Shown here: positions 1-64,000 of the stretch, in pieces | Position numbering within the stretch: position 1 is the stretch's first letter | How the letters are laid out: each line of letters starts with the position of its first letter | DNA from: Eledone cirrhosa | Lineage: Eukaryota | Length of the DNA stretch: 64,000 nt | NCBI GenBank assembly: GCA_964016885.1 | Contig: OZ024742.1 | Coordinates: forward strand, 139,004,001-139,068,000 | Reading direction: 5' to 3' | The notes under the pieces: model-generated | Databases searched by the model: none | What the model saw: the letters and a program-made list of their open reading frames with translations, nothing else | What the model was told of the DNA's origin: nothing | Translations under genes and position numbers: made by a program

Positions 1-3000
1 ACTACCTCACTAGACACTACACACAACACTACCACACTAGACACTACACACAACACTACCACACTAGACACTACACACAACACTACCACACTAGACACTA
101 CACACAACACTACCTCACTAGACACTACCACACTAGACACTACACACAACACTACCACACTAGACACTACACACAACACTACCACACTAGACACTACACA
201 CAACACTACCTCACTAGACACTACACACAACACTACCACACTAGACACTACACTACCTCACTAGACACTACCACACTAGACACTACACTACCACACTACC
301 ACACTAGACACTACACACAACACTACCACACTAGACACTACACTACCACACTAGACACTACACACAACACTACCTCACTAGACACTACCACACTAGACAC
401 TACACACAACACTACTACACTAGACACTACACACAACACTACCACACTAGACACTACACACAACACTACCTCACTAGACACTACACACAACACTACCTCA
501 CTAGACACTACACACACCACTACCTCACTAGACACTACACACAACACTACCACACTAGACACTACACACAACACTACCTCACTAGACACTACACACAACA
601 CTACCACACTAGACACTACACACAACACTACCACACTAGACACTACACACAACACTACCACACTAGACACTACACACAACACTACCACACTAGACACTAC
701 ACACAACACTACCTCACTAGACACTACCACACTAGACACTACACACAACACTACCACACTAGACACTACACACAACACTACCACACTAGACACTACACAC
801 AACACTACCTCACTAGACACTACACACAACACTACCACACTAGACACAACACTACCTCACTAGACACTACACTACCTCACTAGACACTACACTACCACAC
901 TACCACACTAGACACTACACACAACACTACCACACTAGACACTACACTACCACACTAGACACTACACACAACACTACCTCACTAGACACTACCACACTAG
1001 ACACTAAACACAACACTACCACACTAGACACTACACACAACACTACCACACTAGACACTACACACAACACTACCTCACTAGACACTACACACAACACTAC
1101 CACACTAGACACAACACTACCTCACTAGACACTACATACTAGACACTACACACTACACTACCACACTAGACACTACACACTACACACACCACTACCTCAC
1201 TAGACACTACACACTACACACACCACTACCTCACTAGACACTACACACTACACACACCACTACCTCACTAGACACTACACACTACACACACCACTACCTC
1301 ACTAGACACTACACACTACACACACCACTACCTCACTAGACACTACACACTACACACACCACTACCTCACTAGACACTACACACTACACACAACACTACC
1401 ACACTAGACACTACACACAACACTACCTCACTAGACACTACACACAACACTACCACACTAGACACTACACACAACACTACCACACTAGACACTACACACA
1501 ACACTACCACACTACACACAACACTACCACACTAGACACTACACACAACACTACCACACTACACACAACACTACCACACTAGACACTACACACAACACTA
1601 CCACACTAGACACTACACACAACACTACCTCACTAGACACTACACACAACACTACCACACTAGACACTACACACAACACTACCACACTAGACACTACACA
1701 CAACACTACCACACTACACACAACACTACCTCACTAGACACTACACACAACACTACCACACTAGACACTACACTACCACACTAGACACTACACACAACAC
1801 TACCTCACTAGACACTACCACACTAGACACTACACACAACACTACCACACTAGACACTACACACAACACTACCACACTAGACACTACACACAACACTACC
1901 TCACTAGACACTACACACAACACTACCACACTAGACACAACACTACCTCACTAGACACTACATACTAGACACTACACACTACACTACCACACTAGACACT
2001 ACACACTACACACACCACTACCTCACTAGACACTACACACTACACACACCACTACCTCACTAGACACTACACACTACACACACCACTACCTCACTAGACA
2101 CTACACACTACACACACCACTACCTCACTAGACACTACACACTACACACACCACTACCTCACTAGACACTACACACTACACACACCACTACCTCACTAGA
2201 CACTACACACTACACACAACACTACCACACTAGACACTACACACAACACTACCTCACTAGACACTACACACAACACTACCACACTAGACACTACACACAA
2301 CACTACCACACTACACACAACACTACCACACTAGACACTACACACAACACTACCACACTACACACAACACTACCACACTAGACACTACACACAACACTAC
2401 CACACTAGACACTACACACAACACTACCTCACTAGACACTACACACAACACTACCACACTAGACACTACACACAACACTACCACACTAGACACTACACAC
2501 AACACTACCACACTACACACAACACTACCTCACTAGACACTACACACAACACTACCACACTAGACACTACACACAACACTACCACACTACACACAACACT
2601 ACCACACTAGACACTACACACAACACTACCACACTACACACAACACTACCACACTAGACACTACACACAACACTACCTCACTAGACACTACCACACTAGA
2701 CACTACACACAACACTACCACACTAGACACTACACACAACACTACCACACTAGACACTACACACAACACTACCACACTAGACACTACACACAACACTACC
2801 TCACTAGACACTACCACACTAGACACTACACACAACACTACCACACTAGACACTACACACAACACTACCACACTAGACACTACACACAACACTACCTCAC
2901 TAGACACTACACACAACACTACCACACTAGACACTACACTACCTCACTAGACACTACACTACCTCACTAGACACTACCACACTAGACACTACACTACCAC

Positions 3001-6000
3001 ACTACCACACTAGACACTACACACAACACTACCACACTAGACACTACACTACCACACTAGACACTACACACAACACTACCTCACTAGACACTACCACACT
3101 AGACACTACACACAACACTACTACACTAGACACTACACACAACACTACCACACTAGACACTACACACAACACTACCTCACTAGACACTACACACTACACA
3201 CACCACTACCTCACTAGACACTACACACAACACTACCACACTAGACACTACACACAACACTACCTCACTAGACACTACACACAACACTACCACACTAGAC
3301 ACTACACACAACACTACCACACTAGACACTACACACAACACTACCACACTAGACACTACACACAACACTACCTCACTAGACACTACCACACTAGACACTA
3401 CACACAACACTACCACACTAGACACTACACACAACACTACCACACTAGACACTACACACAACACTACCTCACTAGACACTACACACAACACTACCACACT
3501 AGACACTACACTACCTCACTAGACACTACACTACCTCACTAGACACTACCACACTAGACACTACACTACCACACTACCACACTAGACACTACACACAACA
3601 CTACCACACTAGACACTACACTACCACACTAGACACTACACACAACACTACCTCACTAGACACTACCACACTAGACACTACACACAACACTACCACACTA
3701 GACACTACACACAACACTACCACACTAGACACTACACACAACACTACCTCACTAGACACTACACACAACACTACCACACTAGACACAACACTACCTCACT
3801 AGACACTACATACTAGACACTACACACTACACTACCACACTAGACACTACACACTACACACACCACTACCTCACTAGACACTACACACTACACACACCAC
3901 TACCTCACTAGACACTACACACTACACACACCACTACCTCACTAGACACTACACACTACACACACCACTACCTCACTAGACACTACACACTACACACACC
4001 ACTACCTCACTAGACACTACACACTACACACACCACTACCTCACTAGACACTACACACTACACACAACACTACCACACTAGACACTACACACAACACTAC
4101 CTCACTAGACACTACACACAACACTACCACACTAGACACTACACACAACACTACCACACTAGACACTACACACAACACTACCACACTACACACAACACTA
4201 CCACACTAGACACTACACACAACACTACCACACTACACACAACACTACCACACTAGACACTACACACAACACTACCACACTAGACACTACACACAACACT
4301 ACCTCACTAGACACTACACACAACACTACCACACTAGACACTACACACAACACTACCACACTAGACACTACACACAACACTACCTCACTAGACACTACAC
4401 ACAACACTACCACACTAGACACTACACACAACACTACCACACTAGACACTACACACAACACTACCACACTACACACAACACTACCTCACTAGACACTACA
4501 CACAACACTACCACACTAGACACTACACACAACACTACCACACTACACACTACACACAACACTACCACACTACACACAACACTACCACACTAGACACTAC
4601 ACACAACACTACCACACTACACACAACACTACCACACTAGACACTACACACAACACTACCACACTAGACACTACACACAACACTACCTCACTAGACACTA
4701 CACACAACACTACCTCACTAGACACTACACACAACACTACCACACTAGACACTACACACAACACTACCACACTAGACACTACACACTACACTACCACACT
4801 AGACACTACACACTACACTACCACACTAGACACTACACACAACACTACCTCACTAGACACTACACTACCTCACTAGACACTACACACAACACTACCTCAC
4901 TAGACACTACACACAACACTACCACACTAGACACTACACACAACACTACCACACTAGACACTACACACAACACTACCACACTAGACACTACACACAACAC
5001 TACCACACTAGACACTACACACAACACTACCACACTAGACACTACACACAACACTACCTCACTAGACACTACACACAACACTACCACACTAGACACTACA
5101 CACAACACTACCACACTAGACACTACACACAACACTACCACACTAGACACTACACACAACACTACCACACTAGACACTACACACAACACTACCACACTAG
5201 ACACTACACACAACACTACCTCACTAGACACTACACACAACACTACCACACTAGATACTACACACAACACTACCACACTAGACACTACACACAACACTAC
5301 CACACTAGACACTACACACAACACTACCACACTAGACACTACACACAACACCACCACACTAGACACTACACACAACACTACCTCACTAGACACTACACAC
5401 AACACTACCACACTAGACACTACACACAACACTACCTCACTAGACACTACACACAACACTACCACACTAGACACTACACACAACACTACCACACTAGACA
5501 CTACACACTACACTACCACACTAGACACTACACTACCACACTAGACACTACACACAACACTACCTCACTAGACACTACACTACCTCACTAGACACTACAC
5601 ACAACACTACCTCACTAGACACTACACACAACACTACCACACTAGACACTACACACAACACTACCACACTAGACACTACACACTACACTACCACACTAGA
5701 CACTACACACAACACTACCTCACTAGACACTACACTACCTCACTAGACACTACACACTACACTACCTCACTAGACACTACACACAACACTACCACACTAG
5801 ACACTACACACAACACTACCACACTAGACACTACACACAACACTACCACACTAGACACTACACACAACACTACCACAATAGACACTACACACAACACTAC
5901 CACACTAGACACTACACACTACACTACCTCACTAGACACTACACACAACACTACCACACTAGACACTACACACAACACTACCACACTAGACACTACACAC

Positions 6001-9000
6001 AACACTACCACACTAGACACTACACACAACACTACCTCACTAGACACTACACACAACACTACCACACTAGACACTACACACAACACTACCACACTAGACA
6101 CTACACACAACACTACCACACTAGACACTACACACAACACTACCACACTAGACACTACACACAACACCACCACACTAGACACTACACACAACACTACCTC
6201 ACTAGACACTACACACAACACTACCACACTAGACACTACACACAACACTACCTCACTAGACACTACACACAACACTACCACACTAGACACTACACACAAC
6301 ACTACCACACTAGACACTACACACTACACTACCACACTAGACACTACACTACCACACTAGACACTACACACAACACTACCTCACTAGACACTACACTACC
6401 TCACTAGACACTACACACAACACTACCTCACTAGACACTACACACAACACTACCACACTAGACACTACACACAACACTACCACACTAGACACTACACACT
6501 ACACTACCACACTAGACACTACACACAACACTACCTCACTAGACACTACACTACCTCACTAGACACTACACACTACACTACCTCACTAGACACTACACAC
6601 AACACTACCACACTAGACACTACACACAACACTACCACACTAGACTCTACACACAACACTACCACACTAGACACTACACACAACACTACCACACTAGACA
6701 CTACACACAACACTACCACACTAGACACTACACACAACACTACCACACTAGACACTACACACAACACTACCTCACTAGACACTACACACAACACTACCAC
6801 ACTAGACACTACACTACCTCACTAGACACTACACACAACACTACCACACTAGACACTACACACAACACTACCACACTAGACACTACACACAACACTACCA
6901 CACTAGACACTACACACTACACTACCACACTAGACACTACACACAACACTACCACACTAGACACTACACACAACACTACCTCACTAGACACTACACACAA
7001 CACTACCTCACTAGACACTACACACAACACTACCACACTAGACACTACACACAACACTACCACACTAGACACTACACACAACACTACCACACTAGACACT
7101 ACACACAACACTACCACACTAGACACTACACACAACACTACCTCACTAGACACTACACACAACACTACCACACTAGACACTACACACAACACTACCACAC
7201 TAGACACTACACACAACACTACCACACTAGACACTACACACTACACTACCTCACTAGACACTACACACAACACTACCACACTAGACACTACACTACCTCA
7301 CTAGACACTACACACAACACTACCACACTAGACACTACACACAACACTACCACACTAGACACTACACACAACACTACCACACTAGACACTACACACTACA
7401 CTACCACACTAGACACTACACACTACACTACCACACTAGACACTACACACAACACTACCACACTAGACACTACACACAACACTACCTCACTAGACACTAC
7501 ACACAACACCACCACACTAGACACTACACACAACACTACCACACTAGACACTACACACAACACTACCACACTAGACACTACACACAACACTACCACACTA
7601 GACACTACACACAACACTACCACACTAGACACTACACACAACACTACCACACTAGACACTACACACTACACTACCACACTAGACACTACACACAACACTA
7701 CCTCACTAGACACTACACACAACACCTACCACACTAGACACTACACACAACACTACCACACTAGACACTACAACTACCTCACTAGACACTACACACAACA
7801 CTACCACACTAGACACTACACACAACACTACCTCACTAGACACTACACACAACACTACCACACTAGACACTACACACAACACTACCACACTACACACAAC
7901 ACTACCACACTAGACACTACACACAACACTACCACACTAGACACTACACACAACACTACCACACTAGACACTACACACAACACTACCACACTACACACAA
8001 CACTACCACACTAGACACTACACACAACACTACCACACTAGACACTACACACAACACTACCACACTAGACACTACACTACCACACTAGACACTACACACA
8101 ACACTACCTCACTAGACACTACCACACAACACTACCACACAACACTACCTCACTAGACACTACACACAACACTACCACACTAGACACTACACACAACACT
8201 ACCACACTAGACACTACACACAACACTACACACAACACTACCACACTAGACACTACACACAACACTACCACACTAGACACTACACACAACACTACCTCAC
8301 TAGACACTACACACAACACTACCACACTAGACACTACACACAACACTACCTCACTAGACACTACACACAACACTACCACACTAGACACTACACACAACAC
8401 TACCACACTACACACAACACTAGACACTACACACAACACTACCACACTAGACACTACCACACTAGACACTACACACAACACTACCACACTAGACACTACA
8501 CACAACACTACCACACTACACACAACACTACCACACTAGACACTACACACAACACTACCACACTAGACACTACACACAACACTACCACACTAGACACTAC
8601 ACACAACACTACCACACTAGACACTACACACAACACTACCTCACTAGACACTACACACAACACTACCACACTAGACACTACACACAACACTACCACACTA
8701 GACACTACACACAACACTACCACACTACACACAACACTACCACACTAGACACTACACACAACACTACCACACTAGACACTACACACAACACTACCACACT
8801 AGACACTACACACAACACTACCTCACTAGACACTACACACAACACTACCTCACTAGACACTACACACAACACTACCACACTAGACACTACACACAACACT
8901 ACCACACTAGACACTACACACAACACTACCACACTAGACACTACACACAACACTACCACACTAGACACTACACACAACACTACCACACTAGACACTACAC

Positions 9001-10087
9001 ACAACCCTACCACACTAGACACTACACACAACACTACCACACTAGACACTACACACAACACTACCTCACTAGACACTACACTACCTCACTAGACACTACA
9101 CACAACACTACCTCACTAGACACTACACACAACACTACCACACTAGACACTACACACAACACTACCACACTAGACACTACACACAACACTACCACACTAG
9201 ACACTACACACAACACTACCACACTAGACACTACACACAACACTACCACACTAGACACTACACACAACACTACCACACTAGACACTACACACAACACTAC
9301 CTCACTAGACACTACACACAACACTACCACACTAGACACTACACACAACACTACCACACTAGACACTACACACAACACTACCACACTAGACACTACACAC
9401 AACACTACCACACTAGACACTACACACAACACTACCACACTAGACACTACACACAACACTACCACACTAGACACTACACACAACACTACCTCACTAGACA
9501 CTACACACAACACTACCACACTAGACACTACACACAACACTACCACACTAGACACTACACACAACACTAGACACTACACACAACACTACCACACTAGACA
9601 CTACACACAACACCACCACACTAGACACTACACACAACACTACCTCACTAGACACTACACACAACACTACCACACTAGACACTACACACAACACTACCTC
9701 ACTAGACACTACACACAACACTACCACACTAGACACTACACACAACACTACCACACTAGACACTACACTACCACACTAGACACTACACTACCACACTAGA
9801 CACTACACACAACACTACCTCACTAGACACTACACACAACACTACCTCACTAGACACTACACACAACACTACCACACTAGACACTACACACAACACTACC
9901 ACACTAGACACTACACACTACACTACCACACTAGACACTACACACAACACTACCTCACTAGACACTACACTACCTCACTAGACACTACACACAACACTAC
10001 CTCACTAGACACTACACACAACACTACCACACTAGACACTACACACAACACTACCACACTAGACACTACACACAACACTACCACACT
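1..10087. repeat. Tandem satellite, main unit 27 bp (ACTACCACACTAGACACTACACACAAC, CAC/CTC variants), with shorter and 34-bp length variants
   Basis: Directly visible tandem repetition built from ACACTAC/ACACTAG/ACACAAC heptamer-like subunits; strongly C/A-rich on +; runs off the window start and ends at the N gap. Confidence 0.98.
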
Positions 10088-10287
10088 NNNNNNNNNNNNN
10101 NNNNNNNNNNNNNNNNNNNNNNNNNNNNNNNNNNNNNNNNNNNNNNNNNNNNNNNNNNNNNNNNNNNNNNNNNNNNNNNNNNNNNNNNNNNNNNNNNNNN
10201 NNNNNNNNNNNNNNNNNNNNNNNNNNNNNNNNNNNNNNNNNNNNNNNNNNNNNNNNNNNNNNNNNNNNNNNNNNNNNNNNNNNNNNN
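10088..10287. other. Assembly gap (200 N)
   Basis: Exactly 200 Ns, typical of a fixed-length scaffolding join. Confidence 0.99.
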
Positions 10288-10419
10288 GTAGGCTTATAAA
10301 GCCTTTAGTTGCAGGGCGGCGCTCTATAGACTGACAGATATACAGAGTATCTGGAGCTGACTCCAGCTTGAGTTAAAACACGAGTTAAATCATTCCTTTG
10401 TTTTCAGGGTATTTACTTA

Positions 10420-10700
10420 CAACAAAAAGCACCCAGTTCATAAAGTGGTTGTGTTGGTGTCATGACATTAAGTGCCCAGTCTACACTATAAAGTGGTTGT
10501 TTTGCCGTCAATATAAAAAGCATCCAGTCGACGCTGTAAATGTGGTTGGCATTAGGAAGGGCCTCCAGCCATAGAAACCAAGCCAGAAACAGTTCTGTAA
10601 TGAGCAAGACATGATTATCCGATCTGACTTCACTCACAACAGGACAACTCATCTAACTCATGGTAGCATGGAAAAATGGATGTTAAATGATGATTTAGGC
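10420..10700 (+). mobile_element. Short interspersed repeat with RTE-type 3' tail (GGCATTAGGAAGGGCATCCAG...CATGGAAAAATGGATGTTAAATGATGAT)
   Basis: Same sequence recurs at ~14425-14580, 17580-17880, 19580-19790, 21020-21205, 21343-21700(-) and as the 3' end of the RTE copies at 22650-22896 and 23148-23420. Confidence 0.7.
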
Positions 10701-11216
10701 AGCTTCAGTAGAATGGTGATTATGATGATGATTTAGGCAGCTTCAGTAGAATGTTTCTGTATCAATACATATTTATGGTATATAATGTGAGAATGCTGCT
10801 TAAGATAGACCAACATTTTATCCAAGAGATATTTAATTTTCATTTAGTTTGTACTAAGAAATTTGAGCTTAGCCTATTGGCAGTTTTTTTTTATCATTTC
10901 ATAAAAATACTGGTGAGATGAGAAGCATTTATTTCATTCATAGGATTGAAATAAATGCTTCTTAACGTTCTTTCTAATAACACATTCACTATTTTGTTTG
11001 CCAGGACCATCAAAGATTTCCATGCTTTGTTATTGTATAATAAATTCCTTTTTATTGTTATTATAATAACAAAAGAATATAGATTTACATTCTAGGAAGA
11101 TGTTGGAATGACATGCAGGGGAGATAATTCAATACCAAACAAGGTTTGATTGGTTAGCTAAATCTTCATGTGTACCGAAGCAAATCTCTCACATCTGTAC
11201 TATGTAAATACAGCTT

Positions 11217-11407
11217 TTAACTCTTGGCATACGGTTATGGTTTAGCAGAAACTGTTTTGTTAATTCAAATCTTTACAAGACGATAGATTCCTCTGGAAAT
11301 TTACAGTATAAAGTAAAGACTTCAAATTTTTAATGTGATGCTGTTTTTTACTTTTCAAGAATGCCTTGCTAATGCAGTTTAATGTGGTACAGGGTGTTAA
11401 GAGTTAA
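11217..11407. mobile_element. Possible piggyBac-like MITE relic
   Basis: TTAA-CTCTT at left and AAGAG-TTAA at right (short degenerate TIR, TTAA flanks). Confidence 0.35.
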
Positions 11408-11699
11408 AAAAAATGAAAACAACATAAATCAGAATGAAACAACTGTATATTGATATCAGTGGTTCCCAAAGTTCACAATATTATCCTCTGGAGACAAAAT
11501 ATTGGTTAGCGGGAAGGTGAAAAGTGGAAGGTGTTGTTTGGCTGCAAGAAATTGTTGGTGCATTGCTAGATCACTCTAAGATGTTATATATTTTAAGTTT
11601 AGAAATTTAAGAGTAATTATCATACTCTGCTGCCAAACATAGGATATATAATTTAGCCTAAGGTATGACAAATGATGTGTTACAATAAATTGTAATACT

Positions 11700-12130
11700 G
11701 CTGTGATTGGGCTTCTGTATCTTCTTCAGAACAACTGTTGAGTCTGTGTTGTTATATGGATCAAGTACAAAGACACTAACATAAGCACTTAAGAAGAAAC
11801 TATATAGTACATAACACTAAAATGCTTAGGATTGTATAAAACAAACTGGTATCAATGTATTGCATATGAAGGTTTATACGGAAACTACACTTGCTCAAAA
11901 ACGGTTACAATTTGCAGGACATTGCTGGAAAAGTAAGCAGGAAGTTTTATACAAATTACCATTGTGGGAACCAACCCACAGGGGGATGCAGAAGAGGAAG
12001 ACCTGTTTGAACATTCATCAATCAACTCTCAGATGATACAAACCTCAGTAGAGAGCAGTTGCCAGTAGCAATGAAAAATTGTGAATTGTGAAGAGACTTT
12101 GTCAGGAATGTTCAATTGTGGTTGTAATGA
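11700..12130 (+). mobile_element. Decayed RTE-group LINE ORF2 3' fragment
   Basis: Interrupted translation FRTTVESVLLYGS...KRLQFAGHCWKSKQEV...LWEPTH..RRGRP..TFINQL, typical of the RTE/RTEX C-terminus. Confidence 0.6.
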
Positions 12131-13049
12131 TGGTGTTTCTTGTGAGACTATAGATCTGCACCTGATAAGATACAGGTGAGAGCCTGGGCAAAGTATTTTG
12201 TGAAGGAGCAGCAGCTGCTAAAATTATTAACAAGCTCATTATGAGGTGATCAAACATGTTTCTGCATTAACCCTTCAGCATTTGCATTACTCTATATATA
12301 CTATTGCATTGTCACAGTATATCTCACATAATACCAAATCTATGAGATTTTGATATTATTTATTTTGAGAACAATACCTTAACATAAGTATGAGTGGCCG
12401 GTTATGGCTGGTTTTACCAGAAAGAGGCGAGAGAATTCCGGCCGGATATGGCCGGTTTAAATGTCTTTGTATGGCAATAGATATCAAAGATATCAACAAT
12501 CAATACCATCGCTACTTCAATAGTACAAGCCACAAAAGTGTTGGGGGAGCACTTTCTGGCATGCAAAACCCCAAGTACATGTCAATTTATGGTCCCATCT
12601 GACAGAATGGAGACAGCATCACCCTGGGGAAAGTAAGGGAGACGTGTTAAAATAGCCATTCTAACTCCTGAGGCTCATTCTTGCAGGTGGTTAAATCCAA
12701 GCCATTAATAGTAAGGTTTTTCTGAGACCTAGAAAACTTGCTACAGGTTCAACGACAAACCCATTGGAAAGCAGGTGGTATTTGAAAAGCTTGAGATTTT
12801 CAGCTTGTTAGGCAACAAAATGTTGTTCTGTCGCCAAAGGCACCAATTTTTTGCTGCAGAAAATGTTGCCACATAAGCAGTTGCTTATGCAAGCAAGTCA
12901 CCTCTCTCCATGCCACTGGTGTATTCTAAAGGAAAGACAACGGTTGATACAGCATAGCACCAGTGATGTTGCAAGCAAATTAAGAATGCAATGAGATAGT
13001 GTAGGATATCACATCTGATCCTCTAACAATTTTGTCAATCCACCACTAC

Positions 13050-13190
13050 TGGATTGGTATTTTACTTATCGACCCCAAAAGGTTGAAAGACAAAGTTGAC
13101 CATGCTAGGATTTGAACTCTGAATGCAGAGAGCAGGAACAAATGCCATGAGGTATTTAATCTAACACTCTAACAACAATTCTGCAGTGAT
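13050..13190 (-). mobile_element. tRNA-derived SINE fragment (family with core TCGACTTTGCCTTTCATCCTTTCGGGGTCGATAAAATAAAGTACC)
   Basis: B-box-like GAGTTCAAATCC on minus; related copies at ~17113-17270, 17330-17425, 24590-24730(+), 25680-25770, 25820-25885, 25950-26120, 29681-29797, 30575-30680. Confidence 0.7.
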
Positions 13191-13375
13191 GTGCAACCAG
13201 CTAGTCCCTTCATTGGTGCCTTTAAACAGGTAAGATGTAGTATTTAAAGGTGATTGATATATAGATGGAGACACATGGGTTTGGATATCTTTGAGAACCA
13301 CAGATACACACTATGAATGGTTCATGGTGGACAAGAGAAAATGAAATGAATAGATGTTAAAATATTGAAACTGAC

Positions 13376-13530
13376 TTGGAATGTGCAGTTGCTTGCAGAA
13401 GTTCTTCATTGAAGACAATTTTCACTTTATCTGATGTAGCAAGATCAAGTGGAATTCGTTGAGCTTTGTTTTGTATGCCTGGGTCTGCCCCAGCAGAAAG
13501 TAAAGTGCGTACACTGTCAGCCTCTCCCAA
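13376..13530 (-). CDS. Ankyrin-repeat protein, coding exon 3 (LGEADSVRTLLSAGADPGIQNKAQRIPLDLATSDKVKIVFNEELLQATAHS)
   Basis: Acceptor ttaattatag, donor GTCAGT, 155 bp; phase 0 entry matches exon 2; completes the ankyrin consensus (VRTLL..GADP..QN....PLDLA). Confidence 0.9.
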
Positions 13531-15429
13531 CTATAATTAAAAGAGACACCTATTAATGGGAGTAGAAAAGAAGTGAATTTTGCAAAAACAGTAGAGTGTG
13601 AGAATAAATACATAAACAGATTGCAGAGATCTACATCTGTATACACTATGACTTCAAATACTGTTTTGACATCCCTCTGAAGTTGATAAAATATGCATCT
13701 GTAATGTTTCCACCTCAGTTTCATTGTTATCAACTTCAATTTTGTCTTTGTCAATCACAAAATAGTCATTGTCCACCACAATTTTTTTAATGTCAATCTT
13801 AATTCTGCCATCAGCAATTTCAATTTTGTCAAAGCAGATAACATTATGGGCTTGGCTGGTCTTGTTTGGAGATCCAGCAACGTCAAATGAAGACGGTTGC
13901 TTCTAACAGGACCTTCTGAGGACTCTATTAGGACCCTGTGATCACCCCTTTGACTCATCCTTGCAATATTTTTTTCTTCTTCCAAATCTCTTTCATCTCT
14001 CAGTGTTCTCTTTCAAGAAGATGATGTTACATTTGTTATTGTTGTTGTTGATCTCAATCTCAGCCCTGATTTCCAGTGTTTTAACCAGGAGTTCATTGCT
14101 CAAGACATCAACACACTAACCAGTCTAAGAATTTAACCCACAATATTAGGATTGTAAGTTTAACACCCTTACCACAAGACCACACACCTCCACACACTAT
14201 AGTATAGTATGTAGTTTTAAATGTAGATATATTTACAGTAATGTAGGGTACAACAATGATTTAATATAAAACTTGCAATCCTTTTTGACATTCTTTTACA
14301 ATTCTCTCACAAGTAGCCACTGATATCAAGTCTCATTCTTCATAATAATAATAGTTATATGCTTCATCCTACAGTATTGATGACTACTACTACTACTACT
14401 ACTTCTCCTCCTTCTTCTCATGTTCATTTGGTTGGCATTAGGAATGGCATCTAACCATAGAAATTAAGCCAGAAACAGTTCTGTAATGAGCAAGACACGG
14501 TCATGTGACCTGACTTGACTCACAATACGACAACTCATCTAACTAATGCTTGCATGGAAAAATGGATGCTGATGATGATACATATGTAGTAGAACTGTAT
14601 ATTGCTAATAATATAAAGTAAGTAATATTTCATTTATCTAACTGATTATATGTTCTATACGTTTTTCATACAAGATATCTAAATTGTTGTACCAATAATA
14701 ATATTTTGTGCCTTCCCTGTTTCGGAAATTTTAGCACCTTTACATTGAATGGTTATTGGTCAACAAGTTGGTGTGTATTTTTTATCTACAAATATCTTCA
14801 TTATATATATTTGAAATGTGGTAGTTCAAATGCAGATGACTATAATAATGGTCAATCACTATAAATTATACTTGTAAAAATCGGATACAGTACTCCTGGA
14901 GACAGAATTGTGACCCCCAATACTTTTTCTGACACAAGAAGTATTTTACCTACTTAACAATTATTTATAATGATTGATGTATTATTGTTGAAAAATGAGG
15001 TGATGATGTGCTGGTGGGAGCTCCATGATTGGTCAAGAACTGGCTTTCTTTACAGTTTCCACCTACTAAATACATTGACAAGGCATTAGTCAGCCCAAGC
15101 CTATGATAGAAGACTAGACCAAAGGTGGCAGACAGAGGGATAGAATTGAAGACCTTGTGGTTGTAGAGCAAACTTCTTAATTACACAGGAAGAAAAAGGA
15201 ATCGGTAGAAACATTTCAACAGATAATTTGGGGCAGTTACACAAATGCATACTCAATCAATCAATAACTAGAATCACCACCACCATCCCACCTAACATCC
15301 CATATAAAAAGGAAATTTAAAATGTCACAAAAACACAGATGGCTAATCACTATAAATAATAATTGAAAAAAGGGGCTAAAATACTCCTTGAAACAGGAAA
15401 ATAATTTGCACAGGGTCACATTTCTGTCT

Positions 15430-15972
15430 TCATGGGTATCTTATCCTATATTTTCAAGTATAATTATAGTCATCTGTATTTGGACGATTACATTACAAAG
15501 CCCTATCTTCTCTTCTATTCACTAGCATTTTAGTTTTGGCTAAGTTTACTGTTAGACCTTCTGATTCTAAATTCTGTTTCCATAGTCAGAACTTATTTTC
15601 TAGGTATTTATTCGATTCAGCTATAATGACCAGATCATTTGAATAGAGAAGTTCCCATGGGCAGCCGGTCATAAACTCCTCTGTTATAGCCTAGAAGACT
15701 ATAATGAATATTAAGAACCAAACCTTGATGAACTCCTACATGTACCTTGAATTCCTCACTAAACTCATTTCCTACTCTCATTTTGCTGAGAGCTCCTCTG
15801 TACATGACTTGCACTGCTCTCACCAACCATTCTTCTACACCTAATTTCCTTAAGGACCACCAGATAATAGATTGGGGTACTCTGTCAAATGCTATTTCTA
15901 GGTCAATGAAAGCTAGATATAGTGGCTTATATTTGCCTAAGAACATCTCTTGTAGTTGCCTCACTAAATATA
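15430..15972 (-). mobile_element. RTE-clade LINE reverse transcriptase fragment
   Basis: LVRQLQE...LYLAFIDLEIAFDRVP..IWWSLRKLGVEEWLVRAVQVMY...GVHQG, frameshifted. Confidence 0.85.
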
Positions 15973-16246
15973 ATGCTAGCATGAAAAAATGGACATTAAA
16001 TGGGATGATGATGATGTATATGAAGCAATATCTATAGGTGTGAAAAGGAAAAGGGAAAACAGTGCTCAATCATGAAGAGTAGAAAATGTTATAAACTCGT
16101 ATAAGTGCCTCAAGATAGGTCACAATTTTGATGCCTCTTGTATTCTGGAGGTGTGATCAATATTGGGGCTTGAAACCTTCGGTAGTGCTTTTGTTCCATT
16201 ACTACATTAATAAATAATATATATATATATATATATATAAACTTAC

Positions 16247-16326
16247 CATTGTAGCAAGGTGAAGAAGAGTTCCTTCTTCACAACAAAATTCACTTAAAAC
16301 TGTTGGCAAATCTTTTACTTCTGAGC
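16247..16326 (-). CDS. Ankyrin-repeat protein, coding exon 2 (SSEVKDLPTVLSEFCCEEGTLLHLATM)
   Basis: Acceptor tttgtttttaatag, donor GTAAGT, 80 bp; phase 1 entry matches exon 1; GTLLHLA ankyrin motif. Confidence 0.9.
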
Positions 16327-19109
16327 CTATTAAAAACAAAACAAAATCATTAAACATAAATATATGAAAACACAATTTATACTAGACAAATCCAGTTGAT
16401 TCTCCTCTGGAGAATGCTTTCTGTACTTGGCGATAGATAGATAAGAATACATAGAGACAGAAAAAATAACACAGATAGGTATAAATCAATGTGTGTGTGT
16501 GTTGTAGAAGCTAGTGTTTTATTTCGCTATCATTTCTAGCAAGACCAGTTACCACAACAAAGCTATTTGCGCTGTGTACAACAGAAAGGCACACAGACAA
16601 ATAGATAAACAGGTCATCTAACAGAGGCAACCAGCATTGCCTGGGAATGAAAGTATTCCTTATATATTAAAAGACGAAAGCAAAACATGTATAGAAATTT
16701 TTTATTTTTCAATTGAGGTACGTGATGAAATCAAATCTGAATTCATAATACAAAAATTAATAAAAGATTAAAATAAAAAATTTATCAGTTTTATGAGGGG
16801 AGATAAATTCTATCACATACATAGAAGGAAATTTCATGAGAGCTTCTGGGAAAACAACATTCTTTATTTTCTGGTTTGGAGCATAAACAAATAAGTCTTG
16901 TAAATTACCCACCCTGGAGCAACCAACATAAATTTGACCATGAGAAAAGAAAGGCTAACTTAAGTGCAAGCCAGTAGATTTCAAAATCTGACCTTCAGCT
17001 TTATTGATAGACATTGCAAGGCAAAGACACACTGGGAATTGTGTTCATTTGAACTCAAATGGCATGTCCGTTGGTTTGATTGGAATTCTTGTAATGAAAA
17101 TATATTCTCTCACAGTACTTGACTGGCACTTCATTTCATCAAACTTGGAAGGATGAAAGGCAAAGTTGACTTTGGCAGGATTTGAACTCAGAATGTAAAG
17201 CACCAGAATAAATACCATGGGGGCATTTTATCTTGACACTTCACTGATTCTGCCAATCTACTGCCCTTTTCATAATAATCTTGATTTCTAATTTAGGCAG
17301 AAGACAACAAATTTTAGGGAAAGGGCAAAGCAGACTGGTACTTTATATTGTCAGCCCTGGAAGGATGAAAAGCAAAGTTGAACTTGGTGGGATTTGAACT
17401 CAGAATGTAAAGAGCCAGAACAAAATCTTCAATGTTGAACTTGCTTAATTGCCCCCCCCCCCCCAAACTCTCGCCCCTAATATGCCTTGACTGCCCAACT
17501 CACACATGGAAGCATGATAGCTGGACATGCTCTACATCTAATCTCCCACAATGCCGTTACCATGTCAAACCTGTATGCTGATCCAGAGTCAAAACAACAA
17601 AAACACCCAGTCCATCCTGTAAGGTGGTCATGATGGTGACATGAGAAAAAGTACCCAATTCACCCTTTAAGGTGGTGATGCTAGTGACACAACAAAAAGC
17701 ACCCAGTCCACACTGTAATGTGGATGGCATTAGGAAGGGCATCCAGTTGTAGATACCAGGCCAAAATATAGATTTGTATGAACATGATGTGGTCTCCAGA
17801 CCTGACTTGTCTCGTAATGTGACAACCTGTCTAACCCATGCAAGTCTGGGAAATGGATGTTAAATGATGATGATGACGACTACTTCCCTATCTCTTTGTA
17901 CTGATTTCATTCTCCTAAAAGTGTGTGATTGTTAGAAGGGAAAGGGCATCATTTATTAATTTCCTATCTCAATTAGTGAATGATGGTAGCATTGCACACA
18001 GGTTTTCAGTGGGCCAATTACTAATTCACTATATTTCTGATGGTAACAAACGACTGTCTGTGTAACATTATGCAAAGTACATGTACATACAAATAATATA
18101 TTTAACACAGAGATTCACCATCATACAGTGTGACAAGGTCGCACCTTATCACACTGTGTGTATATGTGTCTGAGAGAGAGAAGGAGACAGACAGACAAGT
18201 GGAGAGAGAGAGAGAGAGAGGCAGACAGAGAGAAATATGAATCAGACAAATTAAAGGAATATATAAGCGAGAAGGGACTTGGGAGGGTGAGAGATATAGG
18301 AGAGTTAAGAGAAAGTGTAAAGGTATAAGGAATAGAGTAAAGAGAGTGGGCTTATGAGAGAGAGAGAGGAGACTGTAAGAAAAATAGAAATGTGTAAAAG
18401 TATAGGGTATAAAGGGGGGGGGGGGGGGGTGAAACTTGAGAGAGAGAGGAGGGGCAGGACAAATCCATAAGAATCATCATCATCATCATTTAAAATCAGT
18501 TTTCCCAGCTACCAAGGGTTGTACATGTCATCATAGACCAGTCAATATTTCAGCAGAGCCTCTGACATCCAAATGGGCTGGGGGCCCTGACATATGCTCG
18601 CATGTTCTACCAAGCACATTTTAGCGTGGTACCAACATTAGGGAAGCTGTTATGCTTTTAGCATAGCAGAAGAATCTTGTTGTCCTTTTGTTTGGCAAGT
18701 TTTCTATGGTTTATTGTCTTCCTATCACCAATATAAGATTAAAAGAAGTATTCACTTTGTTGAAATTGAAACTTATGTAATACTACAGACAAATAAATAG
18801 ACTTAAAAAAAATATATTTTAACAAAGAAAATCATAAAATGTTCAATCATATAGCTGTCAGTCATAATCAATATAATCTCCCTTTATTTGTATGTGACTC
18901 ATACGTACAGCCACCCATTCATATCAACTCTAACAAGAAAATAACACACATGTACACTATTTTCGACACACACACTTTTAATATACGCTTATCAACATAT
19001 ATGTGTACAGAGGTATATATAAGTAAATCCTAGTGGTGAACGTTCTAAGGAAAACAGTAAAATACATTCTCCACTGCTTTTTGGGGGGACTCACTGCTTT
19101 AATAAAACC

Positions 19110-19140
<31 letters not shown>

Positions 19141-19204
19141 ATTAAGTGTTTCCATAGGAAAGGTAAAGGAAAGGAGAGTGCTCTATGTAAGCTACAGAGC
19201 TATT

Positions 19205-19385
19205 TAGTTATGTAATAAACAATATAAGACAATTATTCACGAAGACAGACGAGCTTGACACAGACGTCTGAAATCGCTCAATCAGTTTCTGATGAGCGAT
19301 TTTAGACGTCTGTGTCAAGCTCGCCTGTCTTCATGAAACCTTTGGTAAATGGAATAATTGTCTTATGTTGTTTATTACATAACTA
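19205..19385. repeat. Imperfect long palindrome (~80-bp arms)
   Basis: TAGTTATGTAATAAACAATATAAGACAATTATTC...GAGCTTGACACAGACGTC mirrored by GACGTCTGTGTCAAGCTC...GAATAATTGTCTTATGTTGTTTATTACATAACTA. Confidence 0.9.
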
Positions 19386-19821
19386 TATATATACATATAT
19401 ATTATCATCATCATCATTTTACAACTGCTGTTCCACACTTGCATGGGTTGGACAGGTCTTTCTCAGCACAGCATCTCTCCACTTAACTTTTGTGAGCCTC
19501 AGCAATTTGTGATCAGCTTTCACTACCTCTGCTGCAGCTTCCCTCCACTTGGATATATATACATTATATATATAACATCTGTAAAGTGGTAGTGTTGGTA
19601 CCACAAACAAATGCACCCAATACACAATGTAATGTGGGAAGGATTAGGAAAGATATTCAGCCATAGAAAGCATGCCAAATATGGAATGTATGAGGAAAAT
19701 AAGGTTGCACCAACTCATCTCATCTCAGCCTGTGCTAACTTCTCCAACACATGCCAGAATAAAAAGCAGATATAAAACGATGATGGTGACCATCACCATC
19801 ACACCTTTACATCCAATTATT

Positions 19822-19882
<61 letters not shown>

Positions 19883-20259
19883 ATATGCAGCCAAAAAAAG
19901 TGCTCAACCTAGTGCGAGGGAGCTGATTTTGAAGTTTTTTTTATCGCACATCCATGCATTCTGTACCGTCACATAAAATCTGCAGTGGTAGCCATAAACG
20001 GACCTTGACACCCCAGATAGCACAATACATGTTATGTATGTGAACATTAACAAATACTATATACATACACACACACACATATATATATAACAAATTGAGA
20101 TGACAGAATAGATTTCTTAAACCATTTAATAGCTTTACAAATGTTTCAATATATATCATACAACTAATGCTTATATTATTTTAATTTAGTATAAAGGGAA
20201 AAAAATATATTGAGTATAACAAAGCATTATTAAATATTCTACATCTTCAGAAGCAATAT

Positions 20260-20890
20260 AAACGATTATACAATGCCTGGGATTCTGCCAGTCCAAAAGA
20301 AAGCTTCTGTTAACTTTGTGATCTAATTAGTAGTGAAGGAAGGTGCTCTGAGAGTATAATAGCTCAAATAAAGAGAGGATGGAAGAAGTTTAGAGAAGTA
20401 CTCCCACATTTGACAACAAAAGGATTGTCCCTACACACAAAAAGATGGCTGTACTACACCTGTGTGTAGTGAGATACTGCAGGGTAGCGAAATATAGGCA
20501 GTAACTGCAGAGGACATGTATAGGCTGGAGAGAATTGAAGCAACCATGCATTGGATGTGCAATGTAAATGTGAGAGAAAGGTAGAACTTGGATGAACTGA
20601 GGGAAAAACTGTGTTTAAGAAGTTGAAGTGTGCAAGAGAGAAGACTGCATTGGTACAGGCATGTGATGTATATAGATGATGATCGCTGAGCCAGGAAATC
20701 CCAGTAGGATGAAGCCACAATAGAGGTAAACCAAGGAAAACCTGTGCTTTAGTGGCGAGAGCTGATCTCAAATAGGTGAGACTCACAGAGGAGATGACGC
20801 AGGAATGCTATGTGGAGAGATGCTGAGCTGGAAAGGATCCGTCCAGCCAATGTGAACATTGACAAACAGGTGAAAAAATGCTGATGATAT
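20260..20890 (+). mobile_element. Decayed RTE LINE 3' fragment
   Basis: Homologous to 22110-22620 (GWKKFREVLP..., LERIE..M.WMCNVNVRE, RLHWYRHV, RGKPRKT). Confidence 0.7.
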
Positions 20891-21311
20891 ATATACATCT
20901 AGTATGCACCACTTTCCTCTCCATACACCTCCCACATCCTAACACCCCACCCATGCCCAAACACTCCACATCCCTAGATCTGCCTCTCCAATGCCCATAC
21001 ACCTCCCCCACCTAAGTCTTCAGCCCACATTGTAAAGTGGTTGTTTTGATGCCACAACAAAAAGCACCCAGCCAACACTGTAAAATGGTCATAGAAACCA
21101 AGACAAAATCAGTGCTGTATAAGCATGACATGGTCACCTGACCTGACTTGTCTTACAATGGAACAACTCGTCTACCGTGGAAAAATGGACTTCAAATGAT
21201 GATGACAATTATATATAATAGTGAAGTACTACACTCTAATCATATATCATATATATATATATATCATTTCATTTTTCATTTTACGTCCGCTTTTTCCCTG
21301 CTTGCAAGGGT

Positions 21312-21346
<35 letters not shown>

Positions 21347-21836
21347 TCATCATCATCATCAGGTTTAGCGTCCGTGTTCCACGCTTGCATGGGTTTGGAC
21401 GGGGGTTTTCCCACTTGAGGCAAGAGTGGTTGTCTTGCTCGCATAGGACTGTCTGGCGGGTTTTCTACAGTTGGATGCCCTTCCTAACACCAACCACATT
21501 TACAGTGTGGGGCTGGGAGGTTTTTACCGTGTTGCCTACACGGCCACATTACAGCGTGGACTGTCTGGCGGGTTTTCTACAGCTGGATGCCCTTCCTAAC
21601 ACCAACCACATTTACAGTGTGGGGCTGGGAGGTTTTTACCGTGTTGCCTACACGGCCACATTTACAGCGTGGACTGTGTGTTTTTTGTCGTGACACCTAC
21701 ACGATCTCATTTGTTTCGGCCTGGATGTTGTGGGGCCAACATAACTTTACATTGAAAGGGGCGGTGTGGGTGGGGTGGAGGTGGAGGTGGTGGGACGGGG
21801 GTGTGTTTTGATAGAGGTGCCTACTGACTGTAGTAG

Positions 21837-22109
21837 ATATAAATTCAAAAGAAAATGACATATACAGAATTATATCAAACATTGAAAATAGGAGATAATA
21901 GGCAAAGAATGTAAGAACATATAATTACAAAAATATCAAACGGTACATAGTGTACATTAAACAACTATTTTACTCTCTCTAGCCATTAAGGAATTATGTA
22001 CGAGAGAGTATATTTTTTGTAATTATATGTTCTTACATTCTCTGCAAATTATCTCCTGTTTTAATGTTTGATATATTTCTATATATGTCATTTACTTTTG
22101 AATTTATAT
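21837..22109. repeat. AT-rich fold-back element (~100-bp imperfect inverted arms)
   Basis: ATATAAATTCAAAAGAAAATGACATATA...GAATGTAAGAACATATAATTACAAAAA mirrored at 22013-22109. Confidence 0.85.
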
Positions 22110-22896
22110 TAAGAAGTTCAGGGAGCTTCTGCCACTGCTAGCTGCAAAAGGCTTTTCTCTCAAAATGAAAGGCAGACTGTATGATGCGTGTATACGAACA
22201 GCAATGTTACATGGTAGTGAGACCTGGGCACTGAAGGTGGAAGACTTACGTAGGTTAGAAAGAAACGAAGCCTGCATGCTCAGATGGATGTGTAATAGTA
22301 ATATACGCGAACGGCAAAGCATAAATGAATTGAGAGAGAGACTGAGCATAAGAGGAATCAAATGCTGTGTGCAGGAGAGGTGGTTGCGTTGGTATGGACA
22401 TGTGATGCGTATGAAGGATGATAGCTGCATAAAAAAGTGCAGAGCACTAGAAGTTAATGGAAACCGCGGAGTGGGGAGACCCAAGAAGACCTGGAATGAG
22501 GTGATAAAAGCCGACCTTACCCAATTAAACCTCTCAAAGGCGATGACACACGACCGTGACCTCTGGCATCACGCAGTAATACAGAGTACCCGACCTCCCA
22601 TGGGTACAAGCCGAAGCTGAAGCATATAGACAATATGCCCCCACACCCTCCCACTGCAAAAAAGCACCCAGCCCACACTGTAAAGTGGACGTGTAGGCGC
22701 CACGGAAAAAAAAGCACCCAGCACTCACTGTAAATGAGGTTGGTGTTAGGAAGGGCATCCAGCTGTAGAAATTAAGCCAGAATCAGTTCCCGTATGAGCA
22801 AGACAAGATCAGCCGACCAGACACTGCCCACAACAGGACAACCCATCTAACCCATGCTAGCGTGGAAGAACGGACGTAAAACGGTGATGATGATGA
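22110..22896 (+). mobile_element. RTE-clade LINE, 5'-truncated, with 3'UTR and (GAT)n tail
   Basis: ORF 22165-22620 KGRLYDACIRTAMLHGSETW...RLRWYGHVMR...GRPKKTW; ends GGTGATGATGATGA. Confidence 0.9.
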
Positions 22897-23069
22897 TTAA
22901 GAGCTAGAAATTTTTCATTCAGCTTCCATTGGAGACGATATGGTGCGTGTCTAATTTTCTCAGTACATCATCTTCATTCATTTTAGTAATGTATATATAT
23001 ATTATATATTATATTATATATATTATGGAATACTGTTGGCTTCTTGCTACAATACTTTCTATACCTTTC

Positions 23070-23103
<34 letters not shown>

Positions 23104-23147
23104 TTATACTTTGGGTGTCACAAAACAAATTCAAAAATGAATATATA

Positions 23148-23740
23148 TCATCATCATCACCATTTTACGTCCGTTCTTCCACAAAAGCATGGGTTAGACG
23201 GGTTGTCCTATTGTGCGCAGTGCCTGGTCGGCTGATCTTGTCTTGCTCATACGGGAACTGATTCTGGCTCGATTTCTACAACTGGATGCCCTTCCTAACA
23301 CGAACCTCATTTACAGTGAATGCTGGGTGCTTTTTTTCCGTGGCGCCTACACGACCACTTTACAGTGTGGGCGGGGTGCTTTTTTGCTGTGGCACCTCCA
23401 CGACTACTTTGCAGTGGGAGCATATTGTCTATATGCTTCAGCTTCGGCTTGTACCCGTAGGAAGTCGGGTCTTCTATATTACTGCGTAACACCAGAGTTC
23501 ACGGTCCTGAGAAGTGCAATTGGGTAAGGTCGGCTTTTATCACCTCATCTCAGGTCTTCTTGGGTCTCCCCACTCTACGACTTCCATCGACTTCTAGTGC
23601 TCTGCACATTTTTATGTAGCTGTCATCCTTCATACACATCAGATGTCCATACCAACGCAACCTCCTCTCCTGCACACAGCATTTAATTCCTCTTATGCTC
23701 AGTCTCTCAATTCGTTTATACTTTGCCGCTCACATATATT
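23148..23740 (-). mobile_element. RTE-clade LINE 3' fragment, inverted relative to 22110-22896
   Basis: Reverse complement aligns along its length with ~22295-22896. Confidence 0.9.
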
Positions 23741-26449
23741 AATATATATATATGGTGGCTGCAAACTGCTAAGAGTATTGCAATTGCTTGTCAGATTACA
23801 GAAAATGGTGCACCTTTAGGCTACAGCCAACCACACGAACCTGTAACATATCCTGAACAAGCAATGCCTGTGCTTTGAAGGTTTTTAAAGTGGGGAAAGG
23901 CCTCGACCAATTCCACTCTCTGAGCATTGAAAGCACTACCTGAAAAGGAGAACTGGTCAACATCATCGGATGTTTTCGAAGCCACAGGTCTTTTTTCAGA
24001 GTTTCCCTCTCTTAGAAAGGTGTTGTGACAACAACTGGGGACCTTTCACTCCCAGGTAATAAAAGAAAAAAAAAGTACTATTTGGATGGCCGTTGACTCG
24101 GTTGGGTTCCTCCGCCCTTCGCTGGGTCTTGTATTTCATCCCGCAGGGTGTCCAAATAACACCCTCCTCACCAAGCAAGCTTGGTGGGGTTGCCGGTGTA
24201 GTCGCTGACGACCCTACCATGAGACAGGTTGTACTGGGTTACATGATACCAGTAGCACTCATGGTTAAAAAGTTTGCTTCATAAACATCTGGTTCCATTG
24301 CACAACACATTGAGAAAGTTTGTTCTACTAGTCTTGGGGTAACAAATTGTGATGTGGGTAGATGATGAGTGATGGATAAAAAGATGTGATAAGCAATCCC
24401 TGTTACAGAAGAGGGGAAACTGAGGAACATAATGGAAGAAGTGGTAAATGCTGTTCTTAAGAAGCTAAAAACCACCAGGCAGGTGACAAGGGATTGCAAC
24501 AAGTTGTAAGAGTCTATGTTGTAACAGACCCAATCCATACAAGCACTGTAGACTTTTATTTTATCATCCCAGAACAAATAAATGATTAAGCCAACAAATT
24601 GGCAGTCATTGGAACGTCTGATAGCATTCGTTTCAGCTCTCTGAGTTGAAATCTCGTCGAGGTTAACTCTGCCTTTCAACCTTTCGAGGTCGATGAAAAA
24701 AAGTACCAGCCTAGTACTGGAGTCGATTCTTCCTCTATATCTATTTTCCACTACCATTCTCTCACTCTATATGCTTCTCTGGAAGAAATATGCTGTACTC
24801 AAACCTGGAGGGGTGGGGGGCTCGACCAGGCTTAAGATGCTCAAGAATCACCATACTGAACTAGTGAGTAATATATTAGGGTTGATTCCATTATCTATAC
24901 ATATCTCTTACAATTTATTGTCATCTGAGAAATTCTTTTTTTTTTAAACCGGTTACGTGGAGGTAAATTTAAATCCAAGTCCGATAATCTTCCCATTTTT
25001 TTATTTGTTAAATTTTAAAACCAGCCATTAAAATGAATTTATGTTTACATACACAGAAGGAAATGAGGTAGTGTGTTTGTCATGATTAACTAATCGGATA
25101 GTACTTTCACTCGACGCGAAGTTTACCATTCTATTAGGCAAATCAACGAGGGATCCCCTACGCAGCCAAATATCGCACGACTCACAACCTTCCGTTTAAA
25201 GAGAGAGAGAGAAAAGGCATGTTTAGATAACCCTGAATTAAGACGGGACGGTCATAACCCCTTTGATCATATGTCTGCTCCATCAGAGTTAACCTGGGGT
25301 TACAGAACAACTGCTACTATGACAAACATCTAACAGAAATCAATAACACGGCAGGTTCCTTAGCAGCGTTGATTGTTGTGTATCGAAGTAACAAATGTAC
25401 AAAAACGTTCTCGCTACGCCCCCACCTTATAGCAATACATCTAAGCTAAAATGATTGTTTGTGATAATCTATCAAAGGTTTTTTAAATATATATTTTTAT
25501 AAGACATATTTACTCAACTTAATATTATCCAATAGACTATTATTAATCGTTTATGGATTCTGTAAGCCTGACAGACTCTCGGTACTTCTTCAATATTGTT
25601 AGAGAACACTTTTGAAACATAGCAATAATAATATATATCCCAGGCGCACGGATAAAAATTTGGGAGGCGGTTAGGGAACAGTAGATTATATCTAACCAGT
25701 ATTTGACTGGTACTTCATATTATCAACACCTGAAGGATGAATGGCAAGGATGACCTCGGCGAGTTTGATGTATAATAATAATAATAATTGTTTCTACATT
25801 TGGCACAAGGCCAGCAATTAACCAGTACATTACTGGTACTTTATTTTATCGACCCCGTAAGGATGAAAGGCAAAGTTAACCTTTAATAATAATAATAATA
25901 ATAATAATTTAATTTCAGCACAATACCAGAAATGTGAGGGGGGGGGGTAAATCGATAATATCGACCCTAGTACTTAATTGGTACTTATTTTATAGCCCAC
26001 GGAAAGTTCAAAGCCAAAGCTGGTCTCGACAGGATTTGAACTCAGAATGTACAGAGCAGGAAAAAAAATACTGCAAAGTATTTTATACGACGCTCTAACG
26101 ATTCTGTCAATCCACCACCTTTCTAATAATAACAATAATGATTTCTTTATTTAAGCAAAATTTATCATTTGTCGTAAGCTATGAGTGGCTTCTCCGATGA
26201 AAGAGCCGGCATTCTCTTTACGGTACATTATTTATTATTTTTTTTTTGCTGTCGCCAATTTCAAATGAAAGTGATTATCTTTGGTGATATATATATATAT
26301 AGAGAGAGAGAGTGGGAGGTTGTTATTTTACTGAATAGTGGTCAATCGAATTCACTATTAAATAAACTTTGATTAGTTAAACAAATATATGAATCAATCA
26401 AAAATAATAAAATATATTCTTAAAAAGGTAAATGAAAAAAATAACTTAC

Positions 26450-26543
26450 TTTTTTGTAAAGTTGAAATCACACTCCGTACTATATCCGTCCGTCCTGCTT
26501 CGACTGCCTTCCGTAAACCTTCGGTGATTTCTTGCAGAGACAT
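26450..26543 (-). CDS. Ankyrin-repeat protein, first coding exon (MSLQEITEGLRKAVEAGRTDIVRSVISTLQK)
   Basis: ATG at 26543, donor GTAAGT at 26449-26444, 94 bp (phase 1) splices in frame to exon 2; CpG-containing and next to a promoter-like region. Confidence 0.85.
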
Positions 26544-26817
26544 AACGAGTCATAAAGAAATAAAATGATGTGTTTTAACATGAAGAACCAGAACACTGGG
26601 ATCTGGAATTGTGAATAAATGGTAAATAAGTATCTAAAATGAAGGGGAAAGGGAAACAAAAAAAAAACACAAAATATAAAGGGACAAGTGTAGAAAGAGG
26701 GGGAAAAATGAAAAGACAAGCTTTTAGAGATCGAAAAAAAAAAGTTCTGTTACGTTGTCAACAGCCGTCTCTTTCATACAACACCGCCCATGACGAAGCC
26801 AGAATGTAAATAAATCA

Positions 26818-26842
26818 ACTTCCTGTTTGTATAACTTCCGGT
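26818..26842. promoter_or_regulatory. Tandem ETS/GABP-type motifs (ACTTCCTGT, ACTTCCGGT); likely core of a possibly bidirectional promoter
   Basis: Motifs ~280 bp upstream of the ankyrin gene ATG in a locally CpG-retaining region. Confidence 0.55.
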
Positions 26843-27499
26843 TTCACTGTTTACATTTTTTTTTATTTATTTTTTTTACGTCTAGTGTGATCCTCGAATT
26901 ACGTGAATAATGCATTCCTCAATACGAAAAAAATGTTTCTATTAAACCCGTCTCACTATTGAGGTGAATTTTTCTTGTGGTTTTTGGAGTGATTTGAATG
27001 AATCTGACCTACAAACTTTCGGAAATTATTCGTTTTTTGTATAATGAGAGGAGGATCGGAGCACCCTTAGAAATTTCTTTACAATTCTTTGTCATGCTTT
27101 GTAAGTAAAATTGATGTTTTTCCTGTGGCCTTCAAAACATTGAAATTATTCGCTTTTTTTAAGCATGATGGGCATAATATTCCGAAAACTCCGAGCCTCC
27201 ACCCATGTACTAAAAACGAGTCATTTCCGATGGTTTTGATGGTCAGAATTGTTCAAACCTTCTGTCAAATATAAACTTTACCACTTAAGCGAGATGGATC
27301 TAATTGCAAAAATTTTCCCTAGATACCTTATTGCTGAAAACAAGATAGAGTGGCCTCAACTGAAACGTCTTTGGTCATAAATTTCATCACTAACGATTTA
27401 ATAACGTAACTCATTAATGATTCAATTAATGAACGGTCGCTCAGTTTGCTGGAAATAGCTCCAAAATTGCCTAATATCACGCTATTGTCGTTACAAATT

Positions 27500-28060
27500 A
27501 GACCCGTGATGGTACTTGGTTATTTCAACGCCTTAACCTTGCCATCACCTGCGGTCATGCTGCGAGCGTGTTGGCTTGCCTCGAAAAGTATTACAGATAG
27601 GTTCCGATGCATCTTGTGATGTTTGACCGATTGACGATATTTATTTATTTTTATTTTTTTTCGCTTTGATTGTGTATTTTTGCGTGTTATATTTATAAGG
27701 TTCCATGAATTCTATTTTTATGTGAAACATCATGATTATATTATCTTGCTAATGAATTCTTGTTATTATCATGCAAACGAAATAAAATTTGATTCATAAT
27801 GGATGCAGCGGTTAGGACGAGAGCTACAGCTTCCGCGGCCGAACGGAACAAAATCCTGAAATACCGTGATCTATCGGTTAACTACATTTTCGAGCTTGTG
27901 GTGTTTGTTCGAGATGTTTGGTGGAGTCAAGCTACTGACTACGAGGTTCTTATCTTCACTGGCAGCTCGCCTAACCGATGTAACTGGTTATGCGCTTGGT
28001 TGTTCTAGCGCATCACCTGAGGTAACGCTGCGAGCGTGCTGGCTTGGCTCAAAGATTATT
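27500..28060 (+). mobile_element. Two decayed CRE-like (RLE-type) non-LTR retrotransposon 3' fragments
   Basis: LFQRLNLAITCGHAASVLA at ~27520-27580; AAERNKILKYRDLSVNYIF...GNAASVLA at ~27800-28050. Confidence 0.6.
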
Positions 28061-28095
28061 AGAGTGATTTCCCAGTGGTCCTCGCTATACTTTAT

Positions 28096-29145
28096 TAATA
28101 ATAATAATGAAATTATTGTGTAAAGTGCTCAGGTGCACTACAACTCGTCAAAGGTGCATGTATAGTACATCGAATAATATACAAATGTCAGGGAAGTGAA
28201 TAGTGTATGAGTCATGATATACATGTGTGTATGTGTATGGAGGAGGAACATTAGGTGTAGTGTTGGCGAATCTCGGGAAGCATGGAGGTTTTAAAGGATG
28301 CAGTGTCTCGACAGCTAACAACTGATGCAGGTAGTTTGTTCCATGCCTCAGCAATCCTGAGCGCGAAAACATGTTTCCGAAAGTCATGGGAACTGTGCTG
28401 CTTTCTGACTTCGTGGGCATGTCCACGTGTGTTAGACACGTGGAAATCAAAAAGGTACTCAGGGTTGTTGTTGGCAAGATGGTTAACAATTTGTCAGGCG
28501 TCGGAGCTTCAATGTATCCATGCCCAGGGAAGCAAGGCGTTCAGAGTATGGTAGATGCCTGATGGAGGGTATTCGCTTGGTTGCACGTCTCTGAACAGTT
28601 TCCTGGCGGTCAATGTTCTGAGCAAGATAGAGGTTCCAGACTGGTGATGCAAATTCTAAGTGTGGCCGCACCATAGCCATGTACAGCCTTAAATAGATAG
28701 CTGGAGAGCGGCTGACAAAGGTCTTGCTGAGTGATGCTAAGACACCCTCAGCCCTCTTGACAATTTTAGAGACGTGCTTATTCCAACGCAAATCGCTGCT
28801 GACCATAATGCCCAGGTCACGTTCACAAGAAAACTTTTTGATATTAGTGCTGTGGAGGGAGTATGTGGACGCTGGGTTTTTACTCCCAAAATGCATGGTG
28901 GTACACTTGTCCACAGCTAGCTTGAGTTGCCAGTCTGAGATCCATTGTTGCATTGTGTCCAGGTCAGACTGCAAGCAAGACCTATAGTGTTCAGGATCTG
29001 TCCTTTTTATCTCAAGGTACAGCTTGGTGTCATCTTCGTACTTTAGTACTGTGGCATTCTTTAAGTTGGCATCTATGTCATTAATATATGCCACAAACAA
29101 AAGGGGGCCAAGAACAGATAGCTGTGGTACACCAGATGACATCTC
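28096..29145 (-). mobile_element. CR1-group LINE, 5'-truncated RT and 3' end with (ATT)n tail
   Basis: SGVPQLSVLGPLLFVAYINDI, KYEDDTKL, RPHLEFASPVWN, VQRRATKRI, TRGH...WNKLP. Confidence 0.9.
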
Positions 29146-29596
29146 ATACTGTTATCTTTTGCTCTGGTAGCGGTCCGTTTGCCCACCCCTTTCACCTCCC
29201 CTTTGTTGTATGTAGTCCTAGATGTATGTATTACCTGTTTCGTATATATTGTGTTTGTGTTTTTGTTCTGAAACGATTGTATTATTATTTTTTATATACA
29301 ACTGTAAATAAAAGACTTTTTAATATCTAAAAAAAAAAAGAAGAAAATTAGGAAAGCGATTATGTATTACAAAATATGCGAATAATATATAGTAGGTATT
29401 GTTTAAGAATTTAATATATCAAATTTAAACATGCCCAGAACTCAAAAGGGTGACTTTAAAACATGAATTTTTCCCTATGTAGTTAATAAGAAATCAATTT
29501 TAAAGAAGGATAATTCCTGTTGTCAATTTTCTAGGTAACTGCTTCAGTTACCTCCCTTGTCAATTATGCAGTCGTGATAATGTGCTTTCGTATTTA

Positions 29597-29926
29597 CAGG
29601 GTATTTCAAAAAATGAAATATCATTTGAGATGTAAATACCCCAGAAACTACCACTCTGTATTGTGAATTAGTGTTATAATTGTTTCTACTTTTGGCAGAA
29701 GGCCAGAAATTATCCCAGGGCATTACTGGTACTTTATTTTATCGACCCCATTAGGATGAAAGGCAAAGTTAATCTCGGCGGGATTTGAACTCAGACCTAG
29801 TGTTATAATGTTGACAAATTGTGAGGAATAAATCTTATATTGCTCAACATTAAGCCTACTCAGTCTTGTTGTCGTAGGCTTTGTAGTTTCTATCTCAAAT
29901 GATATCTGATATTTTGAAACATCCTA
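29597..29926. mobile_element. Tc1/mariner-type MITE carrying a nested SINE (29681-29797)
   Basis: TA-flanked TIRs CAGGGTATTTCAAAA..ATATCATTTGAGAT / ATCTCAAATGATAT..TTTTGAAACATCCTA; the SINE has a 12-bp TSD TAGTGTTATAAT at 29669-29680 and 29798-29809. Confidence 0.75.
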
Positions 29927-32014
29927 TATATTTACATTTCATATTTCTAAAACCATGTTTAAAATTTACTATAATATTGTCAAACATTCTGATCTAAGTT
30001 TTTAAATCTTCAGAAACCCTTTTGGCAAGTACATTATCCCAAAAGATTTTAATAAATGCTGTGAGTTTGTCGGCTTGCTTCGAAAATGATTATAGGGAAA
30101 ATCCAGCGTGTCTTCTCCCATCTCTTCTTTTTATTTATGTATATATAAAGTATATTTTCAATAATGTATATCACAAAAATGTTTATTTCGTACTAGAGTA
30201 TATAAGCATACAGAAAAAGTGAGCATCATTGGAAAGGACTATAAATGCCATTAATGATAGGAAAAAGGAGGGAAGAGCAAGGACTACTAGACAAAGCAAG
30301 AAACAAAAGGTAATGTGCAGTTTCCATCAACCAATTTCCACACTCAAGGCCTTGGTCAACTCATGGCTATAACAAAAGATACCAGAACCAACTCATTGTG
30401 TAATGAACTCTTTAACATTCCTGTATCTAGGTAGTTACTGTATTTGAAAATATTTAATAACCCTGAAATATTATCCCTTATGTAAATTTTAAAAGGCAAC
30501 TCTAAATCAATCTATATATAATTGAAAGAATGGTTTATAATTTACATACAAGGATAGCAATTTGTGGGGATAAGAAAGTCGATTGCATTGATACTAGTAC
30601 TTGACTGGTACGTTATTTTATTGACCCAGTAAGTGTGAAATAGAAAGCTTACTTTAGCAGGATTTGAACTCAGAATGTGATGATTAACAAACCATTTATA
30701 CTTCTTTTTCTATAGAGAGGTTCTTGGGGTTCAAATTTAACAGGTCGATACTTGTATGGAAAACTAGGAAGCATCTATTTGGTAAGTTGCCATGCTGTAA
30801 ATAGTAGCCAAATTCTCCTCATATCACAACCAACAGTCTTAAAAAATGGAGATTTGGCTGCTGTTCTCAATAGATTGAACCACTGCATTGAAGATTCTTA
30901 GTTGATGTGTACATATCCCTACAATATATGTATCTATGTACTTTTTATTACTGATTACTTTACATTATGGTTTGGGTGTATCGTATCGTACCTCCAGCAC
31001 TCTCTGACAGATCTATAATATTTCTTTTACCCTGTATATGAATATACACACACCCATATAGGTATATGTACATGTATACATACAAAGCTGTGAGCCCTTA
31101 GAACTTACATCTTTCCAGTAGCTGCATATGCATTTCACATTTGTCAATCAGTCAAAGTTTGTTCTAAGCCAAATGCTTTTCAGGCTGGTGTTTATCCCTG
31201 GTTTCCTTGGCGTTAAGCAACTGAGAGTACAAGACTCTCGCTGGACAGGATGTCAGTCTATTGCAGGATTAACTCCCCAGCTACTGCTGGTACTCATCTC
31301 AGCTGAGTGTACTGACGCCCGTCCAGAAATCAAACTGACAACATTGCAATCCTATATCAAGCATCCTAACCATTAGTCCATGTCCCTTTACTAAACATGG
31401 GCAATATAAATAGAAGACAAACAGAAAAAAGTTATTGCTTTCAAGAATATGGGTTATTGGGGTATAATGAGAGTCCCCTGGGGAATATGTTGTATTAAAG
31501 TGTATTGAGAGTTTCATAGGGAATATCTATTATCAGGGTATATTGAGAGTTTACTGGATGAGACAACATAGAAATGATAATGACATAAGAGAGAAGTTCT
31601 AATTGATTGGCTACTACAGTATGTAAAGAAACAGAAGTTGGAATATTTTGGTCATGGAATAAAAAGAAGACCCTGATACATATATTTCTGGGAAAATAGG
31701 AAAGTGTAGTTAGAGAGGTTTTTGAATTGAAAGACCACTGTTCTGATACTACTATGGACATGTGGTCAGAATATCTAAGGAAGGCATACTTGAGGACTCT
31801 GCTCCCACAAACTCCCATGAATAAGTGGGTGAAGAAGAAGAAGTATAACTTACACATAAATAATACTTTTAAAAAGCTAGGAATATGAACAAATATTAAC
31901 AAAATTGACTACTCACACTAATGTCTAAAAGTATGTACATCTAAAATAAAGTATATAAATATATGTAAATGTATAAAGGAATACACACATGTGCACAAAT
32001 ACACACTCATTCAC

Positions 32015-32206
32015 AAAGCTTTTGTGGGCTTTCTCCATGAGCAACCCTTGGTGGTCTCCCTCCTATTGGGGAATTTTTTTTTTGTTTTAATTTCAAGTGT
32101 TATTATTATTTTCTTACATGCAGAAACCCTCATTGTACCATCCTGTGCTGTCCTTAATGTATTTGTTTGTAAACCTTTTGTGTTTAATAAAGAAATCATT
32201 ATTATT
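32015..32206 (+). mobile_element. Tx1-family 3'UTR-only fragment with AATAAA and (ATT)n tail
   Basis: CCTATTGGGGAATTTTT...TGTACC.TCCTGT...AATAAAGAAATCATTATTATT matches the 3' ends of copies D and F. Confidence 0.75.
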
Positions 32207-32485
32207 TTCTTGGAGTCTCAATCATTGATGTTATTTAACTGCAAAGTTTGTTCAAATGAACATCAAGCCACTGCCTGCAGCCTCAGATATTCAGGATATA
32301 TTGGAGGGTTCTTGCTGTTCCAAGCAAGTATGCTTTTTGAAGTGTTAAAAAAAAAATGGGCTGGAATAATGTTCTTTAATCATTCTTCAAAACTCTTTGA
32401 GAGAGTAGCTAGTGTTCCTATGACAATTGGGATGACCTTGATCTCACGACAGTGCCAAACCTTTTTAATTCCCACTTTAAATCCA
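32207..32485 (-). mobile_element. R4/Dong-like non-LTR retrotransposon 3' fragment
   Basis: Minus translation IKVIPIVIGTLA...LQKAYLLGTART (RLE C-terminus); (TTA)n on both sides. Confidence 0.55.
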
Positions 32486-32498
32486 TATTATTATTATT

Positions 32499-33050
32499 GG
32501 TCGTTGAAGCATATGGACATACTATCGTGAGCTCGAGAAAGTTTGTTATTTCTACGGTTTTAAATATGTTTGTTATTAACATTTTTGTTTCAAAAGAAGC
32601 GTAATACTTTAGTCTTTGCCTTCAAGAAAGGACTCCCTATAATATTTACGCCTTTTGGCCCAAATGTTTAAACTTTGTGTGTTTTTAAATTTTTATCAAG
32701 AAAAAAAAACGTGGCTGAGTCCCCCCCCCCCCCCCCCAACTTTAAGTCTACTGTTGTGTGACAGCAGCTTAAACATTGAGAGGAGGGATATAGCAAAAAT
32801 GTATACTACATACACAGCAGTGATAGCAACAAAAGACACAACAGAAACAATGACAACAAAAAGTACACCGAAAATAACACCATCAACAAGAACATGAACA
32901 GCGACAGCAACACCAACTGCACCGAGAATAACAGCGGTACCAAAGATATAACTAATTGCAACAGCAACAAGAACAACAACAACTACAACACCACCAACAA
33001 CAACTACAACACCACCAACAACAACAAGAGCGACAACAACACTATGGTAA
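32499..33050 (+). mobile_element. Tx1 copy A: 5'UTR and low-complexity ORF1 start only
   Basis: Starts GG after (ATT)n and shares TATCGTGAGCTC..AAGTTTGTTATTT with the copy C 5' end; Asn/Thr-rich tract. Confidence 0.6.
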
Positions 33051-33139
33051 AGGACGTGCGTCTACACGTGAGAACACAGATACCTAAATATGGAATGTTA
33101 CGCGATGCCCCCCCCCCCCACACACACACACACACACAG

Positions 33140-33490
33140 AGCCCCGGCGGACAGGATGGAGAAGGCAAGGGGGACGAACTGGAAAAGCCACTACAACTCG
33201 CGGGGTTCACACATGTGGCTGGCCAGCTCAGCGCCTATTGTGGTGAGAAGGGAGGTAGCCCGAGGGCCGAGGACGCCAGAAGTCTCCAGTGCCAGAGGTA
33301 CAACTGCAAACCTGTCGGAGAGCGACCGGTATTTGAGGAGCTTGGCCTCCTCAGTCCAACATGCAGCAGAACCTGGGTTAGTCGCAGACTGCACCAGGTT
33401 GCGGCTGCAGAAAGTGTCGGTGCAAGAAGCATCCCAGATGAGGGGTTTGCCACCGCGGAACAGGAAGATGGTCATGCCATCTGGCCTTTT
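33140..33490 (-). mobile_element. CRE-like retrotransposon restriction-like endonuclease fragment
   Basis: KRPDGMTIF..GGKPLIWDASCTDTF...EEAKLLKY...VPLALETSGVLG (PD-D/ExK RLE motif). Confidence 0.8.
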
Positions 33491-33840
33491 GACCAATTTT
33501 TCAACGCTAGGCACGAAGGCTGCGTTTTCAGAGCTAGGGTGCGTGCTCTCATACACGAGGGGACAAAAGCCAATCAATGGGCTCGGGTGGCGGAGGCACG
33601 TCGTGGCAACAAACCCACGATCCGGTCTTTGGTGGACCACGACGGGCGCATGATACTCGATCCTGGGCAGATGTGTGTGGCTTTTCAGCAGCACTTTGCT
33701 CAGCTCTTCGGGGACAGTGGTGAGCCGCATCGTGGAATGGACTTCAGTGCCTACCTCGACGGACTGCCGCGGCTCTTGGCCACTGAGCCGGAGTGTTGCG
33801 AAAGGCCGATAACAGCTGCTGAAGTACGGGAGGCAATGAC
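33485..33840 (+). mobile_element. Tx1 ORF2 internal fragment
   Basis: DQFFNARHEGCVFRARVRA...AYLDGLPRL...EVREAMT, homologous to copies C, D and E. Confidence 0.85.
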
Positions 33841-35805
33841 TTATTATAAGAAAAGAAAAAAAAGGACATAGAAACATATATATATATATAAACAATAAAA
33901 ATGAAAATTGAAACAATGAAAAATTCCCCAATAGGGGGGAAACCTCCGAGGGTTACTCTTGGCGAAAACCACACGAAAGACCACGGCCACCCTGACCACC
34001 AGGGCAAGCACCCTCTCTCAATTTTTTCATCTCTCAAACTACAGACGTATATTCAGAGTGGTCCCATTCACTCGGACCATTCTCGCTACATTCACCCACC
34101 TTTCAACAAACTTGCTAGAAAGCAGCACTTGCTTCTCCACCCTGATTTTCCTCTTCAAGTGAAACTTGAAAAAGTTAATTAGGGATTCGCCGAAAAGGAA
34201 AGTGTCTGTCTTTAACCCTTTTAACCTTGTCCACCACACAATCTCTTTCGCCATGGCCACCAGGCAGATGAAAACCACCTGCCCTTCCTCCTCGAAGGAA
34301 GACGGCGAGACCATCTGCACAATGAACTCAGTCGACAACCGGATCAGTCCCACACGCGACAGCTACTGTTCGACATAGCTCCACAAGTCAGCAATGCTCG
34401 GGCACTGAACGAGTGCGTGCACAACGGTTTCATCGCTCTGCGCGCATCTCAGACAGGCTCGGCTGACGGCACTTCCATGCCTGTAGAGCTTATCTCGAAC
34501 CAGCAGCGCTCCCCGGTAGCACTGCCAGGCCAGGGATTTTTGGAAGTTATCCATAGGCCCCGGGCTGAAAGTTCTCCGGAAGAGAGCAATCAGCTGATCT
34601 TCTTCGACGCCCAGGATCTCTCCGAGAATGTCGTCGCTCTTCCCCTCCACTAGTCCTCTATAGAACGCCGAGGTGGATGTTCCACCGATACTGGTGCCCA
34701 GCTGGGAGAGGGAAGTGAGCGCCTGGAGACATTCCAGTTTCCAAGCCCTATACTTCGGTCTTTTTCTGACCCAGGACTGCAGCTCCGTCAAGGAGATGAG
34801 CTGTGGGAAAACGTGCCTGGCGAACGGCGACCACACCCGTTCACCATCAAGGAAGCACCTGAGATGTCGCAGCCTCAGCGCATCGTCAGCCATGGCATGC
34901 CCAGTCCTCCACGCAACGGGTGTTGACAGCAGATGGATCGTCTGACCATAGGAGCGCGTCCCTTCCACAAAAAGCGGAAGAGGAGGCGCTCCATTTTTGT
35001 GAGAGTTGGGCTGGAGCAAGGGACGACGGTGAGGCGGTAGCAGATGACGGATGCGATGTACGCATTCGCCACCTCCGCCCGGCCTTTCAGGGACAGCTTC
35101 CTCTCAGCCCATTTCTGGGTGAGGAAGGCCACCCTGCTCGTCACCTCGTTCCAGTTTTTCTCCATCTGGAGGTCCGGTCCGAACCAGACCCCGAGCAATT
35201 TAACCGGTCCGTCCAACGCCCCACAACGCTGTCGGACGGCATGGACTTGCCTCTCCAGGTGCCGAGCTGCAAGCCCACCGACTTTTCCTGGTTTATCTTT
35301 GCTCCTGTCACCGCTTCGTATTCCTTGAGAGCGGTGCCGAGCATCTGGACGTGTCTGGTGCTCGACACCACCACGGTGACGTCGTCAGCGTAAGCCGACT
35401 CGGATTTCCCGCATCCTAGTTCGCGTAGGACGCCCCTCATCGCCCCCAGTTTGTGCAGTAACGGCTCGAGAGCCAATACGTACAAGTGGGACGAGAGGGG
35501 ACAACCCTGGCGGACTGAGCGCATGATGCTGAACGGCTGCGACAGGTGACCGTTCACCCTCACAACTGAGCAGATGTCGCTGTACATTGCTGCGATCCAA
35601 CCCCTGAAAACGGGCCCGAAACCGGCTGCCTCGAGGACCGCCGCCAGGAACCGATGGTCCACCCTATCGAATGCTTTGGATTGATCCAAGTTGATCAGGG
35701 CGCACACAACCCACATCGTACCGTCCTGTGCCGTCTGTAATGTTTTTCTTGGTGTCAGCCCTTGTGGCCAATAAAAATATTATTATTATTATTATTATTA
35801 TTATT
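33841..35805 (-). mobile_element. Tx1 copy B: RT to 3'UTR inverted (33841-35700, minus) plus terminal ~100 bp and (ATT)n tail on plus
   Basis: ALINLDQSKAFDRVDH, VRQGCPLS, AYADD, CLRC..DETVVHALVQC on minus; near-identical to copy D 43120-44990. Confidence 0.92.
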
Positions 35806-38800
35806 GGCGACCTACGTAGTAAATCGTATTATCGTGAGCTCCGCAAAGGTTTGTTATTTTCAGTTGTTTAAAATTGCCATTTATGGAAAATGTTTATTGT
35901 TAACTGTATATAAGTGCACATACATTGTTTTCTGAAAAGGACACTCAAAAAGATTGGGGCCTTGAGCCCAAAATTTTAACTTTTATAATTATCAAACAAC
36001 AATTTTTCTTTGAAAAATCATGGACGACTCAGAGTCACACCTTCCTCACAAACTAACAACTCACACCGACACCACCATTGTAAATATTACTACGTTTACC
36101 AACACTAAAAATATAAGCAGTAGCAATATTTTTAATTTGTCTCAGGCAGACATTCATTTCCCGCTATTACCAATGACTGCAGGTGTTAAAGCCGCCACTC
36201 CCACCACCACCACAGCGACAACAGAAACAAAATAAAAGATAAATTAACTCGTGATATCGAAATGAATTCAACCAGAATGAACTCTTCCACACCGAACACC
36301 ACTGACGCCACCACCACCACAACTGAAACTAAAATTAACAATAACAAAAATAACGATAACTACAACAACAACAATGAAATTAAGAAAACCACTATGAGTT
36401 TTGCCAGAGTAGCAAAAAAAGTGCGAAGCATTCCAGGTAACTCAGGAGGAATTAGAAGAAGCCAAAAAAATGGTAAAGAAAGATGAGTACAGGGTCAACC
36501 TCACCTCCACCTAATAAAATGGAGCATCGGCGCCTATGCACCGTGTCTTATCGGACGATTAACATAAAATCGCGCCGAGTGGAACGGGCATCCGAGTCCC
36601 AAATCCAAAAAGCTTTGGGACATGTGTGGGCAAAAAAAACCCACATCAGACGTGGGCAGAAATATGGAACCGTGGACGTGTTCTTTGAAACACCACAGGA
36701 GGCCAGAGAACACTCCATGGCCCCATTAAGAAGTGACGACTTCACACTCGTCCCAAGCTATTGTGGCCAGAGACTAGTGAAGATCAGGATGACACACGTT
36801 CCACCGGCCATCGAAATTCCCTGGCTAATAGCTGCCGGCATCGAAGCCAACACCAAGATAATCGAAATAGCGAAAGAAAAGCAGGAGAACTGGTCCGGAT
36901 CTGGGATGGAGCTCCTGATCCAAGCGGACCAAAAAAGCATTGAGGAGATTCCAGAGGTAATAGACCTCACTGACGGCAGCCACCTCACCGTAATCGTCGA
37001 GGGCAGAAGGCCTAGGTGTGTCGTTTGTGGTAAAGGAACCCACCTAAGGGCTTTCTGCCCTCAGGCTAAAAGGTTGAGGCCACCTCTCTTACCCACCCCA
37101 GTGACTCAACCATCAACATCACCAACAGCAGAAATGGCACCAACAACTGTAGCAGAAGCAACTGTAACAGCAACAACCCCAGCAACAGTAGCAAAACCAA
37201 CACCACCACCACCCAACGCGCCAGAACTAGCACCAGCGCCTACACCATCCACAACGCCACTCCCCTACCTATCGCAACTGGAGACGGATTGTGACGACGA
37301 GGAGTGGCAAACGGTATCAGAAAAAAAGTAAAAGAAACCAAAAAAGAAAAAAATCCTCTTCCTTCCCCCTCCAAAAACAAAATACAGAGGGAAACAAATA
37401 AACTATCAAACAAAAAAGTTAGGACAGCTATGCCACCATCCACACCAGCATCACCAACCCCATCACCACAAACACCAACACCATCACCATCATTAACCCC
37501 AACACCACAAAAGTCACCAAAAAGCGAAACAGAAACAAACCCACAACAAACGCAAACAAAACAAAACAACCAAAACGATACACACTACACAGCATTAAAT
37601 TTGAAAAACAACCAATTATTACACTACATCCAACACAACACCAGCATCATAGAAAAAGACTACACAACAACCCAAAAGTTCACACAACCTCCACACATAC
37701 AAATCACTCGCATCACACAGAAAACGTACACGACACTAAAACAAAAATTCCCCAAAGACATAGGAGACTTCCGCAAAGCACTCTCCAGGAGGATTTATAA
37801 GGACATCCTTCCTGAGGAGGCCACAAGCAGTGAAAAGGATGGAGAAACCGTCCTTCCTCTACGAGAAGTAAGGTAAGAGGTCTTTCCCATCTTTTCCACT
37901 CCATTTCAACATGACCTCACTCAGAATAGGCAGCATAAATGCACGTGGCTTGGGGTCGTCATGGAAGCAGGGCCACCTGCTCAACGACCTCAGGTCACTA
38001 AACATAGATGTAGTAGCCATCAGCGAGACCAGAATCTCCGAAGCACGGGCCTTCGCACCGATCTTCGGCGGCTACGATGTGAACGCATCTCGCGGCTGGA
38101 TCGGGGGGAGGAGTTGCTGTGTTTTTCGGAGAGGTTTGGATCTCGCCATACAGGCCATCTTCCTGGACCCAGAAGGTAAGTTGGTGGTGCTGGACGTGAC
38201 CAGCGGAGACGGGCAAGCTTTCAGGCTAGTAGCCGTCTATGCCCCGACAGATGCAGGGCGGCCTGATTTCTTCCGGCGTCTGGAGACCTTTCTTGGAACG
38301 TCCCGCTCTTTAGTGTTAGTGGGCGACTGGAACGGGATCTTAGATGCACGCTAGGACTGTGTGGGATTAGCGGATAGGGGAAGAGGGTGCAAGAGCCTCA
38401 CCAACCTGCTCAGGCGTTTTGAACTGTCTGACAGGTACCGATTGGATTTCCCGAATGTGCCAATGTGGACTTGGACAAATCGTATAGGGTCATCCAGATC
38501 ATATCTAGATAGAGTATTTTCTAGGGAAACAGATAGGTCTAGCATAGGTTGTCCACAATTCAAGATAGTCAGCTACACGGACCACAAATTCGTGATCTGT
38601 ATGCTTGACTTAGATAGGCTTCATAGACGAGGACCCGGCTACTGGAAGCTAAACACGTCTTTACCAGCGCGCAAGGCTTACAGAGACCGGATTAGCGAAC
38701 TAGTTAAGCGGGCGTTGACGGGGGCCATCGTCAACAACAAGTGGTGGTTTGCTCTGAAAAGAGCGATTAGAATATAGTCCATTAGGTTTAGTAAGGCTTT

Positions 38801-40014
38801 AGCAATAGAGAAAAATAGAGCAGAGAGAGAACTAGTTAGAAAATTAGACGAGGCGCTTAGCAAAGGAATTGCGACCGACGTACTTGCGGCGAAATTGGCC
38901 CTTGACCAATTCTTCAATGCAAAGCACGAAGGCTGCGTTTTCAAAGTTAGGGTGCGTGCTCTTAGACACGAGGGGACGAAAGCCGTTCAATGAGCCCGAG
39001 TGGCGGAGGCACGTCCTGGCAACAAAGCCACGATCCGGTCTTTGATGGACCACGACGGGCGCATGCTACTCGATCCTGGGCAAATGTGTGAAGCTTTCCT
39101 GCGACACTTCGCACAGCTGTACGGGGGCAGCGGCGGGCCGGATCGAGGGATGGGCTTTAGTGTCTACCTCGACGGACTGCTGTGGATCTGGGCCACTGAG
39201 GCGGAGTGTTGCGAAAAGCCGATAACAGCCACTGAAGTACGGGAGGCAATGACTGGCTGCACAAGGAGTAAATCGCCTGGTTTGGATGGTCTGCCCTATG
39301 AACTTTACGTACAGATGCCAGACTTGTTCGGAGGCCTCTTGGCGGACGTCTACTGCAACTGGCAACAGAACGGGAGAATTCCCAGCTCTGTGAGCCGAGG
39401 AGCTGTGGCGCTGCTGAGAAAGGATCTGAACAAGGGGGATAACATAGATAATTTCAGGCCCATAACTCTGCTAAACACAGAGTTCAAGATTTTGGCCAAG
39501 GTGCTAGCAAAGAGATTGGCGCTTGTCGTTGGTGGTCTGGTGGGAGAGGCGCAGACGTGCGCCCTTCCCGACTATCCATCCACGACAACCTCCACCTCAT
39601 GCGATACATCGTAGAGAGGGTAGCTAGGGAACCTGGTACGGGTGGCTCCTTGATCAATTTAGATCAGTCGAAAGCTTTCGATAGGGTCGACCATCGTTAC
39701 CTAGCAGCAGTCCTGATGGCGGATGGCTTTGGGCCCGTCTTCAGAGGCTGGATCGCTGCCATGCACAGCGACATTTGCTCTGTGGTGAGAGTGAACGGTC
39801 ACCTTTCGGAACCGTTCAACATCATGCGCTCGGTCCGCCAAGGATGTCCCCTCTCGTCCCTCTTGTACGTATTGACTCTCGAGCCATTACTGCACAAACT
39901 GGAGACGTTGAGGGGGGTTCCGCGCGAACTAGGATGCGGAAGATCCGTGTCAGCATATGCGGACGATGTCACCGTAGTGGTGTCGAACGCCAAACACATC
40001 GAGGCGATCGGCAC
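35806..40014 (+). mobile_element. Tx1/L1-clade LINE copy C: 5'UTR, ORF1 (~36020-37876), ORF2 (37911-40014, ends just after YADD); degenerate
   Basis: ORF1 knuckle CVVCGKGTHLRAFC; APE motifs SINARG, SET, GDWN, LDR, TDH; RT KSPGLDGLP, FRPITLLN, QGCPLS, YADD; stops and frameshifts. Confidence 0.95.
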
Positions 40015-43000
40015 TAATAATAAAGAAAGCAACCTGTAATAGCGATCTCAGCACCACCAGTAAGACCAGTAGCGGCAGCAATAGTGGTACTGCTGAAAAA
40101 GGGACCACTTTTTTTGCAGGTGTCGCCCGAAATATCGAGACAGTCTTAGTCACAGAGTAGGGCCATGGTGACAAGAAGCGCAAATAGAGTTTCCCTGAAA
40201 CCTCCACCCGATTTTTTCAAGGACCAGCAGCTACGGACGGTGACTTACCACACCGTAAGCAAAATCTCACATCGAGTGGAGAGAGCCACGGAGGCTCAAA
40301 TCCAAAAGGCCTTGGGGTGCGTCTAGGCACACAAAAGCCACATCATCCGAGGCAGAAAGTAAGCCACAGTAGATGTACTTTTCGCCACCCCACAGGAAGA
40401 AAAGTCTCACTCTTTGGAAACCCTAAAGAGTGAGGAGATATTCTTGGTGCCCTCCTACTGCGGGCAAAAAATTGTGAGGGTCAAAGTGACCCAGGTCCCA
40501 CCCGACGTGCCCATACCTTGGCTGGCCGCGTCTGTCCTTGCTGGAATCGAGAACAGGGCGACCATGCTGCAAGTAGAAAAAATAGCGAGTGAGAACTGGT
40601 CAGGTATAGGCATGCAAATGCTTATACAAATTGACCAGGAATGTATCGACGCTATCCCCGATATCATAGACATCGAGGAAGGACTCCAACTCCTTATAAG
40701 TGTAGAAGGAAGACGGCCAAAATGTTATCTCTGTGGGTCGAAGGGTCACCTCAGGGCCTATTGCCCGCAGAAGACAGCGAAGAAGGCCCCTCTCCTTCCA
40801 ATACCTGGTCCGCTGCTACCAAGAGCAAGGCAGGAAACAAACGAAGAATCCCCTTCCACGGTGAGTAGGAGGGCAACGTCCGTAGCACCCGTACCAAGGC
40901 CACGGACAACTAAAGCAGCATCATCAGTAGCGGCAACACCAATAGCTACATTTGAAGTAGCTACACCAGTAACAAAATTGCCGAAGAGGGCTCCACTACC
41001 ACCACCAACAGCCGTGGAGCACATACCCCTCCCAGACGCCACAGAATCCGACATGGAGTTTGAGGCGGGAGTGAAGTGGCAAACGGTCTGCCATAAACAT
41101 GGCAAAAAAAGAACTCATACAATATATAAAGCAGCACACAGACATCACAGAAAAAAACTACTACACCCCACCAACACGAAGAACTCTCCCGACAAACATA
41201 AGCATCATCGAAATCTCAATAGAACAGTACAAACCTTTAAAACAAAAATTCCCCAACGCAGTTGGAGACTTCGGAGGGTCGGTTACCAAGAGGATATACA
41301 CTGACATCCTTGACCAGCGAAAGGGACGGTTTTACTGTCCCTTCACCACACGAACAAGGTAAGTGACCCTTTCTCACTTGGCCTGTTTCTCATCCAACAT
41401 GGCTGTACTCAGAATAGGCAGTATAAATGCACGTGGCCTGGGGTCATCTTGGAAGCAGGGTTACCTGCTCAATAATCTCAGGTCGCTAAACATAGATGTG
41501 GTGGCCATCAGTGAAACCAGAATCTCCGAAGCACAAGCCTTCGCACCGATCTTCGGCGGCTACGATGTATACGCATCTCCCAGCCGTCCAGGATCGGGTG
41601 GGAGGGGTTGCCGTCCTTTTTCGGAGAGGATTGGATCTCGCGATACGGGCCATTTTCCTAGACCTAGAAGGTAAGTCGGTGGTGCTGGACGTGACCGGCA
41701 GCGAAGGCAATGCTTTCAGGCTAGTAGCCGTCTACGCCCCAACAGGGGCAGGAGGGCCAGATTTCTTCAGACGTCTAGAGACCTTTCTTGGAACGTCCCG
41801 CTCTTTAGTGTTAGTGGGCGACTGGAACGGTATCTTAGATGCACGCTGGGATCGTGTGGGGCTAGTGAATAGGGGAGGAGGGTGCAAGAGCCTCACCAAC
41901 CTGCTCAGACGTTTTGAACTGTCTGACAGGTATCGACTGGATCACCCGAATGTGCAAATGTGGACATCGACAAACCGCATCGGGTCATCCTCGATAGGGT
42001 ATTCTGCAGAGAATAGATAAGGCTAGTATAAGTTGTCCACAATTTAAAATAGTCGACTACACAGACCACAAATTTGTGATCTGTGAGATCGACATAGACA
42101 GACTTCATAGACAAGGGCCTGGTTACTGGAAGCTGAACGCGTCTTTCCCGGCACGCAAAGCCTACAGAGACCGGATTAGCGTATTAGTTAAGCGGGCGTT
42201 GACGGGAGCGGTCGTCAACAACAGGTGGTGGTTCGCCCTGAAAAGGGCAATTAAAGTAAAGTCGATTAGGTTTAGCAAAGGAGTAGTGATAGAGGAAAAT
42301 GGAGTAGAGGGAGAGCTAGTCAGAAAGCTAGAAGAGGCGTTTAGGACAGGCATCGCAACCGACGTGCTTGCGGCGAGATTGGCACTCGACCAATTCTTCA
42401 ACGCAAAACACGAAGGCTGCGTTGTCAGAGCTAGAGCGCGTGCTCTGAAACACGAGGGGACAAAAGCCGTCCAATGGGCCCGGGTGGCAGAGGCGCGACG
42501 TGGCAACAAAGCCACAATTCGGTCTTTGTCTGACCAAAATGGCTGCGTGATGCTCGAACCCGAGCGGATGTGTGAAGCTTTTCAGCAGCACTTTGCTGAA
42601 CTGTTCGGGAGCGGCGGCGGCCCGGATCGGGGCATGGACTTCAGTGCATACCTCGACGGACTGCCTCGGCTCTCGACGACAGCAGCACAGTGTTGCGAAA
42701 AGCCAATAACAGCCGGTGAAATACGGCAAGCGATGACTAACTGCACAAGGGGTAAATCGCCAGGTTTAGATGGTCTGCCCTACGAGCATTATGCATTTAT
42801 GCCAGACTTGTTCGGTGACCTCTTGGCAGACGTCTACTGCAACTGGCAGCAGAACGGGTGCATTCCCAGTTTTGTGAGCCGGGGAGCAGTGGCGCTGCTG
42901 AGAAAAGACCCGAACAAGGGGGGTGTTATCGATAATTTCAGGCCCATAACCCTGCTAAACAAGATTTTGGCCAAGGTGTTAGCAATGAGGTTGGCGCTTG

Positions 43001-45100
43001 TCGTCAAGGGTCTGGTGGGAGAGCGCAGACATACGCCATTCCGGACAGATCCATACACGATAACCTCCACCTCATGCGATACATCATAGAGAGGGTGGTT
43101 AAGGAACCTGGCAAGGGTGTGGCCCTGATCAACTTGGATCAATCCAAAGCATTCGATAGGGTCGACCATCGGTACCTGGCGGCGGTCCTCGAGGCAGCCG
43201 GTTTCGGGCCCGTTTTGAGGGGTTGGATCGCAGCAATGTACAGCGACATCTGTTCAGTTGTGAGGGTGAACGGTCACTTGTCGCAGCCGTTCAGCATCAT
43301 GCGCTAAGTCCGCCAGGGTTGTCTCCTCTCGTCCCTCTTGTACGTATTGGCTCTCGAGCCGTTACTGCACAAACTGGGGGCGATGAGGGGCGTCCTACGC
43401 GAACTAGGATGCGGGAAATCCGAGTCGGCTTACGCTGACGACGTCACCGTGGTGGTGTCGAGCACCAGACACGTCCAGATGCTCGGCACCGCTCTCAAGG
43501 AATACGAAGCGGTGACAGGAGCAAAGATAAACCAGGAAAAGTCGGTGGGCTTGCAGCTCGGCACCTGGAGAGGCAAGTCCATGCCGTCCGACAGCGTTGT
43601 GGGGCGTTGGACGGACGGACCGGTTAAATTGCTCGGGGTCTGGTTCGGACCGGACCTCCAGATGGAGAAAAACTGGAACGAGGTGACGAGCAGGGTGGCC
43701 TCCCTCACCTAGAAATGGGCTGAGAGGAAGCTGTCCCTGAAAGGCCGTGTGGAGGTGGCGAATGTGTACATCGCATCCGTCATCTGCTACTGCCTCACCG
43801 TCGTCCCTTGCTCCAGCCCAACTCTCACCAAAATGGAGTGCCTCCTCTTCCGCTTTTTGTGGAAGGGACGCGCTCCTATGGTCAGACGATCCATCTGCTG
43901 TCAACACCCGTTGCGTGGAGGACTGGGCATACCATGGCTGATGATGCGCAAACATGCGCTGAGGCTGCGACATCTCTGGTGCTTCCTTGATGGTGAACGG
44001 GTGTGGTCGCCGTTCGCCAGGCACGTTTTCCCACAGCTCGTCTCCTTGACGGAGCTGCAGTCCTGGGTCAGAAAAAGACCGAGGGATAGCGCTTGGAAAC
44101 TGGAATGTCTCCAGGCGCTCACTGCCCTCTCCCAGCTGGGCACCAGTATCGATGGAACATCCACCTCGGCGTTCTATAGAGGACTAGTGGAGGGGAAGAG
44201 CGACGACATTCTCGGAGAGATCCTGGGCGTCGAAGAAGATCAGCTGATTGCTCTCTTCCGGAGAACTTTCAGCCCAGGGCCTATGGATAACTTCCAGAAA
44301 TCCCTGGCCTGGCAGTGCTACCGGGGAACTTTGCCTGTTCGAGATAACTCTACAGGCACGGAAGTGCCGTCAGCCGAGCCTGTCCGAGATGCGCGCGGAG
44401 CGACGAAACCGTCGTGCACGCACTGGTTCAGTGCCCGAGCATTGCTGACTTGTGGAGCTATGTCGAACAGTTGCTGTCGCGTGTGGGACTGATCCAGTTG
44501 TCGACTGAGTCCATTGTGCAGATGGTCTCGCCGTCTTCCTTCGAGGAGGAGGGGCAGGCGGTTTTCATCTGCCTGGTGGCCATGGCGAAAGAGATTGTGT
44601 GTTGGACAAGGTTAAAAGGGTTAAAGACAGACACTTTCCTTTTCGGCGAATCCCTAATTAACTTTTTCAAGTTTCACTTGAAGAGGAAAATCAGGGTGGA
44701 GAGGCAAGTGCTGCTTTCTAGCAAGTTTGTTGAAAGGTGGGTGAATGTAACGAGAATGGTCCGAGTGAACGGGACCACTCTGAATATACGCCTGTAGTTT
44801 GAGAAATGGCAAACATGAAAGAGGTCGCTTGCCCTGGTGGTAAGGGTGGCCGTGGTCTTTTGTGTGGTTTTCGCCAAGAGTAACCCTCTGAGGTTTCCCC
44901 CTATTGGGGAATTTTTCATTGTTTCAATTTTCATTTTTATTGTTTATATATATATATATGTTTCTATGTCCTTTTTTTTCTTTTCTTATATAAATAGTAA
45001 AAATATTTACACGCACAAAACCCACATCGTACCGTCTTGTACCGTCCTGTGCCGTCTGTAATGTTTTTCTTGATGTCAGCCCTTGTGGCCAATAAAGAAA

Positions 45101-45150
<50 letters not shown>
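40015..45150 (+). mobile_element. Tx1 copy D: 5'-truncated ORF1 (to ~41362), full-length decayed ORF2 (41399-44797), 3'UTR, (ATT)n tail
   Basis: CYLCGSKGHLRAYC knuckle; APE, RT and C-terminal CPRC..ET..HAL..C motifs; AATAAA then ATT repeats 45104-45150. Confidence 0.95.
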
Positions 45151-45152
<2 letters not shown>

Positions 45153-48100
45153 ATGCTATGGTTGACGGAGGCTCGGCTCTGTAAGGTATTGTAAATTTTG
45201 ACCACTATAACAATTGTAAATTGTTTAAAACTTTAACCAACTTGTAGACAAAAACACCCTCCTCGTCGTGAGAGGGGTCTTTCTGCCGGTTATTTGGCCC
45301 TTCGGGGTTAAATAACCGCTTATTGGGGTTTTGTGCCCAATATTTATTTTAAACAAAAAACAACAACATGGCTACGAAAAAGAATTTTCATAGGTCACTC
45401 CCACTCATTCCGTCTTCTTCTTCCTCAATCGTCACTACAGCAGAGAGAAGATTGTCTCTCTCCCTCCCTTCTCTAAATGTGTCTCTCTCCCTCCCTTCTC
45501 TAAATGTGTCTCTCTCCCTCCCTTCTCTTTCGCAAGCGACGCCAGAAAAGAAAAATCACGTGCAAAGCGTGCAAGATTTCTCCACGACGACGACGACAAC
45601 GACGAAAAAGGTGTGCGGGAAATACGAAAACCCATTTCATTCGTCTGACGTCAGGAATAATAGCAGTAGCAGCCGTAATAACAGCAGCAAGAGTGACAAG
45701 GAAAACAACAGTAGCAGCCGCAACAACAACAGCAGCAGCATAAACAACAACAGCATTAGCAGCAACAGCAACAACAACAGCAGCAGCAGCAGCAATAACA
45801 ACAACAACAACCACAGCAACAGCGGCAGCGGCAGTAGTCGTAGTACCTGCAGCAACAACAAAAGTAACAGCAGCTCTGACGACAACAACAACAACAACAA
45901 CAGTAGCAAAGAAAAATCAATCTCATTTGCAGGTATCGCAAAGAACCTGGAAACCATCCTCATAACAAATGAGGAATTAGAGGAAGCGAAGAAGATGGTG
46001 ACGAAAACCGGACACCGAGCAATCTGCAAGGCAGCCGAAAAATCTTTCGAAACCCAACAGCACTGTATGGTCACGTACCGTACAGTAAGCACAAAATCCC
46101 GTAGGGTTGAAAGAGCCACAGAGGCTCAAATACAAAAAGCCTTAGGGTCTGTGTGGCAGCGGAAAACGCACATCACCCGAGGCGAGAAATATGCCACCGT
46201 AGACGTGCTTTTTGCCACACCCCAGGAGGCAAAGGCTCAATCCTTAGTGACCCTAAGGAGCGAGGAAATGGTGTTGGTGCCCTCCTACTGCGGGCAAAAA
46301 ATTGTAAGGGTCAAACTGACCCACGTCCCCCCCCCCCCCCGGGATGGCCCCTTCTTGGCTGGCCGCGTCTGTCCTCGTCGGAATCGAGGACAAAACAACT
46401 GTACTGCAAGTACAGAAAAAAGTAAGAGAAGATTGGGTCGGCACCTCCATTGAGATGTTAATCCAAACCAACCAGGAGTGCATCGAAGCTATCCCGGATG
46501 TGATAGACTTCGATAACGGCACTCAACTGCCCATAAGTGTTGAGGGCAAACGCCCGAAATGCTTTCGCTGTGGATCGAAGACTTACCTCAGGGTCTTCTG
46601 CAACGAGAAGACCCTGAGAAAGGAGAAAATCCCCCTCCTTCCGAAACCGGCTCCACGGCTATCAGCAACAGGACAAGCGGCAACCAGTGGCACCCATACC
46701 CACGCCACGGAAATCAAAAACAGCAGCAGCAGTGGAAGTATTAACAACAACAACAGTAATACCAAATGCAGCTGCAACAGAGACTCCAGTGCAAACATCA
46801 CCAACAACAACAAGTGAAAGAGTGGAGCTGGTACCCCTCCCCGACCTCACAGAATCAGACATGGAGTGTGAGGTGGGAGAGGGATGGCAAAAGGTCGTAA
46901 GAAGGCACAAACGCAGAAGCAGCGCATCGTCGCCTTCGAAAAGGGAGGAAAGAAATGAAAAAAGGGTAAAGGCTACTGCAAAGAGACTCACAGCAGCAGC
47001 ACCACCAACACCATCACCACCCACACTAGCACCATAATCACCAATGGCGACAACCCCACCGCCAACAACAACAACACCTTCAACACCACCACCACAAGCA
47101 CCAACATCGCAAACACACCCAGCAACAACGACAAGAAAATAGCAGAACCACACCCCACCCCCAGAAAAACAAATGCACGGCAATAAATACACACAACAAG
47201 AAACTAATGACTTACATAATTGAACACACAGACATTTCACAGCACGACAACATAATACCAGCACCAATCAAAACGCCAACTAACATAAGACTGCTAAAAA
47301 TAGCACAGAAACAATACACAAACATTAAAACGAAATTCCCCAACGCAGTTGGTGATTTCAGAAACCTAGCAGGGACTCTCAACCGAAGAGTATATTCGGA
47401 CATACTCATAGAAGAGCCGACGACCAGCCGAAGGGACGATTCAACAGTCCCTTCACCAGACGATCAAGTGAAAAGGGATGGAAAAACCATCCTTCCTCTA
47501 CGAAAAGTACGGTAAGTGGTCTTTCCCATCTTTTCCACTCTATTTTAAACATGACCTCACTCAGAATAGGCAGCATAAATGCGCGTGGCTTGGGGTCGTC
47601 ATGGAAGCAGGGTCACCTGCTCAACGACCTCAAGTCACTAAACATAGATGTAGTGGCCATCAGCGAGACCAGAATCTCCGAAGCACGGGCCTTCGCACCG
47701 ATTTTCGGCAGCTACGATGTGAACGCATCTCGCGGCTGGATCGGGGGGAGGAGTTGCTGTGCTTTTTCGGAGAGGTTTGGATCTCGCCATACGGGCCATC
47801 TTCCTGGACCCAGAAGGTAAGTTGGTGGTGCTGGACGTGACCAGCGGAGACGAGCAAGCTTTCAGGCTAGTGGCTGTCTATGCCCCGACAGAAGCAGGGC
47901 GGCCTGATTTCTTCCGGCGTCTGGAGACCTTTCTTGGAACGTCCCGCTCTTTAGTGTTAGTGGGCGACTGGAACGGGATCTTAGATGCACGCTGGGACTG
48001 TGTGGGATTAGCGGATAGGGGTGGAGGGTGCAAGAGCCTCACCAACCTGCTCAGGCGTTTTGAACTGTCTGACAGGTACCGATTGGATTTCCCGAATGTG

Positions 48101-49550
48101 CCAATGTGACTTGGACAAATCGCATAGGGTCATCCAGATCATATCTAGATAGAGTATTTTGTAGGGAAATAGATAGGTCTAGCATAGGTTGTCCACAATT
48201 CAAGATAGTCAGCTACACGGACCACAAATTCGTGATCTGTGTGCCTGACTTCGATAGCCACTTCTTGGCTGGCCGCGTCTGTTCATAGACGAGGACCCGG
48301 CTACTGGAAGCTAAACGCGTCCTTACCAGCGCGCAAGGCCTACAGAGACCGTATTAGCGAACTAGTTAAGCGGGCGTTGACGGGGGACATCGTCAACAAC
48401 AAGTGGTGGTTTGCTCTGAAAAGAGCGATTAGAATAGAATCGATTAGGTTTAGTAAGGCTTTAGCAATATAGAAAAATAGAGCAGAGGGAGAATTAGTTA
48501 GAAAATCAGACGAGGCGCTTAGCAAAGGCATTGCGACCGACGTGCTTGCGGCGAAATTGGCCCTTGACCAATTCTTCAATGCAAAGCACGAAGGCTGCGT
48601 TGTCAGAGCAAGGGTGCGTGCTCTCAGACACGAGGGGACGAAAGCCGTTCAATGGGCCCGAGTGGCGGAGGCGCATCGTGGCAACAAAGCCACGATCCGG
48701 TCTTTGGTGGACCACGACGGGCGCATGCTACTCGATCCCGGGCAAATGTGTGAAGCTTTTCAGCGACACTTCGCCCAAATGTTCGGGGGCAGTGGCGGGC
48801 CGGATCGAGGGATGGGCTTTAGTGTCTACCTCGACGGACTGCCGCGGCTTTCGGCCACTGAGGCGGAGTGTTGCGAAAAGCCGATTACAACCGCTGAAGT
48901 ACGGGAGGCAATGACTGGCTGCACAAGGGGTAAATCACCTGGTTTGGATGGTCTGCCCTATGAACTTTACGTACAAATGCCAGACTTGTTCGGAGGCCTC
49001 TTGGCGGACGTCTACTGCAACTGGCAACAGAACGGGAGAATTCCCAGCTCTGTGAGCCGAGGAGTGGTGACGCTGCTGAGAAAGGATCCGAACAAGGGGG
49101 ATATCATAGATAATTTTAGGCCCATAACTCTGCTAAACACAGAGTTCAAGATTTTGGCCAAGGTGCTAGCAAAGAGGTTGGCGCTTGTCGTTGGTGGTCT
49201 GGTGGGAGAGGCACAGACGTGCGCCATTCCCGACAGATCCATCCACGACAACCTCCACCTCATGCGATACATCGTAGAGAGGGTAGCTAGGAAACCTGGC
49301 ACGGGTGGGTCCTTGATCAATTTAGATCAGTCGAAAGCCTTCGATAGGGTCGACCATCGTTACCTAGCGGCAGTCCTGAGGGCGGCTGGCTTTGGGCCCG
49401 TCTTCAGAGGCTGGATCGCTGCCATGCACAGCGACATCTGCTCTGTAGTGAGAGTGAACGGTCACCTTTCGGAACCGTTCAACATCATGCGCTCGGTCCG
49501 CCAAGGATGTCCCCTCTCGTCCCTCTTGTACGTATTGACTCTCGAGCCAT
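45151..49550 (+). mobile_element. Tx1 copy E: 5'UTR, ORF1 (45368-47515), ORF2 (47551-49550, broken inside RT)
   Basis: CFRCGSKTYLRVFC knuckle; APE and RT to QGCPLSSLLYVLTLEP; ORF1 is D-like and ORF2 is C-like. Confidence 0.95.
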
Positions 49551-49779
49551 AGCTATGGTAAATGAAATGGAGAATTAGTGATTGCAAGGTGAACACATAA
49601 ACCATTCAGCTATGCTATTTCCCCTAACTGGTGATACGCATCTGGAATATCGTGTCTAATAATATGGGATTATATAACTACTGCCGATTAGTCAATATAT
49701 CGATTTAAAAACAATGAACTGATTAAGCACTAAACTTCGCCTTTTGTTTTGATTGTTCAACATACACATATACATCATC

Positions 49780-50540
49780 ATTATCATCATCATCAGTTTT
49801 ACGTCCGTTTTTCCATGCTTGCATGGGTTGAACAGCATCTCTCCACTCACCGCATTGCTTCGTCATCTCCTCTGTGAGTCTCGGCGATATGGGATCAGCT
49901 CTCACCAACCCCGCCCAGGTCTTCTTTGGCCTACCTCTACTGTGACTTCCTTCCACTGAGATTTCCTGGCACATGTTCACTCAGCGACCATAGACCATGC
50001 GCATCACATGTCCATATCAACGCAGTCTCCTCTCTTGCATACCAATTCAAATTCCTATTAAAACCAGTTTCTCCCTCAGTTCATACAAGCTCTGCCTTTC
50101 TCTCACATTTACATTGTGCATCCAACGAAGCGTGGTTGCTTCATTTCTCTCCAGGTTACATTTTTTCTGTAGGCACTGCCCATGTTTCCCTGACATGCAG
50201 CTTGGCACTTTACACACAGATATTATACATACGTCCTTTTGTATGTAGGCAGAAACCTTTTATTGTTAACAGTGGGAATAGCTATCTCAACTTCTGTCAT
50301 CCTATCCATATTCTAGCTATTATGCTCTCAGAGCACACTCCGCTACTAATTAAGTCACCTAGAAGCTATCAACCACTTCTATAGATCCTTCATTGAGTAC
50401 ATCGGATAGAGTTTGTGCCCACTACTTTTCTACATACTAAACAGGGCCACTTCCCCGATGGAATCAGGGCCCTAACTTATCAGCATTTTATATGTAGGAT
50501 CCTGATGTAAATTGAGAGGCAACCACATTCCTGATGATTA
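49780..50540 (-). mobile_element. Decayed RTE LINE 3' fragment
   Basis: Minus GRPKKTW motif and (GAT)n-type tail, homologous to 22110-22896. Confidence 0.75.
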
Positions 50541-50587
50541 TTTATGAATGAAACATTTCTAGTCCTGTAGAAAACATTTCTAAAATA

Positions 50588-50825
<238 letters not shown>

Positions 50826-50828
<3 letters not shown>

Positions 50829-53800
50829 TTTCTTTATTTACCATAAAGGCATAAAAAGAAGGGACAAATACAAAGGGGGAGTTTACATAAAATCGAGTAA
50901 AAAGGGTATAAAATGAAAACAACCTTAAAAGGGAGGGGACGTGATGGGGGTTGCACACACCCCCGAAAAAGTGTGCAATTCTTTGCCCGGGGAGCACATG
51001 GAGAAGGTGCTCCCCTCTCCTTCACTTCTTTACCAGGATGGTATACAGAGAAGGCCCATTTACACGAGCCATTCTCGCCACTATCACCCACCTTTCATAA
51101 AACTGCCCGTGGCCAAGCACCTCTCTCTCCATTCTTATCCTTCTTCCGAAGTGATATCGGAAGAAGTAGACCAAACTATGGCCAGAGAGGAAGTTGCCTG
51201 ACCTCAGACCTTTCAATCGTGTCCATCAAACAACCTCTTTCAACATGGCTATTACGCACAGAAAAACCGCCTTTGCTTCCTTTGTGTAGAGGGGAGGCGG
51301 CTTGATTGTCATCACGGACTCGGCGGTCAATCGAATCGGCGCCACCCGCGACAGCAGTCGTTCGGCTTAGCCCCACAGATCAGCCACGCCCGGACATTGC
51401 ACCAATGCGTGCGCAACGGTTTCTTCGTGACGCACGCATCTAGGGCAAATCTTTTTCGAGGGATCCCTGCCCGGGCGCCCGTGTCTGTAGAGCCTCTCTC
51501 GAACGGGTAGAGCCCCTCGGTAGCACTGCCAGGCTAGTGACTTCTGGAAGTTGTCCATTGGTCCCGGGCCGAAAATCCTACCGAACAGGCTGGACAGTTC
51601 GTCCTCTTCCATGTCCAGCGACTCTCCAAGGGTGTCATCGCCCCTGCTAGCCACCAGCCTTCTATAGAATGATGAGGTGGATTCTCCACCGATGGCCTGG
51701 CCCGCTTGCCAGAGAGCCCTGAGCGCCTGGGCACACTCAGTGTGCCAGTCTCCCAATTTTCCGGATCTTTGCTTCACACAGGACTGCAGCTCGGTGAGCG
51801 AGACGAGTCTCAGAAAGGCTCGTTTCACGAACGGAGCCCACACCGGTTGACCAGTGAGGAATACCTGTAGGTGCCGTAGCCTTAATGCGTGCCTACGCAT
51901 CATCAACTACGGCATCCCCAGCCCTCCTTTCGAAGGTTGTTGGCAGCAGATGGATCTTCTCACCATAGGAGGGCGCTTCTTCCAAAGAAATTGGAAGAGC
52001 ATGCGTTCCATGGTGGTGAGTGTTTCCTTAGGGCAAGGCACGACAGTCAGGCGGTAGTAAGTGACGGACGCTATGTAAATGTTCGCCACCTCCGCCCGAC
52101 CTTTTAGGGACAGCTTACACTTGGCCCATTTCTGGGTTAGTGCAAACACCTTGTTCGTAACCTCGTCCCAGTTCTTTTCCACCTGGAGGTCGGGTCCAAA
52201 CCAAACCCCAAGCAACTTGACCTGGCCCTCCGTCCAGTGTCCGACGACACCCTCGGGAGGCATCGGTCTGCCTCTCAACGTTCCGAGTTGCAGCCCGATG
52301 GATTTTTCCCGGTTCAGTTTCGCTCCTGACAACCTTTCGCAATCCTCCAGTAAGGTACCGATCGCCTCGATCTCCGAGTCGGTCGATACCATTACTGTTA
52401 CGTCATCGGCGTAGGCCGACACCGCTTTGCTCAATCCTGGTTCCAGGGGGATACCCTGCAACAACTCCAACTTCCTCAGTAAAGGCTCGAGAGTCAATAC
52501 GTACAGAAGGGAGGAGAGAGGGCACCCCTGTCGAATGGATCGTGTGATTTCGAACGGCTTCGAAAGGTAGCCGTTCACCTTGATCCTAGAACAGATGTGG
52601 TTGCTATGTAAGGCAGTGATCCAGCCTCTGAAAACAGGACCGAACCCAGCCGCCGCTAGCACCGCATCCAGGTAACCATCCAGGTAACCTATCGAAGGCC
52701 TTAGACTGATCCAAGTTGAACAGGGCCCCACCGAAGCCGGGTTTGTTGCCAACCCTCTCTATGATGTATCGCATGAGGTGGAGGTTATCGTGAATGGACC
52801 TGGATGGGATAGCACATGTCTGCGCATCTCCCACCAGGCCACCCACGACAAGCGCCAACCTCTTTGCTAACACCTTGGCCAAAATCTTTAACTCTGTGTT
52901 TAGCAGGGTTATGGGCCGAAAATTATTTATACTATCCCCTTGTTCTCGTCCTTCCTCACCAGCGAGACTACGCCCTTGGCTACAGAACAAGGAATTCTCC
53001 CGTTCTGCTGGCAATTGCAGTAGACCGCTTCGAGGAGTTCGGAGAAGAAGACCGGCATTGCTAAATAAAGTTCGTAAGGTATACCATCGAGACCTGGAGA
53101 TTTGCGTCTGCTGTATTGGCTCAGCGCATCCCCGATCTCATCAGCCGAGATTGGTCCCTCGCAGGACTCTGCCTCTTCGCTCGAGAGACGCGGCAGGCCG
53201 TCGAGGTATGGACCGAAATCCACGTCCCCGCCCGGACCCTCGCCTCCCCCGAATAATCGGGCAAAGTGCCTTTGAAAGGCCTCGCAATCTTCTTAGGCTC
53301 CCGGATCACCCGTCCATCCTCGTCTTGCAAAGACCGGACGGTGGATCGATTTCCACTCTTAGCTTCTGTCACGCGGTCCCAGCCAACGGCTTTGGCCCCC
53401 TCATTACCTAGAGCACGTATTTTACTTCGAATGACGCAGCCTTCGTGCTTTGCATCGAAAAACTGGTTCAAGGCCGTCCTCGATGCCAGCACTCTGGCCA
53501 CATCTTCGCTCTTGATTGCCTCTTCTAATTTACCTGTTAATTCTTTCTCGTTTCTATTCCTATCGGCAGCTAACATCTTGCTATAACTTATTGATTCTGT
53601 TCTAATCTCTCTTTTGAGAGATGCCCACCATCGGTTGTTGACGATTGCACCCGTCAACCTCTCCTTAACTAATCTGCTAATCCGGTTTCTATAAGTCTCT
53701 TTTGCCGGTAAAGACAAATTAAGTTTCCAGTAACCGGGACCCTGTTTATGTGTTTTCTCGAGATTGACTACGCAGGTCACTAATTTGTTATCCGTATAGC

Positions 53801-56646
53801 CAACCGTGAGCATTTCTGGACAGCTTAATATGTCCCTATCCTTACTTCTAACTAAGAATCTATCTAAGTACGATCTAGATTGACCACTGTGGTTCGTCCA
53901 AGTCCAGGTTGGCACAGTTGGAAAATCTAGTCGATATCTATCGACTAAGTTAAAACGGTCGAGTAACCCCTTGAGGCTGTTACACCCCCCTCTATTAGGA
54001 CATGCTCCTGCATAGTCCCAACGTGCATCTAGGATGTCATTCCAATCACCCGCTAGAAGCAGGGAACGCAACGTTCCCAGAAAAGTCTCCAAACGCTGGA
54101 AGAAGTCGGGCCGTTCAGCTCCGAAAGGGGAGTAGACGGCGACCAGTCTCAAGGCCGCACCTTCACCACTGCCAACGTCTAGCACCAACAAACGACCCTC
54201 CGGGTCCGAGTGAACAACCTGTACGGCGAGACCCAGGTGTTTTTCCAGCAGTACGACAACCCCACCCCCACCTCCAGGTTGACAAAGAGATGCATGCACC
54301 TCAAAGTCATCGAAGGTAGGGGCCAGCTGCCGCACGACGCTGATCCGAGTCTCACAGATAACCATTACATTTATACCACGTGACCTGAGGTCATTTAGAA
54401 GCTTTGCTTGCTTCCAAGTTGAGCCCAGGCCACGTGCATTCAAACATCCTACTCTTAACACATCCATGTGGGCGGCAAAGCCAAAGGAGAGTGTAGATAC
54501 CTACCTTTCTGCTTCCCGGGGTTCGGGTCGCACGACTTCCATGGGGTCGGGGGTGTTGGATGAAGGGGTGTCTTCTGGTGGTGTGGGGTCGTCAGTGTGT
54601 GGTGGGGTTGGGGTGTTTGGAGTTGTGTTGGGGAAGGGAAGGGGAGGGGGAAAGCTTTTTAGTAGAACGCGGTTTATGGGTTTGACAGAGGGTGGTCCTA
54701 CGTCCTCCTTAAAATCCTTTTTTAGTTTTTGGTAGAGGTTCATTGGGATCTTTATTAATTTTAAATGTGGGTAGTTTTCTGAAGAAACAAAGTTTACACC
54801 TTCGGTTTGTACCGAAGGATTATTGTTTATGAGTTCATTTAATTTATTATTGTTTCTGTTGATGTAAGTATAGTGTAATGTCTTTTTTTCGGATGGTGTG
54901 AGTGTTTCGAAGAGGGGAGGGGCAGGTTTGGTTTTGTTTGTTGCTGGAGGGGTGTTTTGTGTTTTGTTGGATTGTGTTGACATTTGGGTAGGGGTTGTTT
55001 GGCCTTGTGTGTTTTGCACATGTTTTCTTTTTTTCCTTTTAATCTGTCTGAAGGACTCCGTTTCTTCCTCCGAATTCGTTGGGTTATCTTCAGTGTTGGA
55101 GGGAAGAGGTATGTTTGCTGGTAATGTTTCCGTGTTGGTTTTCTTTGTGGGGGAGATGGGTGTCACTATGTTAGACTGTGTTGTGTGTTGTGGCTGCGGT
55201 GGTTGTGTTGTTTTATTGAGTGAGGGGTTGGGTGGGACTGTATTTTGTTTTTGGGTAATGTGTTGTGACTGTTTGTGTTGTTGTGGTGGTGGTGTAGTAT
55301 TACTGAGGGACGGGTTGGGTGGGACTGAGTTTTGTTGTTTGTTTATCTGTTGTGGTGGTGGTGGAGCTGGTGTTGGTAGCAGGGTTTTATTTTTGTTGAG
55401 TTGGTGACAAGCCGCCTTCAGGTGCCCTCTGCCTGCACAGATATGACAGGACGGCCTTCTCCCCTCCACGCTAATGTTTATATACCCGTGGCCCTCTAAT
55501 AGGATTCTGTCGGGTATTTGGGCGATGCGTTCAGGCTTCATTTGCACTACAAGTTCTATACCTGTTCCACTGAACGCATTGCCTGTGGTTTTCCCAATGG
55601 AAATCACGTTGTCATTCGCTGGATCGATGAAGCCAGCTATGAGCCCAGCAGTAGTCCACATCTGGCATCATTGCATCCAGCCATATGCGCTGAGTTCTTT
55701 TACCCATATAAGATGGATAAAAGGTAAAATTTGTCGAACGAATCGGTGACAAAGCACATTTTTTTGCCGCCGATTCGTTCTTCATAATAATCGCTAGGCT
55801 TCCATACAGTCTGTCTCTTCTTATGAAAGTGGTTTCATTAAGTACTTCTGTAAGTACTGCTTTGATTTCTGTTTGTGTTGGCTGTTGAGATTTTTTTAGA
55901 AATGTTGATGGTGCGGAAAACGACCGTCCGACTTTCAATGTCTTTGGTGAGTTCTTGAGGCATTTTTACCGATAAAATACCATTTTCCCCTTCAGTAATG
56001 TATTGTTTGGCGTCTGTAATTCTTTGTGCCACATCTGAAATATTTTCAGGTATATATGTCAAAGATTTCTTTGTTGTTTATGCAAATGAAATATTATTGG
56101 TGTTGACTTTGTCGTCTGCTTTGCTTTCTGTTATGATGTTGTTTTCAAATGTTATTTTTGTGTTTGTCGTGTCTTTGTTTGTGGTATTAATATTGTCATG
56201 CAATTTTTCAAATTTTTTTTTTTTCGTTGTTGGAATCAATGTCCAGATTTGTGTTTTCGTTATTTTTTTACGCAGATTCGTCTGTTTTTATTTTATTTTT
56301 TCTTTCCTTCTCTATGACGTTAGTTGGGAAGGAAGGGGGGGGGGACTAAAGCGTGCGAGCTTACAACTCTTACCGCTGTCCCCCCACCACTATTTTCGTT
56401 AACTTCGTTTAACATTTCTGTCAGACGATTGAAATTTTTTATGCCACAACATTTTTAAAAAGAGGATTTTCACCCCTGGGAGGGGCAAAGATGAGCTGAC
56501 CCACCGCCTGACAGTTCAGACGGGGGGTCAAGCTACACAATAGTATCAAAATTAAAATTGAACTTACAAAATTTCCGCAATAAATTTGAACAAAACTTCT
56601 GCGCGAAGTGAATTACATCTACGCTGTAGAACAGACGACAGCTAGA
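50826..56646 (-). mobile_element. Tx1 copy G, divergent second family, near full length: ORF1 (~56200-54501), ORF2 (54467-~51022)
   Basis: CHICAGRGHLKAAC knuckle; APE ORF 53121-54467; RT YADD; CPRCVRHEETVAHALVQC; AATAAA then (ATCT)n tail; (TAGA)n on both flanks. Confidence 0.95.
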
Positions 56647-56835
56647 TGATAGATAGATATATAGATAGATAGATAGATAAATATACACGGGTGTGTATGA
56701 TTGTGTATAGAAGATTATATTAATAAGAGGAATTCCAACTTTGTCTGATTTACTCGTTATATTTACAATCCTTTAAAATTTATAATGGTATTATAATGAA
56801 ATAGTATGATAGAATATTAAATGTTAAGTGTTAAT

Positions 56836-56874
56836 TGAACAAGTACTTTCATGCTTTCGCAATCTTCAGGTTCA
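56836..56874 (-). ncRNA. Minimal type-I hammerhead ribozyme (Penelope pLTR type)
   Basis: Minus: UGAAC-CUGAAGA-U UGC GAAA GCA U-GAA-AGUACU-U-GUUCA; full core, 5-bp stem I, GNRA-capped stem II, palindromic stem III. Confidence 0.7.
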
Positions 56875-56951
56875 TAATGTGTGGTGACAGTCAAGTTTGC
56901 AATTTTCAACTGTTGAAAATTGCAAACTTGACTGTCACCACACATTATGAA
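56871..56951. repeat. Perfect palindrome, 40-bp arms with 1-nt centre
   Basis: TTCATAATGTGTGGTGACAGTCAAGTTTGCAATTTTCAAC-T-GTTGAAAATTGCAAACTTGACTGTCACCACACATTATGAA. Confidence 0.97.
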
Positions 56952-56956
56952 TATAG

Positions 56957-57008
56957 AATAATTAGCCGTCGAAACGGCTTGAGCTCAGCTGTCGGGGTCT
57001 TACTGGTT

Positions 57009-57046
<38 letters not shown>

Positions 57047-57225
57047 GAAGGAGTTGTGGTAAGGAACCAGATGGACCATAACGCACCAGAGTACTCCTTA
57101 ATACTTAGGGTAGTAGAGTGGGTAATGGGAAAATGTATGACCCCGACGGCAGAGCTCAAGCCGTTTCGACAGCTATTTCTGGACTAAATTAGAATTTTTA
57201 GCCTCGTGTCGAGGTCATACATTTT

Positions 57226-57294
<69 letters not shown>

Positions 57295-57515
57295 CGAAGG
57301 AAATGTGGTAAGGAACCAGGCGGACCATAACGCACCAAAGTACTCAATACTTAGGGTAGTAGAGTGGGTAATAAGAACAAGTAGGACCCCGACGGCTGAG
57401 CTCAAGCCGTTTCGACGCCTAATTCTGGACTAATTCGTCCAGAATTAGCCGTCGAAACGGCTTGAGCTCAGCCGTCGGGGTCCTACTTGTTCCTATATAT
57501 ATATATATATATATG
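56957..57515. repeat. Cluster of direct and inverted copies of a ~55-bp and a ~80-bp module separated by (TA)n
   Basis: AATTAGCCGTCGAAACGGCTTGAGCTCAGC..TCGGGGTC at 56960 and 57443 (+), 57139 and 57385 (-); AACGAAGG..GGTAAGGAACCAG..GGGTAGTAGAGTGGGTAAT twice. Confidence 0.85.
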
Positions 57516-57897
57516 TAACCTGATTAGTTTTTTCGTAGTTTTTGATATTGTCTACCTGCCGCCATTTTCAATTTGTCAAGCTGTCTAAACGTATGTTATT
57601 ACTCTAAGGCCTACTACCTTATTGTGTGCTTTGCTGCTTATTCCTAATTGTAGGTCGTTAGCTTGGCCACAGCCAAAGCTTCGATTTTACTAAGCTTCCA
57701 CTTGTATATATATATATATATATATATGCACATACAACATATATATATATATATACAATATGTGGTGTGTAACTTTAAGTTGCTATTGGTTCACCAGTTT
57801 GACCAATCAATGTCTATGTGGGTCTGGTTACTGATGTGGTATAGCACATTTCGTGTTACACTGTAATCAGTATCATTAAATCCTTAATAAGTAGTGT

Positions 57898-59590
57898 TAA
57901 TAATAAAATAATAATAATAATAATAATGTTTTCTTTATTAACCACAAGGGTTTACATAAAGTAGACATTAAGGACAGTACAGGACAATACAGGACGGTAC
58001 AAATGGGAATTTCTGCGTGTAAAAAAAACAGAGGATGTAATAAAATAACAAAGAAAAATTCCCCAATAGGGGGGAAACTTCCGAGGGACATTTGTGGAGA
58101 AAGCCCATTAAAAGACCACAGTGACCCTGACCACCAGGACAAGTGCCCTCTCCCAGTTTTCCACCTTTAATTTACAGACACATACTCAGAGAAGGCCCAT
58201 TCATTCGGGCCATACTTGCTTCTCTCACCCATCTTTCAACAAAATGCTGGGAAGAGAGCACTTCCCTCTCTACCCTGATTTTCCTTTTCAAATGAAATTT
58301 GAAAAAGTTGATCAGGGCATCACCGAAGAGGTAAGTGCTCGTCTTCAGCCCTTTCAAACGTGTCCACCATACTATCACTTTCGCCATGGCCACCAGACAG
58401 ATAAAAACTGCCTGCCCTTCCCGGCTAAAGGAAGAGGGCGGGGCAATCCTCACGATGGACTCAGCTGATAGCTGGATCCGTCCTACACGTGACAGCAGGT
58501 TTTCGACATAAACCCACAAGTCAGCAATGCTCGGACACTGGACGAGTGCGTGCAGGACGGTTTCGTCGCCCTGTGCGCATCTCGGACATGCCCGGCTGAC
58601 GGCACCTCCATGCCTGTAGAGTTTATCCCGAACTGGCAAAGCTCCCCGGTAGCACTGCCAGGCCAGGGATTTCTGGAAGTTGTCCATAGGCCCCGGCCCG
58701 AAAGTCCTTCCGAAGAGATTGGCTAGTTGATTTTCGTCGACGCCTAGAGTTTCTCCAAGTACGTCGTCGCTCTTCCCCTCCACTAATCCCCTATAGAACG
58801 CCAAGGTGGAGTTTCCACTGATCACATTGCCCGATTGGTCGAGGGCTGTGAGCGCCTGAAGACATTCCAGTCTCCAAGCGCTCCCTCTCGGTCTTCGCTT
58901 GACCCAGGACTGCAGCTCCGTCAAGGAGACGAGCTGGGGAAAAACGTGTCTAGCAAACGGCGACCACACCTGATCACCGTCGAGGAAGAGGTGGAGATGT
59001 CGTAGCCTGAGCGCGTGTCTGCGCATCATCAGCCACGGCATACCCAGCCCTCCACGTAGCGGGTGTTGACAGCAGATGGACCGCCTGACCATCAGAGCGC
59101 GTCCCTTCCACAAGAAGCGAAAGAGCAAACGCTCCAGCGCAGTCAGGCGGCGCTTAGAACATGGTACGACGGTCAGGTGGTAGTAGATGACGGACGCGAT
59201 GTACGCGTTAGCCACCTCCGCTCGACCTTTCAGGGATAGCTTCCTCTCCGCCCATTTCTGGATGAGAGAAGCCACCCTGCTCGTCACCTCGTCCCAGTTT
59301 TTGTCCGTCTGGAGGTCTGGACCGAACCAGACCCCTAGCAATTTAACCGGTCCGTCCGTCCAGCGCCCGACGACGCTGTTGGACGGCATGGACCTGCCTC
59401 TCCAGGTGCCGAGCTGCAGGCCCACTGACTTTTCCTGGTTGATCATTGCTCCTGTCACCGCTTCGTATTCTCTTAGTGTAGTGCCGATCGCCTCGATGTG
59501 TTTGGCGTTCGACACCACTACGGTGACATCGTCCGCATATGCTGACACGGATCTTCCGCATCCTAGTTCGCGCGGGACCCCCCTCAACGT
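57898..59590 (-). mobile_element. Tx1 copy F: RT C-terminal half to 3' tail; open 471-aa frame
   Basis: ORF 58172-59587 AYADD...CPRCAQGDETVLHALVQC; AATAAA and (ATT)n tail. Confidence 0.95.
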
Positions 59591-59806
59591 TATGCAGCAT
59601 TCGGCAACAAACCTACCCTATCCAGTGCATGTCGCAGATCACCTCCCAACAAGTTAAGTAGTACCATGTAGTCTGCAAATTCCAACCGATTGATCCTACA
59701 TTCACCAGTCTTAATACCACTTCCACCCCTATGAAAGTGGGACTGAAACAATCAATTATAATTCTGATTGTTAAAACTAATTTGTTTTATGATTTATTAA
59801 ACGTTA

Positions 59807-62800
59807 TCTATATATTAATTTCAATAATAATAATAATAATGTTTTCTTTATTAACCACAAGGGTTTACATAAAGTAGACATTAAGGACAGTACAGGACAA
59901 TACAGGACGGTACAAATGGGCATTTCTGCGTGTAAAAAAAACAGAGGATGTAATAAAATAACAAAGAAAAATTCCCCAGTATTCCGTGTGTCATAATTCT
60001 TGATTATCATTGGTTCGTAGGTTTCAAACGACTCCGCCCACATCAACGACGCCAGACTGAAATTAATATGCATAATGCCAATGAGGGAGTGAAAGGGGAG
60101 AGTGTGAACGCTGTGTTGGATACACTATGTATATGTGTCAGTGTAGAGACATGTGTGTGTGTTATGTGTGTGGAAATAAGTGGGGAAGGAAAGCAATAAC
60201 TATTAACATATGTGCGTGTGTATATACGTGCGCGTATGTTTATGTGTGTACGTGCGTGCAGCGTTCCACAGAAAGTAAAAACTATCAACATGTGTATGTG
60301 CGTGTGTAAGTTTGCGTGCGTGTGCGCGTTTCCATGCGTGTATGTGTGTGTACGTGGGGCGTTCCACAATTGCAACGCAGTTTATCTGTCTGTGTGCCTG
60401 TCTGTTAGTCTAACATACTCAGAGTTGTGAAGGGAGTAAATAGGGACCTTTTTTTTTACATTGACGGACATCTTTTATATTTATTATTGTGTCATTTTTT
60501 GACAATTGCTCGAAATGAATTCTGATAATAAAAGCAATTCGACTTTATCAAACAATGAACTACAGCGGCGACGGCGTGCAGCCAGGAATGAAGAAAAACG
60601 GGCCGAACAGCGCCATCGGAACGCCGAATTTCAGAGCCGAAGACGTGCCGCTATGAATGAAGAGGAGCTGACTGAACAACGCCAACGAAACACTGGAGCC
60701 AGGCTGCGACGGCGTGCTTCGATGGCTGAAGACGAACTGGCTGAGCATCATCAGCAGATGGCCGGAAATCAACTGCAACGGCGTGCTGCGATGGATGAAG
60801 AGGAGCTGGCTGAACAGCGCCAGCGCAATACAGAAGTTCAGAGAATGTGTAGCCAAAATGCTCCTCATTCCAGTAAAGAGGCTAGAAGGCGAACGGATGA
60901 TATTAAAAATGGATCATGGCAACCGTGTCATTTTCAGATTGGTGGACGAGCAGAGTGTCCACATTGTGGAGCATTGCTTTGGAGGCACGAAAAGACGTGG
61001 ACCACAATGTGCTGTCATAAAGGAGCAGTTCAACTAGAACCCTTGCGAATACCGGATGATGAGGATTCACCGGACTTTAAAATATTAAGTATGTGGGGTG
61101 ATCAAGGAGACCGAGGTAGATTACTGCGCAAATATTCGCGGCAAATTAACAATCCATTAGCTTTAGCATCGCAGAGAGTTAGTGAGATGTTTGAGAGTGG
61201 AGCATGGCAACCGAATGTAGTCATTCAAGGCCGTTTGTATCATTGTATCGGTAATTTAGAAGTTACCCCAGGAGAGAGGCCTCGATTCGCTCAAATTTAT
61301 TTTAACGATCCAGATTATAGTGAATAGGAGGAGGATATCAGGATCGGTTGGATGAAGTTGCCGGGAAATATAACTGAACTTGAACGGCAAAGGTTAAATG
61401 ATTTGATCCGTGATTTGCAATCATGGCTTAGACAGTGTAATCCTTATGTTATGGATTTCTTGTTGGTGGCTGAACTGCAAAATGTTCAGCAGCAAACATT
61501 GGTGATTAAGACTGACGCAGTGCCAAGGAATTAACACGAACGGCGATATAATGCCCCTGAAGTATTTCGTGAAGTTGCTGTGTTGATGGACGATAAGCCT
61601 GGATCGAGAGATATCGTCCTCAATCGCAGAGATGGTGGTCTCAAGACTATCAATGAGTCAAATAGGGCATACGATCCATTGCATTATGTTCTTTTATTCC
61701 CAAAAGGTGAAAATGGATGGAACATGTCTGTTCATTTAGATGATCATGAGAATCAGCATCAACAGGGAGGCGGCAATAAACACAATAATTCGATTCGCCA
61801 CATTTACGCGTTCCATTTGAACGAGAGGAATCAACAGAGAATTGCGCTATTTCAAGCCAGCAGATTGTTCCAGGAATACTGTTGTATGGCATTCGCAAAG
61901 ATCGAAAATCAAAGGCTAAATTATATAGCTACACATCAGCAACATATCAGAGCTGAATTGTATAATAATATACAGGATGCGATAACAGCCGATGATGCCA
62001 ATTACAAGCAAATTGGTCGACGCATCATTTTGCTATCGTCGTTCATCGGCGGCCCGAGATATATGAACATTCGCTATCAGGATGCAATGGCTATTGTCAG
62101 AAAGTTTGGAAAGCCAGATTTGTTTATAACGGTTACATGCAATCCTGAATGGACTGATATTAAGGATGCACTTTTGCCAGGACAACAGCCAAAGGACCGT
62201 CCTGATATTGTGGCAAGAGTATTCAAAGGATATCTGAAAAAGATAATGGATGATGTGGAAAAAGGGGTATGGTTATGATGAAATAGGGGTATGGTTATGG
62301 CCCAATTGGTGTTCAAACCAGGATCAAATGTTCCCCCCGGTCTGACGACGACCTCTGAATGTGGAACCCAGAGCCTATGAATGTGGAACTCGATTTTTTA
62401 CCAATAAAAATTTTGCCAAATTTTTTATTTCTTGTCCAATTATTTAAAGTTTTATCTTAGTTTCTTGTCCTATTCTTTTAAAGTTTTATCTTAGTTTCTT
62501 GTCCTATTCTTTTAAAGTTTTATTTTAGTTTCTTGTCCTGTATTTTTAAAGGTTTATATTCCAACAATATTACTTTTTTTTGCTGTACGTATTTTTCTAT
62601 CTGGTTTCAAATGTTTAAGAGATTTCAATTTGCCAATTCCTAATGAAGAAATGCGGCAACGCGTCTTACCATTGAACATTAGATTGCAGTTTAGACGGTT
62701 GCCACTCGATCGGAGGGAACTATTCCAGTTTGATCCACCGGAACAGCAACGTATTGTGGATGAACGTATGCCAATGTTGACCCAATTTCAGAGAGAATTG

Positions 62801-64000
62801 GTCGATGGCGTTCTCCACTCGATTTCTACTAATGAGCAATTTTGTGCTTTCATAGATGCTCCAGGAAGCACCGGAAAGACATTCTGTTTCAACACTATGT
62901 TATCAGCAGTCAGAGCTCAGAGGAAGATTGCTCTCCCTGTGGCCACCAGTGGGATCGCTGCCACTTTGCTGAGTGGTGGGAGGACCTTCCACTCATGCTT
63001 CAAGGCTTCATTGGCTCCGGATGAGTTGAGTGTAACATTACAGGACAACGTGAACTCGCGATATGTCTCTGATTATTTGGGACGAGGCTCCAATGGCACA
63101 CAGATATTTGCTGGAGGCATTGGACAGAACTTTGAGAGATATCTGCGGTAGTGACCTGCCATTCGGTGGTAAGACTATCGTTCTTGGTGGCGATTTCAGA
63201 CAGGTTCTACCAATTGTTAGGAATGCTCAAAGAGCGCAAATTGTCGATGCATGTCTGAAAAAGTCCCCGTTGTGGCGCCATTTCAGAGTTTTGCGATTAC
63301 ACGATAATATGCGACTTCGTATGTTCGGGTAAAACGAAGAGGCTGAGACATACGTCCGATGGTTGATGTAGTTGGGAAACGATGAATTGCCACACGTTGG
63401 TGATAATCAGACTGTAAGAATCCCAGACCATTTGGTCATGCCACTGGACCGCCAAGCATTGATTGACTGGGTGTTCCCTAATTTGAATGCTTTTTGGCAG
63501 AATATCTCCTGGATATCGGAACGCGTTATTCTAACTCATACGAATGCAACAGTCGATGAAATAAATTCGCAAGTAGCCGGAATGTTTCCTGGAAAGGAAT
63601 GGTTGACCGTCAGTGCGGATGCAATGGAGCCTAATCAGCAGAACAATCTGGATGTTCCCACTGAGTATCTGAATTCACTTCAAATATCCGGATTTCCCCC
63701 CAAATATTTTGAGGTTGAAAAAGGGTATGCCGATTATATTGCTTAGAATTATCAATCATACAATGGGTCTTTGCAATGGTACCAGATTGATTGTTGAGAG
63801 ATTGATTAACGGAAGAGTTTTAGAAGCTAAACTCCCAGGCAGAGAGGAATCAGTTCTCATTCCGAGGATTATGCTGAGACCAAGTGAAGATCTGCTGGCA
63901 TTCATTTGGCAAAGGAGACAGTTTCCCGTCAATTTGACCTTCTCCATGACTGTCAACAAGGCACAGGGACAGATTTTCAAGTGAGTCTGTGTCTACTAGA
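59807..64000 (+). mobile_element. Helitron with decayed RepHel gene (zinc finger, Rep motif I, PIF1 helicase); internally deleted, runs off the window
   Basis: CPHCGALLW..CC; PRFAQIYFNDP; YDPLHYVLLFPKG; KFGKPDLFITVTCNP; DAPGSTGKTF; IIWDEAPM; GGDFRQVLP; LCNGTRL; RRQFPV..MTVNKAQGQ; putative 5' end A|TCTATATATT at 59807 (less certain). Confidence 0.93.
59823..59978 (-). mobile_element. Tx1 3'-end fragment (copy H)
   Basis: Near-identical to 57910-58065. Confidence 0.9.

What the first reader, a model, noticed from the sequence alone, without database searches (positions are those of the whole stretch)
37865..54510. Every Tx1 LINE carries a consensus 5' splice donor on its ORF1 stop
Seen: C AAG|GTAAGA (GT at 37873), D AAG|GTAAGT (41359), E ACG|GTAAGT (47512), and the distant family G AAG|GTAGGT (54504, minus). 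Each donor overlaps the ORF1 stop and is followed by a pyrimidine-rich spacer, the ORF2 ATG and an AG in ORF2 codon 5. This defines GT-AG segments of 52, 54, 53 and 51 nt. G's ORF1 tail and spacer are otherwise unalignable with the others, yet the donor persists. In C, E and G, removing the segment fuses ORF1 to ORF2 in frame. Caveats: in D's probable ancestral frame (aligned to E) the donor is phase 1, so fusion is not universal, and the codon-5 AG may simply reflect a conserved Arg. Inference: a selected U1 site used for an ORF1-ORF2 fusion, an ORF1-only spliced mRNA, or protection from premature polyadenylation. LINE ORF2 is normally made by reinitiation or translational coupling, and I know of no described splice-based junction in Tx1 elements.
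Basis: partly seen in the sequence, partly recalled or inferred. Interest (0 to 1): 0.85.

Follow-up and report, generated by a model that had tools for sequence, protein, structure and literature searches.

The report
LINE likely splices out its enzyme
A large family of jumping genes keeps a textbook splice-start signal exactly where its first gene ends, and likely uses it to cut out the whole enzyme gene and make a message for the RNA-packaging protein alone, rather than to fuse the two genes, though no spliced RNA has been seen.

Summary
Observation confirmed. All four donors are at the stated coordinates. Genome-wide, 9,483 of 10,556 ORF2 starts of this LINE group carry G|GTRRGT 20-50 nt upstream. 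Across 15 families the core -1..+6 is near-invariant while ORF1 frame (phases 0, 1, 2), spacer length (25-52 nt) and flanking letters vary. A relative with 41% ORF2 identity keeps it; its sister family does not. The short ORF1-ORF2 fusion is rejected: the intron would be 39-42 nt in four families, out of frame in seven, impossible in the relative (ORF1 stop lies before the donor), and no intron-less copy was found. Best reading (0.55): the donor joins an acceptor at or just after the ORF2 stop, giving an ORF1-only mRNA, gated by a predicted long-range stem that pairs both ends of ORF2. Predictions written beforehand for four families held, including a joint phase switch of donor and downstream stop in family Q. 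Against: no RNA evidence, no processed copies, weak acceptors partly explained by the stem. Rival: U1 binding without splicing. The scan noted this before on other pieces of this genome and one other genome. Interest 0.72.

The parts
37870..37878 (+). Element C 5' splice-donor 9-mer over the ORF1 stop (TAA 37874-37876); phase 2
37879..37913 (+). C pyrimidine spacer and ORF2 ATG (37911); predicted 5' arm of the long-range stem
   Evidence: family copy
40032..45108 (+). Element D, 5'-truncated, with ORF1 end, ORF2 and 3' UTR
41356..41364 (+). D donor; phase 1 in the family, ORF1 stop TGA begins at +6
41365..41443 (+). D spacer, ORF2 ATG (41399) and first codons: predicted 5' arm of the stem
   Evidence: duplex z -4.5 against 100 shuffles
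44750..44849 (+). D ORF2 end, TAG stop 44795-44797 (candidate acceptor AG, phase-1 stop one codon later) and purine-rich 3' UTR start: predicted 3' arm
45148..49550 (+). Element E, 5' part (ORF1, junction, ORF2 to the RT), following an (ATT)n tract
47509..47517 (+). E donor over the ORF1 stop (TAA 47513-47515); phase 2; ORF2 ATG at 47551
50829..56625 (-). Element G, full length, ending in a (TATA/TATC)n tract; this copy has lost the ORF2 TAG near 51035 (approximate)
54499..54507 (-). G donor over the ORF1 stop (TAG 54503-54501); phase 2; ORF2 ATG at 54467
57913..59590 (-). 3' piece of a C/E-type element: ORF2 stop TAA 58174-58172 (no AG) and a poly-U...CAG candidate acceptor in the 3' UTR near 58010 (approximate)

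Best explanation
These LINEs carry a conserved U1-type splice donor at the end of ORF1 that likely joins an acceptor at or just behind the ORF2 stop, so that part of the RNA would lose the whole 3.4-kb ORF2 and become an ORF1-only message, while a predicted long-range stem pairing both ends of ORF2 would keep the rest unspliced. Shown: the donor, its conservation, the stop codons behind the ORF2 stop, and the complementarity of the two arms. Inferred: (1) U1 binds the donor; (2) the acceptor is the AG of the ORF2 TAG in most families and a poly-U...CAG site about 160-180 nt into the 3' UTR in C, E and N; (3) a stop within 1-2 codons of the join rebuilds an ORF1 protein of nearly the same end; (4) the stem, once its 3' arm is made, covers donor flanks, ORF2 AUG and acceptor, and so sets the share of full-length RNA; (5) the purpose is a surplus of ORF1p over ORF2p.
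For: Donor: 9,483 of 10,556 ORF2 starts (family Q is outside this pattern). Across 15 families -1 G, +1 G, +2 T, +6 T are 15 of 15; +5 G 14 of 15; +3/+4 always purine; neighbours are mixed. Phases 2 (9 families), 1 (6) and 0 (1) all occur. +2..+4 have mean pairing probability 0.53, 0.36, 0.39, and the T at +2 stays where it is an unpaired Gly wobble (J, K1), so neither protein nor stem alone fixes it. In far1 (36 of 38 junctions listed; the other rows are far2 and two more distant elements) the ORF1 stop lies just 5' of the donor. Acceptor side: the top-ranked AG of about 250-270 lies at or after the ORF2 stop in G, H, C, E, far1 and (of 118) N; rank 2-4 in M, I, O, Lf (my own simple score). 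A stop within 2 codons in the family's own phase in 10 of 14 families with a TAG. Predictions noted first: J 8 of 8 ends found (11 fetched), K2 4 of 4 (5 fetched), K4 1 matching end (4 fetched); family Q, in the phase-2 clade (85-86% to H), has its near stop in phase 1 and proved to have a phase-1 donor in 8 of 8 junctions. C and E, which lost the TAG, and N, whose phase mismatches, carry the strong 3' UTR acceptor; D has CAC there. Stem: z -3.4 to -7.4 in 15 of 15 families; own 3' arm ranks first in 9 and within the top 3 in all 15. Precedent: Drosophila copia removes all of POL as an intron; Arabidopsis EVD (PMC5580714, passages).
Against: No spliced RNA has been seen. No genomic copy with ORF1 joined to the 3' end was found in any of the junction searches; weak, since an ORF2-less RNA would rarely be copied. 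Acceptors are weak: stop-AG rank 6-36 in K1, K2, K3, N, D and 42 in far1. I, O, Lf and N have no near stop in their own phase (42-100 codons). The stem explains much of the acceptor look: the stop AG and the G behind it pair opposite the letters before the ORF2 ATG, and purine-rich arms make T-R-R stops common. With background rates 4 of 6 lineages gives P 0.001-0.006, but a 1-in-3 phase null gives about 0.08 (hand calculation). J and K2 had stops in 2 of 3 phases, so those tests were easy. In C, D, E and H the donor itself is predicted to be fully paired. far2 has the stem (z -5.4) but no donor at the ORF1 end.
Confidence: 0.55

Rival explanations
1. U1 binds the site without splicing and protects the full-length RNA from early cleavage and polyadenylation, or steers its nuclear handling; the acceptor-like letters at the ORF2 stop come from the stem.
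For: The donor is far stronger and more constant than any acceptor. No processed copy was found. In EVD the same donor both splices and blocks early termination (PMC5580714, passages). The two roles can coexist.
Against: ORF2 has no AATAAA/ATTAAA in 9 of 17 representatives, while such hexamers are common upstream of the donor. It does not predict the joint phase switch in Q or the 3' UTR acceptor in C, E, N.
Confidence: 0.22
2. The real device is the long-range stem, which hides the ORF2 AUG until a ribosome finishing ORF1 opens it (coupled reinitiation); the donor-like letters are a stop-codon and stem-end motif with no U1 role.
For: The stem is in all 15 families and both far relatives, including far2, which lacks the donor. 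SART1 coupling needs a downstream structure and L1 ORF2 is made by reinitiation across a spacer (PMC5972666, passage).
Against: The letters are those of the U1 consensus, vary only within it (GTAAGT, GTAGGT, GTGAGT, GTAATT), stay fixed where unpaired, and ignore the ORF1 frame; the partner strand changes while the donor does not.
Confidence: 0.15
3. A short intron from the donor to the ORF2 codon-5 AG fuses ORF1 to ORF2 in frame.
For: In frame in the phase-2 families, including C, E, G.
Against: 39-42 nt in H, Lf, I, O; out of frame in the 7 phase-0/1 families; far1 has its ORF1 stop before the donor and 13 nt to the ATG; the AG ranks 17-167 and is AAG in G. An RNA making ORF2p should be copied in cis (PMC5860796, passages), yet none of 20 C/E, 2 G and 28 D hits with a non-G at +1 is intron-less, against 679 exact intact E-type donors.
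Confidence: 0.03
4. Shared ancestry only: the motif is an unselected leftover of an Arg-stop or Gly-Lys-stop ending.
For: All families of this genome descend from one ancestor; AG|GT-AAG also arises from Glu-Gly-Lys codons inside ORF2 of C, D, E.
Against: Fourfold sites between deep families are 41-58% identical and 10-27% with far1, yet the 7-letter core holds; the internal ORF2 site is absent in G.
Confidence: 0.05

Closest known systems
Tx1-clade LINEs that target microsatellites (Kibi (TC)n, Koshi (TTC)n, crocodilian (TTCC)n/(TTTC)n families; PMC4494074, passages seen)
   Same: Two ORFs, APE endonuclease, RT, C-terminal zinc region; insertion into (ATT)n or (TA/TATC)n with tandem stacking.
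   Different: The passages seen describe no splice signal or ORF2-spanning stem; clade placement against named Tx1 elements was not testable.
Drosophila copia spliced GAG RNA and Arabidopsis Ty1/copia EVD shGAG (PMC5580714, passages seen)
   Same: A conserved U1-type donor at the end of the structural gene, a stop soon after the join, donor stronger than acceptor; in copia the intron is the whole enzyme region.
   Different: Those are single-ORF LTR elements. Here ORF1 already has its own stop, the element is a LINE, and a long-range stem is predicted across the intron.
Human L1 splicing and SpIREs (PMC5860796, passages seen)
   Same: LINE RNA with working splice sites; spliced RNAs that still make ORF2p are found as genomic copies.
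   Different: The L1 events described lie in the 5' UTR or 5' UTR/ORF1 and give dead-end copies; no donor on the ORF1 stop appeared in the passages seen.
Termination-reinitiation of LINE ORF2 (SART1, mammalian L1; PMC5972666, passage seen)
   Same: Short spacer, ORF2 ATG in good context, structure around the restart; probably how ORF2p is made from the unspliced RNA here (inference).
   Different: No overlapping stop-start; ORF1/ORF2 frame relation varies among families.
Drosophila TART subgenomic RNAs (PMC1636488, passages seen)
   Same: A two-ORF non-LTR element with putative partial-length RNAs proposed to tune protein ratios.
   Different: Its mapped introns are in antisense RNAs; subgenomic sense RNAs come from other start and poly(A) sites.

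Membership tests
Tx1-clade LINE | ORF2 with APE endonuclease, RT and C-terminal zinc-binding region | tested here: met
   Exo_endo_phos, RVT_1, zf-RVT; weak L1 endonuclease hits, E about 1e-5
Tx1-clade LINE | Separate ORF1 ahead of ORF2, about 6 kb, poly(A) signal before a simple-repeat tail | tested here: met
   ORF1 frames of 626-714 codons and ORF2 of 1,139-1,145 aa; AATAAA before the tail
Tx1-clade LINE | Target preference, here microsatellites | tested here: met
   Ends read by eye in (ATT)n for D, E and (TA/TATC)n for G; not counted against a background
Tx1-clade LINE | RT groups with named Tx1 elements, apart from L1 | not testable with these tools
Copia-type spliced subgenomic RNA (works-like) | Conserved U1-type donor at the end of the structural gene | tested here: met
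Copia-type spliced subgenomic RNA (works-like) | Conserved acceptor behind the enzyme region | tested here: inconclusive
   Top-ranked in 6 representatives, rank 2-4 in 4, rank 6-36 in 4 others; site differs between lineages
Copia-type spliced subgenomic RNA (works-like) | Stop codon soon after the join | tested here: inconclusive
   10 of 14 TAG families within 2 codons; joint phase switch in Q; fails in I, O, Lf, N
Copia-type spliced subgenomic RNA (works-like) | Spliced RNA detected | not testable with these tools
   No RNA holder listed
Ty1/copia (membership) | LTR element with single GAG-POL frame | tested here: not met
   Two-ORF non-LTR anatomy
Short in-frame fusion intron | Spliceable length and matching phase in all families | tested here: not met
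   39-66 nt; phases 0, 1, 2; exonic stop in far1
Short in-frame fusion intron | Intron-less genomic copies, expected from cis preference | tested here: not met
   0 of 50 hits with non-G at +1 in C/E, G, D
SART1-type stop-start coupling | Overlapping stop and start codons | tested here: not met
   Donor-to-ATG distance 13-52 nt, stop and start apart

The most novel reading that the evidence does not exclude
A LINE lineage has built its entire ORF2 as a retained intron bounded by its two stop codons, and uses a co-evolving RNA stem of about 80 base pairs joining both ends of ORF2 as a switch between an ORF1-only message and the full-length template; donor phase and downstream stop evolve together to keep the ORF1 end intact.
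Probability: 0.45. Interest if true: 0.88.

Novelty: new variant of a known kind. Interest (0 to 1): 0.72.

Why it matters
LINEs need far more ORF1p than ORF2p and are thought to get the ratio from poor reinitiation on one two-gene RNA (established knowledge; PMC5972666 passage). A dedicated ORF1-only mRNA made by splicing out ORF2 would be a second solution, so far described for copia-type LTR elements. My ten literature searches (open-access library only) showed no such case for a LINE. It gives exact junctions to test in any RNA set of the host. About 10,000 near-perfect donors in one genome could also disturb host splicing where copies lie in introns (inference). A donor plus distal acceptor also offers a route to ORF1-only elements of the HAL1 type (name seen in the listing; link is my inference).

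Tried and rejected
RNA: no RNA holder listed (6 runs, kind unknown). Three of the six were laid on 40030-50550. None of the 15 joints shown (28 not shown) or 18 loose ends shown (558 not shown) starts at the D or E donor, and one 1,412-nt contig of X4 crosses the E donor unspliced. As the run kind is unknown this is no evidence either way; a closer look at the junction in these runs was not obtained. Processed copies: none in E/C (5 hits; 20, 22: 20 hits), G (21-22: 2), D (86, 88: 28, of which 3 are not the element), G/I/L/O stop join (50, 54: 12 hits, none a LINE join, control 3), H/M (51: 0), Q (84: 0), J (85: 0). One copy deleted from the donor onward (L092 = L105) rejoins at a 3-nt microhomology with no AG, so it is not a splice. 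These patterns miss joins to other G-starting exons and copies changed near the junction. Lariat- or promoter-derived ORF2 RNA: C/E copies truncated within 60 nt of the ATG numbered 3 loci, none at the GT (needs a perfect target repeat). Readthrough or frameshift: rejected because the ORF1/ORF2 frame relation is 0 in G, -1 in D and E, +1 in C. Upstream acceptor for an ORF2-only mRNA: an AG just before the ATG exists only in Q, N and some K families. The far1 stem scored z -0.2 in the first window pair and -3.5 after the windows were moved to the best-scoring place, so it is a post hoc result. In G the ORF2-end window only narrowly beats an internal one (-71.8 against -71.3). Viral contigs gave no relatives. 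No Rfam match in L290, L311. My early notes gave 29/30 and 48/50; the counts from the calls are 26 of 27 (loci chosen by likeness, so not independent) and 46 of 50. PMC13282606 (passages) lists 13 recently active L1-Tx1 families in an octopus and has 0 occurrences of 'splic'. No supplements were read; repeat libraries in supplements could hold notes on these families.
Full report
What is there. The window lies in a 3.0-Gb genome and holds a stack of related two-ORF LINEs: C (junction only), D (40032-45108), E (45148-49550), G (50829-56625, minus) and 3' pieces. ORF2 has an APE endonuclease, RT and zinc region. Full copies are about 6 kb, sit in (ATT)n or (TA/TATC)n tracts and end with AATAAA before the tail. 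This fits microsatellite-targeting Tx1 elements as described in PMC4494074 (passages), but placement against named Tx1 could not be tested.

All four donors, spacers, ATGs and codon-5 AGs are as stated. To avoid choosing copies by the donor I drew ORF2 starts by a pattern of the first codons. 46 of 50 such loci carry the donor; one has a variant donor further up, two are point mutants, one is deleted. Genome-wide, 9,483 of 10,556 starts have exact G|GTRRGT 20-50 nt upstream. Copies are not independent, so the unit is the family. I sorted them by eye into 16 (C, D, E, G, H, I, O, Lf, M, Q, J, K1-K4, N; labels mine; some K groups may be one lineage). Among 16 representatives (14 of this genome, 2 distant) the ORF1-end site matches the U1-complementary 9-mer at 8 of 9 letters in 12 and 7 of 9 in 2, against a chance of 0.003 and 0.025 per 55 nt.

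The constraint is on the RNA letters. Between the deep families ORF2 N-termini are 56-73% identical and fourfold sites 41-58%. Spacers run from 25 to 52 nt. ORF1 meets the donor in phase 2 (C, E, G, H, I, O, Lf, M, N), phase 1 (D, J, K1, K3, K4, Q) or phase 0 (K2, where ORF1 reads nine codons past it). Yet -1 G, GT and +6 T are fixed in 15 of 15 families and all variants stay within the donor consensus. A relative at 41% ORF2 identity, in tandem arrays on contigs filed in a bacterial MAG (probably host DNA; inference), has the same donor directly behind its ORF1 stop and 13 nt before the ORF2 ATG (far1); its fourfold sites are saturated against this genome's families. A second family on those contigs (far2, L311) lacks the donor, and only 1 of 9 relatives at 25-31% shows one by eye. 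So the trait marks a lineage, not every Tx1.

The fusion fails. GT to codon-5 AG is 39 nt in H, 41 in Lf, 42 in I and O; the join is out of frame in seven families; far1 cannot fuse at all; that AG ranks 17-167 among the element's AGs by a simple acceptor score. Spliced L1 RNAs that still make ORF2p are copied in cis and seen in the genome (PMC5860796, passages), so a fusion RNA should have left intron-less copies. None of 50 hits with a non-G at +1 in C/E, G and D is one, against 679 exact intact E-type donors alone.

Where the donor could go. I noticed the TAG|G at the ORF2 stop; earlier notes of the scan proposed the same. 14 of 16 families end ORF2 with TAG. Joining the donor to that AG meets a stop within two codons in the family's own phase in 10 of 14. 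Predictions were written before fetching. J, K2 and K4 met them (8 of 8, 4 of 4 and 1 matching ends found among 11, 5 and 4 fetched; one further end at a K4 place belonged to another element), though J and K2 have stops in two phases. The sharper test was Q: known only by 3' fragments, grouped with the phase-2 families H and M (support 86/88), with its near stop in phase 1. Its donor proved to be phase 1, with a changed but still consensus sequence, in 8 of 8 junctions. C and E have lost the TAG; they and N carry a poly-U...CAG in the 3' UTR that is their top-ranked AG and gives a 20-codon tail in C and E; D has CAC there. far1's top AG lies 54 nt after its stop. Counter-cases: I, O, Lf and N give 42-100 codons at the stop AG; acceptor ranks are poor in D and the K group.

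The stem. Earlier notes reported that the ORF2 start region pairs with the ORF2 stop region. I tested it. The duplex beats 100 dinucleotide shuffles with z -3.4 to -7.4 in 15 of 15 families and -5.4 in far2; each family's own 3' arm ranks first in 9 and within three in all 15; in E the ORF2-end window is clearly the best partner in the element, in G narrowly, in far1 after a post hoc shift. The pyrimidine spacer pairs with the purine run after the ORF2 stop, so it is not a polypyrimidine tract for a nearby AG. The stem lowers the weight of the acceptor signal, because the stop AG and the next G pair opposite the letters before the ATG, and purine-rich arms favour stops. With plain background the phase match has P 0.001-0.006 for 4 of 6 lineages; with a 1-in-3 null about 0.08 (hand calculation). 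The stem does not explain the donor: +2..+4 are mostly unpaired in I, O, Lf, J, K1, and the partner letters vary while the donor does not.

Mechanism. Most likely (0.55): U1 binds the donor during transcription; some RNAs splice to the far end of ORF2 and yield an ORF1-only mRNA with a rebuilt stop; in others the stem closes over donor flanks, ORF2 AUG and acceptor and keeps the RNA whole for ORF2 reinitiation and copying. Shown: motifs, conservation, phase pattern, complementarity. Inferred: U1 binding, splicing, the acceptor, the stem in cells, the purpose. Rivals: U1 binding without splicing (0.22), a translational stem with no U1 role (0.15), ancestry alone (0.05), fusion (0.03). No spliced RNA was seen, and no ORF2-less genomic copy was found.

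Comparison and novelty. It would work like Drosophila copia, whose GAG RNA loses all of POL as an intron, and like Arabidopsis EVD, where the donor is the conserved site and also blocks early termination (PMC5580714, passages). It is not a copia element. Human L1 and TART splicing as seen in passages of PMC5860796 and PMC1636488 concerns other sites. PMC10.1101/2025.02.02.635956 passages concern host-exon chimeras. Ten searches of the open-access library showed no LINE case; other papers were seen as listings only. Verdict: real feature, new variant of a known strategy, unproven without RNA. Interest 0.72.

Noticed in passing
window 1-10087: Tandem array of a 27-bp unit, 378 copies, 87% matches, with extreme strand skew.
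   Followed up: no
window 60500-64000: Helitron-type coding region; Helitron_like_N at 61535-62275, E 1.7e-44.
   Followed up: no
L311, 3' UTR after the ORF2 stop at about 4430: far2 lacks the ORF1-end donor but has a perfect donor about 40 nt after the ORF2 stop and a strong pyrimidine tract plus AG about 145 nt further: a canonical-looking 3' UTR intron kept in the DNA copy (read by eye).
   Followed up: no
L290, 3' UTR after the ORF2 stop at about 8470: far1 has a second donor-like site 14 nt after the ORF2 stop, then acceptor-like sites at +54 and about +265.
   Followed up: partly
L281-L320: Tandem arrays of intact LINEs fill many contigs of a record titled as a bacterial MAG; probably host-animal DNA in that record (inference).
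   Followed up: no
window 38176, 41671, 47817: A second AAG|GTAAGT inside ORF2 at Glu-Gly-Lys codons in C, D, E; absent in G.
   Followed up: partly
window about 45186; L119-L124 5' ends: C/E-type 5' UTRs have a donor-like AAG|GTA about 35 nt from the 5' end.
   Followed up: no
L402-L409, L199, L326, L337 spacers: Families Q, N and some K have an AG 5-9 nt before the ORF2 ATG behind a pyrimidine run, a possible acceptor for an upstream donor; absent in the other families.
   Followed up: no
L094, L095: Two E-type copies have AA to GG at +3/+4 of the donor; could be copies of A-to-I edited RNA, or plain mutation.
   Followed up: no
L118 and L119: Two E copies on different contigs share about 2 kb of 3' flank at 97% identity: 3' transduction or segmental duplication.
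   Followed up: no
L245 about 1925-1935: A relative at 25% ORF2 identity has G|GTGAGT over its ORF1 end in phase 1, like family Q; single case, may be chance.
   Followed up: partly
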